Below are positions 1 to 64,000 of a stretch of DNA of 64,000 nucleotides, one piece after another. This DNA is from Nitrospinota bacterium (GTDB lineage Bacteria > Nitrospinota_A > UBA7883 > JADGGD01): the NCBI GenBank assembly GCA_942491805.1, contig CALOCG010000035.1, positions 96,408 to 160,407 of the forward strand, given 5' to 3'. Under the pieces are notes generated by a model, which was given only the letters and a program-made list of their open reading frames with translations, had not been told where the DNA came from and ran no database searches. Within the stretch, counting starts at the first letter, position 1, and each line of letters starts with the position of its first letter. The position numbers were made by a program, and so were the translations under genes.

Positions 1-1231
1 CGAGGGTCATCCACTGATCCATGATCCTTCCCGGCGTGTCGAAGATGAAGACGAACGAGTTGACGATCGAATCGCGGGCGACGGCCAGTTCCTCTTGGGA
101 AACCGGCTCCGCCCGCATCCGCTCCATCTCTTCTTTTAAGAGCTTCACCACCAAGGAGGCCGATTCGACTTTGGTTTCGGCGCCCATGAGGAAACGGCCC
201 GGCCCCCAGCGTCCGCCGGCATAGATCGACCAGACCGAATAGGCGAGCCCCTTATCGGTCCGTATCGACTGCATCAGCCGCGACGAAAAACCGTTTCCTC
301 CCAAAATCTCGTCCATCACCCGAACGGCGTGATAGTCGGGGTCGGTCTTCTTGAGCCCCCGATGCCCCATCCGTATGACCGCTTGCGGGGTCTCTTTGTC
401 GGCCACCCAAAGGGTGATCTCTTCGGCTCCGTCGGGCGCCGCCGGGAGGGGGGGGCGGTGTCCCTTATCGGGCCAGAGACCGAAGGTTCTGTTCAAGGTG
501 GCTTCAATGGTCGCTTCGTCGAAGTCGCCGGTGACGCCGAGGGTCACGTTCGACGGGACGACGAAACGACGGGCCATGGCGACCACCTCTTCACGGGTGA
601 CGGCCGTTAAGCTTTCGACGGTGGGGGTCGCTCCGTACGGGGAACCGGCATAAAGCTTCTTGTTCAGCTCCCGCATACCGATCTCTTGCGGATCGTCGTT
701 CTCCCGCCGAACGCCGTCGATCATCCGCGCCCGAATCAGCTCCAGCCGGTTGGCGTCGAGCCGGGGGGTGAAGAGAACCTCGGCCATAAGGGAGAGGGCG
801 TCGGGAAGGTCGGCGGTAAGGGTCGAAAGGGAGGCGCTTCCCTGATCGTCGCCGAAACCGACGTGGAGGTCGATCGCTTTCCCTTCCAATACCGCGTCGA
901 GCTGTTCGGGGGTACGGCGCGTCGTCCCCCCTTCCCGCATCAGAGCGCCGGTCATGGAGGCCAACCCTTCTTTCCCGGTCGGGTCCCAGATAGCGCCGGT
1001 ACGGATGGTGGCGTTGACGTTGACCACCGGCAGTTCGTGATCGGCGATGAGGGCGACCCGGACGCCGTTAAGCAGGGTGATCCAACGGGGAGGGGGCAAG
1101 GTGGTGTCGATGGGGGGATAGTGAAACTGATTGATCGCCTGTCGCCAATCGGTCGGCGCCGACCCGGGGGTGGCGCAGGCGGCCAACGTCAAGAGGGCGA
1201 CGAGAGCGACGAAGGGGGAGAGTCGTTTCAT
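1..1231 (-). CDS. M16B (pitrilysin/MPP-like) peptidase, non-catalytic lipoprotein subunit; 3' end runs off the window
   Basis: Manual translation from ATG 1231 (ATGA overlap with upstream gene): MKRLSPFVALVALLTLAAC lipobox, LPVVNVNATIRTG, GLASMTGALMREGG where HxxEH would be, ILGGNGFSSRLMQSIRTDKGLAYSV; open to base 1. Absent from ORF track. Confidence 0.85.
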   Translation of the reverse strand, partial: MKRLSPFVALVALLTLAACATPGSAPTDWRQAINQFHYPPIDTTLPPPRWITLLNGVRVALIADHELPVVNVNATIRTGAIWDPTGKEGLASMTGALMREGGTTRRTPEQLDAVLEGKAIDLHVGFGDDQGSASLSTLTADLPDALSLMAEVLFTPRLDANRLELIRARMIDGVRRENDDPQEIGMRELNKKLYAGSPYGATPTVESLTAVTREEVVAMARRFVVPSNVTLGVTGDFDEATIEATLNRTFGLWPDKGHRPPLPAAPDGAEEITLWVADKETPQAVIRMGHRGLKKTDPDYHAVRVMDEILGGNGFSSRLMQSIRTDKGLAYSVWSIYAGGRWGPGRFLMGAETKVESASLVVKLLKEEMERMRAEPVSQEELAVARDSIVNSFVFIFDTPGRIMDQWMTL

Positions 1232-2750
1232 TTCTCCTCCTCGACCAGCAGGGCCAAGGTTTCGTTATCCCGGGTGAACCACCGTTGGGCCACCCGCATG
1301 ACGTCGGCGGGGGTGACGGCCCGAATCGCTTCCAAATCCCGCTCGATGTTCCGCCAGTCGCCGGTTCTGATCTGATAGTCGGCCAAGAGACGGGCCATAC
1401 TGTAGTGGGAGACCATCCCTTTGACGAAATCGGCTTCGTACCGGGTCTTGACCCGGTTCAGCTCCTCTTCGGTCACCGGCGTTTTTTTCAGCCGTTGAAA
1501 ATCCCCCCATAACCCCGCTTAGACCTGGTCGACGCTGTGAGGGGGGCGCGGGACGCCGTAGATCACGTAGAGGTTCGGGAACCGGTCGCCGGGGGCGGCC
1601 CAGACGCCGAGGTTGATGGCGATTTTTCCCTCCCGCACCAACCGGGTGACGAAGCGGGAGGTGGGGCCACCGGCCAAGAGACCGTCGATGACGGCGAAGA
1701 CCGGGTCGTCGGCATGCGGCCAGACCGGTTTGTGAAAGCCCATCATAAACGACGGTCGAGCGTCTTTCACCAGTTCGACCCGGCGATACCCTCCTTGGGG
1801 CGGCTCTTCGGTGACGAGCCGGTCGGGGAGGGGGCGGGCCGGGATGTCGCCGAAATTCTCGGTGATCACCCGTTTGACTTCGTCGAAATCGAGATCGCCG
1901 ACGAGGGCGATGACGGCGTTGTTCGGGACGTACCAGGCGTCCAGAAGCGCTCCACCTCGGCCAGCGGCAAAGCGGCCACGTCCGACGGCCAGCCGATGAC
2001 CGGGTTGCCGTAGGGGTGGGCGATGAAGGCGGCCGAGAGGAACCGCTCGTAGAGGGCCCCTTCGGGGTTGTTCTCGTAGCGCATCCGTCGCTCTTCCATG
2101 ACCACGTCCCGCTCGGCGTAATATTCGCGGAAAACCGAGTTTTTGAGCCGTTGGCTTTCGACCCAAGCCCAAAGTTTTAACTTGTTGGCCGGGAGGCGGA
2201 TGAGGTAACTGGTCAGATCTTTGCTCGTCCCGGCGTTGAAACCGACCCCTCCGGCGGAGGAATAGATTTTCGAATAGATTTCCGAGACCACATATTTTTT
2301 ATGTTCGGCCTGGGCGGCGTCGCGTCGCGCGACAAGCGTGTCGATTTCCGTTTGCGGGGCGTTGGCCCGGCGGGCGGCGTCCAGACGGGCGCCAAGTTGA
2401 TCGACCTTCTCGAGCAGCGGCTTTTCTTTGGCCCAATCGAGGGAACCTAAGGTCCGGGTCCCTTTGAACATCATATGCTCGAGAAGATGGGCGGCGCCGG
2501 TGGCCCCTTCCCGCTCTTCCACCCCGCCGACTTTGAAAGCCATGTGGGCGGCGAAGATGGGGGCGCCGGGGCGTTGCAGAAGAACGACGGTCAGACCGTT
2601 GTCGAGGGTGAACTGCCGAATGCGCGCACCGAGGTCGTAGGCGTTCGCGCTCGCCGCCGTAACGGCAAGGGATAGTGCGAGGAATACGAATCCACGCAAG
2701 TAGACCTGCCCCCTTCGGGACGTTCGTTGAGATGCGTCAGACGCTTCCAT
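1228..2750 (-). pseudogene. M16B zinc peptidase, catalytic subunit, interrupted by a 1-base deletion (~1941) and an in-frame TAA (1519-1521); may be sequence error
   Basis: HLLEHMMFKGT inverted zincin motif, NAGTSKDLT, ERDVVMEERR in ORF 1866-2780; continues in the frame of ORF 1519-2172 (DAWYVPNNAVIALVGD) and, past TAA, in frame as AGLWGDFQRLKKTPVTEEELNRVK to 1228. Start codon uncertain (2750 or TTG 2699). Confidence 0.85.
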
Positions 2751-2840
2751 CAGGATGCGGTACCACCAGCCTCCGATCAATTAATGCGTTATGGTAGGCG
2801 GTGGGGAGGGACTCTGTCGACCGGAGTGTCCGATGGGGCG

Positions 2841-2849
2841 TGGTACAAT
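2841..2849 (+). promoter_or_regulatory. Extended -10 promoter element (TG-g-TACAAT)
   Basis: tggtacaat in the divergent gap between the M16 gene and fxsA. Confidence 0.5.
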
Positions 2850-3271
2850 GACCCCGACATTCTCAGCACAGCGAGGCGTTCATGGCAGGCCCCAAAAGTG
2901 GGACCCTCATCGATTTCGTTATGAGCAGCGGGCTGGTAGTGTCGGGCCGCCGTCTCGATCAACTGGTTCGGCGGACTCGGCTACGAGCCGCTCGATAAAT
3001 ACGAGCGTCATGATGTTCGAGGACGTCCGGCTCAGAAGTTCCTGTAAGGAGTACGAGTGGCTCGGGCATCGACGATGGAAGCAGCGTCCAAAGCAGCGCT
3101 GCCACGCCGCCGTGGTGGGCATGAGCCGCAAACCAGAGGGAATCCATGGCGCCATATCCAAGGCGGATGCTGGCCAGCGACACCGCGAGAGTAGCGGAGC
3201 TTACCCAGGGCTATCCAGCGTATCATCGACAACGTCATGCGGCCTGCCGCTGAAGCAGAGGATGATCGGCC

Positions 3272-3730
3272 ATGTTCTTCAAACTTTTCCTCCTCTTTAC
3301 CGTCGTCCCGGTGACCGAGCTGTGGCTCCTGATCCTGGTCGGCGAGCGGATCGGGGGGCTTCAGACCGTTGCGCTGGTGGTCGTGACCGGCGCTCTGGGG
3401 GCATGGTTCGCCCGGGCTCAAGGCGCCGAGGTGATGCGGGCTCTTCAAACCGCCACGGCTCAAGGACGGATGCCGACCGACGAGGTGATCGACGGGGCGT
3501 TGATCCTCGCCGGGGGGGCGCTCCTGATCACCCCCGGTGTCATCACCGATTTCGTCGGCCTCTCGCTGGTGGCGCCTTTCACCCGCCGTCCGTTGCGGGG
3601 GTGGCTGAAACGAACCATGGCCGGTCGGATGACGGTGGTCACCTACGGGGCGCCCCCTTTCACGAGAAGCCGCCCCGGTGGGCAGCCCACCCCGCCCCCC
3701 GCCAACGATAAAGACGTGATCGACGTCTAA
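3272..3730 (+). CDS. fxsA: FxsA family membrane protein
   Basis: LFLLFTVVPVTELWLLI...ARAQG...LLITPGVITDFVGL, typical FxsA pattern. Confidence 0.9.
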   Translation: MFFKLFLLFTVVPVTELWLLILVGERIGGLQTVALVVVTGALGAWFARAQGAEVMRALQTATAQGRMPTDEVIDGALILAGGALLITPGVITDFVGLSLVAPFTRRPLRGWLKRTMAGRMTVVTYGAPPFTRSRPGGQPTPPPANDKDVIDV

Positions 3731-3885
3731 CCCCTACGCGGGGGGCGAGGGGCGCCACACGGAATGTACCGATGTGGTCTCGACAGCTTAAGGAACTTTT
3801 CATATACCAAACGCCGCCCCTACGCGGGGGCGAGGGGCGCCACACGGAATGTACCGGTGTGGTCTCGACAGCTTAAGGAACTTTT
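3731..3885 (+). repeat. Tandem direct repeat: two ~70-bp copies (3731-3800, 3817-3885) with a 16-bp spacer
   Basis: cccctacgcggggg(g)cgaggggcgccacacggaatgtaccg(a/g)tgtggtctcgacagcttaaggaactttt; copies differ by one G in the G-run and one substitution. Confidence 0.95.
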
Positions 3886-3888
3886 TAC

Positions 3889-4269
3889 ATGCCTCGCACC
3901 GGACTTATCCTCTTCGCCCACGGTAGCCGCGATCCCCGCTGGCGGGAGCCGTTCGTCGATCTCGAAAAACGGGTCGGCGCAAAATTGCCGCAGACTGCGG
4001 TCCGGGCCGCCTATTTGGAAGGGTGCGAGCCGACTCTCGACGCGGTGGTCGATCAAATGGCGACCAACGGAGTGCGGATCGTCACCGTGACGCCGATGTT
4101 CTTGGCGGTGGGAACCCATTCCCGCGACGATTTCCCGAAGATCGCCCGGCGCCTTTCGGAAACGCATCCGGGGATAACGATCCGCTGGACCGAGGTGTTG
4201 GGAGAATGGGACGAGGTGCGCGAGGCGATGGCGGCGGGGGTGGCCAAGCGGGTGGACGAGGCCCAATAA
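3889..4269 (+). CDS. cbiX: Short CbiX/SirB sirohydrochlorin chelatase
   Basis: LFAHGSRD, AYLEGCEPTL, PMFLAVGTHSRDDFP; SD aagga upstream. Confidence 0.9.
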   Translation: MPRTGLILFAHGSRDPRWREPFVDLEKRVGAKLPQTAVRAAYLEGCEPTLDAVVDQMATNGVRIVTVTPMFLAVGTHSRDDFPKIARRLSETHPGITIRWTEVLGEWDEVREAMAAGVAKRVDEAQ

Positions 4270-4276
4270 GGCCCCG

Positions 4277-5710
4277 CTATGCGACCGGTTCGTCGTCGGC
4301 TTTCATATCGAAGGTCATCACCACCCGGCGCCCCTCCTGGCTGAACAAAACTTCCCGGGCCAAGGTTCGCATGATCAGAATCCCCCGTCCGCTGGCCAGT
4401 TCTTCGTCGGCGTCGACCCCTTTCATCCAGCCGCGCCAGTCGAATCCTCCCCCTTCGTCGGTAATAGCCACCACCCCATGATCCCGGTCGAACTGGACAT
4501 CGACGGTCACCCGCCGTCCCCGATAGGGCTCTTCCCGGCGACGTTGTTCGGCCACCCGCATGAAAAGATCGAAGTCGCTCTCTTTAAGGGCCGAATCGAC
4601 CTCGAGGTTGCCGTGGAACAGGGCGTTGGACAACGCTTCGTCCAGGGCCAGCTCCACCGACCGGGCCGATAACCCGGACGACGCTGCGGCGAACTCTTCG
4701 CTGACCAACACCGCCACCGCGGGGATAAGCGCCGGGTCGGAGGGGATGACGAATCGGTCGGCCCCGGCGATCTGATACCGCCTCGCCTCGCGGGAGAGTC
4801 GTTCCCGTTCGGCTTCGTCGGCCACCACGGCGAATCCCCGCATCAGGCTGTCGACATCTTCGATGTCGGTGACTCCCAAGGCGGCGGCGCGGCTGCGAAT
4901 CACTTTCATCACGTCGTCGTTGGCCCGCCGGTGCCGTTCGATCTCGGCTTCGGTTTCGCGTCGCCGGGCCGCCAACGTCTCGGCCGCCCCCCGCAGTTCG
5001 TCGGCTACGAGATCGAATTCCCGGGTGCCGCTGGCGGGAAGATTGACGTCGAACTCCTCGCTACGCAGTTGGGTCACCGCACGGGCCAGCCGTTTCATCG
5101 GTTTGGTGATGACGGTATGGGTGAAGATCAGCAAGAGCGCGCCGTACAAAGCCATGGCGCCGGTGGCTTGCCAGACGATGTTATAGGTGACCCGACGTGA
5201 TTCGGCCACCAACGGGGCGAAGTTAAACGTGATGACGGCGGCGCCGTTGACGGCGCCGGGGGGGATCGGTTTGTCGTCCATCCCCCGGTGACATTTGCCG
5301 CACCGCTCGTCGGTGAGAAAGGGGAGGATGGTCCGTATGGTGTCGTCGTCGAGGGTGGTGGTGACCGTTTTTCCGGTGATGAGCGCTTCCCGCTCGTCGG
5401 AGGCGGAGGGCATCTTTTCGCTGCGATAGCCGAACTGCTTGAGCAGATGTTCGTTCCTGATCATCCGAAACCGGGCGAACCGTTCGTCTTTGATCTCGTC
5501 GATGACCTCCGATACCAGGTCGTAGTCGCCGGTGGCGATCATCACCGAGAGAATGCTGTCGCGGATCATCTCGCCGGAGGCCATGGCCATGGCTTCGGCT
5601 TCCCGCCGGTCTTTCCCGGCCAGCGACGAAACGAGAGTGAGGTCAATCATGGCGATTCCCACAAGGGTGACCGACCCGACCATGAACAACGCTTTCCACT
5701 GAAGACGCAT
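4277..5710 (-). CDS. Membrane sensor: periplasmic single-heme c domain + HAMP + RsbW-like HATPase (anti-sigma/Ser kinase)
   Basis: Two hydrophobic segments flanking ERCGKCH (CxxCH); ITKPMKRLARAV HAMP; ELALDEALSNALFHGN, ITDEGGGFD, SGRGILIM HATPase boxes. Confidence 0.8.
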   Translation of the reverse strand: MRLQWKALFMVGSVTLVGIAMIDLTLVSSLAGKDRREAEAMAMASGEMIRDSILSVMIATGDYDLVSEVIDEIKDERFARFRMIRNEHLLKQFGYRSEKMPSASDEREALITGKTVTTTLDDDTIRTILPFLTDERCGKCHRGMDDKPIPPGAVNGAAVITFNFAPLVAESRRVTYNIVWQATGAMALYGALLLIFTHTVITKPMKRLARAVTQLRSEEFDVNLPASGTREFDLVADELRGAAETLAARRRETEAEIERHRRANDDVMKVIRSRAAALGVTDIEDVDSLMRGFAVVADEAERERLSREARRYQIAGADRFVIPSDPALIPAVAVLVSEEFAAASSGLSARSVELALDEALSNALFHGNLEVDSALKESDFDLFMRVAEQRRREEPYRGRRVTVDVQFDRDHGVVAITDEGGGFDWRGWMKGVDADEELASGRGILIMRTLAREVLFSQEGRRVVMTFDMKADDEPVA

Positions 5711-5868
5711 TCCGCCCTTTGCCCTCTTTCGCCAAAAAGTATCCGGACAGCATAATACAGTCCGGGCACGGTGGGGAGAGGGAAGATGCGAATCTTTCCC
5801 GTGGTGGTGTCATCAAATCTTCTTTACCATGGAGGGCTGACACTGCCCGAACCAACTGCGGAGTAAAC

Positions 5869-7095
5869 ATGAACGCCACGTCTTTCCCGAAAAACAAGAT
5901 TTCGGTTCTTCTGCTCGAGAACATCCATCAGGTGGCTACCGCCAACTTCGAAAACGAATCGTTCAAAGTCGAGACCCTTGCCGGCGCCCTCGACCCGGAC
6001 GAACTGAAGAGAAAAATCGCCGATGTCCATGTGGTCGGTATCCGGTCGAAAACCCAACTCACCGGCGACATCATCAAAGAGGGGCGTCGGCTCCTCGCCA
6101 TCGGCGCTTTTTGTATCGGCACCAACCAGATCGACCTCGATACCGCCGCCGACTGCGGCGTGCCGGTCTTCAACGCCCCCTTCTCCAACACCCGTTCGGT
6201 GGCGGAGCTGGTCATCAGCCACGCGGTCTCTCTCTTGCGCCGCATCCCGGAAAAACATGAAGCGACCCATCGGGGCGAATGGTTGAAATCGGCGGAACGT
6301 TGCTACGAAGCCCGCGGCAAGACTATCGGCATCATCGGCTACGGCCACATCGGGACGCAGGTCTCGGTTATGGCCGAAGCGATGGGGATGAAGGTGGTCT
6401 TCTACGACATTATGGACAAACTGGCGCTCGGCAACGCGGTCCGGGTCAAATCAATGGACGAGTTGCTCGCTATCTCCGATATCGTCACCCTCCACGTTCC
6501 GGCCACACCGGTGACCAAAGGGATGTTCAGCCGCGACGTCATCGCCAAGATGAAAAACGACAGCTACCTGATCAACTACGCCCGGGGGAACGTGGTCGAT
6601 ATCGACGCGCTGGCCGACGAGATAGGCTCGGGCCGACTGGCCGGGGCCGCCATCGACGTCTTTCCGGTGGAGCCGAAAGCCAAAGGAGAGGCCTTCGTCT
6701 CGCCGTTGCAGGGGTTGCCGAACGTGATCTTGACCCCCCACATCGGCGGCTCGACGTTGGAGGCGCAAGAGGCCATAGGCGAAGAGGTCTCGGCCAAGCT
6801 CATCAAGTTCATCAACAACGGATCGACCACCATGGGGGTCAACGTGCCGGAGGTCGAACTGCCGATCCACGAGGAGAAGCACCGCATTCTCCATTTCCAC
6901 CGGAACATTCCCGGCGTTCTCCAGAAGGTCAACACCCTCTTCGGCGAAAAACAGGTCAACGTGTTGGGCCAATACCTGATGACCGATCCGAAAATCGGCT
7001 ATCTGGTCATGGACGTCTCGACCGAGGTCGACAAGTCCATGCTGGCGGCGTTGAACGAAGTCCCCGGAACCATCAAATCGCGCATCCTCTACTGA
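5869..7095 (+). CDS. serA: D-3-phosphoglycerate dehydrogenase with C-terminal ACT domain
   Basis: GIRSKTQLT, CIGTNQIDL, GIIGYGHIGTQ, LTPHIGGST; E. coli-type length; start reassigned to ATG 5869 after ggag. Confidence 0.95.
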   Translation: MNATSFPKNKISVLLLENIHQVATANFENESFKVETLAGALDPDELKRKIADVHVVGIRSKTQLTGDIIKEGRRLLAIGAFCIGTNQIDLDTAADCGVPVFNAPFSNTRSVAELVISHAVSLLRRIPEKHEATHRGEWLKSAERCYEARGKTIGIIGYGHIGTQVSVMAEAMGMKVVFYDIMDKLALGNAVRVKSMDELLAISDIVTLHVPATPVTKGMFSRDVIAKMKNDSYLINYARGNVVDIDALADEIGSGRLAGAAIDVFPVEPKAKGEAFVSPLQGLPNVILTPHIGGSTLEAQEAIGEEVSAKLIKFINNGSTTMGVNVPEVELPIHEEKHRILHFHRNIPGVLQKVNTLFGEKQVNVLGQYLMTDPKIGYLVMDVSTEVDKSMLAALNEVPGTIKSRILY

Positions 7096-7099
7096 GCCG

Positions 7100-8242
7100 A
7101 TGGAAGAGAAAAAGACCGGTATCTCGCCCGAAGCCCTCCTCTATCGGCTCCGGGCCGGGCGGGACATGTTCCTGCTCGACGTCCGCAACGAAGAGGACCA
7201 CACCGGCTGGCCTTTCGATTTCATCCCGAAAGAGCGGCAGGTGAACATCCCCTACATCGAGTTCATCGAGGCCCCCGAAGAGGTGATCCCGACCATCCCC
7301 GCCGACCGGGAGGTCGTGGTCCTCTGCGCCAAAGGAGGGGCTTCTGACTACGTGGCCAACCTCCTCAAAGAGGCGGGTGGTGAAGCGACCAACATCGCGG
7401 GGGGGATGAAAGCCTTCGGCAAGGTGACGGTGGCCTCCACGGTTTGGGGCGATCACGGTCGGCGGGTGGTCCAGTTCAACCGGGTCGGCAAAGGGTGTCT
7501 TTCGTATCTTCTCATCTCCGGGAACGAAGCGGCCGCCGTCGATCCGGGGCGGCATATCGACCGGTATCTCCGCTACCTTCTCGACCACGACCTGACCCTG
7601 ACGACGATTTTCGATACTCATCTCCACGCCGACCATCTTTCGGGAGGGGCGGCGCTGGCTTTGGCGACGGGGGCGGCCTACCGTCTCCATCCCCGCGACA
7701 TGGCCGGAGGGACGACCCCCTATACCCCCTTATGCGACGACGAGTCGTGCCGGGTCGGGTCGAGCCCGATCGAGGTGACGACCCTCCATGCGCCGGGTCA
7801 TACTCCCGGTTCGACGGCGATCCTCTTCGACGGGAAGGTTCTCTTTACCGGCGACACCCTATTCTTGTCGAGCATGGGACGCCCCGATCTGGGGGGGCGT
7901 GCGGCCGAATGGGTGGGCGATCTCTGGAAGACGATCCGCGGATTCGACCGGTTCGACGACGGTCTGCTGGTTCTCCCGGCCCATACGGTGGGACTGCCGG
8001 AGTTTAATGAACGGTGGCAGGTGAAGGCGACTCTCGGCGATCTCCGCCGGAAGAACCATCTCCTGACGCTGTCGGATCAGGAAGCGTTCGAGAAAGAGGT
8101 GCTCTCCCATCTCCCTCAGGAGCCGGAGTCGTACCAGAAAATGCGTAATGTCAACCTTGGCCTCAATACCCCCGACGACGATGGCGCTGATCTCCTTGAG
8201 TTGGGGAAGAACCGTTGTGCGGTGGAGCAGGCGAAAGCCTGA
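7100..8242 (+). CDS. Rhodanese-domain + MBL-fold metallo-hydrolase (persulfide dioxygenase-like)
   Basis: LLDVRNEED and VVLCAKGGAS rhodanese; DTHLHADH, HAPGHTPG, FTGDTLF MBL motifs. Confidence 0.85.
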   Translation: MEEKKTGISPEALLYRLRAGRDMFLLDVRNEEDHTGWPFDFIPKERQVNIPYIEFIEAPEEVIPTIPADREVVVLCAKGGASDYVANLLKEAGGEATNIAGGMKAFGKVTVASTVWGDHGRRVVQFNRVGKGCLSYLLISGNEAAAVDPGRHIDRYLRYLLDHDLTLTTIFDTHLHADHLSGGAALALATGAAYRLHPRDMAGGTTPYTPLCDDESCRVGSSPIEVTTLHAPGHTPGSTAILFDGKVLFTGDTLFLSSMGRPDLGGRAAEWVGDLWKTIRGFDRFDDGLLVLPAHTVGLPEFNERWQVKATLGDLRRKNHLLTLSDQEAFEKEVLSHLPQEPESYQKMRNVNLGLNTPDDDGADLLELGKNRCAVEQAKA

Positions 8243-8344
8243 CCGGCGAAGGCTGACCTTTCCCTCTCTCTCCTTGAGCCGTCGTTTCCGCCGACTCACT
8301 CCGGACAGGTGGGGGGCCCCGTGTCGTGCCGAAGGAACTGCGGG

Positions 8345-8545
8345 GGCGCACGTGCAGGGCGCAAAAGAAAAGCCTCATCCCGGGGATAAGGGATGAGGCC
8401 GAACCGGGAGTTGGGAGAGCCCCCGGCTGTGGGGTACCTCCAAGCGAAGCAAAGGGGATGCCGAGCCACCTAATTTCCACCCAATTGATTTACTTCTCGT
8501 TCAGCCACCCCTCCTCCAGTCAGACACCTATTATTCGCACCAACG
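8345..8545. ncRNA. Candidate structured non-coding RNA (possibly 6S-like); strand unresolved
   Basis: Long-range pairing GGCCGAAC(8397-8404)/GTTCAGCC and TTGGG/CCCAA enclosing further hairpins; no credible ORF in the 566-bp gap. Confidence 0.3.
8363..8399 (-). terminator. Rho-independent terminator on the minus strand
   Basis: Perfect 10-bp stem GCCTCATCCC/GGGATGAGGC, 8-nt loop, followed on the minus strand by TTTTCTTTT. Confidence 0.75.
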
Positions 8546-8808
8546 CAAACCACCTTTCGCAAGGATGCGCTTTCTATGCTGGCGCCCTTTCCCTTGCCTG
8601 AAAACTTGAGAGGAAGGATCTTCTTTTCTCCACGATGTTTGGAATGGGCGACCATTCCGGGTGGACGTCGTCTTTAGGTGTGGCGTCTCGCATTCGTTGC
8701 GCCCCCCGAACGATAAGACTTCGCTCGGCGTTCGGCAACCGGGCCGCTTTCTTGGTCGAAGGTCAAGGATCGGTTCACTTCCGCCGTTCGCGTCCCTATA
8801 ATGTCCCC

Positions 8809-10303
8809 ATGCAAAACGCCCTCGTCCCCTCCCCCCGGCTGGTCCTGTTTCTCGCCGGGTTCGCTCTGATCCTTCTCCAGTTCTTCATGATCCGAGAGAT
8901 GAGCGCTCTGCTGAAAGGGACCGAGGTGGTCATCCTGCTGGTGACGGTGGCCTACTTCACCGGCTCCTCCATCGGTTACGGGTTGTCCCCCCTACCTTTC
9001 GGCGACCGGGGTGAAGATCGGCGCGGTGGCGACGTCGCTGATCCACTTGACCCTCCCTTTCTCCCTCCGCTGGCTTGGGGGATGGTCGGCCCAGTGGCAT
9101 TTCGGTGTCACCTATCTGCTCATCCTTTTCGTCGCCGCGTTTCTTTTGTCGAGCTTCTTTTCCCTCCTCCTGCCCCGGTTCATCGACCAAGCCGCCGACG
9201 GCGACGGGGACGATCCTCTGCTGACCCTCTACAGCGCCGAACTGGCCGGGGCGGTCTGCGGCGCCGGGGCGATCTGGCTGGTGGCGCCGTACGGTCCTTT
9301 CGCCATCACCCTCCTCTACGAAATCGTCATGGCCACCGTGGTGGTCTTGGTCATCGGTCTCGGACCGATCACCATCGGGGCCGCCGCAGGTGGGGTCACC
9401 GCCTACGCCCTCTTCTTCACCCCTCTCTGGGACGAGAGTTCGGCCTACTACTACGCCCACCTCTATACCCACCGCGACCCGAAACCGCTCTACTCCGCCT
9501 ACACTCCTTACCAAAAAGTCGATATCCTCGAAGCCGCAAACGGGCGTCGCTACATCTATCTCGACGGGTTGCAGAACTACGGCGACGTCGACCTTTCGGC
9601 TTTCAACGCCTACCTCACCGGCGTGCCGACGACGCTTAAGCCTAACGGGAAGACGCTCATCATCGGCTCCGGCTCTATGGAATCGGTGGCGACCGCGTCG
9701 CCGGTATCGGCGTCGGTGACCACCGTCGAGATCGACGCCGGGGTGCTCATGGGGGCGCGAACGTGGCTGGCCGACAAAAACCGGCTCGATCAGGCGACCA
9801 ACTGGACCCCGATCATCGCCGACGCCAAACGATTCGTCGCCATCACCGACCAGCGGTACGACGTGATCGTCATGGACATCCCGGCGCCCCTCTCCATTCA
9901 GGTGGGGCTTCTGTATACGGAAGACTTCTTTCGCCTCGTCCGATCGCGGCTCGCCCCGGGGGGGATTCTCTCGGTCACCTTGGCCGGAACCTTCGACCCC
10001 GACGAGCCGACGGCGCGGACCGTGGCGGCCGGGTTGATCCGGGCCTTCCCGCAGGTGATCGCCTATACCCCCACCTGGACCCACCGGTCGTTCGCGTTGG
10101 CCGGGGAGATCGACGCTTTCACCCCCGACGAAGCTCGTAAGGCGATCCATGGGGTCGAGGAGGGGGCGTTCGCTTTCCATAACGACGCCGAGGTTCGCAC
10201 GATCGTCGGCGACAAACCTCCTATGACTTTCGATCATATGAGTTACCCGGTGAAACGAAGTTTGCGTCGGGTGATCTTGCGCACATGGATGAACTTCCGA
10301 TGA
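8809..10303 (+). CDS. Membrane-fused spermidine synthase-like SAM-dependent transferase; +1 frameshift in C6 run at 8987-8992
   Basis: N-terminal TM helices from ATG 8809 join ORF 9011 if one C is removed (LSPYLSATGVKIGAV); TPYQKVDI, YLDGLQ, TLIIGSG, VEIDAG, IADAKRF, YDVIVMD, LYTEDFF motifs. Confidence 0.8.
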
Positions 10304-10845
10304 TGGCGCGACTCTGGGCCTATCTCTTCGGCGTGGAGCTGGCGCTTTTGCAGACCGGCGCCTTTTTCCATCTGCAAGTCCGGCTCACCGCCGCCTATCC
10401 GAGCTACCTGACGGTCCTGCTCACCTGGCTGGCCGGGTCGATCATCGGCCTCCGTCTGGCGAAGGGGGGGGCGGCAAAACCGATGGTTCTCTGGTTCGGT
10501 GCGGCCCTTGGCGCCTACTACGCCTCCTATGCCCTGCTGATCGCCTTTCCCCACGATCTGACCCTTCTGCCGCTCCACGGGGGCGCTACCCTTGCCGCCG
10601 GTATCGCCGCCGGAGTTTTCTTCGCCGCCGCCCGGCGGCTGTTCGCCACAGCGGCGCCCCTTTTCTTCTGGGAAAACAACGGCTTTATCACCGGCTGGAT
10701 CGTCGGGTTCGTCGGATATACCCTCGGGGCGGAGGACTTCACCCTCGTGGCGCCGATGGTCGGCATGGGGCTGGTCCTCCTCTTCGGCCGCATCGCCGTG
10801 CGACGGGTTCTTCCCCTTTCATCCCCCCCCTCCAATAGGCTATAA
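10300..10845 (+). CDS. Hypothetical multi-pass membrane protein
   Basis: Hydrophobic ORF overlapping the upstream stop (ATGA); resembles the membrane N-terminus of fused spermidine synthases (GVELALLQ, LLTWLAGSIIG). Confidence 0.7.
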   Translation: MMARLWAYLFGVELALLQTGAFFHLQVRLTAAYPSYLTVLLTWLAGSIIGLRLAKGGAAKPMVLWFGAALGAYYASYALLIAFPHDLTLLPLHGGATLAAGIAAGVFFAAARRLFATAAPLFFWENNGFITGWIVGFVGYTLGAEDFTLVAPMVGMGLVLLFGRIAVRRVLPLSSPPSNRL

Positions 10846-10897
10846 TTTCCCCTTTACGCATCCAACAAACAACTCTGTAGGAAAGCAAGCGAGTCCC

Positions 10898-12199
10898 GTG
10901 AAGATCTGTGTTGTCGGTTCCGGTTATGTCGGCTTAGTTTCGGCGGCGGTTTTCGCCGATCTCGGCAACGAGGTCGAGAGCGTCGATATCGATCCGCAGA
11001 AGATCGCCATGCTCAATGACGGTAAAATGCCGATTTACGAGCCGGGATTGGCCGAAATGGTGGCCCGCAACGCAAAAGACGGTCGCATCCGGTTCTCCAC
11101 CGACGTCGCCGACGGGATACGTAAAAGCGACCTGATCTTCATCTGCGTCGGCACCCCGCCGCAAGAAGACGGTTCGACCGATCTCTCCTATGTCGAGTCG
11201 GTGGCCAAGACCATCGGCGAGAACTTGTTAAACGGCTATAAAATCGTCGTGAACAAAAGCACCGTCCCGGTCGGCACCGGCGACCTCGTTTCCCGGATCG
11301 TCCGGGAATCGGCCCATCCCGACGCCCGGTTCGACGTCGTCAGCAACCCCGAGTTTTTGCGCGAAGGGCAAGCCATCGGCGACGCTTTGCATCCCGACCG
11401 GGTGGTTATCGGCGTCACCACCGCGGAGGCCGCCACGGTGATGAAAGAGCTTTACGAACAGCTCGATTGCCATGTGGTCGTCACCGACGTCGCCAGCGCG
11501 GAGATCATCAAATACGCCTCCAACTCCTTCTTGGCCACCAAGATATCGTTCGCCAACGCGCTGGCCGACTTATGCGAAAAGACCGGCGCCGACATCCACG
11601 ACGTCGTGGTCGGCATGGGGTCGGATCACCGGATCGGGCACGATTTCCTGAAAGCCGGGCTTGGGTTCGGCGGGAGCTGCTTTCCGAAGGATGTCTTAAG
11701 CCTCATCCACTCCTGTAAAATGATGAAGGTCGATTTCGGCATTCTCGACGAAGTCATGGCGGTCAACAAGACCCGAGCGATCCGTTTCGTCAACCGAATC
11801 GAGACCCACTTCGGCGGGAATCTGGCCGGAAAGACCATCGCCCTCTTGGGGCTGGCTTTCAAGCCGGAGACCGACGACATGCGCGACGCCAAGTCGATCG
11901 AAATTATCCGGCTTCTCGCCGACAAAGGCGCCCTCGTCCGCGGCTACGACCCGGAAGCCACCGAAACCGCCAAACAGGCCATCGACCGCCCGATCACCTA
12001 CTGCTCCTCCGCCTATGAAGCCGCCGAAGGGGCCGACGCTTTGGCGTTGGTCACCGAATGGCGCGAGTTTATGCAGCTCGATCTCGGACGGATAAATGAG
12101 AGCATGAACGAAGCGGTCCTCTTCGACGGGCGCAACCTCTATCACCCGGATCACACCCGGAAACTTGGCTTCACCTACTACGCCATCGGGCGTTCCTGA
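10898..12199 (+). CDS. ugd: UDP-glucose 6-dehydrogenase
   Basis: GTG start; VVGSGYVGL, ICVGTP, KSTVPVGT, SNPEFLREG, GFGGSCFPKD; TATAAT at 10841-10846. Confidence 0.95.
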   Translation: MKICVVGSGYVGLVSAAVFADLGNEVESVDIDPQKIAMLNDGKMPIYEPGLAEMVARNAKDGRIRFSTDVADGIRKSDLIFICVGTPPQEDGSTDLSYVESVAKTIGENLLNGYKIVVNKSTVPVGTGDLVSRIVRESAHPDARFDVVSNPEFLREGQAIGDALHPDRVVIGVTTAEAATVMKELYEQLDCHVVVTDVASAEIIKYASNSFLATKISFANALADLCEKTGADIHDVVVGMGSDHRIGHDFLKAGLGFGGSCFPKDVLSLIHSCKMMKVDFGILDEVMAVNKTRAIRFVNRIETHFGGNLAGKTIALLGLAFKPETDDMRDAKSIEIIRLLADKGALVRGYDPEATETAKQAIDRPITYCSSAYEAAEGADALALVTEWREFMQLDLGRINESMNEAVLFDGRNLYHPDHTRKLGFTYYAIGRS

Positions 12200-12222
12200 T
12201 CCCCTCTAGCGAAACGAGCGAC

Positions 12223-13161
12223 ATGTCCCGATTTCTTCTCACCGGATGCGCCGGCCTTCTCGGATCTTGGCTCAGCGAACGACTCGTCGCCGACGGCCAC
12301 ACCGTCGTCGGGGTCGACGACTTCAGTTCCGGCAGGAAGGAGAACATCGCCCACCTTGTCGATCAGGAGCGATTCACCTTCGTTCGACACGACGTCACCA
12401 CCGGGCTTAATCATATCGACGGCCCCTTCGACTACGTCGCCCATCTCGCGTCGCCGGCCTCCCCCCCCGATTATCTCGCGCGCCCCGTCGAAACCATGCG
12501 GGCCGGATCGTACGGGTCGCACGCCGCGCTCGACGTCGCCTTGCGCGACAAAGCGGTCTACCTCGTCGCCTCCACTTCGGAGATATACGGCGATCCGTTG
12601 ATCCACCCACAGCCCGAAAGCTACTGGGGGAACGTCTCCTCCGTCGGCCCCCGGTCGTGCTACGACGAGGCGAAACGATACGCCGAAGCCATCACTATGG
12701 CCTATCATCGGGCCCACGGCCTTGAGGTGCGCATCGCCCGGATCTTCAATACCTACGGCCCCCGGATGCGCCCCGACGACGGTCGGTCGGTCTCCAACTT
12801 CATCGTTCAGGCCCTCAAGGGGGAACCAATTACCCTCTTCGGCGACGGAAGTCAGACCCGCTCGTTCTGCTATGTCACCGACCTCGTCGACGGGTTGCTT
12901 CGCCTCATGCGATCCGATGTCACCGAGCCGGTAAACCTTGGCCGCCCCAGAGAATTCACCATCCGCGAACTGGCCGAGCAGGTCATCAAACTGACCGGCT
13001 CTACGAGCGAACTAAAGCTCATGCCGCTACCGGAAGACGATCCGAAAGTCCGCCAGCCGGTCATCGACCGCGCCCGCGACCTTCTTGGATGGGAGCCGAA
13101 CATTCCGTTGGAAGAAGGGCTCGTCCCGACCATCGAATATTTCAAAACGCAGGTAGGCTAA
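12223..13161 (+). CDS. UDP-glucuronate decarboxylase (UDP-xylose synthase, SDR family)
   Basis: HLASPASP, ASTSEIYGDP, YWGNVSSVGPRSCYDEAKR, RIFNTYGPRM, QTRSFCYV. Confidence 0.9.
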   Translation: MSRFLLTGCAGLLGSWLSERLVADGHTVVGVDDFSSGRKENIAHLVDQERFTFVRHDVTTGLNHIDGPFDYVAHLASPASPPDYLARPVETMRAGSYGSHAALDVALRDKAVYLVASTSEIYGDPLIHPQPESYWGNVSSVGPRSCYDEAKRYAEAITMAYHRAHGLEVRIARIFNTYGPRMRPDDGRSVSNFIVQALKGEPITLFGDGSQTRSFCYVTDLVDGLLRLMRSDVTEPVNLGRPREFTIRELAEQVIKLTGSTSELKLMPLPEDDPKVRQPVIDRARDLLGWEPNIPLEEGLVPTIEYFKTQVG

Positions 13162-13166
13162 CAAGG

Positions 13167-13871
13167 ATGGCAAAGGGGCGCTACCGGCTCGATGCGCCGA
13201 TCAAAGAGTGGCCCGAAGGTGACCGCCCCCGCGAAAAGCTGGCCGCCAAAGGCGCCCGCTACCTCAACGACACCGAACTGCTGGCGATCCTCATCGGTAC
13301 CGGAGCGGGAGAGAAAAACGCCGTCGATCTGGCCCGCGACCTCATCACCCGGTTCGGCGACCTGGCCGGTGTCGAAGGCGCCAGCGTGGCCGAGTTGACG
13401 CTCGTCAACGGCGTCGGCCCGGCGAAGGCGATCACCATCAAGGCGGCGCTGGAGCTGGGGCGACGGTTTGTGGGGGCCGCGACCGACCGCAAAGTAAAAA
13501 CCTTCAAGACCGCAGAAGACGTCGCCAACTACCATCTGCCGTCGTTGACCAACCTGAAGCAGGAGGTCTTCATGGCGACTCTGCTGAACACCAAGAACCG
13601 GGTGATCCGCAACGTCACCATCTCCGAAGGGGGGCTCGACGCGACGCTGGTCCGCCCGCGCGACGTTTTCGCCGCAGCGGTGAGAGAAGGCGCCAGCGCC
13701 CTCGTGTTGATCCACAACCACCCTTCCGGCGACCCGAAGCCCTCCCGCGACGACATCAACCTGACCGCTAAAATCAAAGAGGCCGGAGAGCTGATGGGCA
13801 TCCGGGTCCTCGACCATGTCATCATCGGCGAAGGGGAATGGTTCTCTTTCGACGAAGCCGGTCTCTTATAA
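13167..13871 (+). CDS. radC: RadC/JAB-domain protein
   Basis: RPREKL, ELLAILIGTG, GVGPAKA, HNHPSGDPKPSRDD, VLDHVIIG. Confidence 0.95.
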   Translation: MAKGRYRLDAPIKEWPEGDRPREKLAAKGARYLNDTELLAILIGTGAGEKNAVDLARDLITRFGDLAGVEGASVAELTLVNGVGPAKAITIKAALELGRRFVGAATDRKVKTFKTAEDVANYHLPSLTNLKQEVFMATLLNTKNRVIRNVTISEGGLDATLVRPRDVFAAAVREGASALVLIHNHPSGDPKPSRDDINLTAKIKEAGELMGIRVLDHVIIGEGEWFSFDEAGLL

Positions 13872-13878
13872 TCAGATC

Positions 13879-15346
13879 ATGAACCAAAGACTCGCCGAGC
13901 TTATCAAAACCGCCCGCCGCCCGAACCTTCTCGTCGTCGGCGACGTCATCCTCGACCGCTACGTTTACGGCGCGGTGGAACGGATATCCCCCCGAAGCCC
14001 CGGCCCAGGTGCTCGACATCACCCGGGAAGAAGAGGTCTTGGGGGGCGCCGCCAACGTGGCCGCCAACGCCGCCGCTTTGGGCGCCGCCGTCCGCCTCTT
14101 CGGCGTTGTCGGGAGAGACGCCGACGCGGCCACGCTCAAAAAGCTCCTGGCCAAACGCAAAATCGCAGCCGACGGACTGACCCCCGAAACGGGACGCCCC
14201 ACCACCAGGAAGACCCGGTTCATGGCGTTGCGCCAGCAGATGCTCCGCGTCGACCGGGAGGAACGACGCCCCGTCAGCGACGATACCGAAAAGGGGCTCT
14301 TGGCCAAAATCGAAAAGCGGCTCCCCTCATGCGACGGGGTGATCCTCTCCGACTACGCCAAGGGGACTTTGACGCCGACCCTGATCCGGTCGATCATCGA
14401 CGCGGCCACGAAGCTCGGCAAACCGGTGGTGGTCGACCCCAAAGGGAGAGAGTATCGCCGCTACGCCGGAGCGACCCTTATCACCCCCAACAAAAAAGAG
14501 GCGGCCGAAGCCTCGGGGCTCTCCATCGCCTCCGATGCCGACTACACCACGGTCGCCAAGAAGCTCTTTCGCGACGCCAAAGTCGAACGAATCCTCATCA
14601 CCCGTGGCCCCGAAGGAATGTCCCTTTTCTCTCCCGGCCAGAAACCGTTGACCCTCCCGGCCGAAGCGCTCGAAGTCTTCGACGTCTCCGGCGCGGGCGA
14701 CACCGTCGTCGCGGCGGTCGCCACGTATCATTTCGCCGGACTCCCGTTGGAAGAGGCGGCCCGGATCGCCAACGTCGCCGCCGCCATTGAAGTGACCCAC
14801 GTCGGCGCCAAGGCGGTGTCGAAAGAAGAGATACTCGAACGGCTCACCGACGGCGAGGAGGTCGAAGCGAGCAAAATAATGTCCGCCGCACGGGCCGCCG
14901 CCTTCGTCGCCCGCCTGAAAGAAAAAGGGGAGACGGTCGTCTTCACCAACGGCTGTTTCGATCTTCTCCACGCAGGCCACGTCGATTATCTGCAAAAAGC
15001 CCGCGCCATGGGAGACGCGCTCGTCGTCGGGCTGAACACCGACCGCTCCGTCCGCCGCCTCAAAGGCTCCCGTCGTCCCTTGGCGCCCCAAGGGGATCGG
15101 GCCGAAGTCTTGGCCGCGCTCGCCTGCGTCGACGGTGTCGTCCTTTTCGACGACGAAACCCCGGCTCGGCTTATCGACCGGTTAATTCCGTCGATCCTGG
15201 TCAAAGGGGGAGACTATCACCGCGACACCGTGGTCGGCGCCGAGACGGTCGAGAAACATGGCGGCTCGGTGAAGATCGTGCCGCTCAAAAAAGGACGGTC
15301 GTCGAGTTCGATTATCGACCTGATTCTGCAAAGGTATCAACCGTGA
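13879..15346 (+). CDS. hldE: Bifunctional heptose-7-phosphate kinase / heptose-1-phosphate adenylyltransferase; +1 frameshift in C6 run at 13988-13993
   Basis: VVGDVILDRY...RISP|EAPAQVLD restored by removing one C; GGAANVA, DVSGAGDTV, VFTNGCFDLLHAGH. Confidence 0.92.
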
Positions 15347-16296
15347 GCGACAAGCCGGACTACCGTTTCTCTCCAGCCGATTTTTCGCGCATAACGACCT
15401 ACCCTATCGGCGAGCGGAAAAGCCTCGTCGATACGTCGATGTTCGTCGATCTCGAAGCCTATAACAAAAGCGGCGCGCTGACCGACCTCTTCCCGCCGAT
15501 GCTAAAAGCCCGCGACCTGACGAGGGTGGCCGAAGCCGTCAAAGCCGCCAAGGCCGCCGGTAAGCCGGTGGTTCTCGGCATGGGGGCGCACGTTATTAAA
15601 GTCGGGCTGGCGCCGATCATCATCGACCTGATGCGCCGCGGGCTGATCGACGCCGTCGCCATGAACGGCGCCGGGGGGGTCCACGATCTCGAAATCGCCT
15701 TCCACGGAGAGACCAGCGAGAACGTCGCCGTCGAGATAAAAGAGGGGCGGTTCGGCATGGTCGACGAGACCGCCAGCCACTTCAACGGAGCCTTGGCCCG
15801 CTACCCCGACGCCGGGGTTGGCGAAGCGTTGGGGCGCTACATGCTCGACGAGAAGTTCCCCCACGCCGACGTTTCGATCATCGCCCAAGGGGCGGCTCTC
15901 TCGATCCCGGTGACGTTGCATGTGGCCCTCGGGTGCGACATCGTTCATATCCACCCTTCCGCCGACGGCGACGCCACCGGGCGGGCGACCATGGCCGACT
16001 TCCGTCTCTTCACCGGCGTCGTCGGCGAACTGGGAGGAGGCGGGGTCTACCTGAACGTCGGCTCGGCGGTCATCCTGCCGGAGGTCTTCATCAAGGCCCT
16101 TTCCGCCGCACGAAATCTCGGCGCCGAAGCGGCCGGGTTCACCACCGTCAACTTCGACATGATTCAGCACTACCGCCCCGGCGTGAACGTGGTCAACCGC
16201 CCGATCCAAGGGGCGGGGGCCGGCTACGCCTTGACCGGTCATCACGAGATCATGGTTCCCCTTCTCTACCACCTTCTCGTCGGGAGCGACGGGTGA
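15343..16296 (+). CDS. Conserved protein, deoxyhypusine-synthase-like fold (function unknown)
   Basis: LGMGAHVIKVGL, NVGSAVILPEVFIKA, GHHEIMVPLL; GTGA overlaps with both neighbours; family call from recall. Confidence 0.6.
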   Translation: MSDKPDYRFSPADFSRITTYPIGERKSLVDTSMFVDLEAYNKSGALTDLFPPMLKARDLTRVAEAVKAAKAAGKPVVLGMGAHVIKVGLAPIIIDLMRRGLIDAVAMNGAGGVHDLEIAFHGETSENVAVEIKEGRFGMVDETASHFNGALARYPDAGVGEALGRYMLDEKFPHADVSIIAQGAALSIPVTLHVALGCDIVHIHPSADGDATGRATMADFRLFTGVVGELGGGGVYLNVGSAVILPEVFIKALSAARNLGAEAAGFTTVNFDMIQHYRPGVNVVNRPIQGAGAGYALTGHHEIMVPLLYHLLVGSDG

Positions 16297-17063
16297 TCCG
16301 CTTCGTCTCGCTCGGCTCGGGATCGTCGGGGAACGCCTCGTTCATCGGCAACGGCGCCGCCGGATTGTTGCTTGATGCGGGATTTTCCGGCCGCGAGCTA
16401 AAGGCGCGGTTGAGCGCTTCAAAAATCGACGCCGCCGAAATCGCCGGGATCGTTCTCAGTCACGAACATACCGACCATTGCAAAGGCGCCGGGATCATGG
16501 CCCGCGCTCTTGGCGTTCCGCTCTTCGTCAACGAACGGACATGGGGGAAGGTGAAGAACATGGCGGGAAAAGTGGCCGACGTGGTTCATATCGCCAACGG
16601 CGCCGAGATCGAGATCGGCGGGTTATCGGTGTCGCCCTTCTCGATCCCCCACGACGCCGCCGACCCCTCCGCCTTCGTCTTCACCGCCGGAGGGACACGG
16701 CTGACCTTCATCACCGACACCGGCTACCCGACCGGCCTTATGACGCAGAAAACGGTGAGCGCCGACTATCTCGTCCTGGAGGCGAACCACGATCCGGCCA
16801 TGCTGAAAGCGGGCCCCTATCCGTGGGAGTTAAAACAACGAATCGCCTCTCGCACCGGCCACCTTTCCAACGATGACTGTCGGTCGCTCCTCGTCGGCGC
16901 GCTCCACACTAATTTGCAGGGGGTGACTTTCGCCCACCTGTCGGAGACCAATAACAGCCCCTACCTCGTACGTCAGATGGGGGAGCAGCTACTTGACGAA
17001 AAGCGTGTCCCTTTTGAAGTCGCCACACAGGCGAAACCGGGACCGATGATCTGCATTGAATAG
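16293..17063 (+). CDS. MBL-fold metallo-hydrolase (YycJ/WalJ-like)
   Basis: SLGSGSSGNA, SHEHTDH, PHDAADP, LEANHD, GHLSND, HLSETNN. Confidence 0.88.
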   Translation: MIRFVSLGSGSSGNASFIGNGAAGLLLDAGFSGRELKARLSASKIDAAEIAGIVLSHEHTDHCKGAGIMARALGVPLFVNERTWGKVKNMAGKVADVVHIANGAEIEIGGLSVSPFSIPHDAADPSAFVFTAGGTRLTFITDTGYPTGLMTQKTVSADYLVLEANHDPAMLKAGPYPWELKQRIASRTGHLSNDDCRSLLVGALHTNLQGVTFAHLSETNNSPYLVRQMGEQLLDEKRVPFEVATQAKPGPMICIE

Positions 17064-17072
17064 GAGAGACCG

Positions 17073-18368
17073 ATGATTCCCCGCTATACCCGCCCCGACA
17101 TGGGCGCCCTCTGGACGGAACAGAATAAATTCGCCACGTGGCTGAAAGTCGAGCTGGCGGTCTGCGAAGCATGGACCGAGGAGGGGGTCATCCCCGCCGA
17201 CGCCATGGCGGTGATCCGCGAAAAGGCGGCGTTTGATATCGACCGGATCGACGCTATCGAAGCCGAGGTCCGCCACGACGTCATCGCCTTTCTGACCAGC
17301 GTCTCCGAGTTCGTCGGCCCCGATTCGCGGTTTATCCATCTCGGCATGACCAGCTCCGACGTGGTCGACACGGCGCTCGCCTGCCTGCTAAAAGAAGCGG
17401 GAGAGCGGATCCTGTCCGGGGTCGATCGGTTCCTCGAAACACTCAAAAAGAAAGCTCACGAGCATAAGCTGACGGTCTGCATCGGGCGATCCCACGGCAT
17501 CCACGGGGAGCCGACGACGTTCGGTCTTAAAATGGCCCGCTTCTACGACGAAATGAGCCGCGCTCGGGTTCGACTGGCTCGCGGGGTCGAAGGGGTGTCG
17601 GTGGCGAAGCTCTCCGGCGCCGTCGGCACCTACGCCAACCTGCCTCCCCATGTGGAGGCGAAGGTGGCCGAACGACTGGGGCTCACCCCGTCGCCGATCT
17701 CGACCCAAGTCCTCCCCCGCGACCGGCACGCCGAGTTTATGAGCGCTCTTGCCATCACCGCCGCCTCCATCGAGAACATCGCGGTCGAACTTCGCCACCT
17801 GCAACGGACCGAAGTCCTTGAAGCGGAAGAGAAGTTCCACGAAGGGCAAAAGGGGTCGTCGGCCATGCCCCACAAACGAAACCCGATCACGGCGGAGAAT
17901 CTAACCGGCCTTGCCCGCGTCGTAAAAGCGAATCTCTTCGCGGCGCTGGATAACGTGGCCCTCTGGCACGAACGGGATATCTCCCACTCGTCGACGGAGC
18001 GGGTGATCCTCCCCGATTCGACGATCCTGATGGACACCATGCTGGCCCGCGCCGACCGGTTGGTCGGCGGCCTGACGGTTTACCCCGAAAACATGCGGCG
18101 AAATCTCGAACTGACCAACGGTCTGATCTTCTCCCAGAAGGTTTTGCTCGACCTGATCACCGCCGGGGTGACCCGAGAGGTGGCCTATAAAATCGTGCAA
18201 GAGTCGGCCATGCGTTGCTGGCGGGAAAAGACGCCGTTCATCGACCTTCTGTGGGAGCAAGAAGCGGTGCGGGAGAAACTGACCCGCGAGCGCCTTGAAG
18301 ATTCGTTCGACCTGACGTATCATCTCTCCTACGTTGACCAGATCTTCGACAACGTCTTTAAACGGTAG
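17073..18368 (+). CDS. purB: Adenylosuccinate lyase
   Basis: MIPRYTRP, RHDVIAF, GRSHGIHGEPTT, GSSAMPHKRNP. Confidence 0.97.
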   Translation: MIPRYTRPDMGALWTEQNKFATWLKVELAVCEAWTEEGVIPADAMAVIREKAAFDIDRIDAIEAEVRHDVIAFLTSVSEFVGPDSRFIHLGMTSSDVVDTALACLLKEAGERILSGVDRFLETLKKKAHEHKLTVCIGRSHGIHGEPTTFGLKMARFYDEMSRARVRLARGVEGVSVAKLSGAVGTYANLPPHVEAKVAERLGLTPSPISTQVLPRDRHAEFMSALAITAASIENIAVELRHLQRTEVLEAEEKFHEGQKGSSAMPHKRNPITAENLTGLARVVKANLFAALDNVALWHERDISHSSTERVILPDSTILMDTMLARADRLVGGLTVYPENMRRNLELTNGLIFSQKVLLDLITAGVTREVAYKIVQESAMRCWREKTPFIDLLWEQEAVREKLTRERLEDSFDLTYHLSYVDQIFDNVFKR

Positions 18369-18371
18369 CAC

Positions 18372-19103
18372 ATGAGCCAGAACGACCAGTCGGTGACCAA
18401 GGGAGAGCAGCTCTACGAGGGGAAGGCGAAGATCGTCTATACCACCAACGACGAGCATCTCTACATCCAGCACTTCAAAGACGACGCCACCGCCTTTAAC
18501 GGGGCGAAAAAGGGGACTATCGAAAATAAAGGCGCCTGTAACAACGCCATCAGCTCCCACATATTCGCGCTGATGGCCGAAGCCGGGTTCGCCTCCCATT
18601 TCGTGGCCCAACTCAACGAACGGGATATGCTCATCCGCAAGGTCGAGATCATCCCGATCGAAGTGATTATGCGCAACGTCGCCGCCGGATCGCTGGCCAA
18701 GCGGATGGGGGTCGCCGAAGGGACCGAACTGACCATGCCGGTGCTGGAGTTCTGCTACAAAGACGACGCCCTCGGCGACCCGGATATCAACGACTATCAT
18801 ATTCGGGCCTTCGGTCTTGCCACCGATGAAGAAGTGGCCCACATCAAAAAAGAAGCCTTCCGTATCAACGAATGGCTCGTGGCCTTCTTTGACCGGATCG
18901 GCATCCGGCTGGTCGATTACAAGCTCGAGTTCGGTCGGAACCCGCACGGAGTGTTGCTGGCCGACGAGATCAGCCCCGACGGGTGTCGCCTGTGGGATAA
19001 GAAAACCGGCGAAAAAATGGACAAAGACCGCTTCCGGCGCGATCTGGGACGCCTCACCGAGGTGTACGAAGAGATGCGCGACCGGGTGTTGGCCACGAGC
19101 TGA
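18372..19103 (+). CDS. purC: SAICAR synthetase
   Basis: LYEGKAK, FKDDATAFNG, LADEISPDGCRLWD, DKDRFR. Confidence 0.97.
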   Translation: MSQNDQSVTKGEQLYEGKAKIVYTTNDEHLYIQHFKDDATAFNGAKKGTIENKGACNNAISSHIFALMAEAGFASHFVAQLNERDMLIRKVEIIPIEVIMRNVAAGSLAKRMGVAEGTELTMPVLEFCYKDDALGDPDINDYHIRAFGLATDEEVAHIKKEAFRINEWLVAFFDRIGIRLVDYKLEFGRNPHGVLLADEISPDGCRLWDKKTGEKMDKDRFRRDLGRLTEVYEEMRDRVLATS

Positions 19104-19110
19104 GAGAATC

Positions 19111-19356
19111 ATGAAAGCTGTCGTCACCGTCACCTTGCGCTCCGGCATCCTCGACCCCCAAGGAAAAGCGGTCGAGGAAGCCTTGGGCCATATGGGTCAG
19201 TCGTCGGTCAACAGCGTTCGGGTGGGAAAGTTCATCGACTTGACCGTCGACGAAACCGACCCGACCGCCGCCCGCGCCGCCGTCGACAAGCTCTGCCAGA
19301 GCCTGCTAGCCAACCCGGTGATGGAAGACTACCGGATCGAACTCGTCACCTCATAA
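19111..19356 (+). CDS. purS: FGAM synthase subunit PurS
   Basis: ILDPQGKAV...VRVGKFI...LLANPVMEDY. Confidence 0.95.
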   Translation: MKAVVTVTLRSGILDPQGKAVEEALGHMGQSSVNSVRVGKFIDLTVDETDPTAARAAVDKLCQSLLANPVMEDYRIELVTS

Positions 19357-19368
19357 AGGGGAAACAGC

Positions 19369-19842
19369 ATGGCATCGACACCTAACGATCGGGAGTACAT
19401 CAAAGGGTTGATGTGCGAAGTGCCCCAGTTCGACCAACTGACCGCCGACGAACTCGACGCCCTCTCTAACATGGTCTTCTGCCAACGGATCCCCGCCGGG
19501 ACCGTGCTGACCAAAGAAGGAACCCGGGGCGACTCCCTCTTCTATATCGTCAACGGACGGATCGAGATCAAAAAAGAATCGGTCGACGGACGTCAAACGG
19601 TGTTGGCGCGGTTCAACAAAGGGGCTTCCGTCGGCGAGATGAGCCTGATAGAAGAATCCCCCCGCTCCGCCACCGCCGTGGCTTTGGACGACGTCGAGAT
19701 TCTTATTCTGACCCGGCAAAGTTTCGACACCCTCCTTGAGCGGAACCCGCAGGTCGGCATCAAGATTCTCAAGAACATCGCCAAATCGCTCTCGACCCGG
19801 TTGCGCTACACGTCGGGCCGGTTCGCCGATGTCTTTAGATAA
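19369..19842 (+). CDS. Stand-alone cyclic nucleotide-binding domain protein
   Basis: EGTRGDSLFYIVNGRIEI, VGEMSLIEESPRSATAVA; no HTH. Confidence 0.88.
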   Translation: MASTPNDREYIKGLMCEVPQFDQLTADELDALSNMVFCQRIPAGTVLTKEGTRGDSLFYIVNGRIEIKKESVDGRQTVLARFNKGASVGEMSLIEESPRSATAVALDDVEILILTRQSFDTLLERNPQVGIKILKNIAKSLSTRLRYTSGRFADVFR

Positions 19843-20540
19843 TGAAAGTCGCGATTCTCGTTTTCCCCGGCAGTAACTGCGACCACGACTGTTACCACGC
19901 CTATAAACATGTCATCGGGTGCGAGACCGCGTTCGTCTGGCATCAGGAGACCGACCTGAAAGGGTACGACCTCGTCGTCGTCCCCGGCGGTTTCTCCTAC
20001 GGCGACTACCTGCGCTCCGGCGCCATCGCCCGGTTCAGTCCGGTCATGAGCGGGGTCAAAACCCACGTCGACCGGGGGGGATACGTCCTCGGCGTCTGCA
20101 ACGGATTCCAGATACTGACCGAAGCCCATCTCCTCCCCGGCGCTCTGATGCGGAACGCTTCAATGAAGTTCATCTGCGACAACGTCCACCTGAAACCGGG
20201 AAGCGATGACACCTTCGTCACCAGCTCCACCGCCTCGCTTACCGCCCCCCTCTCGATCCCCATCGCCCATATGGACGGCGCCTACATGGCCGACGAAGCG
20301 ACCTTGGACCGGCTCGAAGGGGAAGGAAGGGTCGCCTATTACTATTGCGACCCCACGGGAAACGTCACCCCCGACGCCAACCCCAACGGCGCCATGCGGA
20401 ACATCGCCGGGATTCTGTCGGAGAATAAACGGGTCGCCGGGATGATGCCCCACCCGGAACGGGTCGCCGAAGGGATATTGGGGGGCGAAGACGGCCTCGC
20501 CATCCTGACCTCGATCTTCGAAGTCGCGGCGAAAGCGTGA
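19842..20540 (+). CDS. purQ: FGAM synthase glutaminase subunit PurQ
   Basis: FPGSNCD, PGGFSYGDYLR, GVCNGFQIL, MMPHPER. Confidence 0.97.
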   Translation: MKVAILVFPGSNCDHDCYHAYKHVIGCETAFVWHQETDLKGYDLVVVPGGFSYGDYLRSGAIARFSPVMSGVKTHVDRGGYVLGVCNGFQILTEAHLLPGALMRNASMKFICDNVHLKPGSDDTFVTSSTASLTAPLSIPIAHMDGAYMADEATLDRLEGEGRVAYYYCDPTGNVTPDANPNGAMRNIAGILSENKRVAGMMPHPERVAEGILGGEDGLAILTSIFEVAAKA

Positions 20541-20658
20541 GCCCCCTGCGCGGGGGGCGGAGGTGTTTGGTGAAGAGACTCTTGCCAGCCAAAATGCACT
20601 CATTTTAATGATTGGCTCGTTACTCTTGAAGAAAGAGCACGGCTCGCACCAAATTAGT

Positions 20659-21687
20659 CTAATGCACCGGCCCGTATGACGGCAGGTAGACGAAATCTCC
20701 CACGATATGGAGTTTCTTTTTCTTCATGTCGGCGGGGAACGGCTTAAACGGCCCTGCCACTTTGATCGCCATCAACGCTTCGTCGTCGAGCGGTTTATGT
20801 CCCGACGTTCCGAGAAGCCGGACGTCGAGGAGACGCCCTTGGCTGTCGAGGCTGAATCGAATCTTCGCCGTCCCCGACCAACCGCGCAAGACCCCCTCTT
20901 CCGGGTAGACCCAGACCAGCTCCACCGCTTTTTTGATGCCGGTGAAATAATCGACGTAGGCGAAATGGGTCGTGTTGAGCGAGACCACCGCCTCGTCCCC
21001 CATATCGATGACCCCGTCGTCGGTTTTCGACAACGGCATCGGGTCGAGTTCGCTCCCTTCGGCTTCGACACCGGTCACCGGTTCGGCCCGGTTGCTTTTC
21101 GGATCGCTCCGGTCGGTGATCGTCACCGAAGGGGCGGTGGTCTTGCGGGGGTTCTTCCGCCCCTTCTCGGCCCGGTTTACCTTCTCGGTCGATAACGCCT
21201 GCTCCAACGCTTCTTTCGAAAAGAGGTCGAGTTTCTCGGCGCTGTTTTTCCGGGTCATATCGAGTTCCGGCTTATTGAGCGAGGCCACCTTCGACGCTAC
21301 CGGCGTCGGGGCGGTCCGCTCCTTCGGCTGGGGGGTTTTCTCCAAAGCCGGCGCCGCCGGGTCGAGCCGTTTTCGCGGGATGGCGGTCTTCGACGCCTGA
21401 TAGGTGTCTCCCTTCATCGGGCTATGAGCCACACTGTCGCCACGGCTCAAGATGTCGGCCTGTTCCGGTATCTGTTCCTCCACCGGCGCCGGGAGGTCTT
21501 CGATGCGCCCTTTCAACGGATCGTTGTCGGGAGGCGTCGGGGTCGGCGGAACGATCCGTATCTTCACCGGCGGCGGGGGGGCTGCCCGGTCGGCCACCGG
21601 CGTAAATATCCCGGTCAGCGTCATGAACATCAGATGAAGCAACGCCGAGAGGAGGATAAAGCGGGTCAGCGACCGGTTTTGGTACAT
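20659..21687 (-). CDS. Energy transducer TonB family protein
   Basis: N-terminal TM helix, Pro-rich linker, C-terminal VWVYPEEG...GTAKIRFSLD...SGHKPLDDEAL; start at ATG 21687. Confidence 0.85.
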   Translation of the reverse strand: MYQNRSLTRFILLSALLHLMFMTLTGIFTPVADRAAPPPPVKIRIVPPTPTPPDNDPLKGRIEDLPAPVEEQIPEQADILSRGDSVAHSPMKGDTYQASKTAIPRKRLDPAAPALEKTPQPKERTAPTPVASKVASLNKPELDMTRKNSAEKLDLFSKEALEQALSTEKVNRAEKGRKNPRKTTAPSVTITDRSDPKSNRAEPVTGVEAEGSELDPMPLSKTDDGVIDMGDEAVVSLNTTHFAYVDYFTGIKKAVELVWVYPEEGVLRGWSGTAKIRFSLDSQGRLLDVRLLGTSGHKPLDDEALMAIKVAGPFKPFPADMKKKKLHIVGDFVYLPSYGPVH

Positions 21688-21808
21688 CGGGGCATTATAC
21701 CAGCCTCCCCGAAGACGACGCAGGGGGGGCTTGCGCCGACGGCAGGATTGTGAGGGGAGAGAAGAAGCGCCCGGGCGCCGCGCCACCGTCGAAGCGGGTG
21801 GTCGGGCG

Positions 21809-23170
21809 TCACCCCCCCAGTCGGTCGAGCTTCTCGGTCAGCGCGTGGCGCAACGGCGCCGTGCGGGGTTCGGTCGATATACCGGCGGTTTGGGCGTCGG
21901 CGGCGGCCCGAACAAGATCGGCCAACGCCTGCCGCACCACGGCGACCGCTTCCGGTTCGTCGGCGGGCCAGGCGATCACCGCCATCGCTTGGTTGACCGC
22001 CGAGCGATAGAGGGTTTCCACCCCTTCGGCGGCGGCGAGGGCCGCCTGATAGGCTCCCACCGACGAGCGTAGCGCCTCGCGCCGTTCTTCTCCCGGCGGC
22101 AACGAGGTGGCCATATCGGAGAGGGCGTTGCCGAGGTTGTTCTGGGCGGCGGCCACCTCTTCGGGGCGGATGCGGGTCATCACCGACAACGCCTCCCGAT
22201 AGGCGTCGACCGCCTCTTTGAGTATCGCCAGTCGGTGTTCGGGGTCGGCCAGTTGCGCCAGTTCCGACAACGCCGCGCCAAGGTTACTCTCGCTCATGGC
22301 GAAATCGTCGGGAGCTTCGTCGACCGGGCGGAGGGTCAACGCCTCCCGGTAGCTTTCGATCGCCTCTTCCAGACGAATGCGTCGTTCTCCCCCTTCGAAA
22401 AAGAGAGCGAGGTCGGAGAGGGCGTTGCCGAGATTATTTCGCACCAGCGCGTACAAGGCCCGTTCGTTCTCGGCGGTGTAGACCTTGAAGCAGCGGCGAT
22501 AGGCGGTGACCGCCTCTTCGAGTCGTCCGAACCGCTCCTGCTCGTCGACCGAGAGGGTCGAAAGGGTCCAGAGAGCGTTGCCGAGATGATGATAGGTGGC
22601 GGCGTACTCGGCGCCTTCCCATTCCCGCTCGGTGGCCAAGGCCGACCGGTGGGCCGCCACCGCCTGCTCCAACAGGTCGATCCGCTCCTGCCCGACGGCG
22701 GAGCGGGCCGCTTCGGCGAGGCAGAGGCCGAGGTTGTTCTCGGTCTCGACGAAGCGAGCCGGGTCGAGCCCGTCGCTCCAGAGCAACACCGCCGACTGAT
22801 ACGCCTCCACCGCGCGGCGGCGCAGCTCGGCTCCGGCGCCCCGTTCCACCAACCGGGCCAGCCCGGCGAAGACCCGCCCCAAACTGTCGAGGGTCCGGGG
22901 GAGGAGGTCGCTTTCCTTATGGGGGGCGATGAGGGGGGCGGCTTCGGTATAGGCTTCGATGGCTTGCGAGAGGAGTTCCCGTTTCTCTTCGAGTTTCCGA
23001 TCCCACGGGGTTCGCCGCGCCAGTTCGGTGAGGGCGTCGCCGTAGGCGGCCAAGAACTCCCCGCGGCGAGGGGCGGGAGTGTCGTCGGGAAGGGCGCCAA
23101 GAGCCGCACGGCGAAGCGAGACGGTCCGCTCCCAGTCGAGCCTCTCCTCTTCGCTGTAAGGGGACATCAT
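21809..23170 (-). CDS. Tetratricopeptide-like repeat protein
   Basis: Repeating units of about 45 aa such as EEAIESYREAL...SESNLGAALSELA and KEAVDAYREAL...AQNNLGNALSDMA; ATGA overlap with trpF stop. Confidence 0.85.
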   Translation of the reverse strand: MMSPYSEEERLDWERTVSLRRAALGALPDDTPAPRRGEFLAAYGDALTELARRTPWDRKLEEKRELLSQAIEAYTEAAPLIAPHKESDLLPRTLDSLGRVFAGLARLVERGAGAELRRRAVEAYQSAVLLWSDGLDPARFVETENNLGLCLAEAARSAVGQERIDLLEQAVAAHRSALATEREWEGAEYAATYHHLGNALWTLSTLSVDEQERFGRLEEAVTAYRRCFKVYTAENERALYALVRNNLGNALSDLALFFEGGERRIRLEEAIESYREALTLRPVDEAPDDFAMSESNLGAALSELAQLADPEHRLAILKEAVDAYREALSVMTRIRPEEVAAAQNNLGNALSDMATSLPPGEERREALRSSVGAYQAALAAAEGVETLYRSAVNQAMAVIAWPADEPEAVAVVRQALADLVRAAADAQTAGISTEPRTAPLRHALTEKLDRLGG

Positions 23171-23850
23171 CCCCCCCTGCCAAGCCGGACAAAAAGCCGG
23201 GCCAGCTTCTCGGCCGATTTTTTCCCTTTGCTCACTTCGACACCGGAAGCCATGTCGACCCCGAAGACCCCCGGAATGGAGGCGGCGTCGGCCACGTTGT
23301 CGGGGTTGATTCCCCCGGCGATGAAGACCGGCGCCGGGGCGCGGGCGACCAGGATCGTGGCGACGCTCCAATCGCTCCGAACGCCGGTGCCGCCGAAGAG
23401 CCCTTTGGCGGCGGTGTCGAGGACAAACCCGTCGACCCCGGCGTCGCCGTAGCGTTTCAGCATGGCGCTCATGGCGTCGAGGTCGGGTTCCTCCCCTTCG
23501 CCCGCCGGAGGGAGGTGGATCGATTTATAGACCGGCGCTTTCGTGCGGGCTTTCATCTGGGCCACCGTTTCGGGAGGTTCCAGCCCGGTGAGTTGAAGCG
23601 CCAACGGGTTCAACCGGGCGATGGTCTCGACGAGGGTATCGTCGGCGGTTCGGTTGAGGGTAAGCAGAAAGGTCCGGGCGCGGAACGCATCAAAAATCGG
23701 GGCGGCTCTCTCGAAATCGAGCGATCGGGGGGAAGAGACGACTTCGAAGACGACCCCCAGATAATCGGCTCCGGCGGCAAGGGACATCCGGCAGTCGTCG
23801 ACGGAGGTCTGTCCGCAGATCTTAACCTTTACTTCCGGCGGGGGGGCCAT
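23167..23850 (-). CDS. trpF: Phosphoribosylanthranilate isomerase
   Basis: VKICGQT, LQLTG, FVLDT, FGGTG, IAGGINPDNV, GVDMASGVE. Confidence 0.88.
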   Translation of the reverse strand: MAPPPEVKVKICGQTSVDDCRMSLAAGADYLGVVFEVVSSPRSLDFERAAPIFDAFRARTFLLTLNRTADDTLVETIARLNPLALQLTGLEPPETVAQMKARTKAPVYKSIHLPPAGEGEEPDLDAMSAMLKRYGDAGVDGFVLDTAAKGLFGGTGVRSDWSVATILVARAPAPVFIAGGINPDNVADAASIPGVFGVDMASGVEVSKGKKSAEKLARLFVRLGRGG

Positions 23851-23853
23851 CCC

Positions 23854-24426
23854 CTATTTCGCCGTGATGAACGTCTGGACCAGGTTTTGCACCTGCTTGG
23901 AGCGGTAGATCGAAACCGGCGTCGAGACCAGATCGCCGCCGATGGAAGAGACCGCTTTGACGGTCAGATCGACGTCGGCGCCTTTTTGCAGGTCGGAGAC
24001 GGTACCGGTGATGAGGGTGTCGACGCCGAGGTCGATGCCGAGGGTCTGGGTCTGTTCGCGGGTGAGTGGTTGGCCGACCGGAATGGCGAGCCGGGTGAGG
24101 GCTTCTCGCACCTGTCCGTCGGGGACCACTTTGAACCGCTTGTCGGCTAACGCCTGCTCCTGGAACTTGAGGGTGAGAAACCGTCCCAGCTCGGAGATCC
24201 GCCCGTCGGGATTGGCGAAGTCAAGGACCGCCGCTTTCCGTATCGACTTGCTCTGGTTCTCCCGCAACTGCTCGTAGACGTAGCGGGTCCGCAACGAGAA
24301 ATAGTCGGCGTTGGTGACGGGAGGGGGCTCCTCTTGCAGACCGAGGGAGATCATCATGTTCTGGCATCCGCCGACGGCGACGAGCGACGCGGCGAGCATG
24401 AGAAAGAGTGAGCGTCGAAAAGGCAT
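23854..24426 (-). CDS. Lipoprotein, FlgO/CsgG-like domain
   Basis: LAASLVAVGGC lipobox; AVLDFANPDGRISELGRFL and LITGTV pattern. Confidence 0.65.
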   Translation of the reverse strand: MPFRRSLFLMLAASLVAVGGCQNMMISLGLQEEPPPVTNADYFSLRTRYVYEQLRENQSKSIRKAAVLDFANPDGRISELGRFLTLKFQEQALADKRFKVVPDGQVREALTRLAIPVGQPLTREQTQTLGIDLGVDTLITGTVSDLQKGADVDLTVKAVSSIGGDLVSTPVSIYRSKQVQNLVQTFITAK

Positions 24427-24501
24427 CTGCCGGGTCTCCCGCGAGGTGGTGGAAGTGATCCCTGCCATTGTAGCCGACCCCTTGAGCCACAACAACCGGC
24501 G

Positions 24502-25284
24502 TCAGTTCTTCAAGTAGATCTCCCGGACTCCTTCCAGAGTCAAGGTTTCTTCCACATGGTCGATGAGACGGGTGGCCTCGGCCACCGCGCTCGCCTCTCC
24601 GCCGGTGGCGATGACAGCGACCTTCGGCCCCAGCTCTTCTTTCATCCGGGCGACGATCCCGTCGACGAGGGCGGCGTAACCGAAATAGGCGCCCGATTGC
24701 ATGGCGTGAACGGTGTTCTTCCCCACCACCGACGGGGGAGGTTCTAAGGCAACTTCGGGGAGTTTTGCGGCGTGATGATACAGGGCGTTGAGCGACAAAC
24801 GGACGCCGGGGACAATGGCGCCCCCCACATATTCGGCCCGGTGGTTGACGGCGTCGAAGGTGATGGCGGTACCGAAATCGACGACGATCAACGGCGGATC
24901 GAAGCGACGCAGAGCGCCGGCGGTGTTGGCGATTCTATCGGCGCCGACTTCGCGGGGGTTGTCGGAGGCGATGACGACGCCGGTTTTGACGCCGGGGCCG
25001 ATGACCAACGGTTCGACCCGAAAGGCTCGTTTGAGAAAGCGCAACATCGGCGGCAAGACCGGCGGAGCGACGCAGGCGACGGCCACCCCTTCCACCGACG
25101 ACGGGTCGATCCCTTTGAGGGTGAAGAGCTGACGGACGAAGACCTCCATCTCGTCTTCGGTTCGTCGTTGGCGGGTGTCGAGCCGCCACTGGGCGACCAA
25201 GGTCTCCTCTTCCCATACCCCCATGACGATGTTGGTGTTGCCGATGTCGACCACCAGCAGGGTCGGCCTTCCCATTCCGCTCAT
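24502..25284 (-). CDS. coaX: Type III pantothenate kinase
   Basis: LVVDIGNTNIVMG, EVGADR, VDFGTAITFD, GGAIVPG. Confidence 0.95.
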   Translation of the reverse strand: MSGMGRPTLLVVDIGNTNIVMGVWEEETLVAQWRLDTRQRRTEDEMEVFVRQLFTLKGIDPSSVEGVAVACVAPPVLPPMLRFLKRAFRVEPLVIGPGVKTGVVIASDNPREVGADRIANTAGALRRFDPPLIVVDFGTAITFDAVNHRAEYVGGAIVPGVRLSLNALYHHAAKLPEVALEPPPSVVGKNTVHAMQSGAYFGYAALVDGIVARMKEELGPKVAVIATGGEASAVAEATRLIDHVEETLTLEGVREIYLKN

Positions 25285-26111
25285 CGGGGCGCCTCGCCGC
25301 TCGACAACCCGTCGAAGCGGACTTCGCCGGAGAGGACGGTTTTCACCTCGTCATCGGTTCGCACCAACAGGGCGCCGGCGTCATCGACCCCGTCGGCGAC
25401 GCCGGTGAAGGGATCACCCATGCCGGTGACGGTGACCCGTTTTCCTTTGGTGATGTCGTAGCGTCGGAAATGATCAAGCGCCGGGGTCAGATCCCCTTTG
25501 GCGAGCCGTCCGTAGAGATAGTCGGCGGCGTTAAAAAAGGCGGCCAGATACTGTTCGCGCGATATTTCGACCGGCTCCTCGGCCAACGAGACGACCGACG
25601 CCGCGCCAAGGGGACACTCTTCGTCGAAGTTTTCTTCGTCGGGAACGCCGCTCAAATTGACGCCGATCCCGACCACCGCCCACGGACGCCCGTCGGCGCC
25701 GTTGGCCCGTTCGGCGAGAACGCCCCCCGCTTTCTTCCCGTTGACCAACAGATCGTTGGGATACTTCAAACCGGGAGGGGCGCCGGTGAGGGCGTGGGAG
25801 GCGGCGGCCAAAGCGGCGCCGGCGACGAGGGTGGCGGGGCCGGGGGCGTTGATCATCGCTTCGGGAAGAGGCCAGCCGAACGAAAAGGCAAGCCCCCCCT
25901 CTTCGGGGAGGAACCATCGCCGTCCCCGTCGTCCCCGTCCTTCGGTCTGTTTGATGGCCAGAACGGAAGGGGGTCGGTCGGCGACGGTCAGCCTGCCCAC
26001 CGCTTCTTTTATCCAGTCGTTGGTGGAGCCGACCTCTTCTACCACCGTCAACCCGATACCGAGTTGGCCGGGTCGGCGGAGCAGTTCCTGATAGGCGTGT
26101 GTCGCAAACAT
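25281..26111 (-). CDS. birA: Biotin-[ACC] ligase (no N-terminal HTH)
   Basis: STNDW, QTEGRGRRGRRW, LKYPNDLLVNGKKAGGVL, VVGIGVN. Confidence 0.93.
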   Translation of the reverse strand: MFATHAYQELLRRPGQLGIGLTVVEEVGSTNDWIKEAVGRLTVADRPPSVLAIKQTEGRGRRGRRWFLPEEGGLAFSFGWPLPEAMINAPGPATLVAGAALAAASHALTGAPPGLKYPNDLLVNGKKAGGVLAERANGADGRPWAVVGIGVNLSGVPDEENFDEECPLGAASVVSLAEEPVEISREQYLAAFFNAADYLYGRLAKGDLTPALDHFRRYDITKGKRVTVTGMGDPFTGVADGVDDAGALLVRTDDEVKTVLSGEVRFDGLSSGEAPR

Positions 26112-26121
26112 CGTCGGGCTA

Positions 26122-26705
26122 TCACTTCTTCGGTTCGGGCAAGACGTGGAAGGTCTCAGCCCATTTTTTGTCTTTCCAATTCCGTCCGGCGTGAACGCCT
26201 TCGGAACGGAAGCGGTAGGGGCTGTTGCGATGTCCGTGGCAACGGAGGCAGACGGTCTTGCCGTCGTACGGAACCACGTGCCCGGCCTGTTTTAATTTCC
26301 GGTCGAGATTGGCGAACCCGACTTTGTCGTGAATGAGAATCCACTTCTCCGCCGGACCGTGACACTCTTCGCACCCGATCCCCTCCCATTCGGCTTTGGG
26401 GGTGTCGAACCGATAGCCCCCTTGGTCGTAACCGGTGACGTGACACTCCATGCACGATTTGTCTTTGGTGTAGTCGATGGGGGTTTTAACCCAGCCTCTT
26501 TTTTCTCTTTGGGGCGGACCTCCGGCTTCAGCAGCTCGAAGACCTTCGCGTGCTTGCTCTTCTCCCACGAGGCGTATATCTCTTGGTGGCACTCTTGGCA
26601 GGTTCCGTTGCCGATAAACTTTCCTTTGGCGGCGACCGCTTCTGTCGGGACGAATATGAGGGGGACGAGAAGAACGAACCAGAGGAACCGGGCAAGAGGA
26701 GGCAT
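26122..26705 (-). CDS. Tetraheme cytochrome c554-family protein; 1-base deletion near 26479-26487
   Basis: Signal peptide, then CQECH in ORF 26292-26705, and CMECH, CEECH, CLRCH in the frame of ORF 26122-26592; HAKVFELLKP...IDYTKDKSC parallels the c554 HAKAMESLKP...KDYTQDKDC segment. Confidence 0.85.
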
Positions 26706-26989
26706 CGATGAATCTCCCTATCAGAGGATCTTTGCGCGAAGGACCGTCCGCGCGTCGGGAACCGGGATTATTCTACACTACCTAGCGTAGGGGGCTACCG
26801 TTTGGCGAACATCCGCTCTATGGAACTCGTCCCCCGCATGGGAGGTGGCCGTTACCGTCGGCGCCCGCAACCCGGCGCCGTCGAGAAACGATACGCTCCC
26901 GCAATCGTTCGGCGAAGATGGTTTTTCAACACCCTGTTCGCGTAATCAGACCGTTTCTTTTTTTTTTCATCTCCTTGCGAGGTAGCCCC

Positions 26990-27017
26990 TTGCCAAGGGG
27001 AATCAAGAGCGTATAAT
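26990..27017 (+). promoter_or_regulatory. Sigma70 promoter of tRNA-Glu
   Basis: TTGCCA-N16-TATAAT, 31 nt before the tRNA. Confidence 0.75.
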
Positions 27018-27048
27018 GCTGGTTCCGTGCGGCTCCCGCACGGCCCGT

Positions 27049-27123
27049 GGCCTCATCGTCTAGCGGTTAGGACGCTGCCCTCTCACGGCGGAAACAGGGG
27101 TTCGATTCCCCTTGAGGCTACCA
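27049..27123 (+). tRNA. tRNA-Glu (anticodon CTC)
   Basis: GGCCTCA/TGAGGCT acceptor stem, D-loop TAGCGGTTAGG, anticodon loop CT-CTC-AC, GTTCGATTC T-loop, encoded CCA. Confidence 0.97.
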
Positions 27124-27365
27124 CACCCTTCCGGGCGCCTTCTCCACCTCGGTTACTCGCAAAGAGCCGACGTCCTCGCACCCCCGGTCATTTGATTCGG
27201 CCTCCGCTCCGAGGGTACTGCGTCGCCCCGCTCTCGGCATGCCGAGCTCCGATTATCCGATCGAACCGGGCTCTCCCTTGCGCCCCCCTCCATTATGGGG
27301 AAATATGTCGGCGGAGACCCCCATAGCACAAAAGATAGTTTGCCTGTAGGGGGGGGAGGGGGTAA

Positions 27366-28472
<1,107 letters not shown>

Positions 28473-28497
28473 CCGGTGTTGATACGCGCCTGACACT

Positions 28498-29370
28498 ATG
28501 TACGAACCCTCTCCCCGAAGACGCGGCTTAGTCATCTTCGGGGGGGTCGCGGCGCTCAGCCTCCTCCTGACCTTCACCAACCTGCAAGGGGGAGGGGGGC
28601 TCCCCTTCGGCGAACGGCTTTCCATGACGCTACTCGCCCCTTTCCAACGGGCCATCGCATGGGTCGTCGACGGCGGCGGCGCGGTCTGGAGCGACTACGT
28701 CGCGTTGGTCGAACTCAAACAAGACAACGACCGGCTCCAAGAGACGGTGGATCGACTTTTCTTCGAAAACAACGCGCTGGTGGAGCGACTCAAACAGGTC
28801 AAACGGGTGGAGGAGCTTCTCGCCTCCCCCGTGGGGAAAGAGTTCGCGTCGGTGGTGACGAGGGTCATCGGCCGCGACACCAGCAACCGGGTGCAGATCG
28901 TCATCCTCGACCGGGGAAGCGCCGACGGGGTCGCCGAAGGGATGCCGGTGATCACCCACCGGGGGTTGGTTGGCAGAATCGTGAGGGCTTCTTCGTCGGT
29001 CAGCAAATGTCTCCTCATCACCGACGTCCGGTCGGCGGTCGACGGGGTCACTCAGGAATCGCGCGACCGGCTCACCGCCGTCGGCGCCAATGTCGGCACG
29101 CTCGACGTCCGCTATCTGTCGGTTGACGCCGACGTCCACGAAGGGGACCGCGTGGTCTCGTCGGGGATGGGGGGGATATTCCCGGAGGGACTCCACATTG
29201 GAACCTTGGAAGCTCTCCACGACCGTCCCGATTCGCTCTTCAAAAAAGCCCGCGTCGTTCCGGCGGTCGATTTCGATCGGCTGGAAGAGGCGCTGGTCTT
29301 GAAAGTGGCGCTGACCCCGACGCCGACGTTACAAGAAACCTTGGCCGAGCCGGAGCGACGACGCGAATGA
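28498..29370 (+). CDS. mreC: Rod shape-determining protein MreC
   Basis: TM helix, coiled coil, RVIGRD, GLVGRI, GGIFPEGLHIG; position after mreB. Confidence 0.93.
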   Translation: MYEPSPRRRGLVIFGGVAALSLLLTFTNLQGGGGLPFGERLSMTLLAPFQRAIAWVVDGGGAVWSDYVALVELKQDNDRLQETVDRLFFENNALVERLKQVKRVEELLASPVGKEFASVVTRVIGRDTSNRVQIVILDRGSADGVAEGMPVITHRGLVGRIVRASSSVSKCLLITDVRSAVDGVTQESRDRLTAVGANVGTLDVRYLSVDADVHEGDRVVSSGMGGIFPEGLHIGTLEALHDRPDSLFKKARVVPAVDFDRLEEALVLKVALTPTPTLQETLAEPERRRE

Positions 29371-29891
29371 AAGGGCTCCTCTACGCCATCGCCATCCTGA
29401 TCGGCTTCACCCTCCAGACCACCGCTTACCACTTCTTCGCACCGTTGGGGGTCTGGCCCGATTTCGCACTCATCCTCGCCCTCTACGGCGGGTTCCACTG
29501 GGGGAAAGAGCGGGGCGCCGCTTTCGGCGGCTTACTCGGTTTTCTCCAAGACCTTTTGTCGTGGCACGCCTTCGGTTTTTTCACCTTCTCCAAAGGGATC
29601 ATCGGCTGGCAGGTCGGGATGTTAAAGGCCCAGTTCCTGAACGACACCCTTCTGACCTATCTGACGCTGGTGGTCGGAGCGACGATTTTCGATACGGCCG
29701 TCTATGCGGTTTTCACCTCGGTCTTCCTCGACATCGACATCGTCACCCCCCTCCTGACGGCGTTGGCGCCGCAGATCCTGCTGAACGTCGGTTTCTCCTT
29801 CGCCTTCACTTGGACGCTGGAACGTATCCGTCCCATGCTCGACAAGATCGCCTCACCCGATAAGTACCGTTTCGACGACGTCTTGAGATGA
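29367..29891 (+). CDS. mreD: Rod shape-determining protein MreD
   Basis: Hydrophobic, PDFALIL, GFLQDLL; ATGA overlap with mreC. Confidence 0.9.
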   Translation: MKGLLYAIAILIGFTLQTTAYHFFAPLGVWPDFALILALYGGFHWGKERGAAFGGLLGFLQDLLSWHAFGFFTFSKGIIGWQVGMLKAQFLNDTLLTYLTLVVGATIFDTAVYAVFTSVFLDIDIVTPLLTALAPQILLNVGFSFAFTWTLERIRPMLDKIASPDKYRFDDVLR

Positions 29892-29984
29892 TCCCCCCTC
29901 GGGGGGGAGTTCCCTTTCGTTACCCAAGAAGAATCGGCATCTACGGGCCCATAGATCGACTACGGAATAACGAACAAAGAGGGT

Positions 29985-31040
29985 TCACCGCCTCCCTTTC
30001 TTCCCCTTCATGACCTCCCGCACCATCTTGCCGAACCGTTTGTCGTGAGCCCGCCGAGCCGCTTCATCGGCGCGACGGGCGGCGGAAGCCGATTCCCGCA
30101 AAAGCTTCCGGTAGCTTTCGAGACGACGGGGGGCCAACGTCCCCTCCTCCACCGCTTTTCTTACCGCGCATCCCGGTTCACTCTCATGAGCGCAATCGCC
30201 GAAACGACAGTCGGCGGCAAGCCGGGCGATATCGTCGAAGGTCTCGTCGATGCCGGTGTCGCTCTCGCCGGTGAGGCCGAGTTCCCGAAATCCGGGGAGG
30301 TCGATGACCATGCCGCCGGTCGGCAACAGGAGAAGCCGACGGCTGGTGGTAGTGTGTCGCCCTTTGCCATCCCCCTCCCGGACGGCGCCGGTGGCCATCA
30401 GCTCGACCCCCGCCAGCCGATTGACCAGCGACGATTTCCCGGCGCCCGAAGGGCCGAGCGACGCCACGGTAACGCCGGGGGCGAAATGGGATGCGACCTC
30501 ATCGACCCCTTCGCCGGTGACGACACTAACGACGTTCACCGTCGCATCGTTGGCGACGTCGGCCACCCGTCGCCGTTCCCCCGCAGCGTCTTCGGCCAGA
30601 TCGGCTTTGGTCAAGACGATAACCGGACGGACCCCGCCTCCCCGCACCAACGCCAGTGAGCGCTCCACAAGGTTGAGTCGGACCGGGCCGGTGAGGGGGA
30701 GAACGATCAGTCCGACATCGACGTTGGCGGCCATCGGTTGCGCACGGGCGCCCCCCACCCGGGCGATGCCGTTCATGCGGGGAAGTATCCTATGGACCAA
30801 CCCCCGTTCTTCGTCGAGCGGTAAGGCGACGACCCAATCCCCCACCGCCGGGGGCCAGTCGGTCTCGTCGCCCAGAAGACGTCCCGACGGTTCGGCGATC
30901 AGCTTTCCCCGTTCGGTGACGATATGGATTTCGTTGCGGCCCGGTTCGATGACGCGGGCCGGTCGTAGCGGCGCTTTTTCGTCCGCCGGAATGGTGTCGG
31001 CGATTTCGGTCGTAAAACCCCAGTCGCTATAAAAAGACAT
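29985..31040 (-). CDS. rsgA: Ribosome small subunit-dependent GTPase A
   Basis: PAVGDWV, TKAD, GPSGAGKSSL, GRHTTT, DLPG, CRFGDCAHESEPGC zinc site. Confidence 0.93.
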   Translation of the reverse strand: MSFYSDWGFTTEIADTIPADEKAPLRPARVIEPGRNEIHIVTERGKLIAEPSGRLLGDETDWPPAVGDWVVALPLDEERGLVHRILPRMNGIARVGGARAQPMAANVDVGLIVLPLTGPVRLNLVERSLALVRGGGVRPVIVLTKADLAEDAAGERRRVADVANDATVNVVSVVTGEGVDEVASHFAPGVTVASLGPSGAGKSSLVNRLAGVELMATGAVREGDGKGRHTTTSRRLLLLPTGGMVIDLPGFRELGLTGESDTGIDETFDDIARLAADCRFGDCAHESEPGCAVRKAVEEGTLAPRRLESYRKLLRESASAARRADEAARRAHDKRFGKMVREVMKGKKGRR

Positions 31041-31183
31041 GGCTCTCCCTTTCTTCGATTCGATGGATGATGAATCGGGGCGGGAAGGGGCGTTACGCCT
31101 CGCTTAACCCGCCGTGGAAGAAAACAAGGGGAGCGTGTCGCAAAAAATCTCCTTCGATCAGGTGACGTTTACAGTATACTCGA

Positions 31184-32855
31184 TCACGGGGCGATGGCCG
31201 TCTCCCCCCGCAGGTGGCGGCTCTTCGGAACCCACCACGACGGGAAGTTATAGCCGATCCCGGCCGGGCCGGGGTCGATCCCCTCGATGCGCGACGAGAC
31301 GATGGGGGTCGCTTCCGGGTAGTAGAGGAAGGTATAGGGCTGTTCGTCGGCGAGAATCTCCTGGATACGGCCATAGACCTTCGCCCGCTCGGCTTTATCG
31401 AAGGCGCGCCGCCCCTTCTCCAACAGCGCATCGACCTCCTTATTGGCGTAGCCGACAAAGTTAAACTCTTTCGGGCCGGTCTTCGACGAATGCCAGATGT
31501 CGTAACCGTCGGGATCGAGCCCCAAGGACCAGCCGAGGATGATCGCGTCGAAATCGCGGGCGTCGATGAAGTTCTTGATGAAGGAGGACCATTCGACGAT
31601 CCGTATCTCGACCTTCATGCCGATCTCTTTGAGGCGGCGTTGCACGATCTCGGCGGTCTTTTTACGGGGCGCGTTCCCCTGGTTGGTGACCAGCGTAAAG
31701 CCGAACGGTTTTCCGCCTCGGTCGACGATTCCGTCGCCGTCGGTGTCGGCCCACCCCGCTTCGGCCAGGAGCGCCTTGGCTTTGGCCGGGTCGAAAGGAT
31801 AGCGGCGCACGTTATCGCTGTAGGCCCAGGTCCCCGGTTTCATCGGGCCGGTGGCGGGGCGTCCGAGCCCCATAAGAACCCCGTCGACCAACTCATTTTT
31901 GTCGATGGCGTGGGTGATCGCCCGGCGGACCCGCGCGTCTTGGAAGAGGGGGCGCGCAAGGTTGTAACCGATGTAGGTGTAGCCGTTGCCGAGGTACCGG
32001 TACTTCTTGAATCGCTCTTCCCATTCCGGCCCGTCGGTCTGCCGGGTGAACTGGATCGGATCGAGCCCCATCATGTCGATATTCCCGGTTTTCAGTTCGA
32101 GGAACTGGGTCGCCGGATCGGGAATGACCCGGTATTGGATTCGAGCGATGTGGGGTTCCCCTTTGACCATGTAATCGGGGTTGGCGCTTAAGACTACGCG
32201 CGCCTGCGGCTCCCAGTTGTCGAGCTTATAGGGACCGGTCCCGACCGGTTTGCGCGACAGGGGATGCTTGGCCAAGTCGGCAGGCTTCACCTCTTTTAAC
32301 ACATGACGCGGCAGGCCGGTCATCCCGCCGATCCGGGATAAAGCCGGGGCGTACGGTTCGTCGTAGCGGACGACGAAAGTGTTGGCGTCGGGGGCCTTCG
32401 CTTCGGCGATCTGCATGAACGGTTCTTTATAGGCCGACGGAACGTCCGGGTCGATCATCATCTGGTACTGGAAGAGAAGATCGTCGGAGGTGAAGGGGGC
32501 GCCATCGTGCCATTTCAAACCTTCCCGCAGGTGAAAAGTGATGGTCAGCCCGTCGTCTGATATCTCGTACGACTCGGCCAGATCGGGAATCTGGTTCATG
32601 TTCTTATCGACGGTCAGGAGAGACGAATAGACGTAGCCTTGTATGTCGGACGAGGCCGAGTCGCCGGAGAGAAAGGGAATGAGCGAACTGGCGTCGCCGA
32701 TAGAGGCTTCGACGAACAGGTCGCCGAAGTCGGCGGGGGTCGGGCCGGTGGCCGCTTTCTCTTTTACCGGGGGCGCCGCCGGAGGAGGGGGCGGTGGCCG
32801 GTTGCGGTTCGCAGGCGACGACAAGAGAGAGAGCAAGCAGCGGAATGAAGCGCAT
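31184..32855 (-). CDS. ABC peptide/nickel transporter substrate-binding lipoprotein (family 5); +1 frameshift near 32770-32790
   Basis: Signal/lipobox MRFIPLLALSLVVAC (ATG 32855) lies one frame off the body (PDLAES, LREGLKWHDG, PVGTGPY); removing one base from a C5 run joins them. Confidence 0.88.
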
Positions 32856-32898
32856 CGATTTTCCTTTGGGCGGATCGGTTTCTCCGATTATAGAAGAC

Positions 32899-33489
32899 TC
32901 ACGCCTCCTCGTCTTCTTTTCCGGCGCGTCGGTCATCTTCCAAGCGTCGCCACGCTCTGGCGTCGCCGAAGTCGGGAAAACGATAATAATACTGATGGCG
33001 CCCTTTAGCGTGGCGAGCATGCTTGATGCCGCACCAAGACCGCTCGGTCCGCCCGCCCACCTCCCGGGCGTAGGCGATGACCCCGTTGCCGTAGCCGCAG
33101 TAGGCGCAATTGACCTTCTCGATAAGGTTCAGATAGGCGAGCCGGTGCCGATCGACGATGACGAAATCGCTCCGCTTCGCTTTCTCAAGGCCGTAGACCG
33201 GAAAGCAGATCGCCTGATAGACCGTCACCATCAGGTCGAGGAGAACGAAGGGGACGATGAGGGAGTAGATCACCGGGGCGGTCAGGACGATCATCGGGCT
33301 GGCTTCCCGCACGAACCGGTAGAGCCCCCGACGGAACCGAAGTTGTCCCACTTTCACGCTCCGCTCGAAACGGGCCTTCCCTTCGGCCAGCTCCACCCCG
33401 AACCGGCGGCGGGTTTCTACGAGCTCCTCCTCCACCTCCGCTTCCAACTCGCCGATCTTTTTAAGCAACTCCGCGACTCGTTCGTTCAT
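32899..33489 (-). CDS. Conserved hypothetical membrane-associated protein with CxxC
   Basis: ATG 33489 after aaggagg; coiled N-terminus, TM helix, YLNLIEKVNCAYCGYGNG and WCGIKH. Confidence 0.75.
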   Translation of the reverse strand: MNERVAELLKKIGELEAEVEEELVETRRRFGVELAEGKARFERSVKVGQLRFRRGLYRFVREASPMIVLTAPVIYSLIVPFVLLDLMVTVYQAICFPVYGLEKAKRSDFVIVDRHRLAYLNLIEKVNCAYCGYGNGVIAYAREVGGRTERSWCGIKHARHAKGRHQYYYRFPDFGDARAWRRLEDDRRAGKEDEEA

Positions 33490-33582
33490 GGCGTCCTCCT
33501 TTGCCGCATCATACACCTTCCGCATCTTCAGCCCCGGTAGGCTACAATGTTGCTCGAGCCGATAAACCGCAAGGAGCCTGAC

Positions 33583-34860
33583 GTGACCTTTTCCCCTTAC
33601 GAAAAATCGACGCTGGCCAACGGCCTGCGCGTTCTGACCGTTCCGATGCCGGGCGTCCGCTCGGTGACGGTGATGGTGATGGCCGCCGTCGGCAGCCGTT
33701 ACGAGTCGCGCCGCGAAAACGGCATCGCCCATTTCATGGAACATATGTTCTTCAAGGGCGCCAAACGGTACCCCGACACCATGGCGGTCTCGTCGGCCAT
33801 CGACGGGGTGGGAGGGGTTTTTAACGCTTTCACCAGCGAAGAGAAGGTCGCCTATTTCGTCAAACTCTCGTCGGCCAAACGAAGGATCGCTTTCGACGTC
33901 CTCTCCGACATGCTCCTTAACTCGAAGTTCGACGACGACGAAATCGAACGGGAGAAGGGGGTGATCATCGAAGAGATTCGGATGTATCAGGACGACCCGA
34001 TGAGCAAAACCCAGATCGATTTCAAACGCCATTTCTACGGCGACCAGCCGTTGGGTTGGGATATCGCCGGGCCGGAGGAGAACATCCGCGCGGTGAAGCG
34101 GGACGATTTCCTTCATTTCCTCGACGAACATTACGCCGCCGACAACCTGATCCTCGTCGCGGCCGGCGACATCAGCCACGACGAGAATATGGCGTTGACC
34201 GAAGAGTTTTTCACCTTCACTCATCGCCGGGGGAAAAAGGCGGCGCTCCCTTTCGTCGCCCCTCCGGCGGGAGAACGGTCGATCTTGACCCGGCGCGATA
34301 TCGAGCAGGCCCACTTTATCATCGGTTTCCCGACACCGGGAGACGAACACCCGGATCAGCCGGCGTTAAAAATCTTTAACAACGCCTTCGGCGGCACCAT
34401 GAGCAGTCGGCTCTTCCATCAGGTGCGGGAACGACGCGGCTTGGCCTACTATGTCCGTTCCGGCAGGTCGGCCTATACCGACGCCGGGGCGATAAAGATC
34501 TCCGCCGGGGTGAATGTCAATAAGCTGGAAGAGGCGATCGCCTGCGTCATGGAGGAGGTCGTAAAAGCCTCCGCCGACGGCCTGACCGCCGACGAAGTGG
34601 CCAAGGCAAAAGAGAACATCAAGGGACGGCTCGACCTGTCGCTGGAAGATTCGATGTCGATGGCGTCTCTTATCTCCTCCCGCGAAGCGCTCCACGGCGA
34701 AGTGAAAACGCCGGAAGACTTGGTGGCCGAGATCGACGCGGTCACCGTGGAGCAGGTGGCCGACGTCGCCGCCCGTTACCTCGACCGGTCGAAAGTGAAA
34801 CTTGGCGTCCTCGGCCCCTTCGACGACGGCGCCCCGTTCGACGCCGCGTTGGGGGGATAG
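33583..34860 (+). CDS. M16B zinc peptidase (cytoplasmic)
   Basis: GIAHFMEHMFFKG, NAFTSEE, SSRLFHQVRERRGLAY; GTG start after aaggag. Confidence 0.92.
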   Translation: MTFSPYEKSTLANGLRVLTVPMPGVRSVTVMVMAAVGSRYESRRENGIAHFMEHMFFKGAKRYPDTMAVSSAIDGVGGVFNAFTSEEKVAYFVKLSSAKRRIAFDVLSDMLLNSKFDDDEIEREKGVIIEEIRMYQDDPMSKTQIDFKRHFYGDQPLGWDIAGPEENIRAVKRDDFLHFLDEHYAADNLILVAAGDISHDENMALTEEFFTFTHRRGKKAALPFVAPPAGERSILTRRDIEQAHFIIGFPTPGDEHPDQPALKIFNNAFGGTMSSRLFHQVRERRGLAYYVRSGRSAYTDAGAIKISAGVNVNKLEEAIACVMEEVVKASADGLTADEVAKAKENIKGRLDLSLEDSMSMASLISSREALHGEVKTPEDLVAEIDAVTVEQVADVAARYLDRSKVKLGVLGPFDDGAPFDAALGG

Positions 34861-34862
34861 CG

Positions 34863-35324
34863 ATGCGCACGATTCTGACCGTCTGTTCCGGGAACCTCTG
34901 CCGGTCGCCGATGGCCGAGTACCTTCTCCGCTCGGCGCTGGCCAAAGAGGGGGTCACCGATATCGACGTCGCCAGCGCAGGGGTGGCCGCCTATGAAGGG
35001 GAGAAAGCGCTGGCCCATACCCGGTCGTTCATGGCGTCCCAAGGGTACGACTTGGAACCGCATCGAACGCGGCGGTTGACCAGGGAGATGATCGACGAAG
35101 CGGAGTTGATCCTGCTGGCCGACCGGAGTCACTTGGCCTCGGCGATGATGATCGCGCCGGAAGCGTCGGAGAAGTTCGTTCTGATGGCGACGCTCGATCC
35201 CCACGCCGACAGCGATGAGATCGCCGACCCTTACGGCGGGGGGGACGACGGCTTCATGCGCGCCTATCAGGTGATCAAACGGGGAAGCCAAGCGTTGGCC
35301 GAGAAGCTGGCGGAGCGAGGTTAA
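34863..35324 (+). CDS. Low-molecular-weight protein tyrosine/arginine phosphatase
   Basis: VCSGNLCRSPMAE P-loop and IADPYGG. Confidence 0.92.
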   Translation: MRTILTVCSGNLCRSPMAEYLLRSALAKEGVTDIDVASAGVAAYEGEKALAHTRSFMASQGYDLEPHRTRRLTREMIDEAELILLADRSHLASAMMIAPEASEKFVLMATLDPHADSDEIADPYGGGDDGFMRAYQVIKRGSQALAEKLAERG

Positions 35325-35659
35325 CCCCCGCCCCCCGGTTTCGGCGCCGGGACCCGGAGGTTCTTCTTCTCGGTGATCCAGACGACGCCGTCGATTTTCA
35401 CTTTCACGGTTTTGAAAAACATCCGCAAGCCGACGGTCTCGACGATCTGCGCCCTGAAGTTATAGAGGCATTCCCCCGATTCGAGCAACGCCGACCGGGC
35501 GGCTTCGTTTTTCTCTTCGACCCCCTTCTGCCACGCTTTGAGTCCGTCGTCACCTTTGCAAAGGATGGCGCCGGAGATCAGCTTGTAGCTGTCGGCGAAG
35601 GCAGGGGGGGCGAGAAGGAGAAGAGTGGCCAACGTCAAGGTTACGTATCGTCGATGCAT
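35321..35659 (-). CDS. Hypothetical secreted protein
   Basis: Signal peptide ending PPAFA; two cysteines; follows lepB on the same strand. Confidence 0.65.
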   Translation of the reverse strand: MHRRYVTLTLATLLLLAPPAFADSYKLISGAILCKGDDGLKAWQKGVEEKNEAARSALLESGECLYNFRAQIVETVGLRMFFKTVKVKIDGVVWITEKKNLRVPAPKPGGGG

Positions 35660-35675
35660 GACGCGTCCCCTCTCG

Positions 35676-36254
35676 TTATTCCAATAGATGTCCCAGCCGC
35701 CCCCACCGAACCCCCCAACCGCCGTTGTTCCACGACCAGTGTATCAGGAAAGCTTTGCCGTGCATCAGCTCGCGCGGCAAGGCGCCCCAATAGCGGCTGT
35801 CTTGGCTATGGTTCCGGTTGTCCCCCATCATGAAGTAGCTCCCGGCGGGGATGGCGACTTTCGGATAACGGTAGGCTTTCCCCAGCGAGAAGGGGGTCGG
35901 GTCCCACCGGGCGTACGGCTCGTCGAGGGCTTTCCCGTCGACATAGACCGTCTCCCCTTTCACCTCCAACGTTTCGCCGGGAAGGCCGACGATCCGTTTC
36001 ACGAAATCGACCTCCGGGTTGCGGGGGTATTGGAAGACGACGATGTCGCCTCGTTGGGGGTCGCTATAGCGATAGCGGAGCTTGTCGACCAACAGATGAT
36101 CGCCGATCAGAAGAGTCGACACCATCGATTCCGACGGAATCTTGAACGCCTGCACCACGTAGGTGCGAACGACAAACGCCAGCAACAATGCGATGCCGAT
36201 GGCTTTCAGATATTCGGCGGTCAATCCACCTTTAGAGGTCGTCGTTTCTTCCAT
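35676..36254 (-). CDS. lepB: Signal peptidase I (copy 1)
   Basis: IPSESM (Ser), FVKRIVG (Lys), MGDNRNHSQDSRYWG. Confidence 0.95.
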   Translation of the reverse strand: MEETTTSKGGLTAEYLKAIGIALLLAFVVRTYVVQAFKIPSESMVSTLLIGDHLLVDKLRYRYSDPQRGDIVVFQYPRNPEVDFVKRIVGLPGETLEVKGETVYVDGKALDEPYARWDPTPFSLGKAYRYPKVAIPAGSYFMMGDNRNHSQDSRYWGALPRELMHGKAFLIHWSWNNGGWGVRWGRLGHLLE

Positions 36255-36257
36255 CGT

Positions 36258-36821
36258 CTATCCCAACAGCGTGCCGAGCCGTCCCCATCGGACGCCCCAG
36301 CCGTCGTTTTTCCACGACCAATGGATGATGAGAGCCCGCCCGATCATCTGATCGCGCGGGAGGAATCCCCACCCGCGGGAGTCGAAGCTATGGTCGCGGT
36401 TATCCCCCATCATGAAGTAGTGGTCGCGGGGGATGGTGACCGGGCCGAAATCCCGTTTCACCGGCAGGGCCGGGTCGAGTTGGGCGTACGGCTCGTCGAG
36501 GGAAGCGCCGTCGATGACGGCGTGGCCGTCGACCACTTCTATGGTCTCGCCGGGAAGACCCACCACCCGTTTCACCAGGTCGGCGCCGCGCGGCTCGAAG
36601 GGATTGGCGAAGACGACGATCTCGCCGCGTTCGATCCGCCCGAAATGGGGTGAGAGTTTCTCGACGATCATATGGTCGCCGATAAGGAGGGTCTTCTCCA
36701 TCGACTCGCTCGGGACATGATACGACTGGGCGACGGTCGCCCGGAAGACGAGGGCGAAGAGAACCGCGCCGACGCCCCATACAAGAGTCCGCATCGCTTC
36801 TGATTTCGGCGACGAACTCAT
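36258..36821 (-). CDS. lepB: Signal peptidase I (copy 2)
   Basis: [28 protein letters not shown]; ATG 36821 overlaps the lepA stop. Confidence 0.93.
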
Positions 36822-38623
36822 GACGACGATCCGCCGGTGTCTGACTTGAGCATGGCCAAAAACGCCTCTTGCGGAATCTCGACCCGCCCGACGGTCTTCA
36901 TCCGCTTCTTCCCCTCTTTCTGTTTTTCGAGGAGCTTTCGTTTGCGGGTGATGTCGCCGCCGTAACATTTGGCGAGAACGTTCTTGCGCAACGCCTTCAC
37001 CGTAGAACGGGCGACGATTTTGCCGCCGATGGCCGCCTGAATGGCGATGTCGAACATTTGTCGGGGAATGAGTTCTTGCATCCGTTCGGTCAGTTCCCGC
37101 CCCACGAAGTGGGCTTTGTCCCGGTGGACGATGGTCGAAAGGGTATCGACCGGTTCACCGTTGACCAACAGGTCGAGCTTTACCAGATCGGCCCGTTGAT
37201 AGTCGGAGAATTCGTAATCCATCGACGCGTAACCACGGGTGACGGTCTTCAAGCGGTCGTAGAAATCGAGAACCACCTCGTTGAGCGGCAAGGAGTAGGT
37301 GAGCGACACACGGGTCGGCGTCAGGTACTCCATTTTCTTTTGCGTCCCCCGCCGTTCGTTGCAAAGGGTCATGACCGCGCCGACGTATTCATCCGGCATC
37401 ATGATATTCGCGTCGATCAACGGCTCTTCGATGGAGGCCCGATGGGTCGGGTCGGGGAGTTTGGCCGGGCTGTCGACCATCAGGATCGAGCCGTCGTTCA
37501 TGTTGATCTTATAGATGACCGTCGGGGCGGTCGTGATCAGGTCGACGTTGAACTCCCGCTCCAGCCGCTCTTGGATGATGCTCATGTGCAACAGGCCGAG
37601 GAACCCGCAGCGAAATCCGAAGCCGAGCGCCAAGCTGGTCTCCGGCTCATAGGAGAAGGAGCTATCGTTGAGGCGGAGTTTCCCCAGCGCGTCGCGCAAC
37701 GATTCGTAGGCGTCGCTTTCGGTCGGGTAGAGGCCGGAGAAGACCATCGGCTTGGCCTCCATAAAACCGGGCAACATCTCAGTCGCCCCCCCTTTGGCCA
37801 GAGTCACCGTATCGCCGATCTTGGCGTCGTCGATATCGCGAATGGCCCCGGCGAAGACCCCCACCTCCCCGGCGGAGAGTTCTTTGATCGGCGTCGCTTT
37901 GGGGCGCAACACCGCCATCATCTCGATCCCGTGGGTTACGTCGGTGGCCATGAAGCGGATTTGGTCTTTCAAACGCAACGTCCCGTCGATCATCCGCACA
38001 AGGCAGACCACCCCCTGATACTGGTCGTACCAGCTATCGAGCAGCAACGCGCGCGGGGCCGCTTCCATATCCCGTTTGGGAGGGGGAACCCGTTTGACGA
38101 TGGCTTCCAAGACGTTCTCGACACCGAGCCCGGTTTTGGCCGAGGTCTCGATCATCTCGGAACGGGGGATGCCGATGATCTCCCGAATCTGTTCGGCCAC
38201 CCCTTCCACGTCGGCGGAGGGGAGGTCGACCTTGTTGATGACCGGAATGATCTCGAGATCGGCCTCCAACGCCAGATGGACGTTGGCCAACGTCTGGGCT
38301 TCGATCCCCTGGGTCGCGTCGACCAAAAGAAGCGCCCCTTCGCAAGCCGACATGCTCCGGCTCACTTCATAGGAGAAGTCGACATGCCCCGGCGTGTCGA
38401 TCAGGTTCAGAACGTATTTCTTGCCGTCCTTGGCCACATAATCGAGCCGGGCGGTCTGGGCCTTGATGGTGATCCCCCGCTCCCGCTCGATGTCCATGGT
38501 GTCGAGGGCTTGATTCTTCATCTCCCGGTCGCTGATGGCGCCGGTCATCTGAAGAATACGATCGGCCAGGGTCGATTTCCCGTGGTCAATGTGAGCGATG
38601 ATCGAGAAGTTGCGAATGTCCAT
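36818..38623 (-). CDS. lepA: Elongation factor 4
   Basis: [51 protein letters not shown]. Confidence 0.98.
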
Positions 38624-38707
38624 ATTTGATTGGCGTCGTCCAAAGAGCCAATGATACCATCTCACTTGAATGGGCGCCCTTATTTTGAGCCCGCCAATGA
38701 GGTACCG

Positions 38708-39889
38708 ATGAACGAGACCAATAACGGAAATCGAAAAGTTCTTTTGATCTTCGACGGAGGGAACGCCCCCGGCTACACCGCCGTGGCCACGTCGCTCACC
38801 GAAGAAGGGACCAAGCGGGGGTATAAAGTCACCGCCGCGTTCGAAGGGTTCCGGTCGCTCACCGGCGACCATCTCTCCGACGAGCGCCTTATCCGCCTCG
38901 TCATGAGCCGACGCCAGAGCTGGGCCTTGAACGCCAAGGGGATCTTCGCCCGGGCGGTCTATCGTCTCTCCGACCAACCCGGCTCAGAGTTCCGCTCCGA
39001 GCGATACCCCCGTTTTAAAGAGGCCGACAAGCAAGCCAAAGCGGTCGAATACATTCGAGAACACGAGTTCACCCATATCGTCGGTGTCGGCGGCAACGGG
39101 ACGCTGATGGGGATCAAGGCCTTGGGCGACCAGATGCCCGACCTTAAGACCGGTTTTATCAACGTCTCGGTCGATTCCGACATCGCCGGCGACATCTCGG
39201 TCGGCTACCTCACCGGCGTCGAAGAAGGCGCCAAGGTCGCCCGCGGTCTTTTCGACGACGCCTACACCCATAAACGGATCTATCTGTTGGAGATGATGGG
39301 GCGTGACTCGGGGAAGCACGCCCTAATGGCGGGGGGGTCGGCGCGGGCTCATCTGATCGTCCTGCCGGGAATGAACTTTAGCGACACCGTTCTGGCAGAC
39401 ATGGCCCAGAGTCTCGAGCAGGCCGACCATGCGCTGGTTATCGTGGCGGAGGGTTACGCCCGCGACGAACGGGCCAAACTCCTCCCCGAACGGATCGACG
39501 CCGCCACTTGGTTCCGCCGCCAGCTCATGGCCCACGGCCTGAGCGAAACCGACGAGCGGCGGATCATCGCCGAACCTTTCTCCCGTTTCTTGCGGGGGGT
39601 TCGCCCTCTCTACTTGGAACTGGGGATCGCCTACCTGAAGGCTTTTAATCTTTTCGACGCGTTCGAAGAAGGACGGACCGAAATCATGCCTTTCTACCTC
39701 GGCGAAACCGACCACGGCATTCGCCCTTTCGACGAACTGGCCACCAGCAACGCGGTTGATAGCAATCAGCTCGATATGATGGACCGGTGGAACATCCCGT
39801 CGTTACGGGAATATATCGCGTGCGAATACAGGGCCCGGTGCGACCTGAAAATCACCGGCAAACCGCACGGCAAGGAAATCTTCGACTAG
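38708..39889 (+). CDS. Divergent 6-phosphofructokinase (PfkA family)
   Basis: [33 protein letters not shown] correspond to PfkA motifs GGDAPG, GGDGS, TIDNDI, MGR, VAEG. Confidence 0.75.
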
Positions 39890-39934
39890 CCCCCACGCGG
39901 GGGCGCAGGGCGGTATCTTTGGGGGTGGGCGACC

Positions 39935-41200
39935 CTACGCCGACTCTTTCGCCCGGACGATCTTCGCTCCCAGCGCCGACAGCTTCGCCTCCATCCGTTC
40001 GTATCCCCGGTCGAGGTGATAGACCCGGCTGATGACCGTCTCTCCCCGGGCCGCCAGCCCGGCCAAGACCAACGACGCCGACGCCCGCAGGTCGGAGGCC
40101 ATCACCGGGGCGCCGGAAAGATGGGAGACTCCCTTCACCGTGGCGGTGTCTCCCGAGACGGAGATGTTCGCCCCCATCCGTTGCAACTCGGCCACGTGCA
40201 TGAATCGGTTCTCGAAAATCTTTTCCCGCACCACGCTGGCGCCGTCGGCTAGGGTCATCAACGCCATGAACTGGGCCTGCATGTCGGTGGCGAAACCGGG
40301 AAAAGGCGCCGTGGTGATATCGACCGGCAGAATCTTCGGCCCGGCCACCACCCGGACCCAGTCGCCCCCTTCGGTAACGGTCGAGCCGCTCTTTTTCAGT
40401 TTGTCGGTCAGGGCGGCCACGAGGTCGGGTTCGATCCGCTCGACGGTGACGTCCCCGCCGGTGATGGCGGCGCCGACCATGAAGGTGCCTGCTTCGATCC
40501 GGTCGGGGACGATGGTGACGTCGGCCGGGTGGAGTTTCTCTACCCCTTTGACGGTGATGACCGGCGTCCCCGCGCCGGTGACGTCGGCCCCCATGGCGTT
40601 CATGAAATCGGCCAAGGCGGTCACTTCCGGCTCCCGCGCGGCGTTTTCGATGACGGTGGTCCCGTCGGCGGTGGCGGCGGCCATCATGATGTTCATGACG
40701 CCGGTGACGGTGACGAGGTCCATGACCACCCGCGCCCCGACCAGTCGTTTCGGCGCCCGGACTTCGACGTAGCCTCCGGCCAGTTCGATTTCGGCGCCTA
40801 AAGCTTCGATACCTTTGAGGTGCTGGTCGATGGGACGTTGGCCGATGGCGCAACCGCCGGGAAGGCTGACCCGGGCGTGCCCCTGTCGCGCCAGCAACGG
40901 ACCTAACGCCAAGACGGAAGCCCGCATGGTCCGCACCAGTTCGTAGGGGGCCTCGTCGCCGGTTAAGTTGGTGGTGTCGACGGCGTATCGGCCATGCCCT
41001 TCGTCGGACACGTCGGCGCCCATGGCGGCGAGAATGGCAACGATGGTGCGGATGTCACGCAGGTCGGGGACGTTGGCGAGCCGGAAGGTTCCGGGGGTCA
41101 GCAAGGTTGCGGCGAACAGCGGCAAGGCGGCGTTCTTCGCCCCGGACGCGGTCACCCGGCCATGCAGGGGGGCGCCCCCTTCGATCTTGATTAGGTCCAC
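39935..41200 (-). CDS. murA: UDP-N-acetylglucosamine 1-carboxyvinyltransferase
   Basis: SGAKNAALP, MRAS, LPGGCAIGQRP, PGFATDMQAQ, DLRASA. Confidence 0.97.
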   Translation of the reverse strand: MDLIKIEGGAPLHGRVTASGAKNAALPLFAATLLTPGTFRLANVPDLRDIRTIVAILAAMGADVSDEGHGRYAVDTTNLTGDEAPYELVRTMRASVLALGPLLARQGHARVSLPGGCAIGQRPIDQHLKGIEALGAEIELAGGYVEVRAPKRLVGARVVMDLVTVTGVMNIMMAAATADGTTVIENAAREPEVTALADFMNAMGADVTGAGTPVITVKGVEKLHPADVTIVPDRIEAGTFMVGAAITGGDVTVERIEPDLVAALTDKLKKSGSTVTEGGDWVRVVAGPKILPVDITTAPFPGFATDMQAQFMALMTLADGASVVREKIFENRFMHVAELQRMGANISVSGDTATVKGVSHLSGAPVMASDLRASASLVLAGLAARGETVISRVYHLDRGYERMEAKLSALGAKIVRAKESA

Positions 41201-41203
41201 ACG

Positions 41204-42058
41204 CTACTTTCTTTTCGTTTGAGCGACGGCGATCCGGTCGAGCCCGGCCAGATCGGGAATGACGGCGACCGACGCGAAGGCCCTGGCGCTCTCGATAATA
41301 CCCCGAACCGCCTCCCCGTGCTCGTCGCCGATCTCAATCATCAGCCATCCCCCCGGCGTCAGATGATCGGGAGCGTCGTCGACGAGGCGACGAACGACGT
41401 TAAGCCCGTCGGCTCCGGCGAAAAGAGCCGACGGCGGCTCGTGTCGGCGCACCCCCTCGGCGACGGTCGTGGCGCCGTCGGCGACGTAGGGGGGGTTCGA
41501 TACGATCAGGTCGAAACTTCCGCCCAACGGCGCCAGCAGGTCTCCTTCAAGAAAGGTCACCCGGTCGGCGACGCCATGTCGTTGGCCGTTCCCGTTCGCC
41601 ACGGCGAGAGCCTCCGCCGAAATATCGACGGCGACGATTCCCCACGCAAGGCGTTCGCACGCAAAGGTGACGGCGATGCAGCCGCTCCCGGTTCCGATAT
41701 CGGCGACCCGGGCGGGGCGATCGTCGAACCGGGTCAAGGCGGCCTCTACCAGGCCTTCGGTCTCTGGCCGGGGGATTAACGTCGCCGGGGTAACGGTGAA
41801 GGAGCGTCCGTAGAATTCCTGTTCGCCGACGATATAGGCGACCGGCTCGTGGCCGAGCCGTCGGACGAGACAGCTTTCGTAACGTTCGAGCGTGTCGTCG
41901 GGAACCGTATCGGGGCCGCGCATGACGAGCCGGGTCCGGTCGATATCGGCGGCATGGGCGAGCAGAATGTCGGCGTCGAGGCGGGGGGTGTCGAACCCGG
42001 CTTCTTTCAATCGGCGGGCGCCGTCGTGAGCGGCGCGGGCGTAGTCGATCCGGGTCAC
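41204..42058 (-). CDS. prmC: Release factor glutamine methyltransferase
   Basis: [23 protein letters not shown]. Confidence 0.96.
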
Positions 42059-43134
42059 CCGGCGGCCACCCCTTGCTCCTTTAACGCCTTCTCCTGCGCG
42101 GCGTAGTTCAAGGCGTCGATCATTTCGTCGAGCGCCCCGTTAATGAACGCTTCAAGCTTGTAGAGGGTCAGGTTGATCCGATGGTCGCTGACCCGCCCTT
42201 GCGGAAAGTTATAGGTGCGGATACGTTCCGACCGATCACCGGAGCCGACTTGGCTCTTCCGGGCGGCGCCCCGTTTGTCGGCCTCTTCTCGCTCTCTGAG
42301 GTCTTGCAACCGGGAGAGCAACACCCGCATCCCCTTGGCCTTGTTCTTGTGCTGGCTTTTTTCGTCCTGCATGGAGACGACAAGCCCGGTCGGGATGTGG
42401 GTGATCCGCACGGCCGAGTCGGTGGTGTTGACCGACTGACCGCCGGGGCCGGACGACCGATAGATATCGATTTTCAGGTCGCTGGGGTCGAGATCGACTT
42501 CGACCTCTTCGGCTTCCGGGAGGATGGCGACGGTGACGGCGGAGGTGTGGATACGCCCTTGCGTCTCGGTGTCGGGAACTCGCTGGACCCGATGAACCCC
42601 CGATTCGTATTTCAACCGGGAGTAGGCGCCTTTGCCGGTGATGGAGCAGATGATCTCTTTAAAACCGCCGACGCCGGTTTCGGAGCAGGAAAGAATTTCC
42701 ACTTTCCATTTTTGCTCTTCGGCGTAGCGGCCGTACATCCGAAACAGATCGGCGGCGAAAAGGCCGGCCTCGTCACCGCCGGTTCCGGCGCGGATTTCCA
42801 AGATGACGTTTTTGTCGTCGTTGGGGTCTTTGGGGAGAAGCATCAGCCGCAACGACCGTTCGAGGGCTTCGACCTTCGGGGTCAGCTCTTCGACCTCCTC
42901 TTCGGCCATCTCGACCATCTCCGGGTCGGCGTCGTCGCGAACCACCGCCTTGGCTCCGGCCAGGTCGGCGTCGAGCTTTTTCAGGCGGGCGTAGTCGGCG
43001 GCGACATCGCGCAACTCGGCGTGTTCGCGGGCCAGTTTTTCGAACCGGACCCTGTCGGAGACGACGGAGGGGTCCCCCATCTTCTCGTTGAGCTGTTCGT
43101 ACCTTTTCGCTAAGGCTTCGAGCGTTTGACGCAT
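42055..43134 (-). CDS. prfA: Peptide chain release factor 1
   Basis: [35 protein letters not shown]. Confidence 0.97.
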
Positions 43135-43266
43135 AGATCGGGCCTCCTCTGTGTAAACCCTTCAACCAGACCAGAGCGAGCCGACGTTTGCGACGCGCAA
43201 AACGACGGCGGCTCTTACTGGAGACGTGAGGAGAATAGCCGACATAAGCCGATCAGGCCTACGCCG

Positions 43267-43482
43267 CTACTTCTTGATAGCCTGGGTCTTCGCGTAGCGG
43301 CGGTTGAACTTCTCGATCCGTCCGGCGGTGTCGATCAGTTTCTGCTTGCCGGTATAGAAGGGGTGGCAGGCCGAGCAGATGTCGACCGAGACGCGAGCTT
43401 CGACACCGCGCGTTTTCACTTCGTTTCCGCAGGCGCAGTGGATGACGCTCTCCACATACTCGGGATGTATATCTTTCTTCAT
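43267..43482 (-). CDS. rpmE: 50S ribosomal protein L31 (Zn-binding type)
   Basis: [28 protein letters not shown]. Confidence 0.96.
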
Positions 43483-43624
43483 GATCTCTCCTGGTCCTTC
43501 GCTCATAAAAGGTCCGTTGCTGGGTCGAAACGAGGGATGATAGCAGATCGGGGGGATATTTCAACATCTTTTAGCCTCCCGATTCTCGTATCATAAAACA
43601 AAATCGCTCTCCCGGAGACCCCAC

Positions 43625-44545
43625 ATGCGACGACTCGTCCTCCCCCTGTTCCTTACGATCCTTGCCGGATGCGGCGCCGTGGAGGATTTCCTGGCCCAAC
43701 AGCAGGCCGATCTCTCCAATTATTACGACACCGACCCCGACGCCCGCTCCTGCCAAACCGGCGCATTGAAAGAGTCGGAACGGCAAGAGGTTTTGACCCG
43801 TCTCAACGAAATCAGGAACCTGCACGGACTTCCCCCGGTCGCCTACGAATCGTCGTGGAACACGCAGGTCGACCAAGCGGCGCTCATTTTCGTCGCCAAC
43901 GGTTCGATCACCCACTATCCGAACGACCAGTGGCGTTGCTACACCGAAGACGGAGCGACCGGGGCGGCGGCGAGCAATATCTCTATACGAACGCTCGGCT
44001 CCGGGTTGAGCTCCTATTCCTTCATCGTCGGCTGGCTCATCGACAATCACGACGTGGCGGGCGGAACCGGCCATCGGCAATGGCTGCTCGATCCGTTCAT
44101 GTCGAAAATCGCCTTCGGACGGGTCGACGGACAACCGGCCGTCGACGACACCATGGTGACCGGCGCGGCGTTAAAAGTGATCGGCGCCACCCAGTCGGCG
44201 GGGAATATGGTCAACGATTTCGTCGCCTACCCCTACGGCGAATATCCCTCCGACCTGGTTGACACCGGCTACTGGCTCTCCTTCTCCCCCATCGCCGACA
44301 AAAACAGCTACGGCGGCGCCAACGTCTCTACCGACATGTCGGTCGCCACGGTGACGATGACCGACGAACATGGTTCGACCGTCGCCGTCAGCGCGACCGC
44401 CTACGAGAATACCGGAGGCGCCCCACTGGCGGTGGTTCAATGGAAAGCGGCGATTACGGCGGGGGTCACGTATACGGTGACGGTGACCGGCGCGAAGGTG
44501 AATGGGACGTATAAGAGCTATACGTATACGTTTAAGCTGGTGTAG
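43625..44545 (+). CDS. CAP/SCP-domain lipoprotein
   Basis: TILAGC lipobox; LNEIRNLHGL, GHRQWLLDP. Confidence 0.85.
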   Translation: MRRLVLPLFLTILAGCGAVEDFLAQQQADLSNYYDTDPDARSCQTGALKESERQEVLTRLNEIRNLHGLPPVAYESSWNTQVDQAALIFVANGSITHYPNDQWRCYTEDGATGAAASNISIRTLGSGLSSYSFIVGWLIDNHDVAGGTGHRQWLLDPFMSKIAFGRVDGQPAVDDTMVTGAALKVIGATQSAGNMVNDFVAYPYGEYPSDLVDTGYWLSFSPIADKNSYGGANVSTDMSVATVTMTDEHGSTVAVSATAYENTGGAPLAVVQWKAAITAGVTYTVTVTGAKVNGTYKSYTYTFKLV

Positions 44546-44795
44546 GGGGCTCCTATCCGGCTAACGCCCGAACGACGCCAGAAGCCGGAAGGCTTGCAAG
44601 CGCTCCGACCCGGAAATTATTCCATCTCCCCGTGGCTTCGGATTTTTCAGCCTCGGCTTCGATCCTGAGCGTTTCCGCATGGCGCCTTCACGTTTCGCCG
44701 CCACCGACTTCAACGTGCCGTCGGCTTCCCGGCGCTCGATAAAAAATTGGGGGCCGTCCTCGCCGTAGCCGAGAGGAGAAGGACAGGCGTAAGCC

Positions 44796-44835
44796 TGCTA
44801 GAATGGGCGTGTGTACCGAACAGCATTCAAGGAGG
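44796..44835 (+). promoter_or_regulatory. Extended -10 (TG-c-TAGAAT) and Shine-Dalgarno (AAGGAGG) of the selenoprotein gene
   Basis: tgctagaat at 44796-44804; aaggagg at 44829-44835. Confidence 0.65.
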
Positions 44836-44839
44836 GGTC

Positions 44840-45058
44840 ATGAAGGTATCGATTACCTACTGCGTGCAGTGAAACTACAAACCACGCGCCGCCAGTCTGG
44901 CGGCTAAGATTGAAAAAAAGTATGACGTGCCTGTCGAACTGGTCGGCGGGGGAGGGGGGATCTTCGACGTGATCGTCGATGGCGACCTGATCTTTTCCAA
45001 ACATGCCGCAGGGCGTTTCCCGGAAGAGGCCGAAGTGCTCGACCGGCTCGAAAACTGA
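44840..45058 (+). CDS. Rdx-family (SelW/SelT/SelH-like) selenoprotein, Sec at codon 11
   Basis: MKVSITYCVQ-U(TGA 44870-44872)-NYKPRAASLAAKIEKKYDVPVELVGGGGGIFDVIVDGDLIFSKHAAGRFPEEAEVLDRLEN*; CxxU, G-FDV-VDG-LIFSK and GRFP are Rdx hallmarks. Confidence 0.93.
44873..44904 (+). promoter_or_regulatory. Bacterial SECIS-like hairpin
   Basis: Stem GCCGCCA(44888-44894)/TGGCGGC(44898-44904), apical loop GTC beginning with G, 22 nt after the UGA. Confidence 0.75.
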
Positions 45059-45105
45059 AACTGACGCCCCTCCCCCATGGCGGGGACGGGAGAAGGGATG
45101 AACTC

Positions 45106-47256
45106 ATGTCGTCCGCCCAATCGACCACTCCCGGCGCCGCCGCCGACCGGGGACTCGCCCCCCTCTTGCGTCCCGACGGCGTCGCCGTCGTCGGCGCCTC
45201 GTCGGTAGAAGGCAAAGTAGGCTACGCCCTCGTCGACAACCTGATCCGGGCCGGATACCCCAAAGAGAAGATCTATCCGATCAACCCGAAAGGGGGGGAG
45301 ATTCTCGGGCTCCCCAGCTACGCTACCGTCGCCGCCGTCGGGAAGCCGATCGATCTGGCGGTCATCGCCGTCCCGACCGCCCGGGTCCTCGACGCCGTCA
45401 AAGAGGCGACCGGGGCCGGAGTCAAAGGGGTGGTGGTCATTACCGCCGGGTTCCGGGAAGTAGGACACGAAGGGGAGACGATGGAAAACGCCGTTGTCGA
45501 AGTCTGCCGGTCGCACGGAGTTCGGATGCTGGGGCCGAACTGCTTGGGGGTCATCAACACCCACCACAACCTGAACGCCTCCTTCGCCAAACGGCATCCC
45601 CGTCAAGGGGGGATCACGGTCATTTCCCAGTCGGGAGCGTTGCTCACCGCCATTCTCGACTACGCCGCCATGCGGCATCTGGGCATCTCCAAGATGGTCT
45701 CCATCGGCAACAAAGCCGACCTGAACGAAATCGATTTCTTGAAGACCTTCGCCGACGATCCCGAGACCGACGTCATCGTCGGCTATCTGGAGAGCATCGG
45801 CGACGGCGAGGCGTTCATTAAAGCCGCCGAAGAGGCCTCCACCAAAAAGCCGGTGGTTCTGATGAAAGTCGGCTCCACCGCCGCCGGACAGAAAGCGGCC
45901 AGTTCCCACACCGGAAGTCTGGCCGGGGCCGATGTCGCCTACGGCGCCGCCTTCTCCCGCTCGGGCGTCATTCGGGCCGACTCGTTCGAAGCCCTGTTCG
46001 ACAACGCCATGGCGCTGGCGTTACAACCGTTGCCCAAAGGGCCGAAAGTCGCCGTCATCACCAACGCCGGCGGCCCCGGCATCATGTGCGCCGACGCCAT
46101 CGAAAAAGAGGGGATGACCGTCGCCGAATTGTCGGGGGCCGGCGCCGCCGCTTTGGCCGCCACCCTGCCTGCCGCCGCTTCGGTCGGCAACCCGATCGAC
46201 GTGTTAGGCGACGCCGATCCAGAGCGATACGCCACCGCTCTCACCGCCGCTTTGCAGGACGACGCCGTCGACGCGGTGATCGTGATCCTGACTCCGCAAG
46301 CGATGACCCGCCCGCGCGAGACCGCCCTCGCTTTGGCCGACGCCGCCACCGGCGAAAAACCGGTGTTGGCCGTCTTCATGGGGGGGGAAGATGTCCTCCC
46401 GTCGCGGGCCGAACTGGTGGAACGAAAATTCCCCGCCTACACCGCCCCCGAACGGGCCGTGGCGGCGTTGAAAGCGATGTGGGGCCACGCCGCATGGAAG
46501 ATACGTCCCCCCCGGATCGTCACCCGCTATCCGGTCAACCGACGTCGCGCCGAGCGGATCATCGCCCGTCGCATTCGCGCCAACCGGTTGGAGGTTGGGG
46601 AGGCGCGGTCGAAAGAAATCCTGGAGGCCTACGGTTTCACCATCCCGCAAGGGGAGCTGGCCACCACCGCCGAGGAGGCGGTCGAAGTGGCCGAACGGGT
46701 CGGTTATCCGGTCGTGATGAAAATCGCCTCGCCCGACATTTTGCACAAGTCCGACTTCGGCGGCGTTCGGCTCGGTCTCGCCAACGCCGACATGGTGCTC
46801 GACGCCTACGACCTGATGATGCTTCGCATTCAGCGACGGGCGCCCGACGCTCGGATGGACGGCGTGTATGTGGAAAAGATGGCCGACCGGGGACGGGAGG
46901 TGATCGTCGGCATGACCCGCGATCCCCAATTCGGCCCCATGCTCATGTTCGGTCTCGGCGGCATTTTCGTCGAGGTGATGAAAGACGTCACCTTCCACTT
47001 GGCCCCCATCACCGCCGACGAAGCGATGCAGATGTTACGAGCCACCCGGTCGTACGGTCTGTTGAAAGGCGCCCGCGGCGAAAGCGGGGTCGATTTGGGC
47101 GCCGTGGCCGAAGGGTTGCAGCGAATCAGCCAGTTGGTCACCGACTTTCCTGAAATCGTCGAACTCGACATCAACCCCTTCATCGTGGGGAAAGTGGGGA
47201 GCGACCCTGTCGTCGCCGACGCCCGCATGACCCTTTCTCCGCGCAAGGAGCGTTAA
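45106..47256 (+). CDS. ADP-forming acyl/acetyl-CoA synthetase, fused alpha+beta (CoA-binding + ATP-grasp)
   Basis: AVVGASS, GPNCLG, SQSGAL, SIGNKAD, SSHTGSLAG (phospho-His), NAGGPG, NPIDVLGDA, HKSDFGGV, LDINP. Confidence 0.92.
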   Translation: MSSAQSTTPGAAADRGLAPLLRPDGVAVVGASSVEGKVGYALVDNLIRAGYPKEKIYPINPKGGEILGLPSYATVAAVGKPIDLAVIAVPTARVLDAVKEATGAGVKGVVVITAGFREVGHEGETMENAVVEVCRSHGVRMLGPNCLGVINTHHNLNASFAKRHPRQGGITVISQSGALLTAILDYAAMRHLGISKMVSIGNKADLNEIDFLKTFADDPETDVIVGYLESIGDGEAFIKAAEEASTKKPVVLMKVGSTAAGQKAASSHTGSLAGADVAYGAAFSRSGVIRADSFEALFDNAMALALQPLPKGPKVAVITNAGGPGIMCADAIEKEGMTVAELSGAGAAALAATLPAAASVGNPIDVLGDADPERYATALTAALQDDAVDAVIVILTPQAMTRPRETALALADAATGEKPVLAVFMGGEDVLPSRAELVERKFPAYTAPERAVAALKAMWGHAAWKIRPPRIVTRYPVNRRRAERIIARRIRANRLEVGEARSKEILEAYGFTIPQGELATTAEEAVEVAERVGYPVVMKIASPDILHKSDFGGVRLGLANADMVLDAYDLMMLRIQRRAPDARMDGVYVEKMADRGREVIVGMTRDPQFGPMLMFGLGGIFVEVMKDVTFHLAPITADEAMQMLRATRSYGLLKGARGESGVDLGAVAEGLQRISQLVTDFPEIVELDINPFIVGKVGSDPVVADARMTLSPRKER

Positions 47257-47259
47257 ACC

Positions 47260-49149
47260 ATGGCTCACGACAAAGCGGCGGTCGAGCTCGATACGAACTG
47301 GCGGACGACCTACGCCGACATGCTCTCGACTCCGTCACAAGCGGCCACCCGCATTAACTCCGGCGACCGGGTTTTCATCGGCACCGGTTGCGCCCAACCG
47401 TCGGCTCTGACCACCGCGCTCACTGATCGGGCGCCCAAGCTCAATGACGTCGAGATCGTCCATCTCCTCACTTTCGGCGACGCCCCCTACGCCACGCCGG
47501 AACTGGCCGATAAGTTCCGGGTCAACTCTTTCTTCGTCGCCGAGAACGTCAGGAGCGTCATCCAGCAAGGGTACGGTAGCTATACCCCGATTTTTCTCTC
47601 CGACATCCCCCGTCTTTTCACCTCCGGTCGGTTGCCGCTCGACGTCGCTCTGATACAGGTCTCTCTCCCCGACCATCGGGGACGGGTCAGCCTCGGGGTC
47701 TCGGTCGACATCGTCAAAGCCGCCACCCGGACCGCCAGCCTGGTGGTGGCGCAGGTGAACGCCAATATGCCTTACACCATGGGGAACAGCCTGATGTCGG
47801 TCCACGATCTCGATATCCTCGTCCCGTGCGACGAGCCGTTGGTGGAGCGGGTGCAGATGGAGCCGAACCCGACATCCGACGCCATCGGCCGGCGGATCGC
47901 TTCGCTTATCGGCCACGGCTCGACGTTGGAGCTCGGCATCGGGCGGATACCCCAGTCGATCTTGCGTCACCTGACCCACAAGCGGGATCTCGGCATCCAT
48001 TCGGAGATGATCACCGACGAGATCATCCCTCTTATCGAATCGGGGGTCGTCACCGGCGCAAGGAAACGGCACGACCGGGGGAAGGTGGTCGTATCTTTCG
48101 CCGTCGGAACCAAGAAGTTGTACGACTATATCGACCGGAACCCGGCCTTTTCGTTCCAGGCCACCGAGTATGTCAACGACCCGGCGGTCATCGCCCGGCA
48201 ACGCCGGATGGTGGCGATCAACATGGCCCTTGAGGTTGATCTGACCGGGCAGGTCTGCGCCGATTCGTTGGGAGATAAATTCTTCTCCGGCATCGGCGGG
48301 CAGGTCGATTTCAACCGTGGCGCGGCGGCCGCGCCCGGTGGGAAGGCGATCATCGCGCTCCCGGCCACCGCGTTGGGGGGGAGCGTCTCTCGCATCGTCG
48401 CCCGACTGACGCCGGGGGCCGGGGTGGTGACCACCCGTGGGGACGTCCATTACGTCGTCACCGAATACGGGGTCGCCTACCTCCACGGTAAGAGCGTTTC
48501 GGAACGGGCGTTGGCTCTTATCTCCATCGCCCACCCCGACTATCGGGCCGAGCTTATCGAAGCGGCCATCGAAGCCAAACTGATCCGCTCGGAGAAACGG
48601 GCCATCGAAGGGAAGGTGGTGCTGGCGCCGGCGGAGCTGAATACGTCGATGGTCTTGCGGGACGGAACGCAGATTCATTTCCGGTCGATCCAACCGACCG
48701 ACGAACCGAATATCCGCGACCTGATTCATCATCTGTCGCAGGAGACGATCTACTACCGGTTCATGAGCCACGTCACCCGGTTCGCCTACGAACAGATTCA
48801 AAACTTCGTCTACATCGACAACCGGAAAGAGGTGGCGGTGGTCGGCTATGTGGAGGAGGCTCACGGCGAATCGCTTATCGCGGTGGGGCGCTATTATCTC
48901 GACGAAGCGACGAACCGTGCGGAGGTCGCTTTCGTGGTACGGGACGAGTGGCAGAACAAGGGAATCGGTTCGTTCCTCTTGAACTATCTGGTGACTATCG
49001 CCCGACGGAACGGAATCAAAGGATTCACCGCCGAGGTGTTGCGCGAGAACAAACCGATGCAACGGGTCTTCCATAAGAAGAGCGATCTGCGCGTGCAAAG
49101 CCATCTGACCGAGGATGTCTATAGTTTCGAGCTCGACTTCCAAGAATAG
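47260..49149 (+). CDS. Acetyl-CoA hydrolase/CoA-transferase fused to a C-terminal GNAT acetyltransferase
   Basis: LELGIGRIP, GIHSEM, SGIGGQVDF, VVTEYGVAYLHGK; then FRSIQPTD, YRFM, AEVAFVVRDEWQNKGIGSFLL. Confidence 0.9.
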   Translation: MAHDKAAVELDTNWRTTYADMLSTPSQAATRINSGDRVFIGTGCAQPSALTTALTDRAPKLNDVEIVHLLTFGDAPYATPELADKFRVNSFFVAENVRSVIQQGYGSYTPIFLSDIPRLFTSGRLPLDVALIQVSLPDHRGRVSLGVSVDIVKAATRTASLVVAQVNANMPYTMGNSLMSVHDLDILVPCDEPLVERVQMEPNPTSDAIGRRIASLIGHGSTLELGIGRIPQSILRHLTHKRDLGIHSEMITDEIIPLIESGVVTGARKRHDRGKVVVSFAVGTKKLYDYIDRNPAFSFQATEYVNDPAVIARQRRMVAINMALEVDLTGQVCADSLGDKFFSGIGGQVDFNRGAAAAPGGKAIIALPATALGGSVSRIVARLTPGAGVVTTRGDVHYVVTEYGVAYLHGKSVSERALALISIAHPDYRAELIEAAIEAKLIRSEKRAIEGKVVLAPAELNTSMVLRDGTQIHFRSIQPTDEPNIRDLIHHLSQETIYYRFMSHVTRFAYEQIQNFVYIDNRKEVAVVGYVEEAHGESLIAVGRYYLDEATNRAEVAFVVRDEWQNKGIGSFLLNYLVTIARRNGIKGFTAEVLRENKPMQRVFHKKSDLRVQSHLTEDVYSFELDFQE

Positions 49150-49325
49150 GGGCGCGGCCCTACGCGGGGGGCGCCACCTCGCATTACCCTCGCCGCCTTC
49201 TACGTAGGCTCCACTTAGACAGCTTTTGGAGCGCCCTCCACCGGTCAAAATCGAGGCGGCGGAGACGCCGACTCTTCGTGAGCACCGTGAGGCAGAGAGC
49301 GACCGCAAGGGTGGGGGCGCGGCCC
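49149..49325. repeat. 12-bp direct repeats (ggggcgcggccc at 49149-49160 and 49314-49325) bracketing a structured 153-bp insert
   Basis: Exact 12-mer twice; insert starts with the C-ACGC-G palindrome and contains gctcca...tggagc and ctcgccgcc...ggcggcggag hairpins. Confidence 0.55.
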
Positions 49326-49332
49326 CCGGCGG

Positions 49333-52300
49333 CTACGACGGTCTGTTGAACGATGGCTGTTCTTTGAGCAGTTCTTCGAACCGTTCCGCCGGGACCGGCG
49401 GGGAGAAGAGGAACCCTTGCATCTGGTCGCACCCTTTCTCCTTGAGAAACTCCAACTGCTCGTAGGTTTCCACCCCTTCGGCCACCACCGACAATCCCAG
49501 CGAATGGGCCAGCGAGATGATCGCTTGGGCGATGACGGCGTCGTCCTGATCGCCGGGGATATCCCGCACGAACGACCGGTCGATCTTGAGCGTGTCGATG
49601 GGAAACCGTTTGAGGTAGGCCAACGACGAATAGCCGGTGCCGAAGTCATCGATGGCAATGCCGATACCCGACGCCGAGAGGCGGCGCAACGTTTCGATGG
49701 CGGCGTCGACGTCCCGCATGACGGTGCTCTCGGTGATTTCCATTTCGAGGTGGGCGGGGGCGACACCGCTGTCGGCCAGGGCGTCGGCGATCGATTCGAA
49801 AAGATTCTGCTCGGCGAACTGGAGGGCCGACAGGTTCACCGACACCACCAGATCGGTATGCCCCGCGTCGATCCAGCGGCGGGTCTGGGCCAAGGCTTCT
49901 TTTAAGGCGTAGATACCGATGGGGACGATCAGCCCGCTCTCTTCGGCCAGCGGGATGAACGTTCCGGGCGACACCAACCCGTGGGACGGGTGGCGCCAGC
50001 GGATGAGCGCCTCCATGCCCAAAACGGCGCCCGTGGAAAGCTCGAGCTTCGGTTGATAGTAGACGACGAACTCGTCCCGTTCGAGCCCCTTCCGCATATC
50101 CCGTTCCATGGTCAACGCGTCAAAACCGCTCCCCATGGTGGAGGTGTAGGTCTGATAGCCGTTCCCCCCCCGCTCTTTGGCTTGGCGGACGGCGAGGTCG
50201 GCGGTGCGGACCAGACTGTCGGCGTCGGCGCCGCTGGTCGGGTATTGCGACAGACCGACGCTGGCGGTGACGAATAGCTCTTCGTCGCCGACGACGAAGG
50301 GGGGGGCGAAGGTGGCGATCACCCTGCTGGCGAATCGACTGACGTCGCCCCCTTCCATATATTCGAGGATGAAGGTGAACTCGTCGCTCCCCCATCGGGC
50401 CAGCGTGTCTCCCTCCCCCAACAGGCCGGAGAGCCGAACGCCGACCTCCTGCAACAGGAGGTCTCCCACCAGATGTCCCAGTCCTTCGTTGATCTTCTTG
50501 AACCGGTCGATGGCGACGAAGACCACCGCCATTTTCCCGTGGGTTCGATGGGCCCACGCCAGCGATTGGTTGAGCCGGTCAAGGAAGAGGGGCCGGTTGG
50601 GAAGCCCGGTCAGGGCGTCGTGGTTGGCCTGATACCGAAGTTCCTCTTCACTTTTCTTCAGTTGCGACAGGTCGTGAAAGACGGAGATGTACTGCTTCGT
50701 CTTTCCGGCGTCGTCGCGAACGGCGGTGATGGTCGTCCATTGGGGATAGGCCTTGCCGTCTTTGCGACGGTTCCAAACCTCCCCTTCCCATTTCCCCTCT
50801 TCGATGAGAGCCCGCCACATTTCCTTATAGAAGGGGGCGTCGTGTCGGTCGGAGCGGAGAACGCGCGGGGTGCCGCCGAGGAGTTCCTCGGCCCGATAGC
50901 CGGTGATGTCGGTAACCGCCCGGTTGACGCTGGTGATAATCGACCGTTCGTCGGTGACCAGCACCCCTTCTGACGCATGGTCGAAAATGGTCGAGGCCAG
51001 CGCCAGTTGATCTTCAGCTTGTCGTCGCATCACTTCACGGCGGGCCGCTTCGATGATGTTCGCGCAAGTGCCGAGCGCCGGTTGCAGGAAGGTCACGTCG
51101 TCGGGCCGGTAGCCCATGGGGCGGTTGGCCAGTCCCAACACCCCGACGATCCGCGATCCGGCGAAGAGGGGGACGCCGAGGAAATTGTCGATGGGGGGAT
51201 GCCCCGACGGAAGCCCCTTCGCTTTCGGATCGTTCTTCGGATCGTTGGAGATGATCGGCTGACCGGTGGAGAGGAGCTCTCCGATCAACGAATCGGTTTT
51301 GCGAAAGACGATCTCTCTTCCCTCGTACGCTTTGGCGAAGGGGGCGAAGCGTTTTTCGGGGCTGGCGTCGGAAAAGGCTTTGACCTTGGCCACGAGCCCT
51401 CCCCCCTCTTCGACCACTTCGGCGACGAATCCGTGGAGGCTGTCGGTCAGTTCGAGCGCGTCGTCCAGAAAAGCGCCCAAGGTTTTGGCCTCCCCCTTGT
51501 TGGCGATATAGGCCTGCTGGGCCCGGCGGATGATGTCGAGCAGCCGGTTGGTCCGGGTCAGACTCTCCTCCGCCTCCCGCCGGAAGGTGATGTCGCGGCT
51601 GATCCCTCGGAAGCCGACGAACCGACCCTCCTCGTCTTCGAGAAGGAGACCGGAACATTCGAAGAGCGACGAAGCGCCGTTTTTGGCCACCTGCCATTGC
51701 ATCATGCCGGAGAAGGGGACGGGGGAGAGGAAGAGCTTTTGCGCCGCCTCCATCTGGGCGTCCCGGTGGGCGGGGGGGAAAAGATGGCCGAACGGCTTTC
51801 CGACGATAGCCGACGGGGGGTAGCCCAAAAGGTTTTCGACGTTCGGACTGGCGAAGGTATAGACGCCCCCCTCGTTCACTTCCCAGATCCAATCGCCCGC
51901 CTGATCGACCACTTCGCGGAATCGTTGTTCGGCAAGGGCCAGATCCTCTTGGGCGCGGCGTTGGCGGTTGGCTTGTCGATGAAGGGTGATCACCAGCAGG
52001 AGAAAGGTGGCGCCGCCGAAAAGAAGAAAGCCGTTAAAGAGGGAACGTTGGTGGCCGATCTCCCGTTCCATCATGAGACGGGCCTCCTCGGAGAGGGCGT
52101 CCAGATCGGCCATGATGCCGTTAAAGAGGAGATCGAACTCCCGGTCGTCGGGCTGCTGGTCCCTTGGCTTATCGCGGGCCTCCCAACGGAGGCGTCCCAA
52201 TGTCACGATCTGGTCGAGCCGACCCCGAAGCTCCTCCATGGCTGCGATCCGCTTACGTTCCGCCCGCTCCGCTATCGGGCCGGCGCCGGAGAGCGATGGG

Positions 52301-52578
52301 GGCGGCATCGTCTTAAGCAACTGTTCGCGAGCCTGATCGAACGAGCGCCACACCTGCTCCGAGGTATAGGTAGATTCTCCCGTCAGCGCTTCTTCGAGGG
52401 CCAGATGGGCTTTGGTCATGTCGGCTTGGATACGAACGAAAGCGTCGCGGGTCGGGAGGGTTCCCGCGAGCGTCGATTCCCACATCCGCTGGGTCGAGAC
52501 GAGGAGGGCCAACAAAGCGCCACCGACGACCAAGGCGATCAAGGCGATCGGTTCGAGCCCAAAGCGGGAGCGGTACAT
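49333..52578 (-). CDS. Membrane PAS-GAF-PAS-GGDEF-EAL c-di-GMP enzyme
   Basis: Two TMs; DWIWEV PAS; GAF GVPLFAGSRIVGVLGLAN; WEGEVWNRRKDG PAS; HDALTGLPNR, RWGSDEF; EAL, EITES, DDFGTGYSSL, EGVET; start at ATG 52578. Confidence 0.93.
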   Translation of the reverse strand: MYRSRFGLEPIALIALVVGGALLALLVSTQRMWESTLAGTLPTRDAFVRIQADMTKAHLALEEALTGESTYTSEQVWRSFDQAREQLLKTMPPPSLSGAGPIAERAERKRIAAMEELRGRLDQIVTLGRLRWEARDKPRDQQPDDREFDLLFNGIMADLDALSEEARLMMEREIGHQRSLFNGFLLFGGATFLLLVITLHRQANRQRRAQEDLALAEQRFREVVDQAGDWIWEVNEGGVYTFASPNVENLLGYPPSAIVGKPFGHLFPPAHRDAQMEAAQKLFLSPVPFSGMMQWQVAKNGASSLFECSGLLLEDEEGRFVGFRGISRDITFRREAEESLTRTNRLLDIIRRAQQAYIANKGEAKTLGAFLDDALELTDSLHGFVAEVVEEGGGLVAKVKAFSDASPEKRFAPFAKAYEGREIVFRKTDSLIGELLSTGQPIISNDPKNDPKAKGLPSGHPPIDNFLGVPLFAGSRIVGVLGLANRPMGYRPDDVTFLQPALGTCANIIEAARREVMRRQAEDQLALASTIFDHASEGVLVTDERSIITSVNRAVTDITGYRAEELLGGTPRVLRSDRHDAPFYKEMWRALIEEGKWEGEVWNRRKDGKAYPQWTTITAVRDDAGKTKQYISVFHDLSQLKKSEEELRYQANHDALTGLPNRPLFLDRLNQSLAWAHRTHGKMAVVFVAIDRFKKINEGLGHLVGDLLLQEVGVRLSGLLGEGDTLARWGSDEFTFILEYMEGGDVSRFASRVIATFAPPFVVGDEELFVTASVGLSQYPTSGADADSLVRTADLAVRQAKERGGNGYQTYTSTMGSGFDALTMERDMRKGLERDEFVVYYQPKLELSTGAVLGMEALIRWRHPSHGLVSPGTFIPLAEESGLIVPIGIYALKEALAQTRRWIDAGHTDLVVSVNLSALQFAEQNLFESIADALADSGVAPAHLEMEITESTVMRDVDAAIETLRRLSASGIGIAIDDFGTGYSSLAYLKRFPIDTLKIDRSFVRDIPGDQDDAVIAQAIISLAHSLGLSVVAEGVETYEQLEFLKEKGCDQMQGFLFSPPVPAERFEELLKEQPSFNRPS

Positions 52579-52732
52579 ATGGGGATAACTCTTTGCAGCT
52601 CTTTCGCCCAAAAGAAGTTGTTCATAACGATGATCAAAACCGACGACGTCCACCACGACGCTTACGAACGACCATTTTGCGACGAGTATGGCATCATTGC
52701 AAACAGAACCTTTACCGTCGGAGAGGAACGTC

Positions 52733-53977
52733 GTGGAGAATATACAAAGTCTCGTCGGTATCGTCACGCTGATCGGTGTCGCCTGGGGGATCAGCGAGAA
52801 CCGTCGCGCCGTAAAACCGAAGGGGGTCGTGGCCGGCGTGGCGCTTCAGCTGGTCATCGGGTTGGCTCTTTTAAAACTCCCGCTGATGGGGGAGCTTTTC
52901 TTGGCCTTAAACGGCATAGTACTCGCCGTCGACGCCGCCGCCACCGCCGGAACCTCGTTCGTCTTCGGCTACCTCGGCGGCGGGGATCTCCCTTTCGACG
53001 AGCCCTTCCCCGGCGCCGCGTTTGTGCTGGCGTTCAAAGGACTGCCGATCATTCTTGTCATGTCGGCCCTGTCGGCGTTGCTCTATCATTGGCGCATTTT
53101 GCCTTGGGTCATCAAAGGGATCGCGCGCGCTTTGACGGCGACCCTCGGCCTCGGCGGCGCCACCGGCTTGGCGACGGCGGCCAACGTCTTCGTCGGCATG
53201 GTCGAGGCGCCCCTGTTCATTCGCCCCTACCTTATGAGCCTCACCCGATCGGAGCTGTTCGTTCTGATGACCGGCGGGATGGCGACCATCGCCGGAACGA
53301 TGATGGTCCTATACGCCACCGTATTGGGACCGGTGATCCCCGACGCGATGGGGCATATCCTGACCGCGTCGCTTATCTCCGCCCCGGCTGCGGTGACGGT
53401 GGCGCTGATTATGATCCCCGAGACAGGAACCGTCACCGCCGGAACATCGTTCCCCCCGTCGGAAGCCGACTCCGCCATGGACGCCGTCACCCGGGGGACG
53501 AGCCAAGGGGTGAACCTGCTGATCCAGATCGTGGCGACGCTGGTGGTGTTGGTGGCGCTGGTCAGCCTCCTTAACCAGGGACTCGGCTTGGCAGGCGAGG
53601 CGGCCGGGGCTCCGTTGACCCTCGAACGACTGCTGGGGTGGCTCTTGGCGCCGGTGGCGTGGCTCCTCGGCGTCCCCTGGGGGGAAGCGATGGCCGCCGG
53701 ATCGCTGATGGGGGTGAAGGTGGCGTTGAACGAATTCCTGGCCTATTTGCAGATGGCCCACCTCCCCGCCGGGAGTCTCTCTTCTCGAACCGAGCTGATC
53801 ATGACCTACGCCCTCTGCGGCTTCGCCAACTTCGGGAGCCTCGGCATCATGATCGGCGGCATGGGCGCCATGGCCCCCGAACGGCGAGAAGAAATCGTCG
53901 GATTGGGATTGCGCTCCATCGTTTCGGGGAACGTGGCCAGTTTCATGTCGGGAGCGGTCATCGGCGTTTTAACCTGA
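52733..53977 (+). CDS. Concentrative nucleoside transporter (CNT/NupC family)
   Basis: GTSFVFG, ANVFVGMVEAP, GMATIAG, KVALNEFLAY, CGFANFGSLGI. Confidence 0.92.
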   Translation: MENIQSLVGIVTLIGVAWGISENRRAVKPKGVVAGVALQLVIGLALLKLPLMGELFLALNGIVLAVDAAATAGTSFVFGYLGGGDLPFDEPFPGAAFVLAFKGLPIILVMSALSALLYHWRILPWVIKGIARALTATLGLGGATGLATAANVFVGMVEAPLFIRPYLMSLTRSELFVLMTGGMATIAGTMMVLYATVLGPVIPDAMGHILTASLISAPAAVTVALIMIPETGTVTAGTSFPPSEADSAMDAVTRGTSQGVNLLIQIVATLVVLVALVSLLNQGLGLAGEAAGAPLTLERLLGWLLAPVAWLLGVPWGEAMAAGSLMGVKVALNEFLAYLQMAHLPAGSLSSRTELIMTYALCGFANFGSLGIMIGGMGAMAPERREEIVGLGLRSIVSGNVASFMSGAVIGVLT

Positions 53978-54081
53978 GCGCAAACGATCTTGCCTTCGGA
54001 CGGAGGGGGCGTATAGAATGGTCGGAGCGCCGGTGGTGGCGCTCTTCTTCCCTGCGACCAATCCTTGATGCGAGCGTAACG

Positions 54082-54435
54082 ATGACGATCAACAAATTTT
54101 CTACCGACGACGGCATTACCATTTTCCGCCTGTCGGGCAAGCTGATCGCCTCGACCCTCGACGGCTTGAAGACCAATCTCGATACCGCGTTGGCCGACGA
54201 CGGAGCGCGGGTGGTGCTAAACTTCAAACTGGTCAACATCATCGATTCGGTGGCGGTGGGGCTGCTTATCAGCCGGTTCAAAGCGGCCAAGAAGAAAAAG
54301 GGCGCCATGCTCTTCACCGACCTGCAACCGGCCCTGATGCGTCTGTTGGCGCTGGCCGATCTCGACAAGTGGCTGGACATCCACCCCTCCGAAGACGAGG
54401 CGTTGACGGTTCTGCGAACCGACGCGAAGCCCTAG
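54082..54435 (+). CDS. STAS-domain anti-sigma-factor antagonist
   Basis: FRLSGKL, VVLNFKLVNIIDSVAVGLLI (conserved DS phospho-site). Confidence 0.88.
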   Translation: MTINKFSTDDGITIFRLSGKLIASTLDGLKTNLDTALADDGARVVLNFKLVNIIDSVAVGLLISRFKAAKKKKGAMLFTDLQPALMRLLALADLDKWLDIHPSEDEALTVLRTDAKP

Positions 54436-54720
54436 GCGGACGGCCGTAGGCGCAACCGTTACGCGATAAGAGATCGGCGTCTACGCCGCCTCATCATCGA
54501 CAGGCATAGGCGGGAGCCGCGGGGCGAACGTTATCGCTTTGTCCGTCGCCCATCCTTGAGATAAGAGTTCCCCCGCTTGAGGGGAAGCGCGATGAAGGGC
54601 TTTTCCCTTCGAGCGACCCGGCTCCTTCTTGAGGCCGGGTCGTTTGGCCGAAATTCTTCGGCGCCTTCTTTTTCACTCGCACCCCCGCACGGGGGGGCGA
54701 AAAAAGCGGGAATCTTCGTC

Positions 54721-55826
<1,106 letters not shown>

Positions 55827-55861
55827 AACGAACCGACGAACGATTGAACGGAGACCAAACG

Positions 55862-56044
55862 ATGCCGGTACCGAAGAAAAAAACCACCCGCACCAAGCGG
55901 GGGATGCGCCGCTCCCACGACGGCCTTGCCCTCCCCGGGATCGCCACCTGCCCCTCCTGCGGGGCCGCCAAGGCGCCCCACCGGGTCTGTCCCTCCTGCG
56001 GGACCTACAAGGACGAGCAAGTCATCACCGTCAAGGAAGTCTGA
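55862..56044 (+). CDS. rpmF: 50S ribosomal protein L32
   Basis: [34 protein letters not shown]. Confidence 0.96.
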
Positions 56045-56082
56045 GCGCGGCCCCGCCGTCGCATCAGAACCGGACGACTGAC

Positions 56083-57291
56083 TTGACCGACCAAGCCCCC
56101 GACGGGGAGGTTACGCCTCCCGTAGAAATGGCGCCCGACGTCCTTCCCTCCCCCGTGCGGGACGAGGGGCGAGAGGGTTTCGTGCGGGTGGCCCTTGACG
56201 CCATGGGGGGGGACGACGCCCCCGGCGTGGTCGTCGACGGCGCCGTCGACGCGGTCGCCCGGATACCGGGCCTGCAGGTTATTCTCGTCGGTCCCGAAGA
56301 CATTCTTCGCCCCCTCCTCGAAAAAAAGGGGGTAAGCGAAGACGATCCCCTCATCTCCATCTTCCACGCCGACGAAATCATCGGCATGGACGAGGCCCCC
56401 TCCGTCGCTTTACGACAAAAGAAAAAATCGTCGATTCATGTCGGCGTTAAACTGGTGAAACAAAAAGCGGCCGACGCCTTCGTCTCCGCCGGGAACACCG
56501 GCGCCGTCATGGCCATCTCGTCGGTCGTATTGCGGACCTTGGAAGGGATCGACCGGGCCGGTATCGCCGTCCCTCTCCCCAACAATCGGGGGGGGCTCTC
56601 GGTCCTCCTCGACGCCGGCGCCAACGTCGTCGTCAAACCGGGGAACCTCTACCAGTTCGGCGTCATGGGCGCCATGTACGCGCGCCACTTCATCGGCATC
56701 GAAAATCCCCGCGTCGGCCTCCTCTCCATCGGCGAAGAAGAGTCGAAAGGGAACGTCGTCATCAAAGAAGCCCACGAGTTGATGACCGCCTCGTCGCTCA
56801 ACTTCATCGGCAACGTCGAAGGGAAGCTACTGTACAAAGCCTACACCGACGTCGCCGTCTGCGACGGGTTCACCGGCAACATCGCTCTGAAAGTCTCCGA
56901 ATCGGTGGCCGGGATGATCACCGGCTTTCTGAAAGATATCTTCGCCGGATCGTGGCGGGGAAAGATCGCCTACCTGTTGCTGAAAAAAGACCTCGAAGCG
57001 ATGAAGAGCCGGATCGACCATGCCGAAGTCGGAGGCGCCCCGTTGCTCGGCATCAACGGCGCCGTCTTCATCTCCCACGGCAGCTCCGACGCGCGGGCCA
57101 TCCGGTTCGCCCTCGCCGCCGCCAAAAAGTTCATCGAGCAAGACGTCAACGGTTCCATCAAACGGACGTTGACCGAGAATCAGGGGCTGATGGCCTTTAA
57201 GAACGAAGAGAAAGGGAGCGGCGTCTGGGATCGGGTGCGGGGGATCATGGGGCTCGGAGGCGAAGAGAAAAAGAAAGAGGAGGGCGAATGA
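56083..57291 (+). CDS. plsX: Phosphate acyltransferase PlsX (start uncertain)
   Basis: VALDAMGGD, SAGNTGA, LDAGAN, VCDGFTGN, HGSS. Confidence 0.95.
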   Translation: MTDQAPDGEVTPPVEMAPDVLPSPVRDEGREGFVRVALDAMGGDDAPGVVVDGAVDAVARIPGLQVILVGPEDILRPLLEKKGVSEDDPLISIFHADEIIGMDEAPSVALRQKKKSSIHVGVKLVKQKAADAFVSAGNTGAVMAISSVVLRTLEGIDRAGIAVPLPNNRGGLSVLLDAGANVVVKPGNLYQFGVMGAMYARHFIGIENPRVGLLSIGEEESKGNVVIKEAHELMTASSLNFIGNVEGKLLYKAYTDVAVCDGFTGNIALKVSESVAGMITGFLKDIFAGSWRGKIAYLLLKKDLEAMKSRIDHAEVGGAPLLGINGAVFISHGSSDARAIRFALAAAKKFIEQDVNGSIKRTLTENQGLMAFKNEEKGSGVWDRVRGIMGLGGEEKKKEEGE

Positions 57292-58271
57292 GCCTCCGCT
57301 CCCGCATCATCGGCGTCGGCGCCAACCTGCCGCCGAAAGTGGTCACCAACGTCGATCTCGAATCGGTGGTCGAAACCAGCGACGAATGGATCGCCAGCCG
57401 GACCGGCATTCGAGCCCGCCGGGTGGCCGAACCGGGAACCACCGCCTCGGCCCTCGGCATCCCCGCCGCCAAAGAGGCGCTGGCCGACGCCGGTGTCGAG
57501 CCGAGCGAACTTGACCTGATCCTCTGCGCCACCTCCACCCCCGACCGACTTTTCCCGGCGACCGCTTGCGTCATACAAGCCGCCATCGGCGCCGCCCCTT
57601 GCCCGGCGTTCGACCTGTTGGCCGCCTGCTCCGGCTACGTCTACGCCCTCTCCGTCGCCGACGCCTTCATACGCTCCGGGCAGGCCCGAAACGTCCTCAT
57701 CGTTTCGACCGAAATTCTGACCGCCACCCTCGACTGGAAAGATCGAACCACCTGCGTTCTCTTCGGCGACGCGGCGGCCGCCACCGTCGTCTCGGTCACC
57801 GAAGACCCGAACGCCGGGGTGCTCGGGTCGAAGCTGCACGCCGACGGATCGTACGCCGATTACTTAACCGTCGGCGTCGGTTCCGCCACCCCCTTCACCG
57901 GCGAAGGATTCGACCCCATGGCCGGGTGTCTCAAGATGAAAGGGAACTCCACCTTCAAACTGGCCGTCACCAAGATGCCCGAAGTTTCGATGGCGTTGCT
58001 TGCCGCCCACGGCCTGACCGTCGACGACGTCGATATGGTGGTGCCGCATCAGGCCAACAAACGGATCATCGACGCCGTCGGGAAAGCCATGGGATTGCCC
58101 GACGAAAAACTTTTCGTCAACATCGAGAACTACGCCAACACCAGCGCCGCCACCATCCCCCTTGCGCTGTACGAAGCGGTGAAAGCCGGCAAAGTGAAAC
58201 GGGGCGACCTCCTCGTCTTCGTCGCCTTGGGGGGCGGGTTCACTTGGGGCGCCAATCTTCTTCGCTACTAG
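57288..58271 (+). CDS. fabH: 3-oxoacyl-ACP synthase III
   Basis: ETSDEWI, AACSGY, LFGDAA, PHQAN, ANTSAATIP, GGGFTWG. Confidence 0.96.
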   Translation: MSLRSRIIGVGANLPPKVVTNVDLESVVETSDEWIASRTGIRARRVAEPGTTASALGIPAAKEALADAGVEPSELDLILCATSTPDRLFPATACVIQAAIGAAPCPAFDLLAACSGYVYALSVADAFIRSGQARNVLIVSTEILTATLDWKDRTTCVLFGDAAAATVVSVTEDPNAGVLGSKLHADGSYADYLTVGVGSATPFTGEGFDPMAGCLKMKGNSTFKLAVTKMPEVSMALLAAHGLTVDDVDMVVPHQANKRIIDAVGKAMGLPDEKLFVNIENYANTSAATIPLALYEAVKAGKVKRGDLLVFVALGGGFTWGANLLRY

Positions 58272-59188
58272 GACGCGACAACCGTCCTTCTGACGCACTC
58301 CTCCACCAACCGCGCCGCGACGGCGCCGATGCGGGTGAGGTCTGTTGTGCGGTCGCCGACCGAGGCGACGAAGAGAGCGTCGCCGTCGTACGGGGTAAAA
58401 GCAGGGACGACGCAACGAGCGACCCCCGCCATGGCCATGGTGGCGATCCGTCCCGCTTCGGCTTTGGTGAGCGCGCCGTTGGTGACGACGGCGCCGATGA
58501 GGGTGTTGCCAAACGTCGGCGGGGCGAAGGTCGCCGAAAGATAGTCGAGTGGTTCTCCCTGTTCGTTCCGGGGGACGGCGATCCACTGGCCGGTGGCCGG
58601 ATCGACGACGGCGCCGAAACAGTTATTCACCACCAACGCGCCAACCATCGTTCCGTCCTCCAAAGTGACGCTGTGAGACGCCAGACCGCTGTCGATCCCT
58701 TTATCGTAGCCGGCGTATTTAGCGACCCGCGCCCCCGCGCCCGCCCCGACGGCGCCCTGCGACCGGTCGTTTCGCTCGCTCGCTTTTGCGGCGGCGTATC
58801 CCTGCTCGACGCCGGGGCGAACGGTTCCGTCGCCTGCGGCCAAGTCGAAGATGACGGCGCCCGGCACGATCGGCACCCGATGGTCCCCCGCCCGAAAGCC
58901 CCGCCCCTCCTCTTCCAGATAGCGTCGCACCCCGCCGATGGCGTCGAGTCCGTAGGCCGAACCGCCGGTGAGCAAGAGTCCGTCGACCCCGGAGGCCAGC
59001 GCCGACGGGTCGAGGAGGCTCGCTTCGCAGACCCCCGGCGCACCACCGAAAATACGGAGCCCCGCCGGAGCGGGACGGTCGAAAATCAGCGCGGTGCAGC
59101 CGGTGCGGGCGACCGGGTCGGTCCAATGCCCCACCCGTACGCCGGCCAGATCGTTGATGCACGAGGACGGATGGATGGTGATCGACAC
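58268..59188 (-). CDS. DmpA/P1 (S58) family peptidase
   Basis: GVRVGHW, GGAPG, LLTGGSAYGL, VPIVPGAVIFDL, GNTLIG, PYDGD. Confidence 0.88.
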   Translation of the reverse strand: MSITIHPSSCINDLAGVRVGHWTDPVARTGCTALIFDRPAPAGLRIFGGAPGVCEASLLDPSALASGVDGLLLTGGSAYGLDAIGGVRRYLEEEGRGFRAGDHRVPIVPGAVIFDLAAGDGTVRPGVEQGYAAAKASERNDRSQGAVGAGAGARVAKYAGYDKGIDSGLASHSVTLEDGTMVGALVVNNCFGAVVDPATGQWIAVPRNEQGEPLDYLSATFAPPTFGNTLIGAVVTNGALTKAEAGRIATMAMAGVARCVVPAFTPYDGDALFVASVGDRTTDLTRIGAVAARLVEECVRRTVVAS

Positions 59189-59189
59189 G

Positions 59190-60317
59190 TTAGCGCCGTT
59201 CGATAAAGAGGATGGCCACATCGTCGTTCAGGCTCTCCTCGGCGTTGAAGTCGTCCACATCCCGCATGATGAGGGTCAAAATGTCGTCGATGTTTTCCGT
59301 TCGTTTGTCGTTCACCAGCGCCGAGAGGCGGGCGAGGCCATATTGCGCACCGTCGCCGTCCATCGCTTCGATGATCCCGTCGGAGTAGGCGAGCAATCGA
59401 TCTCCCGGTTGCAAGGTCACCTCTCCCTCCTCCACCGAGAAATCGTCGAAGAGTCCCACCAACTCCCCTTTGGCCTCCAACCGTTCCACCGATCCGTCGA
59501 CACGATGCAAGAGGGGATAGGGGTGGCCCGCCCGGATGTAGCGCATGGCGCCGGTGGCGCTGTCGAGCCGTCCGAAGAACATGGTCAAGTATTGATCTTC
59601 CGGTGTGACGGCGAGGAGCTTTTCGTTGAACCGATGGGCGATTTCGATCGGCCCTTCGTTTTGGGCCACCGCATGTTCGGCGATGACCTTCAGCATCGAA
59701 ACAGCGAGCGCCGCGCTGGGGCCGTGGCCCGAAACGTCGGCGATAAGGACGCCGCAGGTTCCGTCGCCATAGTCGATCACGTCGTAGAAATCTCCCCCGA
59801 TAGAGGAGGTCGCCCGATAGCGAGCGGCGCAGCTGAGCCGGTCGCCGTAGGGGAAGGTCTGTGGCAACAGGGCGCTTTGCACCGCCTGCGCCAGAGCAAG
59901 CTCCTGGTCGAGCGCCTCTTTCGATTCGGCCACCTCGTCATAGAGCCGTTTGATCCGTAGCATCGAGTTGACCCGGGCCACCAGCTCCGGTTCCATGAAC
60001 GGTTTGCTGACATACTCGTCGGCGCCGGCTTCCAGTCCTTCGACCATATCGCGGACATCGTGTTTGCGGGCGGTAAGCAGGATGATCGGCACATGGTGGG
60101 TGGAGGGATCGGCTTTCAAGCGGCTGGCCACTTGCAGGCCGTCCAACACCGGCATCATCACGTCGAGCAGCACCAGATCGATCCGGCGCGAGAAGGCGAC
60201 CTTCAACGCCTCTCCTCCGTCGTAGGCGGTGTGGACGGTATGTCCCAACCGCTCCAGAATAAGTTTCAGGAGGTAGACGTTATCTTCGATATCGTCGACG
60301 ACAAGAATATCGGCCAT
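59190..60317 (-). CDS. Response regulator receiver + PP2C (RsbU/SpoIIE) phosphatase
   Basis: ILVVDD, LLDVMMP, YVSKPF; IGGDFYD, ADVSGHG, YSDGIIE, DDVA. Confidence 0.93.
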   Translation of the reverse strand: MADILVVDDIEDNVYLLKLILERLGHTVHTAYDGGEALKVAFSRRIDLVLLDVMMPVLDGLQVASRLKADPSTHHVPIILLTARKHDVRDMVEGLEAGADEYVSKPFMEPELVARVNSMLRIKRLYDEVAESKEALDQELALAQAVQSALLPQTFPYGDRLSCAARYRATSSIGGDFYDVIDYGDGTCGVLIADVSGHGPSAALAVSMLKVIAEHAVAQNEGPIEIAHRFNEKLLAVTPEDQYLTMFFGRLDSATGAMRYIRAGHPYPLLHRVDGSVERLEAKGELVGLFDDFSVEEGEVTLQPGDRLLAYSDGIIEAMDGDGAQYGLARLSALVNDKRTENIDDILTLIMRDVDDFNAEESLNDDVAILFIERR

Positions 60318-60343
60318 GGCGGAAGAAGAACGTGTGAAGGTGA

Positions 60344-61335
60344 TTAGCGGGAAGTTCGAAGATATTGTCGCACGGCCTTGTTATGTTCCGCCAGCGATTT
60401 GGAAAAACGATGCCCCCCCTTGCCGTCGGCCACGAAATAAAGATAGGAGGTTTCGGCCGGGTTGACCGCCGCCATCAGGGCGCCTCGTCCCGGCGCGGCG
60501 ATCGGCCCCGGCGGGAGTCCGGCGTAGCGATAGGTGTTGTAGGGGGAGTCGTAGGAGAGATCTTTTTTGCGGATGTCTCCGTCGAAGTTCGGGAGAGCGT
60601 AGATCACCGTCGGGTCGCATTGCAACCGCATGCCGATGCGGAGACGGTTCGCGTAGACCGAAGCGACGAGCTCGCGTTCGTCGGGAATGGCGGTCTCTTT
60701 TTCGATCAGCGACGCCAAAGTGACCGTGGCGTGCAGTTTCGCCGGGTCGCTCGCGATCGGGCCGGGGAGGGCGTCGCGGACCACCCGCCGAAACTCTGCC
60801 AGCATCGTATGGAGAATCGCCTCGCCGGTGACGTTTTTCGGAAAGTGATACGTCTCCGGGAAGAGATACCCCTCCAGCGACGAGGCCGGGATTCCTTCGC
60901 GGGTGGCGGTGGCCCGATCGGTGGCCAGCGTCACGAAATCCTCCGCGGCGCCGGCGAAGCCCGCCGTCGCCAAGGGGAGGGCCATCTCCCGTATGGTCAA
61001 CCCTTCCGGGATCGTCACCGGGATGAGCAGTGTCTTCCCCTTTACCAACGTCTCAAGGGTTCGCCGCATCGAGACCCCCCGCGCCAGACGATAGTCACCC
61101 GCCTTAAGCGAGCCGCTTAAGGAGCGGTACCGAACCAGCCATTCGAAGAGGATCGCCGATTCGACGACCTTCGCTTCGGCGAGAGTACGGGCCACCGAAC
61201 GGGCGGCGCCACCGGTCGGGATGGTGATATCGACCGTTCCCTCGCCGGGGCCGGGGGCCTCCCATTGACGATCGACCCAGAGGGCGAAGCCGACGGCGAC
61301 CGCGATGACAAGCGCCAACAGGGCGATGACCCCTT

Positions 61336-61339
<4 letters not shown>
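60344..61339 (-). CDS. mltG: Endolytic transglycosylase MltG
   Basis: TIPEG, LEGYLFPETY, LASLIEKE, LQCDPT, SPYNTY, LPPGPI. Confidence 0.95.
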
Positions 61340-63875
<2,536 letters not shown>

Positions 63876-64000
63876 CTAGGGAAGGGTGGCGGCCACGAAT
63901 ATTGTCTCATAGGTCGCCACCACCCCCAACGGATCGGCGTGTCGTTTGGCGTAGGTCTGCGCGAACGCGTGCATGACCCGCCGCCCCCCCAGCCCGGCCA
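63876..64000 (-). CDS. bioC: 3' end of probable malonyl-ACP O-methyltransferase (partial)
   Basis: ...GLGGRRVMHAFAQTYAKRHADPLGVVATYETIFVAATLP* resembles the BioC C-terminus (ATYEVI); directly upstream of bioD-bioA. Confidence 0.6.
   Translation of the reverse strand, partial: AGLGGRRVMHAFAQTYAKRHADPLGVVATYETIFVAATLP

Follow-up and report, generated by a model that had tools for sequence, protein, structure and literature searches.

A Nitrospinota transmembrane protein with a predicted periplasmic c-type-haem sensor and an RsbW/LvrC-type ATP-binding domain

What does a periplasmic haem sensor control when the usual place of a histidine kinase is taken by an ATP-binding domain of another kind? 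This question is raised by a gene at 4277..5710 on the minus strand of the 64,000-nucleotide stretch of Nitrospinota DNA analyzed here (the window). We found that its product, P0001 (477 aa), combines a predicted periplasmic c-type-haem sensor and an RsbW/LvrC-type ATP-binding domain, the latter situated where a histidine kinase would usually be. The gene is an intact and apparently monocistronic open reading frame, flanked by the convergent cbiX (3889-4269, plus strand) and the divergent serA (5719-7095, plus strand). In the window and three other Nitrospinota contigs, the convergent cbiX-fxsA(-thi) block is the sole conserved neighborhood of the receptor gene.

The domains of P0001 follow the order TM1, periplasmic CxxCH domain, TM2, HAMP, His-less helical hairpin, and HATPase_c_2. 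An earlier note on this DNA had described the layout as TM-[CxxCH]-TM-HAMP-linker-HATPase, which is borne out by the two hydrophobic segments, the CGKCH motif, and the Pfam matches. The architecture is conserved across the phylum, which rules out a chance arrangement.

Predicted haem sensor, HAMP domain, and helical hairpin

TM1 (5621..5692, minus strand; residues 7-30) was located by a hydropathy scan, in which the hydrophobic segment spans residues 6-32, and corresponds to helix 3-60 in the structure model. It is followed by the sCache_haem-type periplasmic sensor domain (5183..5620, minus strand; residues 31-176), which was recognized from profile matches and the structure model. The haem-c attachment motif CGKCH (C137, C140, and H141; residues 137-141) lies at 5288..5302 on the minus strand. 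These three residues are invariant in all 17 members of the receptor family and also across 88 aligned sensor relatives, and CxxCH is carried by 143 of the 146 best sensor relatives. The relatives were gathered by a full HMMER profile scan; a word-indexed search with residues 30-320 gave almost nothing.

Met57 (5540..5542, minus strand) is a candidate distal axial ligand of the haem, as suggested by its conservation (at least 90% among the 17 aligned sequences, and without exception in an alignment of 10) and by its alignment with Met60 of GSU0935 from Geobacter sulfurreducens. The receptor-family profile matches the GSU0935 sensor (PDB 3b42) with E=1.1e-4 over residues 40-141, through the CxxCH motif, and Met57 pairs with Met60 in this alignment, the numbering of Met60 being taken from PMC8396549. 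In GSU0582/GSU0935, Met60 is displaced upon oxidation or by NO or CO (PMC8396549).

As judged from its sequence, the sensor of P0001 is a distant member of the sCache_haem (DUF3365/Tll0287/GSU0582-0935) domains. The Pfam profile Mcp40H-20_sensor (PF21563) scores 20.9 bits on P0001, below its cut-off of 27, and PF11845 gives no reported match in Pfam; among the 88 closest sensor relatives, these two profiles match 18 and seven, respectively. The modeled sensor adopts an alpha/beta structure with a short helix at the CxxCH motif, and the order of its secondary structure elements agrees with the description of sCache_haem in PMC12889525, accompanied by a weak Foldseek match to 3b47 (E=0.04). The wider family acts as NO sensors (PMC12889525). 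Three cytochrome-c assembly homologues are encoded by the genome to which the window belongs.

TM2 (5111..5182, minus strand; residues 177-200) was likewise placed by the hydropathy scan, with a hydrophobic segment at residues 178-202, and forms part of helix 165-216 in the model. The following segment (4973..5113, minus strand; residues 200-246) is in all likelihood a genuine HAMP domain. It scores 24.7 bits with PF00672, marginally below the cut-off of 25; P204 (the AS1 Pro) and E231 (the AS2 Glu) are invariant in the 17-sequence family alignment, and the receptor-family profile matches the HAMP structures of Af1503, EnvZ, and NarQ with E values of 0.004-0.04.

Between the HAMP and ATPase domains, a helical hairpin (4757..4972, minus strand; residues 247-318) takes the place of a dimerization and histidine phosphotransfer (DHp) domain, with modeled helices at 230-277 and 283-310. 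Across the 17 sequences, A275 and G279 never vary and D298 is kept in at least 90%, and the same alignment contains no conserved His within residues 247-318. Residue 273 is Ser in 15 members, with an acidic residue (Asp or Glu) in the remaining two.

The RsbW/LvrC-type ATPase domain

The output of P0001 is a Bergerat domain of the RsbW/LvrC type (HATPase_c_2; 4307..4756, minus strand; residues 319-468), assigned from PF13581, LvrC, and Foldseek. PF13581 matches residues 322-467 over its entire length (profile positions 1-127/127) with 43.8 bits against a cut-off of 27.4. Both halves of the protein belong to the families claimed for them in the earlier note, a haem-c sensor and an RsbW-type HATPase_c_2. 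Its RsbW/SpoIIAB signature, ELALDEALSNALFHGN, is indeed present as the N box (residues 353-368; 4607..4654, minus strand), in which E358 and N362 stand in the E-x-x-x-N spacing, and E353, L354, E358, A359, N362, H366, G367, and N368 are invariant in the 17 sequences. The G1 box DEGGGF (4442..4459, minus strand) has invariant D418, G420, G422, and F423, and the G2 box GRG (4382..4390, minus strand) has invariant G441, R442, and G443.

The claimed absence of a HisKA phospho-His box also holds: HisKA, HisKA_2, HisKA_3, HWE_HK, and HATPase_c (PF02518) have no Pfam match in P0001 at E<=1, and the canonical histidine kinase catalytic domain with a HisKA that we looked for in this protein is absent.

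By sequence, the solved structure nearest to the output domain is LvrC (PDB 9qih), which the family profile matches with E=1.1e-9 over residues 321-474. LvrC consists of a REC domain and an anti-sigma Bergerat domain and was crystallized with ADP and Mg2+ (PMC13269768). The molecule name of 9qih in the sequence table, "SenB", led only to unrelated proteins in the literature; it is the Foldseek description that identifies LvrC. Foldseek also returned RsbW (6m36 and 6m37) at TM-scores of 0.76-0.84 and SpoIIAB (1l0o, 1th8, and 1til) at 0.72-0.75, all normalized to the target. The output domains of the Nitrospinota receptors form a single clade (support 100/99), which groups with REC- and PilZ-fused LvrC-like domains, apart from the histidine kinases. 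These nearest relatives are soluble proteins, in agreement with the statement of the earlier note that RsbW kinases are normally soluble.

Distribution and candidate partners

We detected the receptor in 26 of the 33 Nitrospinota genomes, representing 21 of 26 genera; it is mostly a single copy, and no full-length relatives were found outside the phylum. The close relatives of its sensor-HAMP module carry GGDEF, MCP, or histidine kinase outputs, as expected for haem-c sensors from the earlier note, and one carries PP2C; in the sensor relative P0152, the haem sensor is joined via HAMP to SpoIIE. No close sensor-HAMP relative outside the receptor family bears an RsbW/LvrC-type output. The combination of a haem-c sensor with an RsbW-type output was not found described in the literature, where the outputs listed for haem-c Cache sensors are MCP, histidine kinase, GGDEF/EAL, cyclase, and HAMP alone, and an RsbW-type domain is not among them. 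Several genomes estimated to be 94-99% complete lack the receptor, yet keep STAS genes (G017, G011, G025, and G032).

We infer from indirect evidence that the receptor, with its intact ATP-binding motifs, is tied to partner switching. In the window and the loci of the three other contigs (L025-L027), no STAS, PP2C, or sigma gene adjoins the receptor gene. Outside Nitrospinota, related domains have an adjacent STAS gene at 11 of 76 loci, often with a 4-nt overlap. The STAS gene that had been proposed as encoding the substrate does start at 54082 (54082..54435, plus strand); its product is a stand-alone RsbV-like STAS protein of 117 aa (PF01740, 65.5 bits) with the D-S phospho-site motif kept. 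Clear orthologues exist in four receptor-less genomes, each estimated to be 91-99% complete, and none were seen in seven genomes having the receptor. Because this presence across genomes mismatches that of the receptor, we downgraded it as the cognate substrate, and it is a possible but weakly linked candidate. The REC-PP2C protein (SpoIIE-family, RsbY-like) encoded at 59190..60317 on the minus strand (PF07228, 159.8 bits; PF00072, 95.3 bits) is a candidate for the opposing phosphatase. Receptor and REC-PP2C are both present in 21 genomes and both absent from five, with seven discordant (Fisher p=0.016, uncorrected for shared ancestry). The receptor also co-occurs with a second, C39-type STAS, which is encoded at 97277-97621 of contig C39 in the genome of the window (p=0.023). 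Both associations are modest: the statistics are weak, and common descent as well as genome reduction confounds them. Both candidate STAS proteins retain the Ser.

The other PF13581 matches in the genome of the window are ordinary histidine kinases or members of an RsbR-S-T stressosome cluster, and its true histidine kinases have H boxes. The REC protein encoded upstream of the C39-type STAS (C39:96408-97259) was rejected as a candidate RsbW-type kinase. It gave no match with Pfam or hhalign, and its alignment with the orthologue in genome G005 reveals a shared domain that in the C39 protein lacks the ATP motifs (N box, G1 box, and G2 box). In the genomes G028 (100% complete) and G024 (97%), the receptor orthologue is the only recognizable RsbW-type kinase, and each of them carries two or three RsbV-like STAS genes plus REC-PP2C. 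Such uniqueness does not extend to the phylum's other class, where several HATPase_c_2 proteins occur; in that class, the C39-type STAS shares an operon with an intact REC-kinase and PP2C, and the receptor is present nonetheless.

Proposed mechanism, alternatives, and comparison with known systems

On balance, we lean towards P0001 being a Nitrospinota-specific, one-protein transmembrane haem receptor that acts as a partner-switching node. By homology, the sCache-type domain would bind a single c-type haem covalently via C137 and C140, with H141 as the proximal ligand and Met57 probably serving as a distal ligand that can be exchanged. If it works like GSU0582/GSU0935 and the rest of the sCache_haem receptors, the sensor may respond to redox conditions in the periplasm or to NO or another diatomic gas. 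The anatomy of the protein suggests that the signal would pass through TM2 and HAMP to the His-less DHp-like hairpin, which would tune the activity or partner affinity of the Bergerat domain; at the sequence level, this domain keeps intact motifs for ATP/Mg2+. The most likely output would be the ATP-dependent Ser phosphorylation, or the reversible binding, of RsbV-like STAS proteins (one or several) whose genes lie at other places in the genome, and REC-PP2C would counteract the receptor kinase. The membrane sensor of the partner switch would then be a kinase rather than a phosphatase. A further elaboration, which we consider rather doubtful, is a split switch, in which the haem receptor would be the only competent RsbW-type kinase and would convert periplasmic NO or redox signals into Ser phosphorylation of free RsbV-like STAS proteins, with the role of binding partner having moved to the REC-fused pseudokinase (C39:96408-97259) and REC-PP2C resetting the system.

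Conceivably, P0001 is instead a membrane-tethered anti-sigma factor, with a Bergerat domain that would keep a sigma factor at the membrane until the haem signal frees it, ATP playing a structural or allosteric role only; we give this reading limited credence. LvrC, the closest characterized relative, is a proposed anti-sigma factor rather than a STAS kinase, and the lack of an adjacent STAS gene, together with the small share of related loci having a neighboring one, points the same way. However, no sigma gene is adjacent either. Among the seven sigma-70-family genes that we read by eye in the genome of the window, FliA is the only group-3 sigma identified, and it was rejected as an obligate partner, being missing from four receptor-keeping genomes (G029-G031 and G012). 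Furthermore, the strictly invariant E-x-x-x-N and G boxes fit catalysis, although nucleotide binding alone would explain them too.

We regard it as improbable that P0001 is a degenerate histidine kinase, for example of HisKA_2/HWE ancestry, which has lost its phospho-His and serves as a pseudokinase, a scaffold, or an enzyme autophosphorylating another residue. The TM-sensor-TM-HAMP-hairpin-ATPase order mirrors that of sensor kinases, and the overall layout of P0001 resembles WalK, CpxA, and EnvZ, its best full-length Foldseek matches; PF13581 also picks up HisKA_2-type kinases, for example P0164, through their ATPase domains, and the Ser/Asp/Glu pattern at residue 273 could, speculatively, mark a phospho-site. 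Nevertheless, HisKA, HisKA_2, HWE_HK, and HATPase_c are unmatched even at E<=1, the ATPase domain clades with the REC-/PilZ-fused LvrC-like domains instead of histidine kinases, and His260 of P0001 is not conserved within the receptor family. The output-domain profile also barely matches the other 133 best sensor relatives, with only two weak and partial hits (E values of 7e-5 and 4e-4). It is very improbable that the periplasmic domain is a redox-active or structural cytochrome-like module, or haem-free, with the cytoplasmic part regulated otherwise. Roughly half of the sCache_haem domains are stand-alone, with possible redox roles (PMC12889525), and the PF21563 score of P0001 stays below the cut-off; against this, the domain has the usual placement for a receptor, between two TM helices and directly before HAMP, its CxxCH and Met57 are conserved, and the relatives sharing the sensor-HAMP module have signaling outputs.

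The sCache_haem domains as NO/redox sensors and the LvrC-type Bergerat outputs as regulators were both recognized only in 2026 papers. The Nitrospinota receptor family would add a new output class to the haem-c Cache sensors and, if our preferred reading as a partner-switching node is true, would provide a defined case of a partner switch whose kinase/anti-sigma component does the transmembrane sensing itself; the split switch, if true, would be a phylum-wide signaling route with the kinase, not the phosphatase, as the environmental sensor. Nitrospinota include marine nitrite oxidizers, organisms that depend centrally on nitrogen-oxide and redox chemistry in the periplasm. Given this lifestyle, and since the receptor is mostly single-copy and kept in most members of the phylum, it is a candidate sensor of such chemistry. 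The architecture is a reshuffling of known modules rather than a new principle.

Comparisons with characterized systems show from which of them each module is familiar. The chemoreceptors GSU0582/GSU0935 of Geobacter sulfurreducens likewise have a one-CxxCH periplasmic domain between two TMs and a HAMP after TM2, but their output is an MCP signaling domain in place of the RsbW/LvrC-type Bergerat domain, and the sequence similarity is low. Leptospira LvrC (lic11110) and P0001 have in common a nucleotide-binding site and an insertion that follows the N box and precedes the G1 box; however, LvrC is a soluble protein under the control of a receiver domain that LvrB phosphorylates, whereas the output of P0001 is controlled by a transmembrane haem sensor, HAMP, and the hairpin. 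In the Cache_haem-HAMP (CHH) receptor of Pseudomonas azotoformans, a haem-c sensor and HAMP are coupled to Ser/Thr phosphorylation, as is predicted for P0001. The CHH receptor works with a separate PknB-like Hanks-type Ser/Thr kinase that docks on HAMP (10.64898/2026.05.25.727664), in contrast to the GHKL/RsbW-type domain fused in the same chain in P0001. Bacillus RsbW/SpoIIAB have the same Bergerat fold, HATPase_c_2 profile match, and N/G1/G2 motifs, but they are small soluble proteins of about 140-160 aa, with genes that lie beside those of their STAS and sigma partners, and compared with them the ATPase domain of P0001 has an extra helix of about 25 residues. As in Chlamydia RsbU and Bacillus cereus RsbK-RsbY, the signal would enter a STAS-based switch via a sensor-linked enzyme. 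The sensing enzyme known from those systems is the phosphatase, whereas in P0001 the kinase-type component would be the sensor.

Architecture, conservation and genomic setting of the receptor

The receptor gene (window 4277-5710, minus strand) is a single intact open reading frame encoding 477 aa. Hydropathy places its membrane segments at residues 6-32 and 178-202, and the ~145-residue stretch separating them contains CGKCH at residues 137-141; the residues following the second segment are strongly basic, consistent with a periplasmic loop and two cytoplasmic termini. Pfam matches HATPase_c_2 at residues 322-467 (43.8 bits, cut-off 27.4, whole profile covered), HAMP at residues 200-246 (24.7 bits, slightly below the cut-off of 25), and Mcp40H-20_sensor, the Geobacter haem-sensor family (20.9 bits, below the cut-off of 27), with no HisKA or HATPase_c match at E ≤ 1. 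NCBIfam gives weak similarities in the HAMP region and a faint RsbA anti-sigma match, and nothing else. The architecture read in the earlier note is borne out: two membrane segments around a CxxCH, a very probable HAMP, and an RsbW-type HATPase without HisKA. The RsbW/SpoIIAB signature quoted there is located at residues 353-368. The AlphaFold model (mean pLDDT 79.8) shows a long N-terminal helix followed by a small α/β domain, and the modelled helices 230-277 and 283-310 sit where a DHp hairpin would be, without the histidine.

Among 5.8 billion proteins, only ~16 full-length relatives were found (30-54% identical, 468-510 aa), and all those with a named source belong to Nitrospinae/Nitrospinota; across 185,579 species genomes, too, full-length relatives turned up in Nitrospinota alone. 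Within the phylum, the receptor is encoded in 26 of 33 species genomes, 21 of 26 genera, and 16 of 22 high-quality genomes, mostly as one full-length copy, with two in at least the genome G004. The family alignment of 17 sequences has invariant residues in the haem motif (C137, C140, and H141), HAMP (P204 and E231), the N box (E353, L354, E358, A359, N362, H366, G367, and N368), G1 (D418, G420, G422, and F423), and G2 (G441, R442, and G443). No histidine is conserved between the HAMP and the ATPase domain in this alignment, and His260 is peculiar to the window's receptor.

The adjacent genes, in the window and at the other Nitrospinota loci examined, give no sign of a partner switch. The receptor gene is convergent with cbiX-fxsA (window 3272-4269, plus strand; cbiX is small and sirohydrochlorin-chelatase-like), with 7 nt separating the cbiX stop codon from that of the receptor gene. 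This pairing is retained in other Nitrospinota (loci L025, L026, and L050) along with thiE, thiS, thiH, and thiG, which come after cbiX/fxsA in L025 and L026, and the upstream neighbours differ between loci. Elsewhere in the window, a gene for an M16 peptidase, lying upstream of its lipoprotein partner (1519-2780, minus strand), is split into two overlapping ORFs (1866-2780 and 1519-2172) in different frames, suggestive of a frameshift or else an error of assembly.

A probable haem-c Cache sensor and its outputs

The family profile matches the solved periplasmic domain of Geobacter GSU0935 (PDB 3b42, E = 1.1e-4); the match starts at residue 40 and extends across the CxxCH. The conserved Met57 of the family aligns with chain residue 26 of 3b42, which is Met60 of GSU0935 when the numbering offset is set by Cys140, Cys143, and His144. 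Met60 serves as the distal ligand of the reduced haem; oxidation releases it, and NO or CO displaces it (PMC8396549). In the AlphaFold model, the CxxCH lies on a short helix between strands, in agreement with the description of sCache_haem domains in a preprint (PMC12889525). The preprint groups GSU0582, GSU0935, and DUF3365/Tll0287 as a single Cache family, in which the members with signalling roles act as sensors of NO. Three cytochrome-c assembly homologues in the window's genome make periplasmic haem attachment feasible, and we infer that the periplasmic domain binds haem.

The outputs given for sCache_haem in the same preprint are MCP, histidine kinase, GGDEF/EAL, cyclase, and HAMP-only (PMC12889525). 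A profile of residues 1-320, run on a set of 1.84 billion representative proteins, gave 2416 matches at E ≤ 0.001: 16 at E ≤ 1e-30, which are the family itself, and then a long tail of sensor-TM-HAMP matches. The CxxCH is present in 143 of the best 146. Pfam domains, counted on 88 of these 146, were HAMP (53), GGDEF (31), MCPsignal (28), HATPase_c_2 (17), HATPase_c (11), EAL (9), HisKA (8), the HD-GYP type HD_5 (3), and SpoIIE (1). Among the sensor relatives, a profile of the family's C-terminal domain matches strongly only family members; the only matches outside, weak and partial, are P0164 (E = 7e-5) and P0092 (E = 4e-4). P0164, the sole remaining HATPase_c_2 match inspected, proved to be a histidine kinase of the HisKA_2 type, and the rest probably represent cross-matches of the same kind, so among haem-c Cache sensors the RsbW/LvrC-type output is confined to the family. 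The single SpoIIE match, a 724-aa protein of the representative library (P0152), fuses the same haem-c sensor-HAMP module to a SpoIIE/PP2C phosphatase; here haem sensing would enter a partner switch from the phosphatase side.

The RsbW/LvrC-type output domain

The closest solved relative of residues 321-474 by sequence is Leptospira LvrC (PDB 9qih, E = 1.1e-9), which pairs a receiver domain with an anti-sigma domain of the Bergerat fold and whose crystals contained ADP and Mg2+. Foldseek matches the output domain to RsbW (6m36 and 6m37; target-normalised TM-score 0.76-0.84), SpoIIAB, and UsfX. Beyond the phylum, the domain's closest sequence relatives are fused to REC or PilZ in proteins of ~300-400 aa, most of them planctomycetotal, and a STAS gene adjoins the related domain at 11 of 76 loci outside the phylum, with several overlaps of 4 nt. 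The haem-fused domains group as a single clade in a maximum-likelihood tree (support 100/99), within which one long-branch REC-PP2C sequence lands with unreliable placement; the single clade suggests one fusion event followed by inheritance within Nitrospinota.

In the Nitrospinota genome G016, a ~305-aa protein (contig C4:639576-640493; locus L131:277-1194) has an LvrC-like Bergerat domain sharing the insertion and HGNL motif of the receptor domain; its N-terminal receiver, apparently without the usual acidic pocket, may be a pseudo-receiver. At 32 of the loci L053-L128, which encode LvrC-like REC- or PilZ-HATPase_c_2 proteins mostly of Planctomycetota, a ~440-aa gene lies within 600 nt (e.g., L124:6864-8234) and encodes a receiver fused to a domain resembling LpxC (UDP-3-O-acyl-GlcNAc deacetylase). 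Near the receptor in locus L027 (5369-7372) lies a related 667-aa REC-sigma54 activator-LpxC fusion.

Candidate partners and probable mode of action

A place in a partner switch is supported indirectly, by the STAS neighbours of the related domain described above, by the other PF13581 matches and the STAS and REC-PP2C complement of the window's genome, and by two genomes with no second RsbW-type match. The window's genome (83.5% complete) contains two RsbV-like STAS proteins with the phospho-serine kept (window 54082-54435, plus strand, and contig C39:97277-97621) and one REC-PP2C (window 59190-60317). Directly upstream of the C39 STAS gene, outside the window, is a gene for a 283-aa REC protein (both in C39:96408-97621). 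Its orthologue in G005, a genome of another class, is an intact REC-HATPase_c_2 kinase followed by PP2C and STAS; aligned to this orthologue, the C-terminal domains from the window's genome and from G028 have lost the N-box Asn, the G1 box, and the G2 box. The C39 STAS is thus without a competent kinase in cis, and the REC protein is likely a pseudokinase retaining a binding role. The receptor orthologue is the sole RsbW-type HATPase_c_2 match in G028 (100% complete) and in G024 (97%), genomes that do carry STAS and REC-PP2C genes.

The other PF13581 matches in the window's genome are ordinary histidine kinases with H boxes or members of a complete stressosome-type cluster outside the window (contig C22:90349-95227), comprising an RsbR-like protein (302 aa, C-terminal STAS), an RsbS-like STAS (119 aa), an RsbT-like kinase (135 aa), and a HATPase_c_2-PP2C fusion (341 aa). 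The gene immediately after it encodes a PAS-GGDEF-EAL protein, which suggests c-di-GMP rather than a sigma factor as the output of the cluster. Seven sigma-70-family genes were read in this genome, with FliA the only group-3 sigma identified; FliA is ruled out as an obligate target, since four receptor-bearing genomes lack it.

Across genomes, the receptor co-occurs modestly with the C39-type STAS (both 23, neither 4, kinase only 3, partner only 3; Fisher p 0.023) and with REC-PP2C (both 21, neither 5, kinase only 5, partner only 2; p 0.016), p values that ignore shared ancestry and partly reflect genomes that are small and reduced. The 54082 STAS, put forward in the earlier note for a kinase assay, fits worse: clear orthologues are found in the kinase-less G017, G023, G025, and G032, and none was seen in seven genomes having the kinase. 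This STAS gene has a nucleoside-transporter-like gene on one side and, on the other, glnB (P-II) in convergent orientation, the latter pairing being retained in G028. About 1.3 kb upstream of it, at window 49333-52767 (minus strand), the translation suggests a membrane anchor, several PAS-like regions, and motifs of GGDEF and EAL type in a protein of 1144 aa.

Most likely, the haem state would control a serine-kinase or partner-binding activity of the receptor, acting on STAS proteins encoded elsewhere. The main rival is a pure anti-sigma role on the model of LvrC, for which sequestration of a sigma factor is proposed (PMC13269768). That the receptor is a degenerate histidine kinase is a minor alternative: Foldseek finds a layout like WalK, CpxA, and EnvZ over the whole chain, with the helix pair in the DHp-hairpin position, but the lack of HisKA and HATPase_c matches and of a conserved histidine from HAMP to the ATPase domain argues against it. 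Demonstration of NO sensing, or of the split-switch model, with the receptor as kinase of free STAS proteins and the REC pseudokinase as binding partner, would raise the significance of the receptor. We found no account of its architecture in the literature searched. The receptor is real, conserved, and phylum-specific, and newly combines known modules: a GSU0935-like haem-c sensor, a HAMP, a His-less hairpin, and an RsbW/LvrC-type ATP-binding domain.

What the first reader, a model, noticed from the sequence alone, without database searches (positions are those of the whole stretch)
44796..49149. Putative operon: selenoprotein + ADP-forming acyl-CoA synthetase + CoA-transferase-GNAT (redox-linked acyl-CoA/acetylation module)
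Seen: one extended -10 upstream, then three co-directional genes with 47-bp and 3-bp gaps. The synthetase keeps the phospho-His (SHTG), the transferase keeps HSEM, and a GNAT sits on the transferase C-terminus. Known: Pat/YfiQ protein acetyltransferases fuse GNAT to an acyl-CoA-synthetase-like domain; here the same parts are rearranged over two proteins plus a CoA-transferase. Inference: a complex linking acetate/acyl-CoA substrate-level phosphorylation to lysine acetylation, possibly under Sec-based redox control. I do not know a described system with this three-gene layout.
Basis: partly seen in the sequence, partly recalled or inferred. Interest (0 to 1): 0.75.

Follow-up and report, generated by a model that had tools for sequence, protein, structure and literature searches.

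The report
ACD plus CoA-transferase–Pat-GNAT cassette
The three genes are real, but only the last two belong together: an ATP-yielding acyl-CoA synthetase and a CoA-transferase fused to a Pat-type protein acetyltransferase form a conserved, uncharacterised pair found in many bacterial phyla, and the selenoprotein gene is just a local neighbour.

Summary
These are a SelW/Rdx selenoprotein gene with an in-frame UGA and a SECIS-like hairpin, a fused alpha-beta ADP-forming acyl-CoA synthetase (ACD) with its phospho-His loop, and a CoA-transferase (HSEM Glu, GGQVDF) fused to a C-terminal GNAT. The gaps are 47 bp and 3 bp.

The three-gene unit does not hold up. None of 82 loci carrying the fusion has a SelW gene. 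None of 80 loci carrying SelW homologues has the cassette.

The ACD + CoA-transferase-GNAT pair is a tight unit. The ACD lies directly upstream on the same strand in 79 of 80 species-level genomes from about eight phyla. The two genes most often overlap by 4 nt, and the catalytic residues are invariant.

The GNAT belongs to the Pat clade; its best solved-structure matches are Pat, SlPatA and MtPat. In 29 of 56 informative loci the pair sits near acetate-CoA ligase (Acs), an HDAC/AcuC-type deacetylase or a CBS-pair protein.

Most likely this is an acetate/short-acyl-CoA node with its own Pat-like lysine acetyltransferase that switches off AMP-forming Acs. The domain layout is absent from the five described bacterial acetyltransferase types, and I found no literature on it. 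The mechanism is inferred, not shown.

The parts
44796..44804 (+). Extended -10-like motif TGCTAGAAT, 36 nt upstream of the selW start. It is a candidate promoter for selW, and possibly for read-through into the cassette.
   Evidence: Read directly from the sequence. The pattern occurs 3 times in the window against 1.18 expected. This is weak evidence and there is no -35 element.
44840..45058 (+). SelW/SelT/SelH (Rdx) family selenoprotein, 72 aa, CVQU motif. It is a neighbour of the cassette, not a conserved part of it.
   Evidence: Pfam Rdx 73.2 bits (cut-off 22.6). NCBIfam NF041051 93.2 bits (cut-off 88). Translation. No linkage to the cassette in 82 + 80 related loci.
44870..44872 (+). In-frame UGA read as selenocysteine (the U of CxxU).
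   Evidence: The aligned codon is TGA in 79 of 80 homologous loci and TGC in one.
44888..44904 (+). SECIS-like hairpin GCCGCCA-GUC-UGGCGGC, starting 15 nt after the UGA.
   Evidence: Predicted fold. The same hairpin sits at the same offset in the homologues shown, with paired changes such as GCCGCG/CGCGGC and GCAGCC/GGCTGC.
45106..47256 (+). ADP-forming (NDP-forming) acyl-CoA synthetase, alpha and beta parts fused, 716 aa. The phospho-His is His268 (codon 45907-45909).
   Evidence: Pfam CoA_binding, Succ_CoA_lig, Ligase_CoA_2 and ATP-grasp_5. Best PDB match is 8wzu, 4-hydroxybutyrate-CoA ligase [ADP-forming], at 532 bits. His268 is present in 59 of 59 cassette ACDs.
47302..48585 (+). CoA-transferase domain of the fusion protein (about residues 15-442, AcetylCoA_hydro N and C domains). 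The catalytic Glu is Glu249 (codon 48004-48006) and the GGQVDF motif is at residues 346-351.
   Evidence: Pfam. PDB 4-hydroxybutyrate CoA-transferases 9vag, 3eh7, 2oas and 3gk7. Glu249 aligns with residue 238, the Glu of HSEM, in the 3gk7 chain. E249 and GGQ.DF are present in 61-62 of 62 orthologues.
48628..49149 (+). Pat-type GNAT domain of the fusion protein (residues 457-629, plus the stop codon). Features are the YYRF motif, the catalytic Glu555 in AEVAF (codon 48922-48924), and the acetyl-CoA loop Q565-N-K-G-I-G570.
   Evidence: Best PDB matches are Pat 9it0/9isq, SlPatA 4nxy, MtPat 4ava and MsPat 4orf. E555, Q565 and G570 are present in 62 of 62 orthologues.

Best explanation
The region holds two separate things.

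1. **A stand-alone selenoprotein gene.** It encodes a SelW/Rdx selenoprotein with its own ribosome-binding site, a candidate promoter, a UGA codon and a SECIS hairpin.

2. **A conserved, translationally coupled two-gene cassette.**
   - The first protein is a catalytically intact ADP-forming acyl-CoA synthetase: acyl-CoA + ADP + Pi <-> acid + ATP + CoA, via phospho-His268.
   - The second is a catalytically intact family-I CoA-transferase (Glu249) fused through a short linker of about 15 residues to a Pat-clade GNAT (Glu555).

Proposed mechanism (inferred):
- The CoA-transferase moves CoA between acetyl-CoA/acetate and another short-chain acid. The ACD converts the thioester into ATP, or runs in reverse. 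Together they would form a transferase/synthetase cycle like the ASCT/SCS cycle.
- The fused GNAT uses acetyl-CoA to acetylate the A10-motif lysine of AMP-forming acyl-CoA synthetases (Acs). This would shut down the ATP->AMP route while the ADP-forming route runs, and so avoid a futile cycle.
- Where an HDAC/AcuC-type deacetylase is encoded alongside, it would reverse the mark.

Shown here: gene structure, domain identities, intact catalytic motifs, conserved pairing, and the recurrent neighbours. Inferred: substrates, direction of flux, the protein target of the GNAT, and any physical complex.
For: **The pairing is conserved**
- The ACD lies directly upstream on the same strand in 79 of 80 genome loci. 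The record titles span Nitrospinota, Planctomycetota, Verrucomicrobiota/Lentisphaerae/Kiritimatiellae, Desulfobacterota, Myxococcota, Acidobacteriota and Krumholzibacteriota.
- The same layout is present in the closest relative, at 76% identity.
- The commonest distance from the ACD stop to the fusion start is -4 nt.

**The catalytic residues are intact**
- ACD His268 is present in 59 of 59 sequences, whereas Pat lacks it.
- E249 and GGQ.DF, and E555, Q565 and G570, are present in 61-62 of 62 orthologues. Mean pairwise identity is 72% for the CoA-transferase domain and 65% for the GNAT domain.

**The GNAT belongs to the Pat clade**
- The best NCBIfam match for the GNAT part is mycobacterial Pat.
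- Among 38 large proteins from the top GNAT-domain hits in the representative library, 29 carry a CoA-transferase domain and 6 carry an ACD-like domain.

**Neighbours point to acetylation control of Acs**
- 29 of 56 loci with enough upstream flank have an HDAC-family gene, a CBS-pair gene or an AMP-forming acyl-CoA synthetase within about 8 kb.
- The order HDAC-CBS-ACD-fusion, all co-directional, occurs in 13 Desulfobacterota-type loci.
- True AcsA (TIGR02188, 993 bits against a cut-off of 725) with a monocarboxylate MFS transporter sits next to the cassette in about 12 PVC-type loci.
- A divergent Acs-like gene lies directly upstream in Myxococcota loci.
- These Acs proteins keep the ...SGK... 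lysine motif.
- The logic parallels acsA/acuABC and Pat as summarised in PMC8556138.
Against: - No biochemical data exist for any member of the family; five literature searches aimed at the fusion or the pair found nothing on it.
- The 64-kb window itself contains no Acs, HDAC or AcuB-like CBS gene, so the proposed target and eraser are not local here.
- The informative neighbourhoods fall into a few lineages, so they represent few independent events.
- About 65% identity across phyla is more typical of a core metabolic enzyme or a horizontally transferred cassette than of a regulator.
- No curated equivalog cut-off is reached for either protein, so substrates are unknown.
- Divergent CoA-transferase-GNAT subfamilies occur without an adjacent ACD, so the GNAT function does not require the ACD in general.
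Confidence: 0.55

Rival explanations
1. Purely metabolic module. The ACD and the CoA-transferase form a short-chain acyl-CoA/acid cycle that yields ATP. The GNAT domain is not a protein acetyltransferase. It acts instead as an acetyl-CoA-binding or allosteric domain, or acetylates a small molecule.
For: - Both enzymes keep their catalytic residues.
- Their nearest solved relatives are genuine enzymes of one substrate class: ADP-forming 4-hydroxybutyrate-CoA ligase 8wzu and the 4-hydroxybutyrate CoA-transferases.
- Cross-phylum identity is very high.
- The cassette in the window has no acetylation-related neighbours.
Against: - The GNAT keeps the Pat-type catalytic Glu, the acetyl-CoA loop and the YYRF motif in essentially all orthologues.
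- Its closest solved relatives are all protein lysine acetyltransferases.
- AcsA and HDAC-type deacetylases recur beside the cassette.
- In sister subfamilies the CoA-transferase motifs decay while the GNAT motifs persist. This marks the GNAT as the constant, selected activity.
Confidence: 0.25
2. Split-Pat holoenzyme. The ACD and the fusion protein form a stable complex in which the ACD plays, in trans, the role of Pat's N-terminal domain. It would act as the regulator, or as the acetylation target, of the GNAT. Flux through substrate-level phosphorylation would then directly gate acetyltransferase activity.
For: - The ACD is homologous to the Pat N-terminal domain across the whole length (316 bits).
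- Co-occurrence is 79 of 80 loci, with overlapping stop and start codons.
- The GNAT clade is otherwise found fused to ACD-like domains.
Against: - There is no evidence of interaction.
- L077 has HDAC-CBS-fusion with no ACD within 8 kb.
- Divergent fusion subfamilies occur without an ACD.
- The ACD is closer to true enzymes than to Pat (532 against 316 bits).
Confidence: 0.15
3. All three genes, including the selenoprotein, form one redox-controlled acyl-CoA/acetylation complex.
For: - In this genome the genes are co-directional with a 47-bp gap and no terminator between selW and the ACD.
- Co-transcription here is therefore possible.
Against: - No SelW homologue lies near the cassette in 82 loci, including the closest relative.
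- No cassette lies near SelW in 80 loci.
- selW has its own ribosome-binding site and a candidate promoter.
Confidence: 0.05

Closest known systems
Pat / YfiQ / PatZ (type I) and SlPatA (type II) bacterial lysine acetyltransferases
   Same: - The GNAT domain is of the same clade. It has the YYRF motif, the AE(V/F)A catalytic Glu and the Q/RxxGxG loop, and its best PDB matches are these proteins.
- It is associated with an NDP-forming acyl-CoA synthetase module and with Acs.
   Different: - The GNAT is fused to a family-I CoA-transferase, not to an ACD-like domain.
- The ACD is a separate protein and keeps the catalytic His that Pat has lost.
- This architecture is not among the five types listed in PMC8556138.
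Bacillus subtilis acsA / acuABC (AcuA GNAT, AcuB CBS protein, AcuC HDAC-type deacetylase)
   Same: In related genomes the cassette is preceded by an HDAC-family gene and a CBS-pair gene, or lies next to acsA. This gives the same writer/eraser/target logic (PMC8556138).
   Different: - The writer here is a Pat-clade GNAT fused to a CoA-transferase, and an ACD is always present.
- The HDAC and CBS proteins reached no NCBIfam AcuC or AcuB model.
- None of these neighbours is in the window.
Archaeal/bacterial ADP-forming acetyl-CoA synthetase family (ACD; e.g. Nitrosopumilus 4-hydroxybutyrate-CoA ligase 8wzu, Ca. Korarchaeum ACD1 4xyl)
   Same: It has the same five-domain make-up, with alpha-beta fused in the same order as 8wzu, and the same SHTG phospho-His loop.
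   Different: - It scores below every curated equivalog cut-off: TIGR02717 554 against 567, NF045493 639 against 1300.
- It is obligately paired with the CoA-transferase-GNAT gene.
4-hydroxybutyrate / butyryl-CoA:acetate CoA-transferases (AbfT 3gk7, 9vag) and the ASCT/SCS cycle
   Same: - The fold family, the catalytic Glu in HSEM and the GGQxDF motif are the same.
- Pairing a CoA-transferase with an NDP-forming synthetase mirrors the acetate:succinate CoA-transferase / succinyl-CoA synthetase cycle (from established knowledge).
   Different: - It carries a C-terminal GNAT.
- TIGR03948 scores 286 against a cut-off of 675.
- The substrate is unknown.
Bacterial SelW-like Rdx selenoproteins (NF041051, PF10262)
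   Same: It has the CxxU motif, the expected length, an HMM score above the cut-off, a UGA codon and a downstream hairpin.
   Different: Nothing notable. It is an ordinary member of the family that happens to lie upstream of the cassette.

Membership tests
SelW/SelT/SelH (Rdx) selenoprotein | Profile match above the curated cut-off | tested here: met
   PF10262 scores 73.2 against a cut-off of 22.6. NF041051 scores 93.2 against 88, and TIGR02174 scores 61.6 against 34.2.
SelW/SelT/SelH (Rdx) selenoprotein | N-terminal CxxU redox motif, with U encoded by an in-frame UGA followed by a SECIS hairpin | tested here: met
   CVQ-UGA at 44861-44872. Hairpin at 44888-44904. TGA at the aligned codon in 79 of 80 homologous loci, with a conserved hairpin showing paired changes. 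The Sec-insertion genes (selABCD) were not looked for, and the only tRNA in the window is tRNA-Glu.
NDP-forming acyl-CoA synthetase (ACD) | CoA-binding, Succ_CoA_lig, Ligase_CoA and ATP-grasp domains | tested here: met
   All were found, in the alpha-beta order. The alignment to 8wzu is full length.
NDP-forming acyl-CoA synthetase (ACD) | Catalytic phospho-histidine loop (SHTG) | tested here: met
   ASSHTGSLAG, with His268, aligned to the same loop in 8wzu, 2csu and 4xyl and absent in Pat 9it0. Present in 59 of 59 orthologues.
NDP-forming acyl-CoA synthetase (ACD) | Assignment to a specific substrate (acetate, 4-hydroxybutyrate or 3-hydroxypropionate) by a curated equivalog | tested here: not met
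   TIGR02717 scores 554.2 against a cut-off of 567.15. NF045493 scores 638.6 against 1300. NF045494 scores 533 against 1200.
Family-I CoA-transferase, AcetylCoA_hydro / 4-hydroxybutyrate CoA-transferase type | N- and C-terminal AcetylCoA_hydro domains, the catalytic Glu and the GGQxDF motif | tested here: met
   PF02550 and PF13336. E249 aligns with residue 238 (the Glu of HSEM) in the 3gk7 chain, and GGQVDF is present. Present in 61-62 of 62 orthologues.
Family-I CoA-transferase, AcetylCoA_hydro / 4-hydroxybutyrate CoA-transferase type | Equivalog-level substrate assignment (butyryl-CoA:acetate or succinyl-CoA:acetate) | tested here: not met
   TIGR03948 scores 286 against a cut-off of 675. 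TIGR03458 scores 113 against 659.
Pat-type protein lysine acetyltransferase | GNAT domain with the Pat-clade motifs (YYRF, catalytic Glu, Q/RxxGxG/A) | tested here: met
   Alignments to 9it0, 4nxy and 4ava. Conservation across orthologues.
Pat-type protein lysine acetyltransferase | [quoted passage not shown] | tested here: not met
   The fusion partner is a CoA-transferase with intact motifs. The ACD is a separate protein and keeps its His. Type definitions are from PMC8556138. NF058543 scores 89 against a cut-off of 460.
Pat-type protein lysine acetyltransferase | Acetylates the A10-motif lysine of AMP-forming acyl-CoA synthetases | not testable with these tools
   Only indirect support is available: AcsA or Acs-like genes with the SGK motif lie next to the cassette in 16 loci.
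acuABC-like writer/eraser locus | HDAC-type deacetylase and CBS protein encoded alongside the acetyltransferase | tested here: inconclusive
   Present in related loci: HDAC in 21 and CBS in 14 of 82. Absent from this window. There were no AcuB or AcuC equivalog matches.

The most novel reading that the evidence does not exclude
The ACD and the CoA-transferase-GNAT protein form one holoenzyme. This would be a sixth, so far undescribed class of bacterial lysine acetyltransferase, in which two catalytically active CoA-ester enzymes (substrate-level phosphorylation and CoA transfer) feed or gate a Pat-type GNAT. Acetate/acyl-CoA flux would then be written directly onto Acs and perhaps other proteins. 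The layout could also resemble the active ancestor from which Pat's dead ACD-like domain derives.
Probability: 0.25. Interest if true: 0.75.

Novelty: new variant of a known kind. Interest (0 to 1): 0.55.

Why it matters
Acetylation of acetyl-CoA synthetase by Pat or AcuA is the standard example of metabolic control by lysine acetylation in bacteria. It has been studied almost entirely in Proteobacteria, Firmicutes and Actinobacteria.

This cassette is a highly conserved alternative. It is found in environmentally dominant but poorly studied phyla (Planctomycetota, Verrucomicrobiota/Lentisphaerae/Kiritimatiellae, Desulfobacterota, Nitrospinota, Myxococcota).

If the inference holds, three things follow:
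- It adds a new architecture to the classification of bacterial acetyltransferases.
- It ties the acetate switch (ADP-forming against AMP-forming routes) to one operon.
- It gives genome annotators a functional name for many proteins now labelled only 'GNAT family N-acetyltransferase'.

The result is also a caution: a rare neighbour, here the selenoprotein, can make an ordinary conserved pair look like a novel three-gene system.

Tried and rejected
- **Structure prediction.** The AlphaFold2 model of the fusion protein, built from a 20-sequence alignment, was poor (mean pLDDT 67.7, pTM 0.56, residues 322-417 below 50). I did not use it for domain orientation or for a fold search.
- **Literature.** Five searches aimed at the fusion or the pair returned nothing relevant, and one further query was rejected for syntax. 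A search for the paper behind the Pat structures 9it0/9isq also found nothing.
- **Source of the window.** A look-up of the window's own contig failed because the protein is not on record. The organism was not identified; the nearest relatives are a JGI metagenome contig (76%) and a Nitrospinota MAG (69%).
- **RNA families.** The Rfam scan found only a tRNA.
- **A false lead.** A marginal SelW-like match in L060 lies inside a 334-aa unrelated ORF and is a chance hit.
- **ACD adjacency against catalytic Glu.** I tested whether ACD adjacency tracks retention of the CoA-transferase catalytic Glu in divergent subfamilies. It does not: no ACD neighbour in 3 Glu-retaining or 2 Glu-lacking subfamilies (one Glu-retaining locus, L170, is a 2.8-kb contig with almost no flank, so it is uninformative). 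The ACD pairing is specific to the window's orthologous group.
- **Descent from Pat.** I considered that the cassette ACD might be a Pat-like dead domain. I rejected this because of the invariant His268 and the closer similarity to true ACDs.
Full report
**1. What is in the sequence**

- *The selenoprotein gene.*
  - It is a 72-codon ORF at 44840-45058, preceded by AGGAGG.
  - It reads MKVSITYCVQ-UGA-NYKPRAASL..., with an in-frame TGA at 44870-44872.
  - With the UGA read as Cys/Sec it matches Pfam Rdx (73.2 bits) and the NCBIfam SelT/SelW/SelH equivalog NF041051 (93.2 bits against a cut-off of 88).
  - A hairpin GCCGCCA-GUC-UGGCGGC begins 15 nt after the UGA.
  - In 80 metagenomic loci with homologues of 51-69% identity, the aligned codon is TGA in 79 and TGC in one.
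  - The hairpin recurs at the same offset in the homologues shown, with paired substitutions.
  - It is therefore a genuine bacterial selenoprotein gene.
- *The candidate promoter.* TGCTAGAAT at 44796-44804 fits an extended -10. Such a pattern occurs 3 times in the window against 1.18 expected, so it is only a candidate.
- *The ACD.*
  - After a 47-bp spacer with no terminator-like site comes a 716-aa protein at 45106-47256.
  - It carries all the domains of an ADP-forming acyl-CoA synthetase in alpha-beta order.
  - It aligns end to end with the Nitrosopumilus ADP-forming 4-hydroxybutyrate-CoA ligase 8wzu (532 bits).
  - It keeps the phospho-His loop ASSHTGSLAG. The Pat structures 9it0/9isq, which also align along the whole length (316 bits), have lost that loop.
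- *The fusion protein.*
  - Three bases further on starts a 629-aa protein at 47260-49149.
  - Residues of about 15-442 are a family-I CoA-transferase. The best PDB matches are 4-hydroxybutyrate CoA-transferases.
  - Glu249 in LGIHSEM aligns with residue 238, the Glu of HSEM, in the 3gk7 chain, and GGQVDF is present.
  - Residues 457-629 are a GNAT. Its best solved relatives are the protein acetyltransferases Pat (9it0, 9isq), SlPatA (4nxy), MtPat (4ava) and MsPat (4orf).
  - The GNAT has the YYRF motif, the catalytic Glu in AEVAF (Glu555) and the acetyl-CoA loop QNKGIG.

**2. Which genes belong together**

- *How common the fusion is.* The fusion protein has thousands of relatives. The best 120 clusters are all about 626 aa, all carry the same three Pfam domains, and are 63-76% identical to the window protein.
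- *Forward test.*
  - A scan of one genome per GTDB species returned 80 loci whose record titles span about eight phyla.
  - In 79 of them an ACD orthologue (50-69% identity) lies immediately upstream on the same strand. The exception is L077.
  - The commonest distance from the ACD stop to the fusion start is -4 nt, an overlapping stop and start.
  - The closest relative (76%) has the same pair, with only 88 bp between the preceding gene and the ACD.
- *SelW is absent from these loci.* No SelW homologue was found in any of the 82 loci, even at E <= 10. The single marginal hit lies inside an unrelated 334-aa ORF.
- *Reverse test.* Among the 80 loci with SelW homologues, none has the cassette. 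Two carry a distant ACD-family gene (31-36% identity) on the opposite strand; the one examined (L090) matches only the alpha-type domains.

The unit is therefore the two-gene cassette. The selenoprotein is a neighbour specific to this genome. Co-transcription here remains possible but has no comparative support.

**3. What the cassette's surroundings say**

I clustered the ORFs of the related loci and checked the clusters against Pfam and NCBIfam. Three recurrent contexts emerged.

- In 13 Desulfobacterota-type loci the order is HDAC-family deacetylase, CBS-pair protein, ACD, fusion, all on one strand. L077 has the same order without the ACD.
- In about 12 Verrucomicrobiota/Lentisphaerae/Kiritimatiellae-type loci a true acetate-CoA ligase AcsA (TIGR02188, 993 bits against 725) sits next to the ACD. 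A monocarboxylate MFS transporter (SfMCT model, 347 against 320) accompanies it, and a more distant HDAC-family match is often nearby.
- In Myxococcota-type loci such as L011 and L024 a divergent Acs-like AMP-forming enzyme lies directly upstream on the same strand.

Both kinds of Acs keep the ...SGK... lysine motif, which I know to be the Pat/AcuA target site. Overall, 29 of 56 loci with at least 2.5 kb of upstream flank have at least one of these genes within about 8 kb. The window itself has none in 64 kb.

This is the writer/eraser/target logic of acsA-acuABC and Pat-CobB, as summarised in PMC8556138.

**4. Conservation within the cassette**

- Across 62 orthologues the mean pairwise identity is 72% for the CoA-transferase part, 65% for the GNAT and 43% for the 14-residue linker.
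- E249, GGQ.DF, E555, Q565 and G570 are present in 61-62 of 62 orthologues. His268 of the ACD is present in 59 of 59.
- All three catalytic centres are therefore under purifying selection.
- A search of the 50%-identity representative library with the GNAT domain alone found 11,878 relatives.
- Of 38 large proteins among the top hits, 29 carry a CoA-transferase domain and 6 an ACD-like domain, the Pat architectures.
- In the divergent CoA-transferase-GNAT subfamilies the catalytic Glu is replaced in 10 of 27 (by W, A, P, Q, S, D or C). The GGQxDF motif is often degenerate, while the GNAT motifs stay intact.
- This mirrors the loss of the catalytic His in Pat's ACD-like domain. It argues that the GNAT is the constant, selected activity, and that the CoA-ester-binding partner can act as a sensor.
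- Five of these divergent subfamilies were looked up. None has an ACD neighbour, whether or not the Glu is kept, although one locus (L170) has almost no flank. The ACD pairing is a property of the window's orthologous group.

**5. Most likely mechanism**

*Shown:*
- An intact ACD and an intact CoA-transferase are co-expressed from overlapping or nearly abutting genes.
- A Pat-clade GNAT is fused to the CoA-transferase.

*Inferred:*
- The two CoA enzymes form a transferase/synthetase cycle that interconverts short-chain acyl-CoAs, acetate and ATP.
- This is analogous to the ASCT/SCS cycle (established knowledge, not tested here).
- The GNAT acetylates AMP-forming Acs, so that the ATP->AMP activation route is off while the ADP-forming route runs.
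- HDAC-type deacetylases reverse this where they are present.

I put about 0.55 on this combined reading.

*Rivals:*
- A purely metabolic module with a non-protein-directed GNAT (0.25).
- A split-Pat holoenzyme in which the ACD regulates, or is the target of, the GNAT (0.15).

**6. Comparison with what is known, and novelty**

- The selenoprotein and each enzymatic domain are ordinary members of known families.
- The combination is not described. The 2021 review of bacterial lysine acetylation lists five GNAT architectures, and none has a CoA-transferase domain or an active ACD partner.
- Five full-text searches aimed at the fusion or the pair found nothing.
- Where a source names these proteins at all, it is generically: 'GNAT family N-acetyltransferase', 'acyl-CoA hydrolase/GNAT superfamily N-acetyltransferase', or once '4-hydroxybutyrate CoA-transferase'.
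- No curated equivalog cut-off is met by either protein.
- I file it as a new variant of a known kind: a Pat-like acetylation module. It is widespread and uncharacterised.
It is better supported as a real system because of the very strong conservation.

**7. Limits**

- No experiment or expression data were available.
- The structure model was too poor to use.
- The source organism was not identified.
- The neighbourhood evidence comes from a few lineages.
- The literature library does not cover subscription journals.

Noticed in passing
window 44870-44904; loci L083-L162: The bacterial SECIS-like hairpin of this SelW subfamily (GCNGCC-AGUYU-GGCNGC, 15-18 nt after the UGA) recurs in the homologues inspected, with paired changes. 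TGA is kept in 79 of 80 homologues. It overlaps the codons for AASLAA, so RNA and protein constraints are mixed.
   Followed up: partly
L090 3103-4239 (-) and L159 2985-3968 (-): Two SelW-homologue loci carry a distant ACD-family gene (31-36% identity) convergent just downstream of selW. Pfam on the L090 copy found only alpha-type domains (CoA_binding, Succ_CoA_lig). It is probably coincidence, but it is the only hint of any SelW/ACD-family proximity elsewhere.
   Followed up: partly
L013 3946-5808 and 8001-9848: A Myxococcota MAG has two CoA-transferase-GNAT paralogues (47% and 65% identical to the window protein) flanking one ACD gene. Both keep the catalytic Glu and the GNAT motifs.
   Followed up: partly
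L077 6069-9848: This is the only one of the 80 genome loci without an ACD next to the fusion gene. It still has the HDAC-CBS-fusion order, so the acetylation-related genes can stay together without the ACD.
   Followed up: no
proteins P0126, P0128, P0147, P0161, P0168, P0207, P0218, P0236, P0237, P0270: Divergent CoA-transferase-GNAT subfamilies have lost the CoA-transferase catalytic Glu, and often the GGQxDF motif, while keeping the GNAT motifs. This parallels the dead ACD-like domain of Pat.
   Followed up: partly
L082 7035-8461 (-): In the closest relative of the cassette (76% identity), a weak NiFeSe-hydrogenase family match and a HycI maturation protease gene lie about 2 kb downstream.
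   Followed up: no
window 49333-52767 (-): A large PAS-GAF-PAS-GGDEF-EAL signalling protein (1144 aa) converges on the cassette, with a 183-bp spacer. It has no conserved relation to the cassette in the other loci.
   Followed up: no
window 43625-44545 (+): A 306-aa protein with a hydrophobic N-terminus ending LAGC (lipoprotein-like by eye) and a weak CAP/SCP-domain match (PF00188, 32 bits) lies upstream of selW. The 294-bp stretch between it and selW (44546-44839) holds only a 50-aa minus-strand ORF, which is probably spurious.
   Followed up: no
L006, L009, L012, L037, L054 and others: In PVC-type loci, AcsA is followed by an MFS transporter. The one transporter tested (L037) matches the L-lactate/monocarboxylate transporter model SfMCT above its cut-off. 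This suggests an acetate/monocarboxylate uptake unit placed next to the ACD cassette.
   Followed up: partly

What the first reader, a model, noticed from the sequence alone, without database searches (positions are those of the whole stretch)
44840..45058. Hidden Rdx/SelW-type selenoprotein missed by ORF calling
Seen: strong SD, ATG 44840, CVQ-TGA at codon 11, then an open Rdx-like body to TGA 45058, with a 7-bp G-loop hairpin 22 nt after the UGA. Known: Rdx-family proteins use a CxxU/CxxC redox motif, and bacterial SECIS elements lie just 3' of the UGA. Inference: the organism decodes Sec, and automatic annotation will miss or truncate this gene.
Basis: partly seen in the sequence, partly recalled or inferred. 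Interest (0 to 1): 0.7.

Follow-up and report, generated by a model that had tools for sequence, protein, structure and literature searches.

The report
SelW-like selenoprotein gene with SECIS hairpin
This is a real but ordinary gene for a small redox protein of the well-known bacterial SelW-like (Rdx) family, whose in-frame UGA codon almost certainly encodes selenocysteine with the help of an RNA hairpin just downstream, which is why gene finders tend to miss it.

Summary
It comprises the SD AAGGAGG, ATG 44840, Cys codon 44861, in-frame TGA 44870, an open frame to TGA 45056-45058, and a 7-bp hairpin (44888-44904) whose GUC loop starts 22 nt after the UGA.

With U read as C, the 72-aa product matches Pfam Rdx (E 2e-20) and clears the curated cut-offs of NCBIfam NF041051 and TIGR02174.

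All 80 closest genomic homologues, from more than 15 phyla, carry TGA at the same codon and the same hairpin at the same offset. The two wobble-position base pairs covary. Verified Cys-codon homologues encoding the same AASLA peptide break those pairs. Against the closest homologue, the part after the UGA has dN/dS 0.19, so it is translated.

TGA is otherwise a normal stop in this window. The window holds no selA, selB, selD or tRNA-Sec, and the rest of the genome could not be reached, so Sec decoding by this organism is inferred, not shown.

Bacterial SelW-like selenoproteins have been known since 2005, so this is a new member of a known kind.

The parts
44829..44835 (+). Shine-Dalgarno sequence AAGGAGG, 4 nt upstream of the start codon
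   Evidence: Read directly from the sequence.
44840..45058 (+). SelW-like / Rdx-family selenoprotein gene: 72 codons plus stop, with Sec at codon 11
   Evidence: Translation. Pfam PF10262 73.2 bits. NCBIfam NF041051 93.2 bits against a cut-off of 88, and TIGR02174 61.6 against 34.2. Solved-structure relatives 2fa8, 2ljk, 3dex, 2oka, 2obk, 2npb. dN/dS 0.175 against L001.
44861..44863 (+). Cys codon (TGC), the first residue of the CxxU redox motif
   Evidence: TGC or TGT at this codon in all 80 homologous loci.
44870..44872 (+). In-frame UGA, the predicted selenocysteine codon (U11)
   Evidence: TGA at the aligned codon in 80 of 80 closest loci. It aligns with Cys in CxxC homologues whose TGC/TGT codons were verified in DNA and in solved structures.
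44888..44904 (+). Bacterial SECIS-type hairpin GCCGCCA-GUC-UGGCGGC inside the coding region (it encodes AASLA). The loop is 44895-44897, and 22 nt separate the UGA from the loop.
   Evidence: Fold of -13.4 kcal/mol. Same position in the homologues. 94.9% of cells paired against 83.6% in shuffles, and 45 double changes against 10.6, 0 of 500 shuffles. Wobble pair at hairpin positions 6/12 is CG 65, GC 16, none unpaired. Pairs are broken in five Cys-form genes.
45056..45064 (+). True stop: tandem in-frame TGA AAC TGA
   Evidence: Read directly from the sequence. The Pfam profile ends at residue 71 of 72.
45106..47256 (+). Downstream neighbour, probably co-transcribed (47-nt gap): ADP-forming acyl/acetyl-CoA synthetase. 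It is context and not part of the Sec element.
   Evidence: Pfam CoA_binding, Succ_CoA_lig and ATP-grasp_5. The adjacency is shared with the closest homologue L001 but not with the other loci.

Best explanation
Window 44840-45058 (+) is a functional gene for a 72-residue SelW-like (Rdx / SelT-SelW-SelH family) selenoprotein.

Proposed mechanism:
1. Translation starts at ATG 44840, behind a strong Shine-Dalgarno sequence.
2. At UGA codon 11, the hairpin 44888-44904 within the mRNA acts as a bacterial SECIS element. Its 7-bp G+C-rich stem and GU-containing apical loop lie 22 nt 3' of the UGA.
3. The hairpin recruits SelB-GTP-Sec-tRNA(Sec), so selenocysteine is inserted instead of termination.
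4. Translation continues to the tandem stop at 45056.

The product is expected to adopt a small thioredoxin-like fold with an N-terminal C8-x-x-U11 selenenylsulfide redox centre. It most likely acts as a thiol-dependent (glutathione- or thioredoxin-linked) oxidoreductase.

Shown: the reading frame, family membership, conservation of the UGA, structural conservation and covariation of the hairpin, and purifying selection on the post-UGA part.

Inferred: SelB-dependent Sec insertion in this organism, and the redox function. No physiological substrate has been established for any bacterial member of this family (own knowledge; PMC1088965 calls the function unclear).
For: - Frame and motif.
- Family: Pfam Rdx E 2e-20 over the full profile. 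NCBIfam NF041051 93.2 bits (cut-off 88) and TIGR02174 61.6 bits (cut-off 34.2). PDB sequence relatives include Atu0228 (2fa8), SelW (2npb) and MIEN1 (2ljk), with their CxxC aligned to CVQ-U.
- UGA conservation: TGA at the same codon in 80 of 80 closest loci, from Nitrospinota, Myxococcota, Acidobacteriota, Planctomycetota, Chloroflexota, Binatota-type, Gemmatimonadota, Spirochaetota, SAR324 and others.
- Cys homologues exist, with TGC/TGT verified in DNA.
- Hairpin: same offset in the homologues, with a GUC or GUU loop in 78 of 81. 94.9% of cells are paired against 83.6% in shuffles and 23-52% in slid controls. Both-side changes number 45 against 10.6 (0 of 500 shuffles). Both variable pairs sit at codon third positions.
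- Cys-form control: five Cys-form genes, four of them encoding the same AASLA peptide, pair only 4-6 of 7 positions, with G-G or C-C at exactly those wobble pairs. Four of the five lack the GU loop.
- AASLA occurs in 65 of 81 Sec forms against 4 of 19 Cys forms.
- Selection: against the closest homologue L001, dS is 0.72 and dN/dS 0.19 for the part after the UGA. There are no synonymous differences inside the hairpin codons.
- TGA is an ordinary stop here. It ends RF1, LepA, MreB, PurC and CoaX, whose Pfam domains run to their C-termini.
- Literature: SelW-like is an established bacterial selenoprotein family with a CXXU motif and a bSECIS (PMC1088965, PMC1794560).
Against: - No component of the Sec machinery was seen. 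The only tRNA in the window is tRNA-Glu.
- tblastn with E. coli SelA, SelB and SelD finds only the GTPase domain of LepA.
- 64 kb is a small part of a genome, and the remainder could not be retrieved.
- The hairpin alone is not significantly more stable than shuffled sequence (z -1.08).
- No Rfam family matches it.
- No second selenoprotein gene was found in the window.
- There is no experimental evidence of selenium incorporation.
Confidence: 0.9

Rival explanations
1. The gene is a pseudogene or evolutionary relic. Either a Cys codon (TGC/TGT) mutated to TGA, or the organism lost Sec decoding. Translation then stops after 10 residues and the rest is decaying.
For: TGC/TGT to TGA is a single-base change. 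No Sec machinery is visible in the window. At least one other gene in the window, the M16 peptidase at 1228-2780, looks frameshifted, so damaged genes or assembly errors do occur here.
Against: TGA sits at this codon in 80 of 80 closest homologues. The post-UGA part is intact to the end of the Pfam profile and is under purifying selection (dN/dS 0.19 at dS 0.72). The hairpin is perfect, with 7 of 7 pairs, and is identical to that of L001 despite saturating synonymous divergence elsewhere.
Confidence: 0.04
2. The UGA is read through as a standard amino acid (Trp, Cys or Gly), either by a reassigned code or by near-cognate suppression. The product would then be CxxW or CxxC rather than CxxU.
For: Many public protein entries of this family read CxxW. 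Low-level UGA suppression is known in bacteria (own knowledge).
Against: TGA ends many conserved genes in this window exactly where their domains end: RF1, LepA, MreB, PurC and CoaX. The code is therefore standard, and the CxxW entries are best read as gene-caller artefacts. Trp at a position that is Cys in every non-UGA homologue makes no catalytic sense. The covarying hairpin has no role under this model.
Confidence: 0.04
3. Only a shorter protein is made, from an internal start such as GTG 44927 (43 aa), and the upstream MKVSITYCVQ is untranslated.
For: the ORF listing reports a 43-aa ORF at 44927-45058. Annotators have deposited N-truncated versions of homologues (P0001).
Against: The N-terminal segment, with M-K-[VI]-x-I-x-Y-C-x-x directly before the TGA, is conserved across phyla. 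It supplies profile positions 1-10 of Pfam Rdx, including the catalytic Cys. The strong SD precedes ATG 44840, not GTG 44927. A 43-aa fragment would lack strand beta-1 and the redox motif.
Confidence: 0.02

Closest known systems
Bacterial SelW-like selenoproteins (Zhang, Fomenko and Gladyshev 2005, Sargasso Sea selenoproteome, PMC1088965; Zhang et al. 2006, PMC1794560). Modelled by NCBIfam NF041051 'SelT/SelW/SelH family (seleno)protein', TIGR02174 CXXU_selWTH, and Pfam PF10262 Rdx.
   Same: About 70-80 aa long, with an N-terminal CxxU motif and UGA a few codons into the gene. A bSECIS hairpin with a small G-containing apical loop lies just downstream within the coding region. Cys-containing homologues exist. 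All three curated HMMs score above their cut-offs. The family was the most abundant selenoprotein family in the Sargasso Sea data, with 48 genes.
   Different: Nothing essential differs. This copy comes from an uncultured lineage whose RF1 is closest to proteins labelled Nitrospinae/Nitrospinota (64-80% identity). Its nearest deposited homologue is 81% identical (L001). It sits directly upstream of an ADP-forming acyl-CoA synthetase, a context shared only with L001.
Mammalian selenoprotein W (PDB 2npb) and the eukaryotic Rdx group: SelT, SelH, SelV, Rdx12, and MIEN1/C17orf37 (PDB 2ljk)
   Same: Same Pfam family, and the CxxU/CxxC motif is at the equivalent position. A thioredoxin-like fold and redox role are expected (own knowledge; Dikiy et al. 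2007).
   Different: Eukaryotic genes use a 3'-UTR SECIS with a kink-turn and SBP2/eEFSec. Here the element is a simple hairpin inside the ORF, 15 nt after the UGA, of the SelB type. Sequence similarity to SelW itself is weak (E 1e-3).
Cys-type bacterial Rdx proteins of solved structure: Atu0228 (2fa8), 2oka, 2obk, 2ojl, 2p0g, SAV_2001 (3dex)
   Same: Homologous over residues 2-70, with CxxC aligned to CVQU.
   Different: They have Cys in place of Sec and are about 30 residues longer. As with the Cys-form genes examined here, no SECIS hairpin is expected; in those five genes only 4-6 of 7 positions pair.
E. coli fdhF SECIS, the paradigm bacterial SECIS bound by SelB
   Same: A hairpin within the ORF shortly after the UGA. 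Its apical loop carries G-U, the SelB contact (own knowledge, recalled and not tested here).
   Different: The stem here begins 15 nt after the UGA, against 11 nt for the minimal fdhF element. The loop is 3 nt, or 5 nt if the A-U closing pair opens. No bulged U is evident. No Rfam model matched.

Membership tests
Rdx / SelT-SelW-SelH family (Pfam PF10262; NCBIfam TIGR02174, NF041051) | Scores above the curated family cut-offs across the whole profile | tested here: met
   PF10262 73.2 bits against a cut-off of 22.6, profile 1-73 of 74. TIGR02174 61.6 against 34.2, and NF041051 93.2 against 88. U was replaced by C for scoring.
Rdx / SelT-SelW-SelH family (Pfam PF10262; NCBIfam TIGR02174, NF041051) | CxxC or CxxU redox motif near the N-terminus, directly after the first beta-strand | tested here: met
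   C8-V-Q-U11. It aligns with the CxxC of 2fa8 and 2ljk and with CxxU or CxxC in all homologues.
Rdx / SelT-SelW-SelH family (Pfam PF10262; NCBIfam TIGR02174, NF041051) | Thioredoxin-like fold | not tested
   No structure was predicted, because the read-through sequence could not be handed to the structure tool (one search shows the input rule). The fold is supported only indirectly, by sequence homology to eight solved Rdx structures.
Bacterial selenoprotein gene (SelB/SECIS-dependent UGA decoding) | In-frame UGA aligned with Cys in homologues and conserved as UGA in orthologues | tested here: met
   80 of 80 loci have TGA. Cys forms have verified TGC/TGT codons.
Bacterial selenoprotein gene (SelB/SECIS-dependent UGA decoding) | Stem-loop immediately 3' of the UGA, with a small apical loop carrying G in its first two positions. 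The Zhang and Gladyshev bSECIS model is recalled as UGA-to-loop distance 16-37 nt. | tested here: met
   7-bp stem, GUC loop, 22 nt from the UGA, -13.4 kcal/mol. It is conserved with covariation and degraded in Cys forms. bSECISearch itself was not available. [quoted passage not shown]
Bacterial selenoprotein gene (SelB/SECIS-dependent UGA decoding) | The sequence downstream of the UGA evolves as protein-coding | tested here: met
   dN/dS 0.19 at dS 0.72 against L001. The post-UGA part alone scores 48.2 bits on Pfam Rdx.
Bacterial selenoprotein gene (SelB/SECIS-dependent UGA decoding) | The genome encodes selA, selB, selD and tRNA-Sec (selC) | not testable with these tools
   None of these is in the 64-kb window. 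The source contig, which is 167,831 bp, and the rest of the genome could not be fetched.
Bacterial selenoprotein gene (SelB/SECIS-dependent UGA decoding) | Selenium is actually incorporated (75Se labelling or mass spectrometry) | not testable with these tools
   This needs an experiment.

The most novel reading that the evidence does not exclude
In this Nitrospinota-related lineage the SelW-like selenoprotein may be co-transcribed with, and functionally coupled to, the downstream acyl-CoA module. That module is an ADP-forming acyl/acetyl-CoA synthetase followed by an acetyl-CoA hydrolase/transferase-GNAT fusion. Such coupling could be, for example, redox control of CoA-thioester or protein-acetylation chemistry. 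It would give a first functional handle on bacterial SelW-like proteins, whose substrate is unknown. The only support is a 47-nt gap and conservation of the adjacency in one relative. The other 79 loci show no shared context.
Probability: 0.08. Interest if true: 0.4.

Novelty: new member of a known kind. Interest (0 to 1): 0.22.

Why it matters
The practical value is for annotation. The gene adds one selenoprotein to this genome and implies that the organism has the Sec-decoding trait. Other UGA-interrupted genes in the genome should therefore be re-examined. NCBI-labelled Nitrospinota MAGs are reported among the most selenoprotein-rich bacteria, with 48-54 genes (PMC13326102), though it is not shown that this organism belongs to that group.

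The comparative data also give a clean textbook case of an RNA element shaping a protein sequence. The AASLA segment and its codon third positions are held by the SECIS hairpin in Sec forms and relax in Cys forms.

It does not open a new biological question, because the family, the motif and the decoding mechanism have been described for two decades.

Tried and rejected
- Rfam, at gathering thresholds on the whole window and at permissive thresholds on 44780-45100, gave no SECIS match. The only hit was a chance Antizyme_FSE match in the spacer.
The Sec machinery therefore could not be examined.
- tblastn with E. coli SelA, SelB and SelD against the window and all 80 loci gave one weak SelB hit. 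That hit is LepA/EF4.
- Two screens for a second selenoprotein gene were run: in-frame TGA with coding signal on both sides, and then TGA plus a bSECIS-like hairpin. They found only this gene, plus antisense artefacts inside other genes.
- Conserved gene neighbourhood across the 80 loci: none beyond clade-specific synteny.
- A sigma-70 promoter and terminator scan around the gene found nothing useful.
- The hairpin in the 47-nt spacer after the stop is not significant (z -1.76).
The post-UGA 61 aa were used instead.
- Structure prediction was not run. The read-through sequence is not an exact window translation, and family membership was already settled by three curated HMMs.
- The reassigned-code, pseudogene and internal-start readings were rejected; see the rival explanations.

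Full report
**1. The observation**

Window 44840-45058 on the + strand reads MKVSITYCVQ*NYKPRAASLAAKIEKKYDVPVELVGGGGGIFDVIVDGDLIFSKHAAGRFPEEAEVLDRLEN*.

- AAGGAGG lies at 44829-44835, 4 nt before the ATG.
- The Cys codon is 44861-44863.
- The in-frame TGA is 44870-44872, codon 11.
- The terminal TGA is 45056-45058, with a second in-frame TGA two codons later.

RNA folding of 44870-44930 gives a single hairpin, GCCGCCA-GUC-UGGCGGC, at 44888-44904 with -13.4 kcal/mol. Exactly 22 nt lie between the UGA and the loop. Taken alone the hairpin is not unusual for this G+C-rich sequence: its z-score is -1.08, and 26 of 200 shuffles fold as well.

**2. What the protein is**

With the UGA read as Cys, the 72-aa product matches Pfam Rdx (PF10262) at 73.2 bits, E 2e-20, over profile positions 1-73 of 74. 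The 61 residues after the UGA alone score 48.2 bits.

NCBIfam places it above the curated cut-offs of TIGR02174 CXXU_selWTH (61.6 against 34.2). It also clears the equivalog-level model NF041051, 'SelT/SelW/SelH family (seleno)protein' (93.2 against 88).

Sequence search of the PDB finds eight Rdx-family structures. These include Atu0228 (2fa8), MIEN1 (2ljk) and mouse SelW (2npb). Their CxxC aligns to C8-V-Q-U11.

**3. Comparative evidence for Sec decoding**

A scan of one genome per species (GTDB) returned 231 relatives, of which the best 80 were kept. They come from MAGs and genomes labelled Nitrospinota, Spirochaetota, Myxococcota/Polyangia, Acidobacteriota, Planctomycetota, Desulfobacterota, Eisenbacteria, Gammaproteobacteria, Dehalococcoidia, Binataceae, Gemmatimonadota, KSB1, Actinomycetota, Lentisphaeria, Fibrobacterota and SAR324.

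In all 80 the codon aligned to U11 is TGA, and the codon three positions upstream is TGC or TGT.

In nearly all of them RNAfold places the same hairpin at the same offset. The 17-nt element follows the pattern GCN GCN AGU YUN GCN GC, and the loop is GUC or GUU in 78 of 81.

The two pairs formed by codon third positions are free to vary without changing the peptide, and they covary:

| Hairpin positions | Pair types across the 81 sequences |
|---|---|
| 6/12 | C-G 65, G-C 16, none unpaired |
| 3/15 | C-G 40, G-C 13, U-A 7, G-U 9, U-G 8, four mismatches |

On the gap-free 78-sequence alignment A1:

| Measure | Observed | Shuffled control |
|---|---|---|
| Cells forming a standard pair | 94.9% | 83.6% (0 of 500 shuffles reach it) |
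| Cells changed on both sides | 45 | 10.6 (0 of 500) |
| Cells paired when partners are slid 1-3 columns | - | 23-52% |

**4. A control with Cys forms**

An exhaustive HMMER search with the post-UGA segment found 470 representatives. They fall into three groups:

- N-truncated proteins, many starting at the Leu codon inside the hairpin.
- Full-length entries reading CxxW, which are best explained as TGA translated as Trp by gene callers.
- Genuine CxxC proteins.

DNA was retrieved for five CxxC proteins. All have TGC or TGT at the position. Only 4-6 of the 7 hairpin positions can pair.

In the four that encode the same AASLA peptide, the failures are G-G or C-C at the wobble pairs, the same positions that covary in the Sec forms. 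Three of those four use Ser AGC, giving a GCC loop, instead of AGU. The peptide alone therefore does not force the hairpin. In Sec forms the synonymous sites are tuned to build it.

Consistent with this, AASLA occurs in 65 of 81 Sec forms but 4 of 19 Cys forms (Fisher p 2e-6). The caveat is that the Sec set was chosen for similarity to the query.

**5. Is the part after the UGA translated in this lineage?**

The closest homologue is L001, from a Nitrospinota MAG. It is 81% identical in protein and 76% in DNA over 493 nt, including the start of the same downstream gene.

Nei-Gojobori estimates for the codons after the UGA give dS 0.72, dN 0.137 and dN/dS 0.19. Synonymous differences are spread along the gene, but none falls in the hairpin codons 16-21. 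That pattern indicates a translated, selected protein with an additional RNA constraint, not a decaying pseudogene.

**6. Is UGA otherwise a stop here?**

Yes. About half of the crude ORF calls end in TGA (27 of 57). These include RF1, LepA, MreB, PurC and CoaX, whose Pfam domains run to within a few residues of that stop. A reassigned genetic code is therefore excluded.

**7. What could not be shown**

The window contains only tRNA-Glu. tblastn with E. coli SelA, SelB and SelD, fetched, finds nothing except the GTPase domain of a protein that Pfam identifies as LepA/EF4. Pfam annotation of the remaining ORFs shows no selenium-related gene.

The window's RF1 is listed in the protein collection on a 167,831-bp contig without source information.

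Sec decoding by this organism is therefore an inference from the gene itself.

By RF1 best hits the organism is a deep relative of bacteria labelled Nitrospinae/Nitrospinota. Identity is 80% to an unnamed JGI protein, about 69% to 'Nitrospinae bacterium' MAGs, and 64% to Nitrospina gracilis. A 2026 database paper reports that NCBI-labelled Nitrospinota MAGs of GTDB phylum UBA8248 are among the most selenoprotein-rich bacteria, with 48-54 genes (PMC13326102). Whether this window belongs to that group was not established.

**8. Context**

- Upstream genes: MurA, PrmC, RF1 and L31 on the minus strand, then a CAP-domain protein on the plus strand.
- Downstream, after 47 nt: an ADP-forming acyl/acetyl-CoA synthetase, then an acetyl-CoA hydrolase/transferase-GNAT fusion, and on the minus strand a PAS-GAF-GGDEF-EAL protein.
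- The SelW-like/synthetase adjacency is shared with L001. Clustering of neighbours over all 81 loci shows no family-wide conserved context.
- No promoter-like or terminator-like site of note was found.
- No second selenoprotein candidate exists in the window.

**9. Mechanism proposed**

Ribosomes initiate at 44840. When UGA-11 reaches the A site, the hairpin 15 nt downstream is still outside the mRNA channel. Its GU loop and G+C-rich upper stem bind the C-terminal domain of SelB, carrying GTP and Sec-tRNA(Sec). Sec is delivered in competition with RF2, and the ribosome then melts the hairpin and translates it as R-A-A-S-L-A.

The product, by homology, is a thioredoxin-like mini-protein whose C8/U11 pair cycles between the selenol/thiol form and the selenenylsulfide form.

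The SelB step and the redox role follow from established knowledge of bacterial Sec insertion and of the Rdx family. They were not tested here. The physiological substrate is unknown for the whole family: PMC1088965 calls the function unclear and notes glutathione interaction for SelW.

**10. Comparison with what is known, and novelty**

Bacterial SelW-like selenoproteins were described in 2005. They were the most abundant selenoprotein family in the Sargasso Sea metagenome, with 48 genes, a CXXU motif and a bSECIS with a conserved loop G (PMC1088965). They were then catalogued in Geobacter, Desulfotalea, Alkaliphilus, Desulfotomaculum and Symbiobacterium (PMC1794560). Curated HMMs exist for the family. 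This gene meets every testable membership criterion, so it is a new member of a known kind.

**11. The annotation claim**

The claim holds.

- NCBI deposited the L001 homologue as a 55-aa 'Rdx family protein' starting inside the hairpin (P0001).
- Truncated and CxxW entries abound.
- Ten plausible forms of this window's product are absent from a 15-billion-protein collection that holds its neighbour RF1. The forms tested were full length with C, W, G or X at residue 11, four internal starts with M or the native residue, and the 41-aa upstream ORF.
- Annotation is not always wrong: the SAR324 homologue is stored full length (P0002 against L060).

**12. Verdict**

The novelty is low. The finding is useful for correcting annotation and as a flag that the genome uses Sec, but it would not surprise a specialist.

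Noticed in passing
window 1228-2780 (minus strand): An M16 zinc-peptidase gene (HLLEH motif; partial Pfam PF00675 hit) is split over three reading frames: 1866-2780, 1519-2172 and 1228-1518. There appear to be 1-nt frameshifts near 2005 (AEVERF | LDAWYVPNNAV) and near 1519. It is either a pseudogene or the result of assembly indels. An intact M16 paralogue lies at 33541-34860 (+).
   Followed up: partly
window 45106-49149 (+): Directly downstream of the selenoprotein gene lies an ADP-forming acyl/acetyl-CoA synthetase (716 aa). Four nt later comes an acetyl-CoA hydrolase/transferase fused to a GNAT acetyltransferase domain (629 aa), which is an unusual fusion. The adjacency of the selenoprotein gene and the synthetase is shared with L001 only.
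   Followed up: partly
L024, L050, L052, L063, L065, L068, L069 and similar loci (Binataceae-type), at the UGA of their SelW-like genes: These homologues have a second small hairpin, GAGGCU-ACA-AGCCUC, that includes the last two bases of the UGA codon itself, in front of the conserved SECIS hairpin. It is absent from the window's gene.
   Followed up: no
proteins P0005, P0006, P0008, P0016, P0018, P0021, P0043 and others: Many public protein entries of this family read CxxW at the Sec position, presumably because TGA was translated as Trp by gene callers using code 4 or 25. Others start at CTG or TTG inside the SECIS hairpin. This is systematic mis-annotation of the family in metagenome protein sets.
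   Followed up: partly
window 45056-45064 and 45065-45105: The gene ends in a tandem in-frame stop, TGA AAC TGA, in the same UGA-AAC-U context as the Sec codon. The 47-nt spacer to the next gene can form a C/G-rich hairpin without a U tract (-22.9 kcal/mol for 45050-45115, z -1.76, not significant).
   Followed up: partly
window 49333-52767 (minus strand): A large PAS-PAS-GAF-PAS-GGDEF-EAL signalling protein (1144 aa) converges on the acyl-CoA genes.
   Followed up: no
L090 (JGI metagenome contig, gene 301-543): This Cys-form (TGC) homologue still has 6 of 7 hairpin pairs and a GUU loop. It may be a recent Sec-to-Cys conversion.
   Followed up: no
window 24502-26592 and 39935-43506, compared with L086 (GCA_029261405.1): The blocks CoaX-BirA-cytochrome c554 and L31-RF1-PrmC-MurA are syntenic with a relative whose RF1 is 72% identical. 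That relative has a CZB-domain gene next to L31, where the window has the CAP-domain protein and the selenoprotein gene.
   Followed up: no
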